From Paragordius varius (Eukaryota > Animalia > Nematomorpha): 64,000 bases of DNA. A program made the translations under genes and the position numbers. The notes below the pieces were generated by a model that was not told the origin of the DNA, searched no databases, and saw nothing but the letters and a program-made list of their open reading frames with translations. The DNA lies in NCBI GenBank assembly GCA_964247055.1, contig OZ176058.1, positions 4,650,001 through 4,714,000 on the forward strand, written 5' to 3'. Positions 1-64,000 of the stretch are shown piece after piece (positions within the stretch are counted from its first letter, which is position 1; every line of letters starts with the position of its first letter).

Positions 1-1280
1 AAACCCATATAACTAGCCAAACACATACTAATCCAAGTTAACTAATGCCTTAAGAAAAGGATAAAAAAATTTAAATTTTGAGATTATTTTATTAATAGTA
101 CACCTCTGAATTGTATTAGGTGTTTAATAACAATTAAATCTATGACCAACTAAAGGCTATACTATTTTAGGTATGGTAGGTACCAAGAAATCTACTCAAA
201 CATAAATTAAAGAATACGTTGTGAATCGCTCTTAAATATTCCTCCATGGATTATAAAACAAAAACTTCGGTAATTGATTTATGTGACTAAAAACATTTTT
301 AGAAGAAATCCAAATGCCAATATAGCTTTATCCAACAAAAAGCGAAACAAAATCGTGAAAACACAACGTCAAGCACGGAAACAAAAAGACAACCTAATGG
401 ATACTAAATAACTCTTTAATTTATAATTTTCACAATATATATATTTGCATTTATTGTATATCATTATATAATAAATATTAATCACCAAGTTTATTGAACT
501 TTATTGCTTATTTTAGCTATCGTGAAATATTAATTATTTTACGATAATACTACTTTAATTTAATCAATCAAAAATTGTATCTAAGAGATCACTAATTGAG
601 ATAAAATTGCTTAGTTTTATGCACAAATGATAACGAAAAAAATAACGGTAATAAATATTGATTTCGAAGGACATTTATATATTTATCATACATTTTTTTG
701 TTTATACAACTTGTATAAATGTAAAATATATACATTGATTTCAAAGTTTGACTTGAAATTTAAAACACAGGAGGGTATGGCATAAAATATTATGCACCCC
801 TTAAAAGAATAGAATTCTTGTTTTTTAAAAAACATTTTTTATTTTATGGACTAATATTGTTTTATGCCATACGCTACTGTAATTTAGCTTCAAATTCAAA
901 TATTTTTGTGTATCATTTTCTTGCTTAATCAAATCAACATATATTTTAACATAAAAAATAAAAAGTTGTTATTTTTATTTCGAGAACCCAAATAAAAATC
1001 TTAATGATTAAAATAAATAAGGCAAAACATAAAAAGTAAACGACTGTTTTTTGTAAAAAATACTTTCTTTTTATTTAATTTAACCTACTATGGTAATTCT
1101 GGATTACGAATTATTAAATGGGTGATTTATAAAATGATGACACCAATTTTAAAATAATTATATATATATATATATATATCTGATTCATAAATAAAATATA
1201 CCTATTTTTTTCAGGGAAAATTGCTTATTATTTACAATACAAATTTTTGGTTTGAGGCATTCTGCTAAAATTTATATATA

Positions 1281-1540
1281 CCATTTACAATTCAAATTCA
1301 CCCTTGAACAATTCAAATTCACCCATATAAAATATATGTTTTTTAAGATTAAAAATTACCTATATTTTTTATATTTTTCAAAAATGAAAATTTTGTTTTA
1401 AATTAAAATAATGCTAAAAATATATTAAACTATACCATAAACATATATTTCATATTAAAAATGAGTTATATTAGTTCGAAAACACATTATTTATTTTTAG
1501 GTGAATTTGAATTGTTCGAGGGTGAATTTGAACTGCAAAT
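1281..1540. mobile_element. Foldback MITE (family D) with 21-bp modular TIRs, upstream of copy 1
   Basis: TA|CCATTTACAATTCAAATTCACCC-TTGAACAATTCAAATTCACCC at the left end; the reverse complement at the right end. Confidence 0.7.
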
Positions 1541-3481
1541 TATATAATAAATATATCATCATCTATTATTATAAACAAATTAGTAGGATGCTGAAACAAC
1601 AGTTATTAGCTAATTTTTATTGGTTAATTTTTTGGTACTTAATTTATAATTTTCCCTCACTTTAAATATTAAAGACCTTATTAACCATTATTAATTCTAT
1701 TACATTGTAAAATACTAATATTATAATACTGAGAATGTGAATATTTAATAAAGTTCAATAGAAATATGGAACCGAAACACTTAAAGAGCATACGCTAAGT
1801 TCAAAAAAAACTACATATTTTTACATATAATATCTCTTTTAATCGATACATTATCCCCCCTTATTTATGTAAAAATATTTATGTTATAACAAAGTATTAA
1901 TTGGTAAATTAGGATGGTTTTTCTTTGAAATTAGATATATATATATATATATATATATACATATTTCATTCCTTTAGCGGGATAATTATTTAGTTTTGTT
2001 TTACCTACCAATTTGTAAATTGTAATGAAAAATACGATTCAAAAAGTTAGTTATAAAATCCTTAATCTATCTTGACACTATACTAATCTTATATGTATGT
2101 ATGTGAGTATTTAGAATTTGACATTTTTTATATGGCAGTTTTAAAACTTTAATTTTGGCATTTGTCCTAGGAACTCTTAAAACAGTTTTTTACATGGTTT
2201 AATTTATTTTTGCGTGAGTAGCCTTTCATTTTAACATTAACCTAACAAATCTAATGTGTGGCAAATCTTACCTAAATATACTTTTTATGTTCAAGGTTAT
2301 TTGCTGAAAAAAAGAAAGATGGCAAAAACTAAAGTAGCTAACTAATATCTAGTCTTTCTAATTAATACATATATTTATATGCTATATAAACCTTTAAATT
2401 TATAGATATATAGATAGATTAAATCTTTTCAATCTATAATTAATTACATTTAACGCAAAATTCTATGTCTATATATTTCCATGGAAAACTTACTTTTTAA
2501 TCGCTACCATTAATTAATCAAAGGCAAATTCACACAAAAATGACAAGGTTTCTTTTCTTATCAATTACCAATATCAATAAAAATTAATTTGACACAATTT
2601 ATTTTCATCGTGCATATTGATGACTTGTTAATTAGAAACATATGCAAATCAATGAAATTTATTTCTAAATATTGTTCGCTTTACACTATATACCCATTCA
2701 TTTTAGCAAAATACTAAATTCACATTAATTCGAAATTTAAATAAAGAGAGATATATATGTTAATATAAAAAAAATTAATTTAATTTAATTTGATTAGTAT
2801 TACAATAGGCTGGTGACAAAGAAAAGAATGGTGTCGCGTTAGTTATTTTTGCAGAAAAATTGGGAAATTAACAATTAAATTTTAGTGGTTATCAATAAAA
2901 AAAATTTTTTTTTGAATAGAAAAAACTCCTCTTGAATTGGTGGAATAGAGAGAGACGTGCAAAAAATGATAATTTATTGATTTAGGAAAAAAATTATTAT
3001 AATTTTTATTAATTTTCTTTTTTTTGCGCATCATAATATAAATATTCTTTTTTTTTGAATTGTTCTTTTGTGTTTTATATATTTAATTTAAATATTCTCA
3101 ATAGAGTCTTTATTACAACAATACAATGTAATATAAAAAATATTTATTTCCCATATTTTGATTAAATTGGGTTACGCGGTCTAAACCATTTATTATACAA
3201 TTATTCTTGTTGTTTAAATATAATAAATTTGTAAGAATCAAAAAAAGTTAAAAATGTGCTATTTCGCTCCATACTACCCCTATGTTTTTTAAAAGGAACA
3301 GTTATAACTGTGAAAACGCGGTCTTTTATTAAAACGTATGGAAATTTCGCGTTTTTCAGGAATCTTATTTAACTCTCCAATTATAGAAAGATGAGATCAC
3401 TCTATTTTACTAATTCCATTGTTAGCTTTTACGCTATTTTCCATATACTCTTTTTTCCAACCAGAAAAAGAACGTAACATA

Positions 3482-3494
3482 CGCGCGCGCGCGC
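3482..3494. repeat. (CG)6 microsatellite about 400 bp upstream of the copy 1 start
   Basis: CGCGCGCGCGCGC within an 18-nt alternating purine/pyrimidine tract (3477-3494). Confidence 0.8.
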
Positions 3495-3890
3495 CTCTTG
3501 GATTTTTAATGATCTTCATAACTACATAATATTAATGATGAAAGCATTATTTTCACTTTTTTTCACTTTTAGTTTAGTTTAGTTGGCTTATATTAAGTGT
3601 TAAGTATATACTTAACACTTAATAGAATATATATATTCCTTCCATACCAAACAACAATATAATTAATGATGTCAATATATTATTTGCTATGCGTTGCATT
3701 TTTTTTGATTCTTTGACGCATATTTTTTCGACATCATGATATAGACTTTATTTTCTACTATAAATATGGGTGGAATATATAAAAATCTGTAGTTTTTGTA
3801 CCATGGGTATTGTTGCTATTTAAAGTTATTCCCCAAAATAGAATTCAATAATATGCTTTGATTGATTTTACATATTCCTGTGGAGATTTT

Positions 3891-5317
3891 ATGCCAGGAA
3901 TCATTTTCCATATTTTACTGCTAATGGTTTGGATTTTAAATTTCAAAGAAATAGTGATTTGCCTTTCACCACACCAGCGAAATGTATCAACATCTTACGA
4001 AGGAAGAAAAAACCTCAAAATTTTAATGCCCAGCCGGGGACAAACCCAAATTCGAGACAAAAAACCGACGAAAGGTTTTTTATCGCAAAACATGAAACCA
4101 AAATCATTAAGGATTGAACTTTTAACGAGTAGTAGCAGTAGTAGTACATCCTCGTTAACAACGACAAAACTACTAAATCAAAATGAAAAGATATTGGACC
4201 TGTATGGGAAACCTATAACATCGAATTTACCTTTGACAGTTTCTGGTCAAACGCAACAAAAGAATCATGGAATGACTCCTCAAGAACCATCTTTTTTCTT
4301 AGCAAATTTTACGGATCTGGCCTGTAATGCGAATGAAACTGACCTAATCTCTCATATCTTAGGTGGTCGTCAAAAATCAGTTAATACCAATACTACCAGC
4401 ACATCCATACTCAATTATGATAATATGAAGGAGGGTGATTACATTGAAAATCTTACGATGGCTATTGAGGAGTCACGTCGTGCCATTTACACAGACACCC
4501 TATACCAATACAGTGATTTGTTTCGGGTTATAGCTACGTTTTATATGACCGTCATTTTTTGCATCGGTCTCATGGGTAATATTATGGTCGTACTTGTCGT
4601 TACGGTTAAAGTAGGTGGCGGTTCAACCGCTAAAAACCCACTCAAAATTTCGACCAACGTATATTTGGTGAGTCTCGCTGTGGCGGATTGTATGTCTTTG
4701 CTCGCCGCTGTTCCCGAACAAGTCGTAAGTCATTTCATCCCCGTTAATCGATGGGTCCTAGGCGGTCGCGTTATTTGTTCGGGGGCTATTTTTGTCCAAT
4801 ATCTATCTATCAATGCATCCGCCTTATCAATTACGGCGTTTACGTTGGAACGTTACCTGGCTATCTCGTACCCGCTGAAGGCTCAAGTCATTTGCACTTA
4901 CAAACGAGCTCAAAAAATTGTGTTGGGCGTATGGATTTTTTCTCTGCTATACTGTAGTCCATGGCTCTTTCTAACTTCCACGTTTCCCATGTACATTGTC
5001 TTGGAACGGACAGAAACAGTTTACGCGAAACCTGGACAACCGCAAAATACTAGTAATTCGCATAGCTCTTTACCCTTTGGGGTGGCACCAAATAATTCTG
5101 TCCTAAAAAATAATAACTGTTTTTTCCTTCAAAACAACGCAGCTGTTTCATCTCATGATGATGACAAAAAAGAAAAAGGTAACCGTAAACGCCGACAAGC
5201 ATTTGTAGGAACAAAAGGGAGGACGAAAGACCTTAATATTGATGAATTCACTTCCTCATATCATTACGCTACTCCAAAACAGAACTATATGACTTTCTCT
5301 AGTCCACACTATTACAA
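3891..5317 (+). CDS. TRHR: Copy 1 exon 1: N-terminus, TM1-TM4, first part of ECL2
   Basis: ORF 3858-5321; donor AA|GTAAAC at 5318 (phase 2); the donor position is conserved in all four copies. Confidence 0.88.
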
Positions 5318-8300
5318 GTAAACTAAAATTTATATATACATATAGTATATATCTACAAAATATTATTAATATTAATCAATATGTATATATATGACATTGT
5401 AAAAAATGTATGTTAGTCAAAAACGAGGAGATAGACTCATCAGTTTCAGACAGTATAGTCCATTAATTTAAATTGCAAGTAAAATAATATATAAATAAAG
5501 ACATTTTCATTCATCCTTACGTCCTTCCTTATTATTTATTGGTAAATTAGAAATTTTTTGTGCATGTTTTCCAATGTCAAAGGCCATTCATTATTATAAC
5601 TCCTGTGGTCATTTGCATATTTTAATGATTATATGCACAAAGTGTCAAAATAATATTATTATCAAGATAAGATTTTCGGTTATACATTGTTTGTATGCTT
5701 CTTGACGAATTCATTTTTAATTAAACTTTAATAACAAGATTTATTTGTTTGTTTGCAAATGGATTAAGAAAGAGAGATATAAATCTATTTTAAAAAAATG
5801 AAATGACAAATCTTTGCAATCTGTCAAAATTTGGTTGGACTTTCAAAAACTATATTTGTATGGCTTTAAGTGATATAATATAACTTTTTACCATGATTAC
5901 TTCAGTTGGGTTTAAAATTAAAGGGTGATTAAATTATAGAAACTATAAGGTTAAGAAATTTTTTTAATAGAATCAATCAATAAATTAAGACTTTGCTTTA
6001 AAATACTAAAAATGGTATTTGAAGCGATATATTAGCTATAATGATTCAAATACTATTTTTGTGTTTTATATCATAGTGTTAACTTTGCTATGTATTGTTA
6101 TGTCCATCATAAATTTAAAAAAGAAAAAGCGTTTAGATTATATAACCGATTAAAAATTCATGGAATTTAAACCCAAAAACCAGATTTTTTGGAATAACCG
6201 TTTCTTTTGAACTATGTTAACCAAACTATTGGTTTGGATTCCTGTAAATATTTGTCTTTTGAGGTTTCTAATTTTTTTTTCATCCTATATATTTTTTAGT
6301 AGATATCCAGAAACCAATTATCCAACGATAATCAAGCAAAATATCGGAAAAATACCAATGTTCAATACAACAACTTGCATACATGGTAAAGATAATAATA
6401 ACTTAAAACGAACATTGCAAAAATATGTGAAACCCACTAAAATATTCATGAAATATCGGCGAAAAAAATCGTTTCAGTCCAATGAAAGTGATGAAAGTTT
6501 TGATTTTAACCAAACGAGGAACACAAGTAATTTGGAAGATGAGAATGAAACTATAAAATCCTTTGAAGAAAAGTTAGGGCAACAAAGCAACTTTAACGAT
6601 GATAAGAAAACGCAAACTTTCCTTAAGCAATATAATTTGAATGTACGTACTACAACTTACCCCCAAAATACTCAAACCCCTATCAAAAAAATTTACAACA
6701 GCTTAATTTCAGAAAAAGAGCCATCTTTTTATTACATAAATCATACCCACCATCAAATAATTTATAGTTGGCAACATTGTAGTTATGTCATTTCGAGAGA
6801 AGCATACCTAGGATACTATATGACAGATTTAATTGTGTTTTATGCGCTCCCACTCATAATATCTTTCATATGTTATGGACTTATCATAAGGATCTTATTT
6901 CGAACCAACAAACACGAAAAATTGGTCAGAAATCGGTTTGGAAATAAAAGTATTTTGCAAAAACATCATAATTACCGTGAAATCTCAGAGAATGGGAAAA
7001 ACAGAAAAATCGTTGGACAACAGCAAGAACGCGAACAAGATCAAACTAACTCAAATCTTTCTGACCTAAATTATATCAATACTAACATTCCAACCAAAAC
7101 AGAGCAATCTTTTGTTTCTAACAATGATTTCAATAGCGACCTACGTAATCAAATCCATCAAATTATTGATGGTGATGATAAGAATGGCGTCCCAAGACAA
7201 GGGAGGAATGATAAAATTGGTGAAATGTCAACAATCCATCAATTAACCAATTCCAACTTAAACCATGAAAACATAGCTAGTCAAAACAGTCAAAACAACA
7301 GAAATACTTCACCTCAAACCATTTTTTCCCATCTAGAGATGGTTCCAACAAAATCAATATCTGATACCAATAAAAACAACGAATTAATAATCAATTTGAG
7401 GGATGACAGAAGCGTTTTGCCTGATGGCAGCCAGATTAAAAGTGTTAAAAATGGGAATGAGTCAAATCAATCATTGACTAATCCTAGCACCAGAAAATCT
7501 GAAAAAATTATGGATCTTTCACCAACAAAAACATCAACATTATTATCCCATGTAAGTTAAACAATTTTTATGTTTTGTAATTATTTTTATCGTTAGAGAG
7601 AATAACTAAACTTTTTTCTCTTCTCGTAACTATAAGATACACATAAATCAATCAAAACCAAAAAAAAATTACATATCTCAATTCAAAAAAGTTGACTGAC
7701 TGACTATTATTTTATTTTGTGAAAATGGCAAAATGAATCCCAATAGGATCTGTTGTCTATCCATCCCTCTCACTTTTTTTTGATATAATTAATATTTCTG
7801 GTTGTTTTTATGGTCAAGCCTGGTTTAACTGGAAAATCTTGAAAAGAGTATTGATAGTTATTTACTATTAAATATATAACGTTTTAAATCACATTGGAAC
7901 AAATTTTCTAAAAAATAATGAAATTGCTTAAACTAAAAAACTTATTATGTTTAATCGAAAAAATTAAATACCCTGGTTGGGATTGTATACTAAATTATAC
8001 TGTTAATAGATGTTTGATTTATCCACAATTTACAGTAAAAATTGAAATTATATGTTTTCTAAATTATGTTATCTCCTGCTTTAAAAAAATTAAAAGACTT
8101 ATTTTCAAAAAAAGATGTGGGGTGTCGCAAAATAGGGGATAAATATGTAAAATGTTTACATACTCAATATATTATCAATAATTTGTATAAGTATACAGTA
8201 GAAAATGAAATTTTACGGATAAAACCTTAAAATATAAAGATAAATATTTTTTTCTCAAAGACAACCCCATACTTTTATAAACTTCATTTTCAAAAATATA

Positions 8301-11300
8301 ACCATTGTTTTAAATTGTAAAGTATAAAATTGATATATATATTGGTAACACAAGCAATTATATATTTTATAATTATAATTAGATAATTATAAAAGTATGG
8401 GGTTTAAGAAAAAAATGTCCTTATATTATTACTTTTTGTCCATAGTATAATTTCAGTTTTTACTGTATTACTAATGTTTAAAAAGTGTTGTGTTGCTTTT
8501 AAAAAAAATCGTCTTTTAGTTTTTACATTTTTTCTGCATATTATTTTTTAAATATGATAGTTATTGCCCAATTATTTTTTTCAAAATTTAATGGAAAATC
8601 TCATAAACATTTATTGACGGTTTAAAATTTATAAGGACTTTTCACGATCAAAATTTTTTTCAACATTTTATTTTGTAGTATCTGCCTAATCATTAATTAT
8701 TTAAGTATAAAAAGGCCCAAATATATTGAGTTCACTCTTTTATTCTACTTTTCTTCCAAAATTTACTTAAAAACTAAAATTCAAGGACATTATGACACTT
8801 TTTAAACGTCTGCCTTTTTAAAATATTACTTATAAATAATAAATTAATATAATTACTTTTTTTGTTTTCTTAATTTAAAAACTTAATCATAATGCTTTTT
8901 CGTAAGTTAACTACATTTTGGCTAAATTTTAAATTTAAATCTTTAAAAAATGATATTTTTAAACCAATTTTTTAATCTTAATGTAAAGAAGGTTAACCTA
9001 AGCTGATTACAAATTTCTAAACCGTTTTTCTGATATTTAATCTATATTATATATCTATAAAATAACCTTCAATTATTAATATAGATATTTATATTTTTTA
9101 ATTTTAAACTACCATTTAAAAATTGTATCGTACAATACTAAATCTCCAGAGGATACGTAGAATATGTTGCGATACTCTGATAGATTTTTAAAACAATATT
9201 ATATTATTTATCAATTATTTTTATTTTATGTAATATAAAAATATTTTTTGATATGTCGGCATAAAACATTTTCAATTTAAATTTAATTGACAAAATGCTA
9301 AATATATATTGTGTAAGTATTTAATATACAGTAAAAATTAATCATTACTTGGGCAAAACGTAAAAAGTAAAAACTAATGTTTTTTATAAATAAAAAGTAT
9401 TTATCCACCAATTTTAAATATAATTTTTTGTAAACCTAATTAAGAGTTAAAATTATATATTTTGTCCATATTTAAAATGTGTATAAAGAGGATGGAAAGA
9501 TTATGCCATATTTACAGTAAAATTAAAATTATATGGAAAAATTGTATAAGACAAATCTACTTTTTTAATCTTTGATTTTTCCTTTATATACGATCCAAAA
9601 CTATGGGTTAAATAAGAAATATTGTTATTATGAATATTTATTAGTTTTTAATTTAAGTATATCTGAATTTTATTGGAATCGTTTGATAGAAAAATGAAGG
9701 TATATTTCTTTTTTTCAACCCAAAACAATAGGTAATTACAATCATATTGGTATATTAAAATTTAATTTTTTTCATATATTGAATAGAATAAAATGATAAC
9801 GACAAAGACGGAAACCAAATTTATTCAACCTTCTTATCAAGACAAAACTGATTTCCTATCAAACATGGCAAAAGTTAATAGAGATTTCCAACAAATTATT
9901 GATTCTGGAAAATCCCCTGCACCTCCGAATAAAAAAATGAGGGCCAGTAATAGTTCTTTCACAAAAGCCCGTAAAATTAATCGCAAATATACTGCCATTT
10001 TTCGACCAAGCCCATCTCAACGAAAACGATTCAATAATAAATTAACAAATAATTTTCTTAATTCTCAAGAGTTATACTGTTCAGTCTCTACTTTGTCCCC
10101 TTTAGTGCTTAAAAATAAAGCGAATGGAGGAGCAATATCAAGCCATATTACAGCAGTACAATTTTAAAATATACAGACTAAACGAACTATATACATGAGT
10201 TTTTTTTTCATTATATTTTTTTAACCTTAATATATACTATATAAAGTATTATTTAACAAAACTGATGATATATGGACAAAACGTAAAATATAAAGACAAA
10301 TATTTTTTTCTAAAAGACAACCATACTTTTTAAATCATGATTTTTGTTTAAATTGGCATGTCTAACCCATACTTTGCTCCTTAAAACAATCATTTATTTA
10401 GTTATAACTAAACCATGAATCTATTTGTAAAAACATATTTGTCTTAATCTGTGTCTTTACGTTGTTTTGTTTTGTCTGTGTAATTTTTTCTACTGTAATC
10501 ATCAGAATATCAACAACAGCAAGATGAATTTCCAAGAAAGACCATCTATATGGTCAATCCGTTCAGGTCTAGAGAAACGATTAAGTCGACTCACAATGGT
10601 TTCCAATAGTCCCTCCCCTTCGCCCCCACCCTACGTGTTAACGACACACAAAAGACGTGAAAAGCGTTCGGGAAAATCCAAGCTAAGAACCAAAATGCAG
10701 GTCAGTTTTGTTTTAGTTTTTTTTTCTTAAATTACTTTTTTGTGTTTTTAAAAAACATTATCGCTCAAATGTATTGGTGTCAGAAAAAAATTGCTTTATT
10801 CGATTAAATAATTATTCTGTTTTTAATTAATATGGTCCTGAGACATTTCACAGTAAAAACTGAAATTATACAATGGACAAAACGTAAAAATATATGGACA
10901 AATATTTTTTTTAAAGACAACCATACTTTTTTAAGCTTCATTTTTTTATATAATACTCATTGTTTCAGTATGCATATTTATAGAATTGATATGTATATTG
11001 GTGACACAATTAATTACACATTTTAAAATTGTAATTATATATAATTATATGAGAAAAAGGGTTAAAAAATGTATGGTTTTTTAGAAAAAAATATTTGTCT
11101 TTATATTTTTACATTTTGTCCGTATAATATCAGTTTTACTTTATTAGATATTTCAAAAATAGGCAAACTTACAGTAGCATATGGCATAAAACAATATTAG
11201 TCCACAAAAGAATATATAAATGTTTTCCTACAAAAAACAAGAGGATATTATGTATATGTCTCTATACAACTAGGCTTGTTTTTTTGGAAAAAAACATTTT

Positions 11301-14300
11301 TTATTCTTTTAGGAACTGATAATGTTTTATGCCATACGCTACTGTATTCTTAAATAAATTCATTTTTATTAAATTATTTAAGCAATGTAATATTTTAAAG
11401 ATTATTTTTTATTTTGTATTTTTGCAAATTTTTAATTTGGCGTACAAAATAAAGCATAATCCTATTTATGATAACAAAACAATTATTAATTTTAAAACAT
11501 TTTTATAGTTTTAATTATTTTTTTTATTTTTAATACATGACATGGTTCCTAAATCATTACTTATAATTAACAATTAATTAAAAGTAAGGATAAGGTTGAA
11601 TAATTTCGATTAATTTTAACCAAGGACACACTTGGTAAAAACTAATTATAAGAAGTTTCATTGACATTAAGGTTATTTTATTGGTTAAAATTATGCTGGC
11701 TAGCCAATAAAAAAAAAGCAAACAACATATTATTTTATTTTTATAGTAAAATAGCTTCTTTAAGATTTTTATATCTGAGTCAAACTGAAATAACACCCCA
11801 CTTTTAGTTTTGTGAATCACAACTGCGGTTTTAAAAAAGATCTATCTACTAATTTATAATAAAAAAATTTTAAACTTCGCTTAATGTTTAAATTTACTTT
11901 TAACTAATATTTGTAGAAAAAAACAGCACAAATTAAATTAGCGAAAGGATATATAAAAAATTATGTGAAACCTAAATTTATCCGATTTTTTAATCAAACA
12001 AATTTTAATACCATGATACAGTTAAAATTAGAGTTAATAAGACAAAACAAAAAGCAAGAAGGTTTACTAAAGCTAATTAGACTATCGTTTAAGGCGAAAT
12101 AAAAAGGAATGTGTAAACTCGATAACACACATTTTTATTTCACCATTAAATGAAATGTACACTTTTTTTATTTTATACACATTTAACACTCTGTTTTTGT
12201 TTCCATATGTTACGATTTTCATTCTGTACTCTCTATTTATCAAACCAAACGATTGGTAACCATACCATCTCCCATTTATAATTCAAATTTACTCTTGAAC
12301 GATTTAAGTTCACCCTTGAACAATTCAAATTTACCCAAATAAATTATGTGTTTTCGGGCAGCTAATATAACTCACCATAAATATGAGAAAATAAATTTTT
12401 AATACATAATTTATTATTTTTTCAGCGTTATATTAATTTTAAACAGAATTTCAGACTATAAAAATATTAAAAAATAAAAATAAATCTTAATTATTTTAGA
12501 GTGTATTTGAATTGTCCAAGGAGGAATTTGAATTGTTCGGCAAATTTGAATTGTTTAAGAGGGAATTTAAATTTTTCAAGGGTAAATTTGAATTGTTGAA
12601 GGGTGAATTTAAACTGTAAATGGTATATGTACTTTAATGATGTTTGTTCGATTCACATTATTCTTGGCTATATTTTTACGTTTTGTCCATAATATAATTT
12701 CGATTTTTACTATTTATGTTTTGTCTTTAAATTTTAGTTATCAATTTACCATATTGTTTTTTATACATTATTTAAGGTTATCAAAATGTTGGTTGTAGTC
12801 GTGACGTTATTTGCCCTTCTATGGATGCCTTACCGATTTCTAGTCGTTTATAATTCTTACGCACCTCCTGAAAACAAAATAACCAATCTTTGGTTTCTAC
12901 TTTATTTATCATTTATCATAGATTTTTATCATAGATTTTGCATTCTGAAACTAATTTTTACCAAACAAATATTTATAATATTTAATTGTGCAAATATTAG
13001 TTTATTCATTTTTAAATGGTACAATGAGATCAAATTTAACAAAAAAAATCTTTTTAGAAGCAAAGTGTTAGATATAAGAAAGGCCAGTTTAAAAAGTACA
13101 ATGTCGAATCACTTGCTAAATACACGACATGATTTCTTAAAATATGCTTTACAGTCAAATTTTCTTTTACTTATATACAGTAAAAATTGAAATTATACGG
13201 ACAAAATTTAATATATATAGAAATATTTTCTACAATCATACTTTTTAAAATTTTGCTATATAATTTATTTACAATCGTAAACTACAAAATTGATAGTGGT
13301 ACCAATTTACATTTCTATTTTACATTTTGCTGTTGACAACAATCAGTTATATATAAAAAAATCAAGATTTAATAAATATGGTTGTCTTTTAGATAAAAAT
13401 ATTTGTCTTTATATTTTTATGTTTTGTCCGTATAATTTCAATCTTTACTGTATGTTTATTATGTTGGTTTTGAGACAACTTTCCTGAAAACGTGTTTATC
13501 ATTTTCCAAAAGTCGGGCCATTTTTAATAGTACACAGGGTAAACCCCAAGTATTTTAAAAAAATATCAAAATTTTTGAAAACAGGTAAGCCCCATTCAGA
13601 TTTACTAAACATGGGGGCCCTATTTTTTCATTAGAAATTTATTAAATAATAACAGAAAAAATAATTTATGCTTTATCTAATATAAAAATCGCATGTGTGT
13701 ATTAGACCCATCCTAATAGATATCACAGACGCTTGCGTAGAAATCTTTTCGAGTTTGAGTTTTCAAGAACACCATGGCAGGAGTTAACCAGTTTAATCGA
13801 TGCCTTTTTCCAGGAGTTATCGTTTTCTAAGAGACTGTAACAATGATATTGTGAGATAGTAGTCATTTTCTTTCTATAATATACCCTGCCTTTACCCCTT
13901 ACCCAACTCAGTTTTTTATATATAGATAGAGATTGATTGGGTCGAAATTCGCGACATGTTCTATACATTCGGTCGGGGTTGTCTTTATCCACGAAATAGG
14001 GTTGTTAACTTTATTTAAAAAAATTCTTTTAATGACATTGGAAACTTATTCTGTAGGATTAAACACCGTTTATTGTTTCCTGTACATGCATAAGTCGCCT
14101 TTATTGGAGTTATATTCGGTTTTCAAAATTTCAATTACTGTTTCTACCAACCGTATGTCTTTGTATGATAGGATGCTGGTGTGCTTAATAAAAGGTTTTT
14201 CTTTCGAATTCTTATGTCCGAAGTAGATGGCATTATCAGTTACGATTTGACATGTAAATCCATATCCATCTTAGTGCTTTCCATACACTTTGCAATAAAA

Positions 14301-17016
14301 ACGAATATACTTTGGGCACATCCACTTCGATCCAGCGGGTGGCGCTATTGATAGTTAACAAGTAGTAACTATTGGCTGGTCAATCAATATTTCTATGAAG
14401 CCGCTCCCATGTCTTAGTATAAATATTTCACCTATGGAATTTTCGGGGCCATTTGGCCTGGTGGATTGATATGCCTTGTAATTCTCTACCCATCGGATGA
14501 GATCGTTTCCTATGTCATTGATACTGAACTGCGGTCATTTAGAAAAGGTAGATTGCAGGTTAACTCGACGCTTTTAGATATTCTCTCTCCCAATTTTGTT
14601 ATTAGGGCCATTTTTACTTTATTTCGAAGTTTCCTTTATGGTAGTTTTTTCATCAACTGTTTCTTTTTAGTTACAAAATCATCCCCTTTATAAAGATTGA
14701 TAGAGAGGGGTAATCTTGATAAGGGGTCAGCCAAATTTATTTGATCATTTTTATATTTCTAACAAATGGACTTATAAATCCATATTTGTACAGTAAAAAT
14801 CAAAATTTTACGGACAAAAATAAAATATAAAGACAAATGTTTTTATTAAAAAGACCATACTTTTTCAGACCTTAATTTTTCCCATAGTAGCTATTTAATT
14901 GCATTTGTAAATAAAGAATTGATTGTGTTAGTTATATATATCTTTATATCAGATTTTGCCATTTAAAACAATGAGCTATATTGAAATAAATCAAGATTTA
15001 AAAAGTATGGTTGCCTTTTAGAAAAAAATATTTGTTTTTATATTTTTACGTTTTGTCCGTGAATCAGTTTTTACTGTAATATAGAATTTGGGTTTTTAAT
15101 ATCTTTTTTCCTAAAGACCACCTATAAAAGCCCTAAGTATCTGGAAGAATTAGATTAATTTTTGCCATAACAAATTCATACTTTTCTGTTACCGCATTTG
15201 TTTGACTTAACTAAATCGCATATTATTTAATCAATTTTATCGCTCTTACAGGTACAAACTGTTTTGTCGCCTCATGGTTTTCATCAACAATGCCATGAAC
15301 CCATTTCTGTACAGCGCTTTGTCTGTTAAATATCGTCGAGCTTTTCGTAAATTCTGTCGATTCCATTTGTTGTGTGGAGCGCAATACTTGTGGCCTTTCC
15401 CTTGGAAAAAACTTGGGCGCAAAGATGGGAGCACGCTATCAAAATCCATAACATTTCGAACAGGTAGGTGGCGTATCTTTAATTTTTTTAATTTTTTGCG
15501 TTATTGTATATTATATTATTTTAGAGTAAAACTTAAAATTATTTAGTAAAGAATGTGTTTTTAGATATAGATCTTCAAGCAGTCCGCGCATTAACAGTAA
15601 AAAATTAAAATTTTCACAGACAAAACGTAAAATTAATAAGACAAATTTTTTTCGACCGCTCTTCTCTACTTTTTTAAACTTAAAGTTAAATACAGCTAAT
15701 TGATTGCAAAGTATATAAAAAAGATATGAATTGGTAATATCAACTTTATACTTAACGATTGCAATTAAATAGCTTATAAAAAAAATTTAGGGGTAAAAAC
15801 ATGTGATTGTGTTTTGAAACGCGTTTTTTTATTTTTCATAGTTTTGTCCTTAACAAAAAAAATATTTTTAGATGTTGATTTCTCAAGGAAACGCCTTCCC
15901 TCCACATTCTTTCGCGAGGACAGCAAATTCAATAATGGTGACGAAGAAGAGATGGACAGTTTCTTAGAGTCGGAATATCTCAATCCTGTGGGACAAAACC
16001 GCAAATCTGCCAATATCTGGACAAAAAAACATGGAGAAAAAATCGATTTAAACTCCACCGCCATAGATGATAATCTGGCGAGCAGACCAAAATTAAATTC
16101 TCCCATAAAACCGATTCTGAAAAACGCTGCATTAAAATCTAACATCATGTATTTGAATGTGGACGACTCAATTGGTCGTCCCTCCTTTAAGGGTGGTGGT
16201 GTTAGGAAGGGACCATTTTCTCGACAAATCTCAAGGCTAGAAACTGCGTCTCATCACGACGATATTTGGAAATTACAGGAGAGGCCTTCAACTTCATCTG
16301 GGCTATTTAAAACGCGTAGTGCTTACCAGCTAGAAGAACCTTTAATACAATCCCACCCTTATGAAAATGTTTACAACATTACAGAACAAGAAATCAAATT
16401 ACATAAAAATGCAGCAGTATTAGATAGAGCACCACTTATGACAGATTTCAGGAAATTACCTGAAACATATATATCTTGTTTTTTCACAAACAACTATACA
16501 AACAAAAGCCAAAACAACATTCCCTCACTTATCCCAAGAAGTAGTCCTTTCAAAAATAATTTCCCTTCTTCCTACAAAACTCCAGCTACAGGAGGTATTT
16601 GGCAAAAACGTTTCGATTTACCCTACAACAATGTATTAAATAAAGAATCATCTAGTCAACCAGAAAAAGAACCTGCCTTACTTTTTACTAATACCGCCAC
16701 GATAAAAGAAATTCTTAGCAGCAGCAATTCTGCAGACGAAGAAGAAAAGTGGAATTATAATTTTTACACATCAGCAGTTGGCCATTCTCATGAATCTGAT
16801 ACCCATCGTTTGATTCAAACGCAAGAAAGAGATGACTGGCAAAATTTACCTCAAAGGAAAACAAAAACCATATCATCGTCTTTAACTAATACTAATAATA
16901 ATAAGCAAATAAGCAACATAAAATATTCTCCAAGCATGTCTTTTGCCGACACAGTTTGGGTCAAACGCGTCCTATTAAATGGACGCCTAAGCGTTTCACT
17001 CGAAAGTCGTCTCTAA
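3891..17016 (+). CDS. TRHR: Copy 1 (A-type): complete 7-exon TRH receptor-like class A GPCR, ~1570 aa
   Basis: Exons joined by hand with consistent phases: 3891-5317, 6303-7551, 9787-10155, 10506-10700, 12777-12892, 15252-15463, 15872-17016 (4713 nt, no internal stop). TRHR-like motifs: TM1 GN, TM2 YLVSLAVAD, TM3 QYLSINAS..SITAFTLERY, TM4 VW..SLLYC, TM5 YMTDLIVFYALP, TM6 VIKMLVVVVTLFALLWMPYR, TM7 FCR..NNAMNPFLY, helix 8 KYRRAFRKFC. An in-frame TAA at 3849 makes 3891 the first in-frame ATG unless an upstream exon exists. The symbol denotes family, not proven orthology. Confidence 0.9.
6303..7551 (+). CDS. TRHR: Copy 1 exon 2: rest of ECL2, TM5, first part of ICL3
   Basis: Acceptor TAG|A at 6302 is conserved in all copies; contains QHCSYVISR and TM5; donor CAT|GTAAGT at 7552 (phase 0). 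Confidence 0.88.
8196..8465. mobile_element. Family A MITE (TA|CAGTA..TACGGACAAAA, ~90 bp TIR) in intron 2; orthologous copies end at 21219, 38589 and 51914
   Basis: TA-CAGT start, ACTG-TA end, inverted AAGACAACCC(C)ATACTTTT / AAAAGTATGG(GG) blocks. Confidence 0.65.
9787..10155 (+). CDS. TRHR: Copy 1 exon 3: ICL3 (123 aa, phase 0-0)
   Basis: Acceptor AATAG|AAT and donor GCA|GTA conserved in four copies; frame open in all four. Confidence 0.75.
10506..10700 (+). CDS. TRHR: Copy 1 exon 4: ICL3 (65 aa, phase 0-0) with PPPY and a basic cluster
   Basis: Acceptor CATCAG|AAT, donor CAG|GTCAGT; joins as KMQ|VIKML, matching the KQVTKML start of TRHR TM6. Confidence 0.82.
11172..11344. mobile_element. 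Family B MITE (TA|CAGTAGCGTATGGCATAAAAC), ~170 bp; orthologues near 25485-25658, 41844-42013 and 55468-55637; independent copy at 768-879; relative near 26930-27047
   Basis: ~70 bp imperfect TIRs ending CCATACGCTACTG|TA. Confidence 0.72.
12272..12623. mobile_element. Family D foldback MITE in copy 1 intron 4
   Basis: Five GGGTGAATTTGAATTGTTCAA-type units in the right arm ending ACTGTAAATGG|TA; internal part is the reverse complement of 1281-1540. Confidence 0.72.
12777..12892 (+). CDS. TRHR: Copy 1 exon 5: TM6 and ECL3
   Basis: Acceptor TAAG|GTT; VIKMLVVVVTLFALLWMPYRFLVVYNSY; donor TG|GTTTCT (phase 2, weak). Confidence 0.88.
13178..13450. mobile_element. Family A MITE in copy 1 intron 5; orthologue at 43881-44160
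   Basis: TA|CAGTAAAAATTGAAATTATACGGAC ... GTCCGTATAATTTCAATCTTTACTG|TA. Confidence 0.75.
13720..14755 (-). mobile_element. Ty3/Gypsy LTR-retrotransposon pol fossil (RNase H end plus integrase) in copy 1 intron 5
   Basis: Minus-strand translation gives INLADPLSRLP (RNase H end), WERLH, YYLLTINSATRWIEV and IVTDNA (integrase D,D motifs), with many stops and frameshifts. Confidence 0.8.
14791..15076. mobile_element. Family A MITE bounding the Gypsy fossil in copy 1
   Basis: TA TSD and ~90 bp TIRs; same site in all four copies. Confidence 0.78.
15252..15463 (+). CDS. TRHR: Copy 1 exon 6: TM7, NPxxY, helix 8
   Basis: Acceptor TTACAG|G with a branch-like CTTAAC upstream; W|YKLFCRLMVFINNAMNPFLY; donor G|GTAGGT (phase 1). 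Confidence 0.9.
15872..17016 (+). CDS. TRHR: Copy 1 exon 7: C-terminal tail ending -ESRL
   Basis: Acceptor TTTTAG|AT completes a GAT codon; ORF open to TAA at 17016. Confidence 0.85.
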
Positions 17017-17155
17017 TCAATCAGACATTATAATTATTAATTGATATTATATGAAATTTTAATTTATAAATATTTACGACAATATTAATACTAAAAAGGA
17101 AATAAATTAAATATACATATTTATGTATATATATATATATATGTATGTATATATA

Positions 17156-17339
17156 CAGTCATGTATCCTTTATTTTAACAATTTTTTTTCGTTTATTGGG
17201 AATTAATATTTGGTAAAGAATGGAAAAAAACAAGAGCTCTATAACAATATCATATTCATTAAAAAGGTATAAGAATTATATTTTTATTTGTTAAAGAAAA
17301 GAGCTCAATGGTATTAACCATATCATATTAAGATTAAGG
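17156..17339. mobile_element. Left arm only of a family C foldback MITE, fused to copy 2 TM1
   Basis: TA|CAGTCATGTATCC start; homology to 32798-32995 stops at AAGATTAAGG, where gene sequence begins. Confidence 0.72.
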
Positions 17340-20300
17340 GTTCATGGGTAATATTATGGTCGTACTTGTCGTTACGGTTAAAGTAGGCGGCGGTTCAACC
17401 GCTAAAAACCCACTCAAAATTTCTACCAACATATATTTGGTGAGTTTCGCTGTGGCAGATTGTATGTCTTTGCTCGCCGCTGTGCCCGAACAAGTCGTAA
17501 GTCATTTCATCCCCGTTAATCGATGGGTCCTAGGTGGTCGCGTAATCTGTTCAGGCGCTATTTTTGTCCAATATCTATCTATCAATGCTTCGGCCTTATC
17601 AATTACGGCTTTTACGTTGGAACGTTACCTGGCTATCTCGTACCCGCTGAAGGCTCAAGTCATTTGCACTTACAAACGCGCACAAAAAATTGTGTTGGGC
17701 GTATGGATTTTCTCCCTGCTGTATTGTAGTCCATGGCTCTTTCTAACTTCCACGTTTCCCATGTACATTGTCCTCGAGAGGACAGAAACAGTTTACGCGA
17801 AACCTGGACAACAGCAAAATACTAGTAATTCGCATAGCAACTCTTTACCTTTTATACTGTCACCAAATAATTCTGTCTTATATAAAAACTGTATTTTCCT
17901 TCAAAACAATTAAGTTGCTTTACCTCATGATGGCGACAAAAAAGAAAAAAGTGACCGTAAACGCCGACAAGCATTAGTAGGAACAGAACCGAGGACAAAA
18001 GACATAAATATTGATGAATTCACTTCCTATTATCATTACGCTACTAACAAGGTTTTTTCACCAAAACAGAACGATATAACTTTCTCTAGTCCACACTATA
18101 ACAAGTATACTAAAATTTATACTTAATATATATATAGTATAAAATCATTATTAATAATATTAATCAATATGTATATATAACATTGTAAAAAAAATGTATG
18201 TTAATCAAAAACGAGGAAATAGACTCATCAGTTTCAGACAGTATAGTCCATTAATTTAGATTGCAAAATAGACATTTTCATTAATCCTTTCGTCCTTTCG
18301 TCCTTACTTATTTATTGGTAAATTAGAAATTTTTTGTCCAATGTCAAAGGCCATTCATTATTATAATTCCTGTGGTCATTTGCATATTTTAATGATTATA
18401 TGCAGCACAAAGTGTCAAACTAATATTATTATCAAGATAAGATTTTTGGTTATACATTGTTGCTTGACGAATTCATTTTTAATTAAACTTTAATAACAAG
18501 ATTTATTTGTTTTTGCAAATGGATTAAGAAAGAGAGATATAAATCTATTTTACTTTAAAAGATAAAATGAAATGACAAATCTTTGCATTTATCTGTCAAA
18601 AATTGGTTGTACTTTTTTTCAAAACTATATTTGTATGGCTCAAGTGTAAGAAACTATTTTAAGACGGTCTCTTAGTTGAGTTAATATTAGGAGGGTCATT
18701 GAATTAAATATAGAAAACTATAAGGTTAAAAATTTTTTTTTACCAGAATCAACGTTAAATAATGAGGACTTTGCTTTAAAATACTGAAAACGGGTATTTG
18801 AAGCGATATATTAGCTATAATGATTCAAATACCTTTTGTGTTTTATATCAAAGTGTTAACTTTGCTATGCGTATTGTTATCCAATCTTCATTATAAATTC
18901 GAAAAAAACCAATTTAACATTCATAGAATTCAAACCCAAAAACCAAATTTTTTTAGAATAACCGCTTGTTTCGAAATATGTTAACCAAACTATCACTTTT
19001 GATCCTTTTGAATATCTTTCTTATGGCGTTTCTATTTTTTTTATCCTATATAGTTTTGGTAGATATGCAGAAACCAGGTATCAAACGGTAAGCAAGCAAA
19101 ATATCGGAAAAATACCAATGTTTAATAAAACAACTTGCATATATGGTAAAGAAGATAATAACCTAAAACTAACATTGCAAAAATATGTGAAACCGCCTAA
19201 AAATTTCATGAAATATCGGCGAAAAAAATCATTTCGGTCCAATTTAATTTAAACCAAACAAACTTTACAACAATGGAATATGAGAATAAAACTATAAAAT
19301 CGTTTCAACAAAAGTTAGGGCAACAAAGCAACTTTAACGATGATAAGAAAACGCAAACTTTCCTTAAGCAATATAATTTAAATGTCCCTACTACAACTTA
19401 CCCACAAAATACTCAAACTACTATGAATATTCAATCTTCAATGGACCTTTCTTGTGTAGAAAAAGAGCCATCTTTTTATTACATAAATCATACACACCAT
19501 CAAATAATTTATAGTTGGCAACATTGTAGTTATGTCATTTCGAGAGAAGCATACCTAGGATACTATATGACAGATTTAATTGTGTTTTATGCGCTCCCAC
19601 TCATCATATCTTTCATATGTTACGGACTTATCATAAGGATCCTATTTCGAACCAACAAACACGAAAAATTGGTCAGAAATCGGTTTGGAAATAAAAGTAT
19701 TTTGCAAAAACATCATAATTACCGTGAAATCTCAGAGAATGGGAAAAACAGAAAAATCGTTGGACAACAGCAAGAACGCGAACAAGAACAAACTAACTCA
19801 AATCTAACTGACCTAAACAATTCATCAACCAACATTCCAGCTAAAACAGAGCAATCTTTGTTTCTGACCTTAATAAACACTATGATTTCAATAACGACAA
19901 ACGTAATCAAATCCATCAAATTATTGATAATGATGAGAATGGCCTCCCAAGACAAGGGAGGAATGATAAAATTGGTAAAATGTCAACAATACATCAATTA
20001 TCCAATTCGAGCTTAAACGATGAAAACATGGCTAGTCAGAACAGTCAAAACAATATGATTACTTCACCTCAAACCATTTTTCCCCATCTAGAGATGGTGC
20101 CAACAAAATCAATATCTCATACCAATAAAAACAACAAATTAATAATCGATTTGAGGAATGACAGAAGCGTTTTGCCTGATGGCAGCCAGATTAAAAGTGT
20201 TAAAAATGGGAATGAGTCAAATCAATCATTGGCTAATCCTTGCACCAGAAAATCTGAAAAAATTATGGATCTTTCACCAACAAAAACATCAGCATTATCC

Positions 20301-23300
20301 CATGTAAGTTATGTTTTGTAATTATTTATTTTTATCGTTAAATAGAGAGATAGACAAATATAACTAACTAAACTTTTTTTATCTTAACGTAACCATAAGA
20401 TACACATAAATCAATCAAAACCAAAAAAAATACATATCTTAATTCAAAAAAGTTGACTGACTGACTATTTTATGTATGAATCCCAATAGGATCAGTTGTC
20501 TATCCATCTATCTCCCTTTTTTTTATATAATTAATATTTCTGGTTGTTTTTATGGTCAAGCCTGGTAATATAAACTTAAAATGGTGAAAAGAGTATTGAT
20601 AGTGTTATACTAGTTAATATATAACGTTTTAAATCACTTTGGAACAAATTTTCAAAAATGATAATTTTTTTAAACTCAAAAAACTATGTTTACAGTCTTA
20701 ATCCGAATCGAAAAAATTAAATATTCTGGTTGGGATTATATTAAATTATACTGTTAATAGATGTTTGATTTATCAACAATTCATATTTGAAACCACATGT
20801 TTTCTATTGTGTTATCTCCGGCTTTAAAAAAATTAAAAGACAATTTTTTCAAAAAAAATGGTTTTGGGGTCGCAAAATAGGGGATAAATATGTAAAATGT
20901 TTACTTACTCAATATATTTTCAATAATTTGTATAAGTACATTAAAAACTCAAATTATATTATGGACAAAATCTAAAAATATAAAGACAAATATTTTTTTC
21001 TTTAAGACAACCCCATACTTTTTTAAACTTCATTTTCAAAAATATAACTTATTGCTTTTAATTGTAAAGTCTGAAATTGATATGTATATTGGTGACACAA
21101 TCAATTATATAATTTATATGAAAAAATTATGGATTATAAAAGTATGGGATTGTCCTTTAGAAAAAAAAAATGTCCTTATATTTTTACTTTATGTCCAAGT
21201 ATAATTTCAATTTTTACTGTATTAAAAGCAGTTGTTTTGCTTTAAAAATATCGTCCTTTAGTTTACATTATTTTATTTTTTACTGTGAATATGATTTATT
21301 ATTGCCCAATCATTTTTTCTCAAAGTTTGATGGAAAATCTCATAAATATTTATTGACGGTTTAAAATTAATAAAGACTTTTCACGATAAAAATTGTTTTT
21401 AAATATTTTATTTTGTAGTATCTGCCTAGTAGCCCATAGAATGCGAAATTTTTATTTTGGCTTAGTATCATTGATATATTCATCGTAATAATCGATTTTT
21501 GAATTTGCTAAAAACTCTACCTTGAAAGATGTGTGTGAATGTTAAATATAAAAATATATCAAGCTAATTTTATTGAAATCAATTATTTTTTATTTCAACA
21601 TAAAAAGGCCCAAATATATTGAGGTCACTCTTTAAAGCTTTATTCTATTTTTCTTCCAAAATATACTTAAAACCTGAAATTCAAGGACATTTTGACACTT
21701 TTTAAAATATTTGAAAATATAATACTTATAAATAATAAATTAATATAATTACTTTTTTTGTTTTCTTACTTTAATAACTTAATCATTTAATGTCTATCTT
21801 TTTCTAACTTAACTACATTTTGGCTAAATTTTAAATTTGAAAACTTTAAAAAATGATATTTTTAAACCAATTTTTTAATCTTAATGTAAAGAAGGTTAAC
21901 CTAAGCTGATTACAAATTTTTAAATCGTTTTGCTGAAATAAATTTTAATCTATATTCTATATCTATATTAGAACCTTCAATTATTTATATAGATTTTATA
22001 TTTTTAATTTTAAACTACCATTTAAATATTGTAATGTACAATATATAAAACTCCAGGGGATACTTCGAATATGTTGCGATACTCTGATAGATTTTAAAGC
22101 AATTTTATATTATTTATCAATTATTGTTATTTTATGTGGTATAAAAATATTTTTTTGATATTTCGGCATAAAACATTTTTAATATAAAGTTAATTGATAA
22201 AATGCTAAAAATATATTGTGTATGTAATTAATATACAGTAAAAATTAAACATTACGTGGGCAAAACGTAAAAAGTAAATTTAATGTTTTTTTAATAAATT
22301 AAATTATTTTTTTATCCAACAATTTTTAAAATAGTTTTTTGTAAATCTAATTAAGAATCAAATTATATATTTTGTCCATATAATTTAAATGTATTTACAG
22401 AAATTATTTAATGTAAAAATTATGTCTTATTTACAGTAAAATTGAAATTATATGGGAAAAATTTGCTAGACAGATATATTTTCATCAATCAGTTAAACTT
22501 TTTCTATCTTTGATTTTTCCTTTATATACGATCCAAAACTATGAGTTAAATACGAAATATTAAATTTAATAAGAATATTATTAGTATTTTTTAAGCATAT
22601 AATTTCAATTTCTATTGGAATCGTTTGATAAAAAAATATTGGTATATCTCTTTTTTCCAACCCAAAAACGATAGGTAATCACAATCAAATTGTTATTAAA
22701 ATTTGATTTCTTACCCATATATTGAATAGAATAAAATTATAACGACAAAGACGGAAACCAAATTTATTAAACCTTCTTATCAAGACAAAACTGATTTCTT
22801 ATCAAACATGGCAAAAGTTAATAAAGATTTCCAACAAATTATAGATTCTGCAAAATCTGCCCCTGCACCTCCGAATAAAAAAATGAGGGCCAATAGTAGC
22901 TCTTTTACAAAAGCCCGTAAAATTAATCGCAAATATACTGCCATTTTTCGACCAAGTCCTTCTCAGCGAAAACGATTCAGTAATAATAAATTAAATTTAC
23001 GGCCATATAATAATATACCTACAACTCAAGATTTATACTATTCAGTTTCTACTTTGTCCCCTTTAGTGCTTAAAAATGCAAATGGAGGAACAAAATCAAG
23101 CCATATTACAGCAGTACAAATTTTAAATATACAGGCTAAACAAACATAAATACATGAGTTTTTCTTTTTTCAAAGAAACCTTATTTTTTTGAAGAAAATT
23201 CTTATAAAAACTATTTAATTATAATACCAATTTATATCTGTAATCCATACTTAGCTATTTAATTCAATCATTTAGTTATACAGTAAAAACTGATGATATA

Positions 23301-24329
23301 CGGACAAAACGTAAAAATATAAAGACAAATATTTTTTCTAAAAGACAAACATACCTTTTAAATCATGATTTTTGTTTAAATTGGCATGTCTAACCCATAC
23401 TTTGCTCCTTAAAACAATCATTTATTTAATTATAACCAAACCATGAATCTATTTGCAAAAATATATTTGTCTTATTAGTCTTTACGTTGTTTTGTCTGTA
23501 TAATTTCAATTTTTACAAAAACTATAATATATATAATTGATCGTGTTACCAATTTACATCTCTAACCCATACTTTGCTATCCAAAACATCAATTATTTAG
23601 TTATAATTTTAAATTATTCTATTTGCAAACATATATTTGTCTTAATTTACCATGTTTTTTCTGTAATTTTATCTACTGAAATCATCAGAATATCAACAAC
23701 AACAGCAAGAGTTTCCAGGAAAGACCATCTATATGGTCAATCCGTTCAGGTCTAGAGAAACGATTAAGTCGACTCACAATGGTTTCCAATAGTCCCTCCC
23801 CTTCGCCCCCACCCTACATGTTAACGACACATAAAAGACGTGAAAAGCGTTCGGGAAAATCGAAACTTAGAACCAAAATGCAGGTCAGTTTTTTTAGTTT
23901 TTTTCCTATATTACTTTTTTGGTTCTGATTTCGTTTTATCAAAAAAAATTATTGGCCAAATGTATTTGTTTAATAAAAAATATTTATTAAATAATTATTC
24001 TGTTTTTTATTTAATATGGTCCTGATAACAGTAAAAGTTAGAATTATACGGACAAAATGGAAATTATATATTGACAAATATTTTTTCCTAAAAGACCATA
24101 CTTTTTTAAGCTTCAGTTAATTACTATTTTAAAATTGTAATTTTATAATTTATGGGTTTAAAAATGTATGGTTGTCTTTTTTTACATTTTTCCGTATAAT
24201 TTCAGTTTTTACTGTAATTAGTTTTGTGTTTCTAAAATTATCGCTCAAATATATTTGTGTCAGAAAAAAATTGTCTATTGATTAAATAATTATTCTGTTT
24301 TTTAATTAATTCCTGATGCAATTCAAATA

Positions 24330-24623
24330 CAGTAAAAACTGAAGTTAAACTATCAAAATGTGAAAATATATAGACAAATATTTGTTTCTAAAAGACAACC
24401 ATATTTTTTTAAGCTTCATTTTTTTATGTATAACTCATTGTTTCAGTCTGCATATTATAGAATTGATATGTATATTGGTGACACAATTAATAACATATTT
24501 TAAAATTATAATTAAATAGCTAATATGGGTAAAATTAAGGTTTAAATATGTTTGGTTGTCTTTTAGAAAAAATATTTGTCTTTATATTTTTACATATTTT
24601 CCGTATAATTTCAGTTTTTACTG
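24330..24623. mobile_element. Family A MITE, one unit of a local tandem amplification in copy 2 intron 4
   Basis: TA|CAGTAAAAACTGAAG ... TTTCAGTTTTTACTG|TA. Confidence 0.72.
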
Positions 24624-26600
24624 TAATTAGTTTTGTATTTAATTCCGTTTTATAAAAATTATTGCTCAAATGTAAATGTGACAGATATGAAATAATTATT
24701 CTGTTTTTTAATTAATATGGTCCTGATACAATTCAAATACAGTAAAAACTGAAATTATATTATGGACAAAACGTGAAAATATATAGACAAATATTTTTTT
24801 TTCTAAAAGACAACCATACTTTTTAAATCTTGTTTTAGTTCAATCATTGTTTTAAATGGCAAAGTCTGAAATAAAGTATATAACTAACAAAATCAATTCT
24901 ATATTTTAAAATTGTAATTTTATATTTTATATGAGAAAAATTAAGGTTTAAAAATGTATGCTTGTCTTTTAAAAAAAATATTTGTTTTTATATTTTACAT
25001 TTTTTCCGTATTCTAGTTTTTCCTAAATTAGTATTTTGTTTCTGATTGCGTTTTATAAAAAAAAATTATTGGCCAATTGTATTTGTTTCAGAAAATTAAT
25101 TAAATAATTATTCTGTTTTTTAATTAATATGGTCCTGAAAAAATGCAAAGAAATAGTTACAAAAATAATGACTACTTTTTTTCTGATTTCAAAATGACAA
25201 GACAAAAAATGGTTAAAACTAAAATTAAAATCAACTTAAAAACTTTTTTTCCAAATCCGTTGTTGTTTAAAAGAAAATTATCATGTTTTATGTCTTTAAA
25301 AACGGTTCCAATTTTAATTATTATTAAATACTTCTAAATATGTTTGTCAAGATTTTCTAAAACAGACATGAACAGCACAGGTGCCTCCGGGCTGCCTTTT
25401 TAACTAAAAAACCAAGGCGGACCACATTTAAAAATAATATACCGGCATAATACTTATTAGATATTTCAAACATTTACAAACTTACATTAGCGTATGGCAT
25501 AAAACAATATGAGTCCACAAAAGAATAAAAAAATGTTTTTCTAAAAAAAACAAGGGGATATTATAGATATGTCTATATACAACTAGGCTTGTGTTTTTGA
25601 AAAAAAAACATTTTTTATTCTATTAGGAACTAATAATGTTTTATACCATACGCTACTGTATTCATAAATAAATTGTATGAGAAATATCATTTTTTTTAAA
25701 TTATTTAAGCAATTTAATATTTTAAAAAATATTTTTTATTTGGTATTTTTGCAATTTTCAGTTATCTGCACACAAAATAAAGCAACATCCTATTTATGAT
25801 AACAAAACAATTATTAATTTCAAAACACTTTTACAGTTTTAATTATTTTTTTATTTTTAATACAAGACATGGTTCCTAAATCATTACTCATAATTAACAA
25901 TTAATTAAAAAGTAAGGATAAGGTTGAATAATTTCGATTAATTTTAACCAAGGACACACTTGGTAAAAACGAATTTTAAGAATTTATATTGACATCAAAG
26001 TTATTTTAGTGGATAAAATTATGATGGCTAGCCAATAAATTAAAAAAATAATAATAATAAATTATTTCATTTTTATAGTAAAATAGCTGCCTATTTTTAT
26101 ATCTATATCAAACTGAAATGACAACCCACTTATAGTTTTGTGCATCAGTAAAAAAAAGATTTTTCAACCATTTTATAGAAAAAGATATTTTAATTAATAA
26201 AACTTCACTTAATGTTTAAATTTAATTTTAACTATGATTTGTAGAAGAAAAACAGCACAGATTAAATTCACGAAAGGATTTATAAAAAAATATATTAAAC
26301 CTAATATCCGATTTTCTAATGAAACTAATTTTGCTACTATGATACAGTTAAAATTAAAGTTAATAAGACAAAACAAAAAGCAAGAAGGTTTACTAAAGCT
26401 TATTTATTATACTACTTTCTAGGGCGAAAAAAAGGAATGTGTAAATTCGATAAAACACAAATTTTATTTCACCATTAAATTAAATATAAACTTTTTTTAT
26501 TTTATACACATTTATCATTCTGTTTTTGTTTGCCTATGTTACCATTTTTAATCTGTACTCCCTATTTCGCAAACCAAACGATCGATTACTATACAATTTC

Positions 26601-26877
26601 CCATTTACAACTCAAATTCATCCTAAAAATAAATTATACTTTAACTTATCATTAAAATGAAATAAATTTTTAATACATAAAATATTTTTCAGCGTTATAT
26701 TAATTTTAAACAGAATTTCATATTTTAAAAATTTTAAAAAATAAAAATAAATAAACACTTAATTATTTTAAAGTGAATTTGAATTGTTCAAGTATGAATT
26801 TGAATTGTTCATGGGCAAATCTGAATTGTTCAAGGGTGAATTTGAATTGTTGAAGGGTGAATTTAAACTGTAAATGG
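26601..26877. mobile_element. Family D foldback MITE in copy 2 intron 4
   Basis: Same site as 12272; four 21-bp units in the right arm. Confidence 0.7.
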
Positions 26878-27329
26878 TATATGTACTTTAGTGATGTTCG
26901 TTTGATTCACATTATTCTTGGCCAGCAATACAGTTGCGCATGGTTAAAAACAACATAGGATTTTAAATACAATTTTTATTATTAATAATAACCACAAAAA
27001 AATATTAAATTACGGACAAAATTTGTTTTTTACCATACGTTGCTCTGTATTGGCAATTGGCCTGCAATAACGTGAATTGACCAGCATTAATGTGCATAAT
27101 GTAATTAGAAAATGAATAAAATATTTATTAGTTAGATTAAAGAATTAGTTGTTACTTATTACAGTAAAAATTGAAATTATACAGACAAAACGTAAAAATA
27201 TAAAGACAAATATTTTTTTTCAAAAGACAACCCCATACTTTTTTAAACCTTAATTTTTCCCAAATAGGTCATTTATACGATTGTAAAATTTCTAATTGAT
27301 TGTGTTAACGAAATACATCTCAAATTTTT

Positions 27330-27990
27330 ACTTGGCATTTATCAACAGTGATTTATAATTAAAAAAACGAAATTTAAAAAATATGGTTGTCTTTAAGAAA
27401 AATATTTTCTTTATATTTTTAATGTCTCTTTATTTTAGTTATCAATTTTTACTTTTATATACATCTCTAATTCATACTTGGCAATTATCAAGAGTGATTT
27501 ATAAAAAAAAACAAGATTTAAAAATATGGTTTATTTTAGAAAAAAATATTTATCTTTATTTTACGTTTTGTCCTTATAATGCCAATTTTTACTTTTATAT
27601 ACATTTCTAATTCATAATTGGCAATTATCAACAGAGATTTATAATTAAAAAAAACAAGATTTAAAAAGTATGGTTGTCTTTTGAAGAAAAAAATATTTGT
27701 CTTTATTTTACGTTTTGTCCTTATAATTTCAATTTTTACTTTTATATACATCTCTAATTCACACTTGGCAATTCTCAACAGATATTTATAACTAAAAAAA
27801 CGAGATTTAATAAGTATGGATGTCTTTAAAAAAATATTTATCTTTATATTTTTACGTTTTGTCCATAGTATAATTTCAATTTTTACTTTTTCTGTTTTGT
27901 CTCTAAATTTTACTTTTTAATTTTTTATAAAAAGTATAGTTGTGTTTGAGAAAAAAATATTTGTCTTTATATTTTTACGTTTTGTCCATA
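27330..27990. repeat. Tandem ~130-145 bp repeats derived from one arm of a family A MITE (also at 57460-58190)
   Basis: Recurrent TTTTACTTTTATATACATCTCTAATTCATACTTGGCAATT...AAAAGTATGGTTGTC units, 4-5 per locus. Confidence 0.7.
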
Positions 27991-28735
27991 GTATAATTTC
28001 AATTTTTTACTTTAAAATGTTTTTTATACATTATTTAAGGTTATCAAAATGTTGGTTGTAGTCGTAACGCTATTTGCCCTTCTATGGATGCCTTACCGAT
28101 TTCTAGTCGTTTATAATTCCTACGCACCTCCTGAAAACAAAATAACCAATCTTTGGTTTCTATATTATTATTCTTATATTTTTATATAGATTTTACATTT
28201 TGAAACTAATTTTTACCAAACAAATTATTATAAGATTTAATTTGGTCCAGATATTATCTTTTTCTAGATTTATTCATTTTTAAATGGTATACAATTTGGA
28301 GATCACATTTAACAAAAAAAAACCTCCTTACAAGCAAGGTTTAGATATAAGAAACAATTTATAAAAGTACAATATTTTACCAATGCTCTAAATTCGATTT
28401 TTCTGTTACTTATATAAATATATAGATTATGTTGGTTTTGAACAAACGTCTTTGATTCATTTTCCAAGAGTTGGGCCATTTTTAATAGTGGACCGGGTAA
28501 ACCGCACGTAAAAAATGTAAAAAGGAAAAGATTTTAAAATAGGTTTTTTAAACAATATGGAAAACAGAGCCCCCTTCAGATTTAATAACAATATTTTTTT
28601 ACAAATGTGCCCAAGTGAAATTGTGTAATGCAAAAAAAGTAAAATGCAAAACATCGAAACAATCTATTTTTCCTGATCCTTGTGTGTTTACCATATAATC
28701 ATTTATTATGTATAAAAAACGTATATAAGCTTATA

Positions 28736-29106
28736 ATAACAGTTGTTAAAATCCGTAAGATAACGATAAAGGAAAATTAAATAGAATTAATGAAGTATAA
28801 ATAGAAATTATAAACGATATGTGAAACCCATCGTCAATAGTAATCGCAGACTATTTTCGTACTCACTCATCAGTACGACACAACTATTTGACTTAAGGTT
28901 TTAACATATCGATTTCGTATATAACTTTGCGATTTTGGTACAAATGCAGTTGGTTATACAAATTTAAATTAAAGTTAATGGAATTTATGAAAATTAAACT
29001 GAAAATTTAAAAATAAACTGAAAATTAACTCTAGGGGTGAGCTTAGATTTAGAGTATAGCTACTTAGGGATTTCATCGTTATCTTACGGATTTTAACAAC
29101 TGTTAT
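28736..29106. mobile_element. MITE with 32-bp perfect TIRs, copy 2 only
   Basis: ATAACAGTTGTTAAAATCCGTAAGATAACGAT and its exact reverse complement, TA on both sides; absent from the same site in copies 1, 3 and 4. Confidence 0.75.
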
Positions 29107-29169
29107 TACAATAACCAATCCGTTATTTACCATTACAGTATATAAGCTTATACCCATCCTAATAATTTA

Positions 29170-30370
29170 TAAGAGGGTAGATACTTGCGAATATCGTTTC
29201 ATCTTTTTGGGTTTTTTCTACTTAATTCGGGGTAGTTTTTTAGTGTTAGGTGATCATGTTGTATGGCCTGGAGCTATCGTTAGAGAAAGGTTGGTCTAAA
29301 CCGTAGCGTAGATTGTGGTTTTAGCAGTAGAGCATGCTTATCAAAGATGGGACAAATATTATTTACCCCAAGATGCCGAATCCCATCAAGATCTTCGAAT
29401 CTTTCCGTAGCTGACCGCGAGTTTTTGGCTAATTCCCTCCTCGTTTGTGACATTGTGAATTAGTATCACCATTTTTCTATAATATGCCCTTGCCGTTACT
29501 CTTACTCAACTTAGTTTTTTATGTAGATAGAGGTTGATTGGGTCGAAATTCGCGACTAAGCTCTACTTCATGCATTATACATTCGGTAGGTACCGACTTT
29601 ACCCACGAAATAGAACTGTTAACTTGATTTTAAAGAAGTTCTTTTAACGATGTTGGAAACCGATTCTGTAGGATTATACACCGTTTATTGTTTTATGCGC
29701 ATGCATAAGTCGGCTTGTTGGAGTTATACTTAATTTTAAGATTTTTCTTACTCTTTCTACCAACCGTTGGTCTTTGTATGATAGGGTACCAATCGTAATA
29801 TAAAGTTTTTGTAATAACGATTCGAATTCTTTTGCCTGAAGTAGATGGCATTATCAGTTACGATTTGTCACGAAAATCCATATCTAGCTAAGTGCTTTCC
29901 AGGCATTTTGGGATAAAAACGAATATACTTTGTGGACATCCACTTCGATCCAATGGGTGGCGCTATTGATAGCTAACAAGTAGTAACTATCGGCTGGGCC
30001 AGTGATATCTATATGAAGCCGCTCCCATGTCATAGTATAAATATTTTCCCTATAGATTGGATTTTAGAGGCCATTGGGCCTGTTGGATTGATATGCCTTG
30101 TAATTCTCGACCCATCGAGTGAGATCGTTCTCTATCTCATAGATACTGAACTGCGGTCATTTAGACAAGGTAGATTATAGCAGGTTAACTCGAGGTTTTA
30201 AATCTTCCCCTTCCCAATGATTTGTTGTTAGCGCCATTTTCAGCTTGTTTAGAAGTTTCCTTTATGATAGTTTTTTCATCAACTGTTCCTTTTTAGTTAC
30301 GAAATCATTCCCTTCATAAACGTTGATAAAAAGGGATAATCTGGATAAGGGGTCAGCCAAATTTATTTGA
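29170..30370 (-). mobile_element. Ty3/Gypsy pol fossil in copy 2 intron 5
   Basis: Minus strand reads TWERLHIDITGPADSYYLLAINSATHWIEVDV, IVTDNA and DQINLADPLSRL; homologous to 13720-14755. Confidence 0.82.
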
Positions 30371-30424
30371 TCATCTTTATATGCTCACAATCATGTAGAA
30401 TGGACTTATATATCCTCTTTTGTA

Positions 30425-30716
30425 CAGTAAAAATCAAAATTATACGGACAAAAATAAAAATATAAAGACAAATGTTTTTATTAAAAAGACAACCATAGTT
30501 TTTTAGACCTTAATTTTTCTCATATTAGCTATTTAATTATAATTGTAAAATATAGAATTGATTGCGTTAGTTATATATATCTTTATTTCAGACTTTGCCA
30601 TTTAAACAATGAGCTATATTGAAATAAATCAAGATATAAAAAGTATGGTTGCCTTTTAAAAAAAATATTTGTTTTTATATTTTTACGTTTTGTCCGTATA
30701 ATTTCAGTTTTTACTG
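30425..30716. mobile_element. Family A MITE, 292 bp, copy 2 intron 5
   Basis: TA TSD and ~90 bp TIRs. Confidence 0.8.
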
Positions 30717-32797
30717 TAATATAGAATTAATTATCTTTTTTCCTTCCAAAAGTCACCTAGGTTTCATATTGTTTCATAAGTACCTAGAATTAGAGAAATT
30801 TTTGCTATAACAATTTCATTCTTATCGGTTACCGCATTTGTTTAGCTTAACTAAATCGTATATTTAATCAATTTTATCGCTCTGACAGGTATAAACTATT
30901 TTGTCGCCTCATGGTTTTCATTAACAATGCCATGAACCCATTTCTGTACAGCGCTTTGTCTGTTAAATATCGTCGAGCTTTTCGTAAATTCTGTCGATTC
31001 CATTTGTTGTGTGGAGCGCAATATTTGTGGTGGCCTTTCCCTTGGAAGAAACTTGGGCGCAAAGATGGGAGCACGCTATCAAAATCCATAACATTTCGAA
31101 CAGGTAGGTGGCGAATCTTTAATTTTTTTTAAAGTTTTTGCGTTATTGTATAATAAATTTTAGAGTAAAACATAAAATTATTTACTAAAGAATGTGTTTT
31201 TAGATCTAGATCTTCAAGTAGACTGCGCAATAACAGTAAAAAATAACTATTATACAGAAAAAACGTAAAAATAATTAGATAAATATTTTTTTTCTACTTC
31301 TCTACCTTTTTAAACTTAATAATAAATACAACTAATTGACTGCAAAGTATTAAATATAGATGTGAATTGATTATATCAATTATATACTTAACAATTGCAA
31401 TTAAATAGCTTATATAAAAAATTTAGGTTTAAAACGTGTGTTTGTCTTTTGAAACCTGTTTTTTTTATTTTTTATAGTTTTGTCCTTAACAAAAAAAATA
31501 TTTTTTAGATGTTGATTTTTCAAGGAAACGCCTTCCCTCCACATTCTTTCGCGAGGATAGCAAATTCAATAATGGTGACGAAGAAGAGATGGACAGTTTC
31601 TTAGAGTCGGAATATCTCAATCCTGTGGGACAAAACAGCAAATCCAATATCTGGACAAAGAAACAAGGAGAAAAAATCGATTTAAACTCCGCCGCCATAA
31701 GTGATAATGTGGCGAGGAGACCAAAATTAGATTCTCCCATAAAACCAATTCTGAAAAATGCTGCCCTAAAAACTAACTGCATGTATTTGAATGTTGACGA
31801 CTCAACCGGTCGTCCCTCCTTTAAGGGTGGTGGTTTTAGGAAGGGACCATTCTATCGACAAATCTCAAGGCTAGAATCTACATCTCATTACGATGATATT
31901 TGGAAATTACAGCAGAGACCTTCAACTTCATCTGGGCTATTTAAAACACATAGTGCTTACCAGCTAGAAAAACCTTTAATACAACCCCACCCTTACGAAA
32001 ATGTTTACAACAATACCGAACTCATCATCACAAGTAGAAGTGAACAGCCTCAGGAAATCAAATTACATACAAATGAAGCAGTATTTGATAGAGCTCTGAT
32101 GATGACAGATTTTGGGAAATTACCTGAAACTTACATATCTTGTTTTTTTAAAAACAACAACGCAAACAAAAGCCAAAACAACATTCCCTCACCTATCCCA
32201 AGAAGTAGTCCTTTCAAAAATAGTTGGCCTTCTTCCTACAAACCTCCCAGTACAGGAGGTATTTGGCAAAAGCGTTTTGATTTACCCAACAACAATGTAT
32301 CAAATAATCAATCATCTAGTCAACCAGAAAAAGAACCTGCCTTACTTTTTACTAATGCCGCCACGATCAAAGAAATTCTTAGCAGCAGCAATTCTTCAGA
32401 CGAAGAAGAAAAGTGGAATTATGATTTTTACTCATCAACAGCTGGTCCGTCTCATGAATCTGATACCCATTGTTTAATTCAAACGCAAGCAGGAGATGAC
32501 TGGCAAAATTTACCTCAAAGGAAAACAAAAACCATATCATCGTCTTTAACTAATACTAATAATAAGCAAATAAGCAACATAAAATATTCTCAGAGCATGT
32601 CTTTTGCCGACACAGTTTGGGTCAAACGGGTCTTATTAAATGGACGCCTAAGCGTTTCACTCGAAAGTCGACTCTAATCAACGACAATATCATTATTTAT
32701 TGATAATAATTATTTGAAATTTTAGTTTATAAATATTTACGACGATATTTATACTAAATGGAAATAAATTAAATATGTATATATATATATATATATA

Positions 32798-33226
32798 CAG
32801 CCATGTATCCTTTATTTTATCAAAAATTTATGAAAAATTTATTTTTTTCTTCGTTAATTGGGTATAAATATTTGGTAAAGAATGGAAAAAAACAAGAGCT
32901 CTATTATGGTATTAACAATATCATATTCATTAAAAAAGTGTAAGAATTATATTTTTATTTGTTAAAGAAAAGAGCCCAATGGATAAAGATTAAGGATTGG
33001 TTGTTAGTGTTTTTTTATTTTTTTACCAAACGTCGCCCTTCCCCCACACTTTTACTTTTTTTAATAGAGAATATGTTATGGTTAATTCTAATAAATAAAA
33101 ATATAATTCTTATATTTTAATGAATATGATATTGTTAATACCATGCCCTTGTTTTTTCCATTCTTTAACAAATATTTCTACCCCCATTTAACCAAAAATA
33201 AATAATTTTTTGATAAAATAAAGGAT
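32798..33226. mobile_element. Long-TIR foldback MITE (family C) 3' of copy 2
   Basis: Arms of ~160-170 bp (32798-32965 vs 33075-33226) are imperfect reverse complements; left end TA|CAGCCATGTATCC. Confidence 0.75.
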
Positions 33227-34187
33227 TATATATAATTTTACATTTTCATAATTTATTATAGATAATTTGTGCCATTGATAGTTTATAAAAAATATGGGTA
33301 AATTTTAAATAGATCAATATCCGTTAGTAATCACTCAGTGTTAAGTGTAAGGCCCTTATTATATAATCCCCTTATAATAAGCTGCTTTTCATAATAAGTC
33401 CACCTACAAAAGTCAAACTATACATATAATACCCACAGTAAAAACTGAAATTATACGGACAAAACGTAAAATTATTAAGACAAATATAATAAAAGACAAT
33501 CATACTTTTTCAAAACCTTAATTTTTAAGCTATTTAATTACAATTGTTATATATAAAATTGATTATGTCACTAATATACATATCAATTTTATAATTTGCT
33601 ATTTGAAACAATGAGTTATATTTTAAAAATTGATTATAAAAAGTATGGTCTTTTAGAAAAAATTTGTCTTAATATTTTCACGTTTTGTCCGTATAATTCC
33701 AATTAAAACATAAAAATTTTAATTTCAAAAGAATCCCCTCTACTTTTTTAAACTTTATTTTCTTTAAATAACTCATTTTTTTCAAATGTAAAGTAAGAAG
33801 TTTATATTAAGCATACAATAAATTGTGTAATTTCAAAATCAAGGGTAAAAATGTATAGCGGTTTTTAAAAAAGATATTTGTAATTATCTTTTTACATTTT
33901 TGTCGTGTAATATTCCAATTTTTAAATTGATATTTTTTTTCTGCTTCAAAATAACCCCGACCTATAGTATAACCTCATGTTAAAAATCAAGCACCTTTTC
34001 TATCGGGATCTATATGAGGAAGGTTTAAAAAAGTAAAAACTCTATAAAAAATAATTATTCAAAAGACAACCATACTTTTTTAACCCAGAGTTGCTCACCA
34101 AAAAACTTTTAAAGGTCCGCAAAAATTATTTATCTTGTCTCAGAGGCCGTGTGCCATATAATACCAACAAAAATTCCACTTTATATA

Positions 34188-34468
34188 CCAATTACAATTC
34201 AAATTCACCCTTGAACAATTCAAATTCACCCTTGCACAATTCATAATTACCCTCAAATATAATATATGTTTTTTAAGATTTAAAATTACCTATATTTAAA
34301 TATATTTTTAAAAATAACTATGCCATAAAGATATAATTCATATTAATAATGAGTTATATTAATTCAAAAACACATAATTTATTTTTAGGGTGAATTTTAT
34401 TTGTTCAAGGGTGAATTTGATTTGTTAAGGGTGTTAATTGTTCCAGGGTGAATTCGAACTGTAAATGG
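34188..34468. mobile_element. Family D foldback MITE abutting the truncated 5' end of copy 3
   Basis: Same orientation as and similar internal sequence to 1281-1540; right TIR ACTGTAAATGG is followed 2 nt later by exon 1 sequence. Confidence 0.72.
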
Positions 34469-34573
34469 TTTGCGAATGAAACTGACCTAATCACTCATAT
34501 TATCGTTTTAACGGGTAGTCAAAAAGCAGTTAACACCAATACCAACACTACATACATAGTCAATTATGATAAT

Positions 34574-37500
34574 ATGAAGGAGGGTGATTACATCGAAAAT
34601 CTTACGATGGCTATTGAGGAGTCTCGTCGTGCCATTTACACAGACACCCTATACCAATACAGTGATTTGTTTTGGGTTATAGCTACGTTTTATATGACCG
34701 TCATTTTTTGCATCGGTCTCATGGGTAATATTATGGTCGTACTTGTCGTTACGGTTAAAGTAGGCGGTGGTTCAACCGCTAAAAACCCGCTAAAAATTTC
34801 GACCAACGTATATTTGGTGAGTCTCGCTGTGGCGGATTGTATGTCTTTGCTCGCCGCTGTACCCGAACAAGTCGTGAGTCATTTCATACCCGTTAATCGA
34901 TGGGTCCTAGGCGGTCGCGTTATCTGTTCAGGGGCTATTTTTGTCCAATACCTATCTATCAATGCTTCAGCCTTATCGATTACGGCTTTTACGCTGGAAC
35001 GTTACCTGGCTATCTCCTACCCGCTGAAAGCTCAAGTCATCTGCACTTACAAACGCGCTCAAAAAATTGTGTTGGGCGTATGGATTTTTTCTCTGCTATA
35101 CTGTAGTCCATGGCTCTTTCTAACTTCCACGTTTCCCATGTACATTGTCCTCGAGAGGACAGAAACAGTCTACGCGAAACCTGGACAACAGCAAAATACT
35201 AGTAATTCGCATAGCAACTCTTTACCCTTTGAGGTGTCACCAAATAATTCTGTCTTAAAAACCAACTGTTTTTTCCTTCAAAACAAGGCAGTTGTTTCAC
35301 CTCATGACGATGACAAAAAAGAAAAAAGTGACCGTAAACGCCGACAAGCATTAGTAGGAACAGAACCGACGAAGAAAGACATAAATATTGATGAATTTAC
35401 TTCCTATTATCATTACGCTACTCCAAAACAGAACTATATAACGCTCTCTACTCCACACTATTACAAGTATACTAGAATTTATATATATAGTATATATCTA
35501 CATAATATTATTAATATTAATCAATATGTATATATATGACATTGTAAAAAATTTATGTTAATCAAAAACGAGGAGATAGACTCATCAGTTTCAGACAGTA
35601 TAGTCCATTAATTTAGATTGCAAAGCTAGAATATTAAATAAAGACATTTTCATTTCTTACGTCCTTCCTTATTATTTATTGGTAAATTAGAAAAATTTTT
35701 TCCAATGTCAAAGGCCATTCATTATAATTCCTGTGGTCATTTGCATATTTGAATGATTATGCAACAACAAAGTATAATAATATCAAGATAAGATTTTGAT
35801 TATACATTGTTTCTATGCTTGACGAATTCATTTTTAATTAAACTTTAATGACAAGATTTATTTGTTTTTGCAAATGGATTAAGAAAGAGAGATATAAATC
35901 TATTTTATTTTAAAAAAGTGAAATGACAAATCTTTGCATTTATCTTTCAAAAATTGGTTGGACTTTTTTTCAAAAACTAAATTTGTATGGCTCAAGTGAT
36001 ATGATATAACTTTTTTAACTTGATTACCTCAGTTGAGGTTAAAATTAAGGAATTAAGTATATAAATAAGGTTAGGAATTTTTTTATTTGAATTAACGTTA
36101 AATAATTAGGACTTTGCCTTAAAATACTGAAAAAGGTATTTGAAGCCATATATTAGCTATAATGATTCAAAATATACATTTTGTCTTTTATGTCAAAGTG
36201 TTAACTATGCTATACGTATTGTTATCCAATTTCTATCATAAATTCGAAAACCAATTGAAAATTCATAGAATTCAAACCCAAAAACCAAATTTTTTTTGGA
36301 AAAACCGTTTGTTTTGAAATATGTTAACCAAACTATCGGTTTTGGTCCTGTAAATATTTGTCTTAAGGTATTTCTAAATTTATTTATTTTATATATTTTT
36401 TAGTAGATATGCAGAAACCAATTATCGAAGGATAATCAAGCAAAATATCGGAAAAATACCAATGTTCTTTAATAGAACAACTTGCATATATGGTAAAGAA
36501 GATAATAACCTAAAACTAACATTGCAAAAATATGTGAAACACCAAAAAAATTTCATAAAATATCGGCGAAAAAAATCATTTCGGTCCAATGTTAGCGATG
36601 AAAGTTTTATTTTCAACCAAACGAGGAACACAAGTAACCTGTATGATAATGAAATTATAAAACCCTTTGAACAAAAGTTAGGGGAACAAAGCAACTTTAA
36701 CGATGATAAGAAAACGCAAACTTTCCTTAAGCAATACAATTTAAATGTCCGTACTACAACTTACCCCCAAAATACTCAAACTACTATAAATATTTTATCT
36801 TCAAAAGGTTTTTCTAAAGGAGAAAAAGAGCCATCTTTTTATTACATAAATCATACCCACCATCAAATAATTTATAGTTGGCAACATTGCAGTTATGTCA
36901 TTTCGAGAGAAGCCTACCTAGGATACTATATGACAGATTTAATTGTGTTTTATGCGCTCCCACTCATAATATCTTTCATATGTTATGGACTTATCATAAG
37001 AATTCTATTTCGAACCAACAAACACGAAAAATTGGTCAGAAATCGATTTGGTAATAAAAGTATTTTGCAAAAACATCATAATTACCGTGATAACTCAGAG
37101 AATGGAAAAAACAGAAAAATCGTTGGACAACAGCAAGAACGCGAACAAGATCAAACTATCTCAAATCTTTCTGACATAAATATTGTCAATACTAACATTC
37201 CAGTTAAAACAGAGCAATCTTTTGTGTCTGACATTAATAAGCATTATGATTTCAATAATGACAAACGTAATCAAATCCATCAAATTATTGATGGTAATAA
37301 TGATAAGAATGGCCTCCCAAGACAAGGGAGAAATGATAAAATTATCGGAATGTCAACAATCCATCAATTATCCAATTCCAGCTTAAACCATGAAAACATA
37401 GCTAGTCAAAACAGTCAAAACAACATAAATACTTCACCTCAAACCATTTTTCCATATCTAGAGATGGTGCCAACAAAAACAATATCTGATACCAATAAAA

Positions 37501-40500
37501 ACAACGAATTAATAATCAATTTGAGTAATGACAGAAGCGTTTTGCCTGATGGCAGCCAGATTAAAAGTGTTAAAAATGGGAATGAGTCAAATCAATCATT
37601 GGCTAATCCTAGCACCAGAAAATCTGAAAAAATTATGGTTCTTTCACCAACGAAAATATCAGCATTATCCCATGTAAGTTATGTTTTGTAATTATTTTTA
37701 TCGTTATAGAGAATAAATAAACTTTTTTATCTTAACGTAACCATAAGATATACATAAATCAATCAAAAACAAAAAAATTACATATCTTAATTCAAAAAAG
37801 CTGCTGACTGACTATTTTATTTTATATGAATCCCAATAGAATCAGTTGTCTATCCATCTCTCTCCCTCTTCTGGTTGTTTTTATGGTCAAGCCTGGTTTA
37901 ACTGAAAATTAAAATGTTGAAAAGAGTATTGATAGTTTTTTACTAGTAAATATATAACGTTTTGAATAACATTGGAACAAATTTTCTATAAATAATGCTA
38001 ATTTTTTTACACTTAAAAAACTTATTATGTTTACTTCTTAATCCGAATCGAAAAAATTGAATACCCTGGTTGGGATTGTATACTAAATTATACCCTAATA
38101 GATGTTTAAATTATCCATAATTTACAGTAAAAATTAAAATTATATGTTTTCTATATTATGTTATCTCCGGCTTTAAAAAAATTAAAAGACTTATTTTCAA
38201 AAAAAGATGGTTTCGGGGTGTCGCAAAATAGGGGATAAATATGTAAAATGTTTACATACTCAATATATTTTCAATAATTTGTATAAGTATAGAGTATAAA
38301 ATGAAATTTTACGGACAAAACCTTAAAATATAAAGACAAATATTTTTTCTAAGACAACTCCATACTTTTTTAACCTTCATTTTCAAAAATTAACTCATTG
38401 TTTTAAATTTTAAAGTCGGAAATTGATATGTATATTGGTGACATATTCAATTATATATTTTATAATTGTAATTAGATAATTTATTTGAAAAAATTATGAT
38501 TTATAAAAGTATGGGGCTGTCTTTTAGAAAAAAAATATTTGTCCTTATATTTTTACTTTTTGTCCATAGTATAATTTCAGTTTTTACTGTAATATTAATG
38601 TTTAAAAAGTGTTGTGTTGATTCGTCTTTTAGTTTTTACATTTTTTCTGTATATTTTATTTTTTACTGTAAATATGATAGTTAATGCTCAATCATTTTTT
38701 TCTCAAAAATAAATTGAAAATCTCATAAACATTTATTGACGGTTTAAAATTAATAAGGACTTTTCACGATTAAAAATTTTTGAAACATTCTATTTAGTAT
38801 AAGCCATAGTAGCCCATAGAATGCAAAATTTTCATTTTAGCTTAATATCATTGATATTCATCGTAATAATCGATTTTGAATTTGCTAATAACTCTACCTT
38901 GAAAGATGTGTGTGAATGTTAAATATAAATTATACCAAGCTCTTTTTATTACAATCAATTATTTTTATTTTAAAACATAAAAAGGCCCAATTGAGGTTAC
39001 TCTTTTATTCTATTTTTCTTTTAAAATTTACTTAAAAGCTGAATCTCAAGGACATTTTGACACTTTTTAAACGTGTGCCTTTTTAAAATATTTACTTATA
39101 AATAATAAATTAATATAATTACTTTTTTTGTTTTCTTACTTTAATAACTTAATCATTTAATGCTTTTTTCATAAGTTAACTACATTTTGGCTAAATTTTA
39201 AATTTGAAAAGTTTAAAACGATATTTTTGAACCAATTTTGTAATCCTGAATGTAAAGGTTAGCCTAAGCTGATTACAAATTTTTAAACCGTTTTTCTGAT
39301 ATTTAATCTATATTCTATATCTATATTATAACTTTCAATTGTTAATATAGATATTTATATTTTTAATTTTAAACTATCATATAAAAATTGTATTGTACAA
39401 TATATAAATCTCCTGAGAATACTTAGAATATGTTGCGATACTCTGATAGATTTTAAAACAATTATATATATTATGAAAAAATTATTATTTTTAATATATG
39501 ATATAAATAATATTTTTTTGATACATTCAAATATCTGTGTCGGAATAAAACATTTTAAATATAAAGTTAATTGACAAAATGCTAAAAATATATTGTGTAT
39601 CTAACTAATACAGTAAAAATTTCATTACGTGGGCAAAACGTAAAAAGTAAAAGTAATGTTTTTATAAATAAAATTATTTTTTTTCCCCAATTTTATATAT
39701 AGTTTTTTGTAAATCTAAATATGAATTAAAATTATATATTTTGTTTATATAGTTTTAATGTGTTTAAAGGATTATTTAATGGAAAAAGTATGCTATAATT
39801 ACAGTAAAATTGAAATTTTATGGAAAAAATGTACTAGATAGATATATTTTCTACAATCAGAAACTTTTTTAATCTTTGATATTTCGTTTATCCACGATTC
39901 AAAACTATGAGCTAAATAAGAAATATCAAAATTCTTATGAATATTTAATGTTAGTTTTATTTTTTAGCATATATTTATTTTTCTTTTTTCCCACCCAAAA
40001 CGATAGGTTATTACAATCAAATTGTTATTAAAATTTAATTTTTTACCCATATATTGAATAGAATAAATTGATAACGACAAAGACGGAAACCAAATTTATT
40101 AAACCTTGCTATCAAGATAAAACTTTCTTATCAAACATGGCAAAAGTTAATAAAGATTTCCAACAAATTATTGATTCTGGAAAATCTGCCCCTGCACCTC
40201 CGAATAAAAAAATGAGGGCCAATAGTAATTCTTTCACAAAAGCCCGTAAAATTAATCGCAAATATACTGCCATATTTCGACCAAGCCCTTCGCAGCGAAA
40301 ACGATTCAATAATAAATTAACAAATAATTTACCTGCTACTCAAGATTTATACTGTTCAGTTTCTACTTTGTCCCCTTTAGTGCTTAAAAATAAAGCGAAT
40401 GGAGGAGCAATATCAAGCCATATTACAGCAGTAAAAATTTCTAATATACAGGCTAAACAAACATAAATACATGAGTTTTTCTTTTTTCAAAGAAACCTTA

Positions 40501-43500
40501 TTTTTTTGAAGAAAATTCTTATAAAAACTATTTAATTATAATACCAATTTATATCTGTAATCCATACTTAGCTATTAAAAGCAATCATTTAGTTATACAG
40601 TAAAAACTGATGATATACGGACAAAACGTAAAAATATAAAAAATAAATATTTTTTTCTAAAAGACAACCATACTTTTTGAATCTTGATTTTTATTTAAAT
40701 TGGCAAAGTGTGAAATAGAGATATACATAACACAATATATTGTAACTAAATAGCTTATATTGAAAAGTTTAGGCTTTAAAAAAGTATGGTTGTCTTTTAG
40801 ATAAAAATATTTGTCTTTATATAATTTTCGTTTATTTCAATTTTTACTGTAACAAAAACTATAATATATATAATTGATTGTGTTACCAATTTACATCTTA
40901 AATCCATACTTTGCTCCTCAAAACAATCATTTATTTATAATTAAAGTTTAAATCTATTTGCAAAAAAACATATTTGTCATTATATTTTTACGTTTTGTCC
41001 GTATATAATTTCAATTTTTACTATAATTAGCAAAATTATAATATAATTGATTGTGTTACCAATTTACATGTCTAACCCATACTTTGCTCCTTAAAACAAT
41101 CATTAAGATATAATTTTGGGTATTTGCAAAAACAAATTTGTCTTAATGTGTTTTTACGTTATAATATCATCATCGCTTTTTTACTGTAATCATCAGAATA
41201 TCAACAACAACAGCAAGAGTTTCCAAGAAAGACCATCTATATGGTCAATCCGTTCAGGTCTGGAGAAACGATTAAGTCGACTCACAATGGTTTCCAATAG
41301 TCCCTCCCCTTCGCCCCCACCTTACATGTTAACGACACATAAAAGACGTGAAAAGCGTTCCGGAAAATCCAAGCTAAGAACCAAAATGCAGGTGAGTTTT
41401 GTTTTAGAATTTTTTTTCTAAATTAGTTTTGTGTTTCTGATTGCGTTTTATCAACAAAAAATTATGAAATGTATTTGAGAAAATTCATTAAATAATTATT
41501 CTGTTTTTTAATTAATACGGTCCTGATCAATGCATATAATAGTAAAAATTAGAATATTATACGGACAAAAGGTGAAAATATATGGACAAATATTTTTTTT
41601 AAAGACAACCATACTTTTTGAATCTTGATTTATTTCTATATAACTCATTGTTTCAGTATGCATATTAAAGAATTGATATTTATATTGGTGATTTAAAATT
41701 GTAATTTTATAATTTTTAAGAGAAAAATTAAGGTTTAAAAATGTGTATAGTTGTCTTTTAGAAAATAAATTTGTCTTTATATTCCTACATTTTGTCCGTA
41801 TAATTTCAGTTTTATTTTATTAGATATTTCAAAGACAAACTTACAGTAGCGTATGGTATAAAACAATATTAGTCCACAAAAGAATAAAAAAATGTTTTTC
41901 TAAAAAAACAAGGGGGTATTATAGATATGTGTATATACAACTAGGCTTGTTTTTTTTAAAAAAAACATTTTTTATTCTATTATGGGCTAATAATGTTTTA
42001 TGCCATACGCTATTCATAAACAAATTGTATAGAAATATTAATTTTATTAAATTAATTTTAGCAATAATATACATTTAAATTATTTTTTATTTGGTATTTT
42101 ACAAACAAATTTTCGATTAGGCGTATAAAATAAAGCACCATCCTATTTATGATAACAAAACAATTATTAATTTTAAAATATTTTTATAGTTTAAATTATT
42201 TTTTTATTGTAAATACACGACATGGTTCCTAAATCATTACTTATAGTTAACAATTAATTAAAAGTAAGGATAAGGTTGAATAATTTCGATTAATTTTAAC
42301 CAAGGACACACTTGGTAAAAACTAATTATAAGAAGTTTCATTGACATTAAGGTTATTTTATTGGTTAAAATTATGCTGGCTAGCGAATAATTAAAAAAAG
42401 CAAATAACATATTATTTTATTTTTATAGTAAAATAGCTTCTTTAAGATTTTTATATCTGAATCAAACTGAAATAACACCCCACTTTTAGTTTTGTGAATC
42501 ACAACTGCGGTTTTAAAAAAGATCTATCTACTAATTTATAATAAAAAAATTTTAAACTTCGCTTAATGTTTAAATTTACTTTTAACTAATATTTGTAGAA
42601 AAAAACAGCACAAATTAAATTAGCGAAAGGATTTGTAAAAAATTATGTGAAACCTAAATTTATCCGATTTTTTAATCAAACAAATTTTAATACCATGATA
42701 CAGTTAAAATTAGAGTTAATAAGACAAAACAAAAAGCAAGAAGGTTTACTAAAACTAATTAGACTATCGTTTAAGGCGAAATGAAAAGGAATGTGTAAAC
42801 TCGATAACACACAATTTTATTTCACCATTAAATTAAATGTACACTTTTTTTATTTTATACACATTTAACACTCTGTTTTTGTTTCCATATGTTACCATTT
42901 TCATTCTGTACTCCCTATTTCTCAAACCAAACGATTGGTAACTATACTATCTCCCATTTATAATTCAAAATTAATCTTGAACGATTTAAGTTCACCCTTT
43001 AACAATTCAAATTTACCCTAAAAATAAATTATGTGTTTTCGGGCAGCTAATGTAACTCATCATAAATATGAGAAAATATTTAATACATAGTTTAATATTT
43101 TTTCAGCGTTATAATAGTTTTAAACAGAATTTCAGATTATAATAATATTAAAAAATAAAAATAAATAAACACTTAATTATTTTAGAGTGAATTTGAATTG
43201 TCCAAGGAGGAATTTGAATTGTTCGGCAAATTTGAATTGTTTAAGGGTGAATTTAAATTTTTTAAGGGTAAAGTTGAATTGTTGAAGGGTGAATTTAAAC
43301 TGTAAATGGTATATGTACTTTAATGATGTTCGTTCTATTCACATTATTCTTGGCTATATTTTTACGTTTTGTCCGTATATATTTCAATTTTTACTTTTTA
43401 TGTTTTGTCTCTAAATTTTAGTTATCAATTTCATAATGTTGTTTTTTATACATTATTCAAGGTTATCAAAATGTTGGTTGTAGTCGTAACGCTTTTTGCC

Positions 43501-46500
43501 CTTCTCTGGATGCCTTACCGATTTCTAGTCGTTTATAATTCCTACGCACCTCCTGAAAACAAAATAACCAATCTTTGGTTTCTACTTTATTTATCATTTA
43601 TCATATATTTTTATCATAGATTTTGCATTTTAAAACCCCTTTTTACAAAACTATTTATAAAATTTAATTTGGTCCAGATATTATTTTTTTCTAGGTTTAT
43701 TCATTTTTAAATGATACAATTTGGAGATCAAATTTAACCAAAAATTAACCTTTTATGAAACACTGTGTAGATCTAAGAAGGGCCAGTTCTAAAAAAACAA
43801 TATTTATCCGAAATCATTTGCTTAATACACGGGCTCATTTCACAATATGCTTTACATTTAAATTTTCTCTTAATTATATACAGTAAAAATTGAAATTATA
43901 CGGATAAAACTTAAAAATATATAGACAAATATATTTTTTCAAAAGACAATCATACTTTTTAAAATTTTGCTAAATAAATTTACAATCGTAAACTACAAAA
44001 TTGATAGTGCCACCAATTTACATTTCTATTTTACATTTTGCAGTTTAAAACAATCACTTACAATAAAATAAATCAAGATACAAAAAATATGGTTATCTTT
44101 TAAAACAAAATATTTATCTTTATATTTTACGTTTTGTCCGTAAGATTTCAATTTTTACTGTATATTTATTATGTTGGTTTTGAGACCACTTTCCGAAAGT
44201 CGGGCCCTTTTTAATACTACACAGGGTAAACCCCAAGTAAAAAATATAAAATGGAAAAACTTAAAAAAATGTCTTTGGAACATTTTTTGGGAAACAGGTT
44301 AGCCCCATTCAGATTTATTTAACATAGGGGCCCCATTCTTTCCATTAGATATTCATAAAATAATAACTGAATAAATAATTTATAATTTTTTTATCTACTA
44401 TAAAAAACGCATGTGTGTATTATGCCCATCCTAATAGCTTACAGGCTCGACGCTTGCGTAGAGGTCTCTTCGGGTTTGAGTTTTGAACAACAACTTACCT
44501 TGGAGTTAACCAGTTTGATCCCTTTTCCAGGAGTTATCATTACCTAGGAGAGTATAATATAATATTCTGAGATGATAGTCGTATACCCCTGCCGTTACCC
44601 CTTACCCAACTCAGTTTTTTTTATATAATAGAGGTTGGTTGGACCGAAATTCGCGACTAAGCTCTACTTCATGCATTATACATTCAATTGGGGTCGACTT
44701 TATTCCCGGGATAGGATTGTTAACTTGATTTGAAAGAAGTTCTTTTAACGATGTTGGCAACTTATTCTGTAGGATTAAACACCGTTTATTGTTTCATGCG
44801 CAGCAATAAGTCGGTTTTGGTGGAGTTATATTTAATTTTTATATTTTTATTACTGTTTCTGTCAATCGTTGGTCTTTGTATGATAGCGTACCCGATGTAC
44901 TTTTTATAACGTTTTTGTAATAACGGTTTGAATTCTTGTCCAAAGTAGCTGGCATTATCAGTTACGATTTGACACGAAAATCCATATCTAGCCAAATGCT
45001 TTCCAGCGGCAGTTTGGAATAAAAAAATACACTTTGTGCACATCCACTTCGATTCAGCGGGTGGCGCTATCGATAGTTAACAAGTAATCTATCAGCTGGT
45101 TAAGCAATATCTATATGAAGCCGCTCCCATTTCATAGTATAAATATTTCACCTATAGAGTGGATTTTCGGGGTTATTGGATCGTTTGGATAGATATGCCT
45201 TGTAATTCTCTACCCATCGAGTGAGATCGTCTCTATGTCATTGATACTGAACTGCGGTCATTTAGACAAGGTAGATTATAGCAGGTCAATTTGAGGTTTT
45301 AGATTTACCCCTTTCTTTAAGCGCCATTTTTACTTTGTTTAGAAGTTTCCTTTATGGTAGTTTCATCAATTGTTTCTTGATAGTTACAGAATCATCCCCT
45401 TCATAAACGTTGATAGAGAGTGGTAATCTGGGGCCAGTTAAATTTCTTTAATCATCTTTAGATTTCTCATATTGTGTTGAATGGACTTATATATCCACTT
45501 TTGTACAGTAAAAATTAAAATTATACGGACAAAAATAAAAATATAAAGACAAATGTTTTTATAAAAAAGACAACCATACTGTTTTGGACCTTAATTTTCC
45601 CATAGTAGCTATTTAATTACATTTTTAAAATAAAGAATTGATTGTAGTTTTATATATCTTTATTTCAGACTTTGCCATTTAAAACAATGAGCTATATTGA
45701 AATAAATCAAGATTTAAAAAGTATGGTTGCCTTTTAGAAAAAAATATTTGTTTTTATATTTTTACGTTTTGTCCGTATAATTTCAGTTTTTACTGTAATA
45801 TAGAATTTCTGTTATTAACATCTTTTTTCCTCCTAAAAGCCACCTAGGCTTCATATCGTTTATTAAAAACCATAAGTATTTATTGTTATAACAAATTCAT
45901 TCTTATCGGTTACCGCATTTGTTTAGCTTAACTAAATCGCATATTATTGAATCAATTTTATTGCTCTTACAGGTACAAACTATTTTGTCGCCTCATGGTT
46001 TTCATCAATAATGCCATGAACCCATTTCTGTACAGCGCTTTGTCTGTTAAATATCGTCGAGCTTTCCGTAAATTCTGTCGATTCCATTTGTTGTGTGGAG
46101 CGCAATATTTGTGGCCTTTCCCTTGGAAAAAACTTGGGCGCAAAGATGGGAGCACGTTATCAAAATCTATAACATTTCGAACAGGTAGGTGGTGATATCT
46201 TTAATTTTTTTTCAAACTTTACGTTATTGTATATTATTATATTTTAGAGTAAAACATAAAATTATTTACTAAAGAATATGTTTTTAAATCTAGATCTTCA
46301 AGTAGACTGCGCAATAACAGTAAAAATTGACTATTTTATAGACAAAACGTAAAACTAATTAGATAAATATTTTTTTCAACCTTGCTTTTTAAAAAAGTTG
46401 GATGCCTATGCTGAAAAATATAAAACAGAGATATGAATTGGTAATATCAACTATATATTTAATGATTGCAAAAATAGCTTATATAAAAAATTTAGGGTTA

Positions 46501-47526
46501 AAAACATGTGTTTGTCTTTTGAAACGGGTTATTCTTATTTTTTATAGTTTTGTCCTTAACAACAAAAAATATTTTTTAGATGTTGATTTTTCAAGGAAAC
46601 GCCTTCCCTCCACATTCTTTCGCGAGGACAGCAAATTCAATAATGGTGACGAAGAAGAGATGGACAGTTTCTTAGAGTCGGAATATCTCAATCTTGTCCG
46701 GCAAAACCGCAAATCTGCCCATATCTGGACAAACAAACAAGGAGAAAAAATTGATTTAAACTCCACCGCCATAGATGATAATGTGGCGAGGAGACCAAAA
46801 TTAGATTCTCCCATAAAACCAATTCTGAAAAAAAACGCTGCCCTAAATACCAACATCATGTATTTGAATGTTGACGACTCAACCGGTCGTCCCTCCTTTA
46901 AGGGTGGTGTAAGGAAGGGACCATTTTCTCGACAAATCTCAAGGCTAGAATCGACATCTCATCACGACGATATTTGGAAATTACAGCAGAGGCCTTCAAC
47001 TTCATCTGGGCTATTTAAAACACATAGTGCTTACCAGCTAGAAGAACCTTTAATACAATCCCACCCTTATGAAAATGTTTACAACAATACAGAACAAGAA
47101 ATTAAATTACATAAAAATGACACAACAGTATTAAATAGACCACTAATGACAGATTTCAGGAAATTACCTGAAACGTATATATCTTGTTTTTTCAATAACA
47201 GCAATACAAACAAAACCCAAAACAACATTCCCTCAGGAAGTAGTCCTTTCAAAAATAGTTTTCCTTCGTACTACAAACCTCCCAGGACAGGAAGTATTTG
47301 GCAAAAACGTTTTGATTTACCCAACAGCAATGTATCAAATAATCAATCATCTAGTCAACCAGAAGAACCTGCCTTACTTTTTACTAATGCCGCCACGATC
47401 AAAGAAATTCTTAGTAGCAATTCTTCAGACGAAGAAGAAAAGTGGAATTATGATTTTTACTCATCTGCAGTTAGCCCGTCTCATGATTCTGATACTCATC
47501 GTTTAATTCAAACGCAAGGGAGATGA
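34574..47526 (+). CDS. TRHR: Copy 3 (A-type): open-frame 7TM TRHR-like paralogue, ~1330 aa, lacking the N-terminal extension and the C-terminal motif
   Basis: Homology to copy 1 begins at 34471 (= 4328); first ATG at 34574. Exons 34574-35466, 36407-37673, 40062-40430, 41197-41391, 43462-43577, 45973-46184, 46580-47526 (3999 nt). A 2-nt deletion near 47518 gives TGA at 47524; the ancestral stop lies at 47699-47701. Expression unknown. Confidence 0.7.
40598..40849. mobile_element. Family A MITE in copy 3 intron 3
   Basis: TA|CAGTAAAAACTGATG ... TTTTTACTG|TA. Confidence 0.7.
42954..43309. mobile_element. Family D foldback MITE in copy 3 intron 4
   Basis: Very similar to 12272-12623. Confidence 0.7.
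44440..45435 (-). mobile_element. Ty3/Gypsy pol fossil in copy 3 intron 5
   Basis: ORF 44786-45043(-) contains KHLARYGFSCQIVTDNASYF, like the integrase motif FARFG.P..IVSDNG..F. Confidence 0.8.
45506..45795. mobile_element. Family A MITE, 290 bp, copy 3 intron 5
   Basis: TA TSD and ~90 bp TIRs. Confidence 0.8.
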
Positions 47527-47813
47527 CTGGCAGTTACCTCAAAGGAAAACAAATACCATTTCATCGTCTTTAACTAATAATAATAATAAGCAAATAAGCA
47601 ACATAAAATATTCTCCGAGCATGTCTTTTGCCGACACAGTTTGGGTCAAACGGGTCTTATTAAACGGACGCCTAAGCGTTTCACTCGAAAGTCGTCTCTA
47701 ATCAACGACAATTATATGAAATTTTAGTTTATAAATATTTACGACGATATTAAATACTAAAAAGGAAATAAATTAAATATACATATTTATGTATATATAT
47801 ATATGTATATATA

Positions 47814-47999
47814 CAGTCATGTATCTTTTATTTTAACGATTTTTTTTCGTCAAATGGGGGTATAAATGTTTGGTAAAGAATGGAAAAAAACAAGAGCTCT
47901 ATAACAATATCATATTCATTAAAAAGGTATAAGAATTATATTTTTATTTGTCAAAGAAAAGAGCTCAATGGTATTAACCATATCATATTAAGATTAAGG
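47814..47999. mobile_element. Left arm only of a family C foldback MITE, fused to copy 4 TM1
   Basis: Near-identical to 17156-17339, with the same junction sequence. Confidence 0.72.
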
Positions 48000-50900
48000 G
48001 TTCATGGGTAATATTATGGTCGTACTTGTGGTCACGGTTAAAGTAGGCGGTGGTTTAACCGCTAAAAACCCACTCAAAATTTCGACCAACGTATATTTGG
48101 TAAGTCTCGCTGTGGCGGATTGTATGTCTTTGCTCGCCGCTGTTCCAGAACAAGTCGTGAGTCATTTCATCCCCGTTAATCGATGGGTCCTAGGCGGTCG
48201 CGTTATTTGTTCGGGCGCTATTTTTGTCCAATACCTATCTATCAATGCTTCGGCCTTATCAATTACGGCTTTTACGCTGGAACGTTACCTAGCTATCTCG
48301 TACCCGCTGAAGGCTCAAGTCATTTGCACTTACAAACGCGCACAAAAAATTGTGTTGGGCGTATGGATTTTTTCTCTGCTATACTGTAGTCCATGGCTCT
48401 TTCTAACTTCCACGTTTCCCATGTACATTGTCCTGGAGCGGACAGAAACAGTTTCCGCGAAACCTGGACAACAGCAAAATACTAGTAATTCGTATAGCAA
48501 CTCTTTACCTTTTATACTGTCGTCATCACCAAATAATTCTGTCGTCCTAAATAATATTAATAATAACTGTTTTTTCCTTCAAAACAACGCAGCTGTTTCA
48601 CCTCATCATGATTATGACAAAAAAGAAAAAGGTGACCGTAAACCCCGACAAGCATTAGTAGGAACAGAACCGTCGAAGACAAAAGACATAAATATTGATG
48701 AATTCACTTCTTATTATCATTACGCTACTAACAAGGTTTTTTCACCAAAACAAAACGATATTACGATATCTACTCCTCACTCTTACAGGTATACCAGAAT
48801 TTATATATACATAATATTATTAATATTAATCAATATGTATATATATGACATTGTAATAAATTTATGTTAATCAAAAACGAGGAGATAGACTCATCAGTTT
48901 CAGACAGTATAGTCTATTAATTTAGATTGCAAAGCTAGAATATTAAATAAAGACATTTTCATTTATCTTTTCGTCCTTCCTTATTATTTATTGGTAAATT
49001 AGAAATTTTTTTGTCTGTGTGTTTTCCAATGTGAAAGGCCATTCATTATTATAATTCCTGTGGTCATTTGCATATTTTAAAGACTATATGCTCACAAAGG
49101 GTCAAAATAATATTATTATCAAGATAAGATTTTTAGTTATTCTATGTTTGTATTCTTGACGAATTCATTTTTAATTAAACTTTAATAACAAGATTTATTT
49201 GTTTTTGCAAATGGATTAAGAAAGAGAGATATAAATCTATTTAACTTTAAAATGAAATGAAATGACAAATCTTTGCATTTATCTGTCAAAAATTGGTTGG
49301 ACTTTTTTTTCAAAAACTATATTTGTATGGAATGATATGATATAACTTTTTACCATGATAACCTCTCAGTTGGGTTAAAATTAAGAGGGTCATTAAATTA
49401 AGTATAGATAACTCTAAGGTTAAGAATTTTTTTTACTAGAATTAACGTTAAATAATCAGGACTTTGCTTTAAAATACTGAAACAGTTATTTGAAACCATA
49501 TATTAGCTATAATGATTCAAAATATACTTTTTGTCTTTTATGTCAAAGTGTTAACTATGCTATACGTATTGTTATCCAATCTCTGTCATAAATTCGAAAA
49601 AAACAATTAAAAATTCATAGAATTTAAACCCAAAAACCAGATTTTTTGGAATAACCGTTTCTTTTGAACTATGTTAACCAAACTATTGGTTTGGATTCCT
49701 GTAAATATTTGTCTTAGAGGGTTTCTAATTTTTTTCATCCTATTTTTTTTTCTTGTAGATATGCAGAAACCAATTATCCAACGATAAGCAAGCAAAATGT
49801 CGAAAAAATACCAATGTTTAATACAACAACTTGCATATATGGTAAAGAAGATAATAATCTAAAACTAACATTGCAAAAATATGTGAAACCCGCTAAAATT
49901 TTCATGAAATATCGGCGAAAAAAATCATTTCCGTCTAATGTTAGCGATAAAAGTTTTGAGAACCAAACAAACTTCACAACAATGGAATATGAGAATAAAA
50001 CTATAAAATCGTTTCAACAAAAGTTAGGGGAACAAAGCAACTTTAACGATGATAAGAAAACGCAAACTTTCCTTAAGCAATACAATTTGAATGTCCGTAC
50101 TACAACTTACCCCCAAAATACTCAAACTACTATATAAATTCAACCTTCAATGAACTTTTCATTTGTAGAAAAAGAGCCATCTTTTTATTACATAAATCAT
50201 ACACACCATCAAATAATTTATAGTTGGCAACATTGTAGTTATGTCATTTCGAGAGAAGCATACCTAGGATACTATATGACAGATTTAATGTGTTTTATGC
50301 GCTCCCACTCATAATATCTTTCATATGTTACGGACTTATCATAAGGATCCTATTTCGAACCAATAAACACGAAAAATTGGTAAGGAATCGATTTGGAAAT
50401 AAAAGTATTTTGCAAAAACATCATAATTACCGTGATAACTCAGAGAATGGAAAAAACAGAAAAATCCCTGGACAACAGCAAGAACGCGAACAAGATCAAA
50501 CTATCTCAAATCTTTCTGACCTAAATAATATCAATACTAACATTCCAGTCAAAACAGATCAATCTTTTGTTTCTGACATCAATAGGCATTATGATTTTAA
50601 TAACGACAAACGTAATCAAATCCATCAAAATATTAATGGTGATAATAATAGACAAGGGAGAAATGATAAAATTACTGAAATGTCAACAATCCATCAATTA
50701 TCCAACTGCAACTTAAACCATGAAAACATGGCTAATCAAAACAGTCAAAACAACAGAAATACTTCACCTCAAACCATTTTTCCCCATCTAGAGATGGTAC
50801 CAACAAAATCAATATCTGATACCAATAAAAACAACGAATTAATAATCAATTTGAGGAATGACAGAAGCGTTTTGCATGATGGCAGCCAGATTAAAAGTGT

Positions 50901-53900
50901 TAAAAATGGGAATGAGTCAAATCAATCATTGGCTAATCCTAGCACCAGAAAATCTGAAAAAATTATGGATCTTTCACCAACAAAAACATCAACATTATCC
51001 CATGTAAGTTATGTTTTGTAATTATTTATTTTTATCGTTTGAGAGAATAACTAAACTTTTTTTATCTTAACGTAACCATAAGATACACATAAATCAATCA
51101 AAAACAAAAAAATTACACATCTCAATTCAAAAAAGTTGACTGATTATTTTAGTATGAAAATGGCAAAATGAATCCCAATAGGATCAGTTGTCTATCCATA
51201 TCTCTCTCTATATTTTGATATAATTAATATTTCTGGTTGTTTTTATGGTCAAGCCTGGTTTAACTGGAAACTTAAAATGTTGAAAAGAGTATTGATAGTT
51301 TTTTACGAGTAAATATATAACGTTTTAAATCACTTTGGAACAAATTTTCAAAAATGATAATTTTTCTAAACTCAAAAAACTATGTTTACAGTCTTAATCC
51401 GAATCGAAAAAATTAAATATTCTAGTTGGGATTATATTAAATTATACTGTTAATAGATGTTTGATTTATCAACAATTCATATTTGAAACCACATGTTTTC
51501 TATTATGTTATCTCCGGCTTTAAAAAAATTAATTTAAAAAAATGGTTTTGGATTCGCAAAATAGTGGATAGATATGTAAATTGTTTACATACTCATTATA
51601 TTTTCAATTATAATAAATTTGTACAAGTACATTAAAAATTTACGGAAAAAAAATTATAAAAACAAATATTTTATTCTCAAAGACAACCCCATACTTTTTT
51701 AAACTTCATTTTCGAAAATGTAACTCATTGTTTTGAATTGTAAATTATAAAATTGATATGTATATTGGTGACACAATCAATTATATATTTTATAATATTA
51801 ATTAGTTAATTTATATAAAAAAGTTATGGTTAAATAAAGTACGGGTTGTCTTTTAGAAAAAAAATGTCCTTATATTCTTACTTTTTGTCCATAGTATAAT
51901 TTCAGTTTTTACTGTAATATCAGTGTTTAAATAGTGTTGTGTTGCTTTTAAAAAATTCGTCTTTGAGTTTTTAAACCTGCATATTTTATTTTTTGCTGTG
52001 AATATGATAGTTATTATTGCTCAATCATATTTTTTCAAAATTTAATGGAAAATCTCATAAACATTTATTGACGGTTTAAAATTAATAAGGACTTTTCACG
52101 ATAAAAATTTTGAAATCTTGTATTATGTACCATAGGAGCTTATAGAATGCAAAATTTTCATTTTGGCTTAGTATCATTGATATTAATCATTATAATCGAT
52201 TTTGAATTTGCTAATAACTGTTCCTTGAAATATGTGTGTGAATGTTAAATATATAAAAAAATACCGAGCTATTTTTATTTAATCATTTAATTTTATTTTA
52301 AAACATAAAAAGGCCCAATTGAGGTTACTCTTTTATTCTACTTTTCTTCCAAAATTTACTTAAAAGCTGAATTTCAAGGACATTTTGACACTTTTTAAAC
52401 GTGTGCCTTTTTAAAATATTTACTTATAAATAATAAATTAATATAATTACTTTTTTGTTTTTTTACTTTAATAACTTAATCATTTAATGCCTTTTCCAAA
52501 GTTAACTACATTTTGGCTAAATTTTAAATTTGAAAACTTTAAAACTATATTTTTTGAACCAATTTTTTAATCTTAATGTAAAGAAGGTTAACCTAAGCTG
52601 ATTACAAATTTTTAAACCGTTTTGCTGAAATCTATATTATATATAACCTTCAATTATTTATATAGATTTTATATTTTTAATTTTAAACTACCATTTAAAA
52701 ATTGTATTGTACAATATATAAATCTCCAGGGGATACTTCGAATATGTTGCGAAACTCTGATAGATTTTAAAGCAATTTTATATTATGAAACAATTATTGT
52801 TTTTAATATATAATATAAAAAATATTTTTTTTGATACATTCAAATATCTGTGTCGGAATAAAACATTTTCAATATAAAGTTAATTGACAAGCCAAAAATA
52901 TATTGTGTAAGTAATTAATATACAGTAAAAATTAAACATCACGTGGGAAAAACGTAAAAAGTAAAAAGTAATGGTTTTTTTATTAAATAAAATTATTTTT
53001 TTCATCGCCCAATTTTAAATATAGTTTTTTGTAAACTTAATTAAGAATTAAAATTATATATTTTGTCCATATAGTTAGATAATTAATGGAAATATTATGC
53101 CATATTTACAGTATTAAAATTAAACGAGAAAAATTTACTAGACAGATATTTTCTACAATCAGCGAAACTTTTTAATATTTGATTTTTCCATTACCTACTA
53201 TCAAAAACTATAAGCTAAATAAGAAAATTAAATTTATTTAGAATATTTATTTATTTTTTAAGCATATAATTTTAATTTTTATTGGAATCGTTTGATAGAA
53301 AAATAGAACTATTTCTTTTTTCCAATCCACAACGATAGTTTATTACAATCAAATTGTAGTTAAAATTTAATCTTTTACATTAGAATAAAATGATTACTAC
53401 AAAGACAGAAACCAAATTTATTAAACCTTGCTATCAAGACAAAACTGATTTCTTATCAAACATGGCAAAAATTAATAAAGATTTCCAACAAATTATTGAT
53501 TCTGGAAAATCTGCCCCTGCACCTCCGAATAAAAAAATCAGGGGTAATAGTAATAATTCTTTCACAAAAGCCCGTAAAATTAATCGCAAATATACTGCCA
53601 TTTTTCGAACTAGCCCATCTCAACGAAAACGATTCAATAATAATAAATTAAATTTACGGGCAAATAATTTACCTGCTACTCAAGATTTATACTATTCAGT
53701 TTCTACTTTGTCCCCTTTAGTGCTTAAAAATAAAGCGAATGGAGGAGCAATATCAAGCCATATTACAGCAGTAAGAATTTAAAATATACAGACTAAATAA
53801 AATTTAAATACATGAGTTTTTTTTCTCAAAGAGAATTAATTATATTTTATAAACCTCAATATTTACTTAACAACAAAACTATATAAAGTAAAAACTGATG

Positions 53901-56654
53901 AAATACGGACATAAAAATATGAAGACAAATATTTTTTTTAAAAGACAACCATACTTTTTAAATCTTGATTTTTATTTAAATTGGCATGTGAAATAGAAAT
54001 ATATATCACTAACACAATCAATTCTATAATTTACTATTGTAACTAAATAGGTTATATTGAAAAGTTTAGGCTTTAAAAAAGTATGGTTGTCTTTTAGATA
54101 AAAATATTTGTCATTATATTTTTAAATTTATTTCAATTTTTACTATGACAACAAAAACTATAATATACATAATTTATAGTTTTACCAATTTACATCTCTA
54201 ATCCATATGCTTAGCTATTTAAAACAATCACTTATTTAGTGATAACTAAAGCTTGAGTCTATTTGCTGCAAACACGTATTTGTCTTAATGTGTGTTTTTA
54301 CGTTGTTTTGTCTGTATAATTTTTATCAATCAATTTTTACTGTAATCATCAGAATATCAACAACAACAGCAAGAGTTTCCAAGAAAGACCATCTATATGG
54401 TCCATCCGTTCTGGTCTAGAGAAACGATTAAGTCGACTAATGGTTTCCAATAGTCCCTCCCCTTCACCCCCACCCTACATGTTAACGACACATAAAAGAC
54501 GTGAAAAGCGTTCGGGAAAATCCAAGCTAAGAACCAAAATGCAAGTCAGTTTTGTTTTAGAATTTTTTTCTAAATTACTTTTTTGTGTTTCTGATTGCGT
54601 TTTATCAAATTTTCGCTTAAATATATTTGTGTCAGAAAATTTATTATATAATTATTCTGTTTTTTAATTAATATGGTCCTGATACAATTCAAATCCAGTA
54701 AAAACTGAAATTATACTATGGACATAATGTGAAAATATATAGACAAATATTTGTTTCTAAAAGACAACCATACTTTTTAAGCTTCATTTTTTTATGTATA
54801 ACTCATTGTTTCAATCTGCATATTATAGATTTGATATGTATATATTGGTGACATTAACTACATATCTTAAAATTGTAATTTTATAATTTCTACGAGAAAA
54901 ATAAGGTTTAAAAAGTATGGTTGTCTTTCAGAAAAAAAATTTGTCTTTATATTTTAAATTTTGTCCGTTTAATTTCAGTTTTTCCTAAATTACTTTTTTG
55001 TTTCTGATTCCGTTTTATCAAATATAATATTTGGCCAAATGTATTTGTGTCAGAAAATTTATTAAATAATAATTCTGTTTTTTAATTAATAAGTTTCTCG
55101 ATAGAATGAAATCAATATTTAAAAAAATGGTGTTTTGAAAATTTTTATGTCTACGTTTGCTCTGAATTTCAAAATGGCAAGACAAAAATTGGTTAGAACT
55201 AAAATTAAAATCAACTTAAAAACTTTTTTTCCCAAAGAATCCGTTGTCGTTTAAAAGGAAATATTTATGTTTTGTGTCCACAAAAACAGTTAAAATTTCA
55301 ATTACAACTCAATTCGTTGTTTAAATATATTAGTCATATATTTTTTCTAAAACTGGTGCCTTCCGGGCTGCCTTTTTAACTAAAAAAACCAGTGCGAACC
55401 GCATTTGAAAATAATATACCTGCATTATTAAATATTTTATCAGATATTTCAAAAATAGACAAACTTACAGTAGCGTATGGCATAAAACAATATTAGTCCA
55501 CAAAAGAATAAAAAATATTTTTCTAAAATAAACAAGGGTATGTTATGGATATGTCTATATACAACTAGGCTTGTTTTTTGAAAAAAAACCTTTTTATTCT
55601 ATTATGGACTAATAATGTTTTATGCCATACGCTACTGTATTCATAAATAAATTGTATGAGAAATATCATTTTTTTAAAATTATTTAAGCAATTTAATATT
55701 TTAAAAATTATTTTTTATTTAGTATTTTTGCAAATTTTTAATTTGGCCAAAATAAAGCATAATTCTATTTATGATAACAAAACAATTATTAATTTTAAAA
55801 CATTTTTATAGTTTTAATTATTTTTTTTATTTTTAATACATGACATGGTTCCTAAATCATTACTTATAATTAACAATTAATTAAAAGTAAGGATAAGGTT
55901 GAATAATTTCGATTAATTTTAACCAAGGACACACTTGGTAAAAACTAATCATAAGAAGTTTCATTGACATTAAAGTTATTTTATTGGTTAAAATTATGCT
56001 GGCTAGCCAATAATTAAAAAAAGCAAATAACATATTATTTTATATTTATAGTAAAATAGCTTCTTTAAGATTTTTATCTATATCAAACTGAAATGACACC
56101 CCACTTTTAGTTTTGTGAATCACAACTGCGGTTTTAAAAAAGATCTATCAACTAATTTATAATAAAAAAAATTTAAACTTCGCTTAATGTTTAAATTTAC
56201 TTTTAACTAATATTTGTAGAAAAAAACAGCATAAATTAAAATCGTCAAAGGATCATATAAAAATAATTAAATAATGGGAACAAAAAAAGTCAACACTAAT
56301 AATATTACACAAATTTAACCCTAACCGAAAGATTTCTATTAAAAATTATATGAAACCGTTTATCCGATTTTCTAATGAAACTAATTTTACTACTATGATA
56401 CAGTTAAAATCAAAGTTAATAAGACAAAACAAAAAGCAAAAAGGTTTACTAAAGCTTATTTATTATACTACTTTCTAGGGCGAAAAAAAAGGAATGTGTA
56501 AATTCGATAACACACAATTTTTATTTCACCATTAAATTAAATATTTACTTTTATTTTATACACATTTATCACTCTGTTTTTGTTTGCCTATGTTACCATT
56601 TTTAATCTGTACTCCCTATTTCGCAAACCAAACGATCGATTACTATACAATTTC

Positions 56655-57049
56655 CCATTTACAATTCAAATTCACTCTTGAAGAATTTAAATTTACCCTA
56701 AAAATAAATTATGTGTTTTCGGGCAGCTAATATAACTCATCATAAATATGAAAAAATAAATTTTTAATACATAGTTTAATATTTTTTTAGCGTTATATTA
56801 GTTTTAAACAGAATTTTATATTTTAAAAATATCAAAAAAATAAAGGTTACTTTAATCTTAAAAAACACATTATTTATTTTGGGTGAATTTGAATTGTTCA
56901 AGGGTAAATTTGAATTGTTCAAGGGTAAATTTGAGTTGTTTAAAGAGGAATTTGAATTGTTTAAGGGTAAATTTGAATTGTTCAAGGGTGAATTTGAATT
57001 GTTAAGGGTAAATTTGAATTGTTGAAGGGTGAATATAAACTGTAAATGG
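56655..57049. mobile_element. Family D foldback MITE in copy 4 intron 4
   Basis: Seven 21-bp units in the right arm (56881-57026). Confidence 0.72.
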
Positions 57050-58963
57050 TATATGGACTTAAATGTTTTTCATTCGTTTCACATTATTCTTGGCCCGCAA
57101 TACAGTTGCGCATGATTATAAAACCACAAATGGTTGAAAATACAATTTTTATTATTAATTATAACAACAAAAAATTATTTAATTAAAGACAAAATTTGAT
57201 TTTCCAATACATTACTCTGTTGGCTAGCAATAACGTGAATTGACCAGCATTAATGTGCATAATGTAATTAGAAAATGAAAGATAAAATATTTATTGTTAG
57301 ATTAAATAATTAGTTGTTATATTTTACAGTAAAAATTTAAATTTTACGGACAAAACGTAAAAATATAAAGTCAAATTTTTTTCAAAAGACAACCCCATAC
57401 TTTTTTAAACATTAATTTTTCCCAAATAAATTATCTGCTTTGGATTGTAAAATATATATCTGTTATATACATCTCTATTTCTTACTTGGCAATTCTCAAC
57501 CTCAACAGAGATTTATAAAAAAAACAAGATTTAAAAAGTATGGTTGTATTTTTAAAAAAAATATTTGTCTTTATAGTTTTACTTTTATATACATCTCTAA
57601 TTGATACTTGGCAATTCTTAACCTCAACAGAGATTTATAAAAAAATAAGAATTAAAAAGTATGGTTTTTTCAAAAAAATATTTGTTTTAAAATTTTACCT
57701 TTTGTCCGTAGTATAATTTCAATTTTTACTTTTATATACATCTCTAATTCATACTTGGCAATTCTCAACAGTGATTTATAATTAAAAAAACGAGATTTAA
57801 AAAGTATGGGGTTGTTTTTTAAGTAAAAAAATATTTGTCCTTATATTTTAACGTTTTGTCTCTTTATTTTAGTTATCAATTTTTACTTTTATAAACATCT
57901 CTAATTCATACTTGGCAATTATCATAGAGAGTTATTAATAAAACAAGATTTAAAAAGTATGGGGTTGTTTTTTAAGAAAAAAATATATGTCCTTATATTT
58001 TAACGTTTTGTCCATAGTATAATTTCAATTTTTACTTATTATGTTTTGTCTCTAAATTTTACTTTTAAATTTTACTTAAAAAAGTATGGTTGTTTTTTAG
58101 AAAAAATATTTGTCTTTATATTTTTACGTTTTGTCCATAGTATAACTTCAAATTTTCTTTTTATGTTCTAAATTTTAGTTTTTAATTTTTACTTTAAAAT
58201 GTTGTTTTTTATACATTATTCAAGGTTATCAAAATGTTGGTTGTAGTCGTAACGCTTTTTGCCCTTCTATGGATGCCTTATCGATTTCTAGTCGTTTATA
58301 ATTCCTACGCACCTCCTGAAAACAAAATAACCAATCTTTGGTTTCTACTTTATTTATCATTTATCATATATTTTTACCATAGATTTGTACATTTTAAAAC
58401 TAATTTTTACCAAACATATCATTGGAAAATCGAATTTTCTCCAGATATTATCTTTTTCTAGGTTTATTCATTTTTAAATGGTACAATTTGGAGATTAAAT
58501 TTAATAAAAATTAACCTTTTATGAAGCAAGGTGTTAGATATAAGAAAGGCCAGTTTATAAAAAGTACAATATTTTAATCCCTTGCTTACATGGGCTCATT
58601 TCATAAAATGCTCCTGAAATTATACGGACAGCATGTAATAATTTCTAAAAGACCATTCTTTTTTTTCATAAGACAACCATACTTTTTAAAATTTTGCTAT
58701 TAAAGATATTTAATTACAATCATAATCTAAAAAATTGATCGTGCCACCAATTTACATTTCTATTTTATATTTTGCAGTTAACAACAATCAGTTTTATATT
58801 CAAAAAAACATATCAAATGGTTGTTTAGAAAAAAATATTTGTTTTTATAATTTACGTTTTGTCCGTAAGATTTCAATTTTTACTGTATATTTATAATGTT
58901 GGTTTTGAGACAACTTTCCTGAAAACGTGTATCATTCATTTTCCAAAAGTCGGGCCATTTTTA

Positions 58964-59213
58964 CAGTAAAATCAAATTATACGGACAAAACGTAAAAATA
59001 TAAAGACAAATATCTTTTTCTAAAAGACAACCATAGTTTTTCAAACCTAAATTAATCCTAGTAAAATACTTAATAGCCTAAAATATATTATGTTAACGAT
59101 ATACATCTCTATTTTATACTTTGAAAATAAAAACAAAGAGTTAAATTCAAAATTTTTGGAAAAAAATATTTGTCTTTATATTACGTTTTGTCCGTATAGT
59201 TCAATTTTTACTT
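58964..59213. mobile_element. Family A MITE inserted in copy 4 only
   Basis: Interrupts GGGCCATTTTTA/ATAGTAC, which is contiguous in copy 1 (near 13520); TA duplicated. Confidence 0.72.
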
Positions 59214-59399
59214 TAGTAGTACACCGAGTAAACCGCGTAAATGGAAAAATTTTAAAAAATGTCTTGAAACTTTTTAGGAAACAGGTTAACCCCATTCTGA
59301 TTTATGAAATTCATAAAGTAATAACTATATAATAATTTTTAATTTTTTAATCCACTATAAAAAACGCATGTGTGTATTATACCCATCCTAATAGCTTAT

Positions 59400-60425
59400 A
59401 TCACAGTGTCGACGCTTGCGTAAAAATCTCTTTGGGTTTGAGTTTCAACAACACCTTGGCTTAGAGTTAACCAGCTTAATCGATGCGTGTTTCCAGGAGT
59501 TATCGTTATCTAGGAGAGTGTAACTGTGATATTGTGAGATAGTAGTCACCTTTTCTTTCTATAATATACCCCTGCCGTTACCCCTTACTCAACTTAGTTT
59601 TTTTATATAGATAGAGGTTGATTGGACTTAAATTCGCGATAAGGCTTTACATCATGTCCTATACATTCGATTGGGGTGGACTTTACATACGAGTTAGGGT
59701 TGTTAACTTGATTACAAAGTAGTTCTTTTAAAGATGTTGGCGACTTATTATGTAACACTGTTTATTGTTTTATATGCAAGTAAAAAGTCGGCTTTCATGG
59801 AGTTTTATTCAATTTTCAAGATTTTTATTATTTTTTCTACCAACCGTGGGTTTTTGCATGATAGGGTACGGATGTGCTTAATATAAGTTTTTGAAATATC
59901 AATTCGAATTCTTTTGTCTGAAGTAGCTGGCATTATCATTTACGATTTGACACGAAAATTCATATCCATCTTAGTGCTTTCCAGCGGCAGTTTGGAATAA
60001 AAACGAATAAACTTTGTGCACATTCACTTCGATCCAATGGGTGGCGCTATCGATAGTTAACAACTACTAACTATCTGCTGGGCAAAACCGCTTCCATTTC
60101 AGAATATAAATATCTCATCTATAGGGTGGATTTTCGGGGCCATTGGGTCGGTTGAATAGATATGCCTTTTAATTCTCTACCCATCGGGTGAAATCGTTCT
60201 CTTGTCCTTGATACTGAACTGCGGTCATTTAGACAAGGTAGATTATAGCAGGTTAACTCGAAGTTTTAGATCTTCCCCTTCCCAATGATTTGTTGTTAGC
60301 GCATTTTTACTTTGTTTAAAAGTTTCCTTTATGGTAGTTTTTTCATCAACTGTTCCTTTTTAGTTACGAAATCATTCCCTTCATAAACGTTGATAAAAAG
60401 GGGTAATCTGGATAAGGGGTACAAA
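59400..60425 (-). mobile_element. Ty3/Gypsy pol fossil in copy 4 intron 5
   Basis: Colinear homologue of the other three fossils at the same intron position. Confidence 0.78.
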
Positions 60426-60487
60426 TTTCTTTGATCATTTTATATTTCTTACAATCGTGTTAAATCGATTATATATCCACTTTTGTA

Positions 60488-60629
60488 CAGTAAAAATCAA
60501 AATTATACGGACAAAAATAAAAATATAAAGACAAATGTTTTTATTAAAAAGACAACCATAGTTTTTAAGACCTTAATTTTTCTCATAGTAGCTATTTAAT
60601 TATAATTGTAAAATATAGAATTGATTGTG

Positions 60630-60681
<52 letters not shown>

Positions 60682-60816
60682 TTATTTTAGACTTTGCCAT
60701 TTAAAACAATCAGCTATATTGAAAAAAATCAATATTTAAAAGGTATGGTTGTCTTTTAGAAAAAAATATTTGTTTTTAAATTTTTACGTTTTGTCCGTAT
60801 AATTTCAGTTTTACTG
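60488..60816. mobile_element. Family A MITE with an internal (TA)n expansion, copy 4 intron 5
   Basis: TA TSD and TIRs; about 21 TA units near 60636-60678. Confidence 0.78.
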
Positions 60817-60953
60817 TAATATAGAATTAATGTTATTAATACCTTTTTTTTCCTTCCAAAAGTCACCTAGCATTCATATCGTTTATTAAAAGCTATACGT
60901 AACTATAATTAGATGAATTTTGATATAACAAATTTATTCTTTTCTGCTACCGC

Positions 60954-61586
60954 TAGGGTTGTGCAGACCCAGTCAGACCATGATCATGACCACTTTTTAT
61001 TAAGTAAGTATCAGATATTGGATTGTCAGAATAACGTTAGAATTACACTTGCGTTTCATGTCATGTTTTATTTTAAAAGTTTGTACCATACATTTTTTGA
61101 TATTAGTTATTTACAAATATTTTTAATTAAATTTATTCAACAAATTTGTTTTCAAATGATTTTGCCATTACCTTCTGAAGCTTCAAATACATAGATTTTA
61201 ATACTGGATATTTCAAATATTTTACCTAGTTTTAAACTTAATCATTAAAATATCCAATTATAGGATGTTGATTTTATTGATTCACACATGGAATAATTGC
61301 ATATTTGGTTGATTGTTTTGTTTTACGAAATATCTGGATATGCTTAAATGCTAATGTTATAAGGATGCATGTTTAACAATTTAATATATTGTTAAATAAG
61401 GATTTAATATTTAATTTTTATTTTATGAAAAGTATATTAAAAAACAATATAATGTTACCATCTTTCCAAAAAAAATTTACTAGCAATTTTTCAAAAACAA
61501 CTGTTTTTTAAATGACCTTGGTCAAAAATTAAATAGTCACTGACCTGGTCAATTGACCGGGTCATGACTTGGTCAGCACAACCCTA
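60954..61586. mobile_element. Non-autonomous hAT-type DNA transposon, 633 bp, copy 4 only
   Basis: TIR TAGGGTTGTGC/GCACAACCCTA (11 bp perfect, ~22 bp imperfect); 8-bp TSD GCTACCGC/GATACCGC; the other copies show the empty site GTTACCGC; subterminal GACC/GGTC repeats. Confidence 0.85.
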
Positions 61587-63522
61587 GATACCGCATTTGT
61601 TTAGCTTAACTAAATCGTATATTAAATCATTTTTTATGACTCTTACAGGTACAAACTGTTTTGTCGCCTCATGGTTTTCATCAATAATGCCATCAACCCA
61701 TTTCTGTACAGCGCTTTGTCTGTTAAATATCGCCGAGCTTTCCGTAAATTCTGTCGATTCCATTTGTTGTGTGGAGCGCAATACTTGTGGCCTTTCCCTT
61801 GGAAAAAACTTGGGCGCAAAGATGGGAGCACGTTATCAAAATCCATAACATTTCGAACAGGTAGGTGGCTGAATTCTTTAATTTTTTTTCAAACTTTACG
61901 TTATTGTATATTATATTATTTTAGAGTAAAACATTAAATTATTTACTAAAGAATGTGTTTTTAGATCTAGATCTTCGAGTAGTCTGCCCATTAACAGTAA
62001 AAAATGAATATTATACAGACAAAACCTAAAATTTAATAGGCAAATTTTTTTCGACCGCTCCTCTCTACTTTTTTTTAACTTAAAGTTCAATACAACTAAT
62101 TGACTGCAAAGTATAAAATAGAGATGTTAATTTGTAACATCGACTATATATTTAACGATTGCAATTAAATAGCTTATGTAAAAAATTTAGGGTTAAAAAC
62201 ATGTGTAACCCGTTTTTTTATTTTTTATAGTTTTGTCCTTAACAAATAAAAATGTTTTTTTAGATGTTGATTTCTCAAGGAAACGCCTTCCCTCCACATT
62301 CTTTCGCGAGGACAGCAAATTCAATAATGGTGACGAAGAAGAGATGGACAGTTTCTTAGAGTCGGAATACCTTAATTCTGTGCGACAAAACCGCAAATCT
62401 GCCAATATCTGGACAAAGAAACAAGGAGAAAAAATCGATTTAAACTCCGCCATAGGTATGGCTAGACCAAAATTAGATTCTCCCATAAAACCAATTCTGA
62501 AAAATGTTGGCCTAAAATCTAACATCATTTTGAATGTTGACGACTCAACCGGTCGTCCCTCCTTTAAGGGTGGTGGCGTTAGGAAGGGACCATTTTCCCG
62601 ACAAATCTCAAGGCTAGAATCTACATCTCATTACGACGATATTTGGAAATTACAGGAGAGGCCTTCAACTTCATCTGGGCTATTTAAAACACATAGTGCT
62701 TACCAGCTAGAAGAACCTTTAATACAATCCCACCCTTATGAAAATGTTTACAACAATACAGAACTCATCATCACAAGAAGAAGTGAACAGCCGCAAGAAA
62801 TTAAATTACATAAAAATGAAGCAGTATTAGATAGAGCACCACTGATGACAGATTTCAGGAAATTACCTGAAACGTTTATATCTTGTTTTAATAGCAAAAA
62901 TACAAACAAAAGCCAAAACAACATTCCCTCACCTATCCCAAGAAGTGGACCTTTCAAAATTAGTTTGCCTTCTTCACACAAACCTCCCAGTACAGGAGGT
63001 ATTTGGCAAAAGCGTTTTGATTTACCCAACAGCAATGTATTAAATAAGGAATCATCTAGTCAACAAGAAGAACCTGCCTTACTTTTTACTAATGACGCCA
63101 CGATCAAAGAAATTCTTATCAGCAGCAATTCTTCAGACGAAGAAGAAAAGTGGAATTATGATTTTTACTCAACAGCTGGCCCGTCTCATGAATCTGATAC
63201 CCATTGTTTAATTCAAACGCAAGAAGGAGATGACTGGCAAAATTTACCTCAAAGAAGGACTATTCAAACAAAAACCATTTCACCGTCTTTAACTAACAAA
63301 AATAATAAGCAAATAAGCAACATAAAATATTCTCCGAGCATGTCTTTTGCCGACACAGTTTGGGTCAAACGCGTCCTATTAAATGGACGCCTAAGCGTTT
63401 CACTCGAAAGTCGTCTCTAATCAACGACAATATTTATAATGAAATTTTGGTTTATAAATATTTACGACCATATAAATACTAAAAAGAAAATAAATTAAAT
63501 AAATATATATATATATATATAT

Positions 63523-63964
63523 AGTCATGTATCCTTTATTTTATCAAAAATTTATGAAAAATTTATTTTTTTCTTCGTTAATTGGGTATAAATATTTGGT
63601 AAAAAATGGAAAAAAACAAGTATTATGGTATTAACAATATCATATACATTAAGAAAGTGTAAAAATTATATTTTTATTTGTTAAAGAAAAGAGCCCAATG
63701 GATAAAGATTAAGGATTGGTTGTTAGTGTTTTTTCATTTTTTTACCAAAGATTTCCGACGCCCTTCCCCCACACTTTTACTTTTTTTAATGGAAAATATG
63801 TTATGGTTAATTCTAATAAATAAAAATATAATTCTTATACTTTTTGATGAATATGATATGGCTAATACCATGCCCTTGTTTTTTCCATTCTTTACCAAAT
63901 ATTTATACCCCCATTTAACGAAAAAAATAAATAAATTTTTAATAAAATAAAGGATAGATGACTG
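63523..63964. mobile_element. Long-TIR foldback MITE (family C) 3' of copy 4
   Basis: (C)AGTCATGTATCCTTTATTTT ... AAAATAAAGGATAGATGACTG|TA; TA-CAGT/ACTG-TA ends resemble Tc1/mariner. Confidence 0.78.
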
Positions 63965-64000
63965 TATATATATAATTTTACATTGTCATTCTTTAATTTA

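Follow-up and report, generated by a model that had tools for sequence, protein, structure and literature searches.

Can a frame of 1571 codons encode a working receptor of the TRH type, and are the long segments between its helices really part of the protein? This question is raised by a gene on the forward strand at positions 3891-17016 of a 64-kb stretch of horsehair worm DNA (the window).

Gene model and tandem array

The gene, here called copy 1, consists of seven exons, and the model was rebuilt independently. All exons have GT donors and AG acceptors with consistent phases, and the joined frame of 4713 nt (4716 nt with the stop codon) has no internal stops, which bears out the phase-consistent coding sequence of the original prediction. 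The region sizes given there were likewise reproduced, with about 205-210 aa in the N-terminus, 280 aa between TM4 and TM5, 400 aa between TM5 and TM6 and 430 aa after TM7.

Exon 1 (3891-5317) starts with the ATG and a hydrophobic, signal-peptide-like stretch (aa 1-27), followed by the N-terminal region up to approximately aa 205, TM1-TM4 (aa 206-365) and 110 aa with which an insert in ECL2 begins; its donor is AA/GTAAAC in phase 2. This insert (4986-6747; aa 366-625, about 260 residues) extends from the end of TM4 up to the conserved hairpin of ECL2, where it stops at strand one, and is interrupted by intron 1 (5318-6299). Exon 2 (6300-7551, donor CAT/GTAAGT) completes the insert and continues with the ECL2 hairpin, where the conserved Cys, Tyr and Arg are found, with TM5 (aa ~645-680) and with the initial 212 aa of ICL3. 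Exon 3 (9787-10155; 369 nt, 123 codons, phase 0-0) lies entirely within ICL3 and could be a cassette exon. With exon 4 (10506-10700; 195 nt, 65 codons, phase 0-0) ICL3 ends in a basic juxtamembrane stretch (KMQ) directly before TM6, and the terminal Q aligns to the conserved Q which precedes V-x-KML in the homologues. Since exons 3 and 4 are both phase 0-0, shorter ICL3 isoforms would be possible. TM6, with the motif LWMPYR and the residues Y6.51, R6.52 and N6.58, is encoded by exon 5 (12777-12892), whose donor TG/GTTTCT is weak, yet kept in all four copies of the gene. Exon 6 (15252-15463) continues with TM7 (FCR with R7.39, and NPFLY) and helix 8 and reaches into the C-tail, of which exon 7 (15872-17016) contains 380 aa, followed by the stop codon.

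The joins of exons 4 and 5 (MQ/VIKML) and of exons 5 and 6 (NLW/YKLFCR) fall into conserved sequence and show exactly the family spacing when compared with the homologues and human TRHR. The other four of the six joins lie inside inserts, where a check by homology is impossible, and are based on the splice signals, the phase and the fact that the intact paralogue retains these sites. The sequencing runs which contain the stretch are DNA runs, and the putative RNA runs of this species were empty at the stretch. We regard copy 1 as a well-supported predicted gene model with a putative full-length seven-exon transcript.

On the forward strand copy 1 heads a tandem array of four copies, two of the others being 5′-truncated and broken. 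Copy 2 (B type, 17342-32677) starts within TM1 at the equivalent of nucleotide 680 of exon 1, has lost the acceptor AG of exon 2 and carries frameshifts of 16 nt and 1 nt in exon 2; it looks like a pseudogene. The same 5′ truncation and loss of the exon 2 acceptor are found in copy 4 (B type, 48002-63420) together with a 1-nt frameshift in exon 2. Copy 3 (A type, 34471-47701) shares the seven-exon structure and every insert of copy 1 and is intact over about 1375 codons; its first 146 codons are replaced by a repeat element upstream, and a 2-nt deletion near the 3′ end costs the last ~58 aa. The array may extend past the window, because the sequence 3′ of the copy 4 stop codon matches the spacer following copy 2.

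Receptor type and ligand pocket

The Pfam profile 7tm_1 matches exon 1 (profile positions 1-126, E=3.4e-24), exon 2 (125-190) and exon 5 (204-246). As the profile stops in the NPxxY region, this motif was read directly in exon 6 and aligned to TM7 of human TRHR. A hydropathy scan (KD>1.5) gave six helix-sized peaks and the N-terminal signal-like segment and no peak, that is no extra TM segment, in the inserts; TM7 stays under the cutoff and was located by homology. The class A microswitches N1.50 (GNIMVV), D2.50 (LAVAD), ERY, LWMP and NPFLY are present in the same columns as in human TRHR.

Among receptors of solved structure, human TRHR (PDB 7WKD, 7X1T, 7X1U, 7XW9) ranks first with each of the four TM pieces. 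The margin to the next family is 1e13 for the exon 1 piece (E=1.5e-29 vs 1.4e-16), 6e3 for the exon 2 piece (TRHR 178-220, E=1e-6 vs 0.006), 2e4 for the TM6 piece (264-292, E=6.3e-7 vs 0.015) and 3e3 for the TM7 piece (302-336, E=5e-7 vs 0.0017). Both proteins have in common Q105, Y106, N110, the C98-C179 pair, Y181, R185, Y192, W279, Y282, R283, N289 and R306 (human numbering) as well as ERY, LWMP, NPxxY, helix 8 and a RAAFRK-like motif.

In a rooted maximum-likelihood tree the core is placed within a clade of 51 rows (support 100/99, stem length 1.54) containing vertebrate TRHR-like, amphioxus, mollusc, leech, arthropod and tardigrade proteins and Caenorhabditis NMUR-4, presumably the former name of TRHR-1; where the core falls among these members is not settled by the tree. 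Receptors for ecdysis-triggering hormone (ETHRs), a related family, are often labelled "TRHR-like" by automatic annotation, and the horsehair worms are a moulting phylum. The outgroup consisted of 11 pyrokinin/capa/NMU-type receptors and bona fide ETHRs were left out of the tree, so the phylogenetic check that had been proposed covers part of the families: the core groups with the TRHR-type receptors and apart from the pyrokinin/capa/NMU-type receptors, within a sampling that excluded ETHRs, so that its separation from this sister family is at most indirect. Among 30 names looked up from the top 150 matches there was no ETHR and no insect TRHR-like protein. One insect protein among these names turned out to be a pyrokinin-type receptor. 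Relative to the sampled families, ETHRs not being among them, the structure matches and the clade support the assignment of the predicted core to the TRH-receptor-type class A GPCRs, as had been proposed. The closest sequences are arthropod proteins with 49-53% identity over the core, and the protostome TRH-type receptors (C. elegans TRHR-1, the Platynereis EFLGamide receptor and the arthropod "TRHR-like"/EFLamide receptors) belong to the same clade. A TRH-like system of protostomes is established (PMC11004728).

The original prediction had named four pocket positions, and these do align to human Y106, N110, Y282 and R306. The pocket is in fact more complete than claimed. When the eight TRH-contact residues listed from the cryo-EM structure (PMC9437008) are compared, the signature Q3.32-Y3.33-Y181-R185-Y5.39-Y6.51-N6.58-R7.39 is identical to human TRHR at all eight positions, whereas the outgroup has none of them; the disulfide partners C98 and C179 (C3.25 and the ECL2 Cys) and N110 are likewise identical. 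This signature is of the vertebrate and scallop type. The arthropod receptors have K7.39 instead of R7.39, and the nematode group, with P3.32, F181 and K7.39, retains only 4-5 of the eight residues. The horsehair worms are the sister phylum of the nematodes. With contact residues identical to those of the human receptor, where nematode TRHR-1 is altered at 3-4 of the eight, copy 1 is a ready target for deorphanisation. We infer that the ligand would be a short, amidated peptide resembling TRH, which would occupy the transmembrane pocket in the usual way, and that the receptor would signal via a G protein. No candidate gene for a ligand precursor was seen in the 64-kb window.

Size, coding status and character of the inserts

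For the sizes of the regions we compared copy 1 with 76 complete homologues. From W4.50 to C45.50, the ECL2 Cys, there are 288 aa in copy 1 and 25-33 aa in the homologues (about 30 aa from TM4 to the Cys in human TRHR), none of which has an ECL2 insert. ICL3 (439 aa, approximately five times the family median) and the C-tail (434 aa, approximately seven times) exceed the sampled maxima of 266 and 260 aa, while the N-terminus of 230 aa is not exceptional, the sampled maximum being 299 aa. Of the four hugely expanded regions originally described, the unprecedented ECL2 and the outsized ICL3 and tail hold up, and the N-terminus is within the family range. Among the homologues compared, ECL2 is the only region without family precedent.

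Several observations bear on the question whether the inserts are coding. Calculated from the stop frequency in the introns (0.071 per codon), the chance of an open frame is P = 2.6e-7 for the N-terminus, 4.5e-9 for the ECL2 insert, 1.8e-13 for ICL3 and 5.5e-14 for the tail. The inserts have a GC content of 34-38% compared to 21-29% in the introns of this very AT-rich genome. Between copy 1 and the intact paralogue 17 of the 20 exon indels are multiples of three, in contrast to 36 of 176 in the introns (p=1e-9); all 20 exon indels fall in inserts, and in exon 3 every indel between the copies is a multiple of three. The pN/pS ratio of copies 1 and 3 is 0.49 in the inserts (Fisher p=1.6e-8; 0.51 in the ECL2 insert, p=0.0015) and 0.02 in the core (2 non-synonymous and 31 synonymous changes, p=8e-19), in paralogues which are only ~10% diverged and may be subject to gene conversion. 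Copy 3 lacks an equivalent of the first 146 codons, whose coding support consists of the open frame and the composition. Because most indels are frame-preserving, pN/pS is clearly below 1 and exon-like GC is found in every insert, the insert sequences seem to be translated often enough for selection to act. The data support the view that the extra ~1300 aa are coding and evolve under weak purifying selection or relaxed constraint, at about half the neutral rate, and the paralogue comparison indicates very strong purifying selection on the 7TM core, on the pocket residues and on the hairpin of ECL2 including its disulfide.

The inserts are hydrophilic, though not of low complexity. Searches yielded neither a Pfam domain nor a homologue or Atlas look-alike for them, and no confident fold was obtained. 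The ~260 hydrophilic residues in ECL2 are rich in N, K, T and S, 12% are aromatic, and there are 8 N-x-S/T sequons where 5.3 are expected. They include two extra Cys, kept wherever comparable (the first in copies 1-4, the second in copies 1 and 3), and one RKRR site, which is kept in copies 1-3 and reads RKPR in copy 4. The exon 7 tail, for which neither a homologue nor an Atlas look-alike was found, is a mosaic of conserved blocks; copies 1, 2 and 4 share its last 27 aa without a single difference, up to a terminal -ESRL which resembles a class I PDZ ligand. AlphaFold2 gave a mean pLDDT of 39 for the C-tail, and for exon 2 TM5 was the sole confident part, with pLDDT <50 throughout the exon-2-encoded piece of the ECL2 insert (the only piece that was folded), values which in single-sequence mode do not distinguish disorder from an orphan fold.

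Competing explanations and wider reading

We consider it probable, judging from the sequence evidence, that copy 1 encodes a functional neuropeptide receptor of the TRH/EFLamide type, in which an intact core and pocket are combined with lineage-specific loop and tail inserts serving as filler. The inserts would sit where a bulging loop leaves the helices and the hairpin lid undisturbed. They would be mostly disordered filler with scattered short conserved motifs rather than a designed architecture, the possible motifs being the extra Cys pair and the dibasic site outside the cell and Ser/Thr-rich stretches and the C-terminal -SRL ending inside. The loop inflation is probably a property of the AT-rich genome and not an adaptation of this receptor.

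A receptor of ordinary size would result if the main transcript skipped exon 3, perhaps exon 4, or was spliced inside exons 1, 2 and 7, the long frame then being present in some isoforms only. Skipping of either exon keeps the frame, and a pN/pS of about 0.5 means that the constraint on the inserts is weak. However, the 17 of 20 indels in multiples of three, the pN/pS clearly below 1 and the exon-like GC in every insert argue against this, and skipping of exon 4 would harm the core, because its 3′ end encodes the conserved juxtamembrane Q before TM6. We regard such splicing of the main transcript as unlikely. That the ECL2 insert is instead a functional extracellular module, a disulfide-stapled glycosylated lid or a ligand-capture domain, possibly cleaved at RKRR to give a two-chain receptor, appears to us rather improbable. 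The two Cys conserved in all comparable copies, the RKRR in three of four copies, the excess of sequons and the aromatic content would fit such a module, but the pN/pS of 0.51, the frequent indels, the RKPR of copy 4, the lack of a detected homologue or Atlas look-alike and the low pLDDT of the exon-2-encoded part do not.

One could also suppose that all four copies belong to a gene family in decay, in which copy 1 has just not yet been hit and no longer yields a working receptor. The 5′ truncations, acceptor losses and frameshifts of copies 2 and 4 and the lost ends of copy 3 are in line with decay; the two non-synonymous against 31 synonymous core changes, the intact pocket residues and activation motifs of copy 1 and the fact that no other TRHR-type gene which could assume the function is known here (the search being confined to the window) make it very improbable.

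Beyond the working receptor gene which we favour, we put forward as a tentative and rather speculative reading that copy 1 exemplifies a process acting on the whole proteome, by which the membrane proteins of horsehair worms gain inflated loops and tails, where weakly selected coding inserts accumulate as far as the fold tolerates them and the cores are frozen. If this was true, Plasmodium and Dictyostelium with their insert-rich proteomes would have a parallel among the animals, the inserts would show, as a natural map, where class A GPCRs tolerate insertions, and a genome-wide inflation would mean relaxed control of protein length across an animal genome. In a bolder variant, the ECL2 insert with its disulfide staple and RKRR site would have been recruited as a lid that can be cleaved.

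The ~260-aa insert lies in the one part of ECL2 that elsewhere in Bilateria keeps to a length of 25-33 aa, and the linker from TM4 to the hairpin therefore seems to tolerate an insertion of domain size, which would be useful for the engineering of fusion proteins and for ideas on the origin of loops like that of the C3a anaphylatoxin receptor (C3aR). The textbook example of a large ECL2 in a class A GPCR is C3aR, a peptide receptor whose TM4-TM5 loop (~172 aa; PMC7905230) is oversized like that of copy 1, but it belongs to an unrelated subfamily and its helix-adjacent loop residues share in ligand binding. The loop of copy 1 (~280 aa), in contrast, is fast-evolving and without detectable role, and three further regions are enlarged, unlike in C3aR. 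With 1571 aa against 303-730 aa in the 76 complete homologues (398 aa in human TRHR) the compact architecture of the family is absent. Compact size is typical for the TRH receptor family, but is not a defining trait.

Gene model and family placement

We rebuilt copy 1, the giant receptor gene at 3891-17016 on the plus strand, from the raw sequence. Its seven exons (E1-E7) lie at 3891-5317, 6300-7551, 9787-10155, 10506-10700, 12777-12892, 15252-15463 and 15872-17016, all with GT/AG flanks; the phases match, and the 4713 coding nucleotides give 1571 amino acids with no internal stop. This independent rebuild agrees with the original prediction of a seven-exon, stop-free coding sequence of that length, and the sizes predicted for the four long regions outside the 7TM core (N-terminus, ECL2, ICL3 and C-tail) are correct within a few residues.

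The E4/E5 join (KMQ/VIKML) is the same as the Q-V-x-KML of the homologues and of human TRHR, and the E5/E6 join (NLW/YKLFCR) leaves the Trp-to-NPxxY spacing exactly as in the family; the weak E5 donor GTTTCT is kept in all four copies of the gene found in the window. The remaining four joins lie inside the inserts; for these the support comes from splice signals, from phase and from their conservation in copy 3, the intact paralogue. The sole Pfam domain is the rhodopsin-family 7TM, split across E1, E2 and E5, and TM7 with its NPxxY in E6 was read directly and aligns to human TRHR. A hydropathy scan gave helix-sized peaks and one N-terminal signal-like segment, with none inside the long regions.

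The best solved-structure match of each of the four TM pieces is human TRHR, by 3.5 to 13 orders of magnitude. The best database matches (49-53% core identity) are 'TRHR-like' proteins of crustaceans, mites, a millipede, tardigrades, scallops and leeches, and the match list also includes vertebrate TRHR-like proteins and Caenorhabditis NMUR-4, which we take to be TRHR-1, as its UniRef name supports. TRHR-1 is the deorphanised TRH receptor of nematodes (PMC11004728). Among the 30 matches that were looked up no name was that of an ETH receptor (ETHR), and the sole insect, a beetle protein (P0109), is pyrokinin-receptor-like and opened the way to a true outgroup.

When 11 pyrokinin/capa/NMU-type receptors root the maximum-likelihood tree, the copy 1 core falls inside a clade of 51 sequences (support 100/99, long stem of 1.54). 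This clade holds all TRHR-like groups of the match list, the vertebrate proteins and NMUR-4 included, and the branching of the core within it is unsupported. The placement among TRHR-like proteins and apart from the pyrokinin/capa/NMU-type receptors supports the proposed TRH-receptor type; for the related ETHR family, which the tree does not include, the separation is indirect. The matched taxa, with no holometabolous insects, also fit the known taxonomic distribution of the EFLamide/TRHR system (PMC4237046) and not that of ETHR. An annelid GPCR (P0136, Owenia fusiformis) is placed outside the TRHR clade, yet on the TRHR side of the root, and has one of the eight pocket residues; it may represent a sister family missing from the tree, possibly ETHR-like.

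Hormone pocket and loop sizes

Cryo-EM has defined the TRH contacts as Q105, Y106, Y192, Y282, N289, R306, Y181 and R185, with a disulfide between C98 and C179 (PMC9437008). All eight contacts and both cysteines are identical in the copy 1 protein, as are N110, W279 and R283 of human TRHR. Elsewhere in the tree the full set of eight occurs only in vertebrate and amphioxus proteins, in scallops and in one unnamed sequence. Arthropod receptors, in contrast, have K7.39 where copy 1 has R7.39 (R306), the nematode TRHR-1 group retains only four to five of the eight, and the pyrokinin/capa/NMU-type outgroup none. Since all contacts are identical here and none is in the outgroup, the proposed retention of a TRH-type pocket is supported, and more fully than had been claimed.

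For the comparison of sizes, distances between conserved anchor positions were taken from 76 complete homologues. From W4.50 to the ECL2 Cys all homologues have 25-33 aa and the copy 1 protein 288. The ECL2 length is thus without precedent in the TRHR family, and this expansion is unique among these homologues. Even the C3a receptor, the textbook case of a large ECL2, has about 172 aa (PMC7905230). The insert separates the end of TM4 from the first hairpin strand and leaves the hairpin intact, together with its Cys and the two loop residues that contact the ligand. ICL3 and the tail likewise exceed the homologue maxima (P5.50 to P6.50: 439 aa vs a median of 86 and a maximum of 266; after P7.50: 434 aa vs 60 and 260). 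The N-terminus is long, yet inside the homologue range (start to N1.50: 230 aa vs a median of 61 and a maximum of 299), so that of the four regions originally called hugely expanded three stand out from the family and the N-terminus does not.

Coding status and nature of the inserts

The window is very AT-rich (20-35% GC across 2-kb bins; a published nematomorph genome has 26.9%). With a stop rate of 0.071 per codon, taken from the copy 1 introns, the probability that the four long regions are open by chance lies between 2.6e-7 and 5.5e-14. We also compared copy 1 with copy 3. All 20 exon indels fall within the inserts. Their length is a multiple of 3 in 17 cases, whereas this holds for only 36 of the 176 intron indels (binomial p=1e-9); exons have 4.7 indels per kb and introns 21.9. 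The 7TM core shows a pN/pS of 0.02 (2 non-synonymous vs 31 synonymous changes) and the four long regions one of 0.37-0.55 (pooled 0.49, Fisher p=1.6e-8). The GC content of the inserts is 34-38% vs 21-29% in introns. The multiple-of-3 indels, the pN/pS values and the GC content argue for translation of the inserts under weak constraint; judged by these sequence comparisons, their removal by splicing from every transcript is excluded. Although gene conversion among the copies may distort the rates, the multiple-of-3 bias cannot come from it.

Because E3 and E4 are both phase 0-0 and frame-neutral, shorter ICL3 isoforms are possible; E4, however, carries conserved pre-TM6 residues. Two small putative RNA runs with the same species label had no reads on 4701-10700, from which we draw no conclusion on expression.

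The inserts are hydrophilic (Kyte-Doolittle about -1) and rich in N, S, K and T. An origin from low-complexity sequence or simple repeats is ruled out by the share of low-entropy 12-residue windows, which is 0-1% in the ECL2, ICL3 and tail inserts and 6% in the N-terminus, where there is a Ser run. No Pfam domain was found in the inserts. A HMMER scan with E1 against 1.84 billion representative proteins gave matches confined to aa 141-398, essentially the TM1-4 core; a word-indexed homologue search with the C-tail gave no match, and neither the tail nor part of ECL2 had a usable look-alike in ESM Atlas feature searches. The blanks in the homologue and Atlas searches are weak evidence, since the proteins of P. 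varius itself appear to be missing from those libraries. Single-sequence AlphaFold models of E2 and E7 have a mean pLDDT of 42 and 39, respectively. Structure prediction recovers TM5 alone with confidence and yields no confident fold in the insert parts of these two exons; such models are compatible with disorder and are no proof of it.

Some insert features are kept among the copies. At 5118-5200 and 6375-6390 the ECL2 insert has two extra Cys, present in every comparable copy, and an RKRR site in copies 1-3 that reads RKPR in copy 4. On the cytoplasmic side, TM6 is directly preceded by a second dibasic cluster, KRREKR. All four copies are identical over the first 37 tail residues of E7, and copies 1, 2 and 4 also over the last 27 (16930-17013 in copy 1), amid surrounding tail that is about 13% different. 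In these three copies the tail ends in -ESRL, similar to a class I PDZ ligand. The sole tail helix predicted by AlphaFold falls in this last block.

Taken at the level of sequence, copy 1 reads as a receptor of TRH type whose vertebrate-like pocket is intact and which has four lineage-specific, apparently translated and weakly constrained expansions. General loop inflation in the P. varius genome would be the most economical reading of these expansions.

Tandem array and repeat elements

Copy 1 opens a tandem array of four copies with about 90% mutual identity. Copy 3 (34471-47701) keeps the reading frame through all seven exons and all inserts, over about 1375 codons; a repeat element stands in place of its first 146 codons, and a 2-nt deletion removes the final 58 aa or so. 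Copies 2 (17342-32677) and 4 (48002-63420) start at the same point within TM1, about 300 bp past the preceding stop codon, have lost the E2 acceptor and contain frameshifts; they look like pseudogenes. An assembly artefact is ruled out for the array, the four copies being about 10% different with many indels. The spacer after copy 4 matches that after copy 2, and the array may therefore extend beyond the window. The junctions of the truncated copies (17017-17341 and 47702-48001) are 93% identical and both copies begin at exactly the same base, which implies that the truncation is older than the duplication of a two-gene unit of about 30 kb, made up of one copy of the type of copies 1 and 3 and one of the type of copies 2 and 4.

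CAGCTG is not enriched in the window (1-64000), with 5 occurrences vs 2.8 expected, one of them in copy 1 exons. The sequencing runs found to contain copy 1 were all of DNA and cover its introns and exons alike. The window has 23 occurrences of a palindromic, MITE-like repeat about 270 bp long (core GACAAAACGTAAAA), at 8000-8500, 10100-10500, 33435-33704 and about 20 further intronic or intergenic sites. This repeat occupies much of the introns and took the place of the 5' end of copy 3. In the DNA runs its k-mers are hundreds of times as deep as the flanking sequence (up to about 7e5), and many false 'joints' stem from it.
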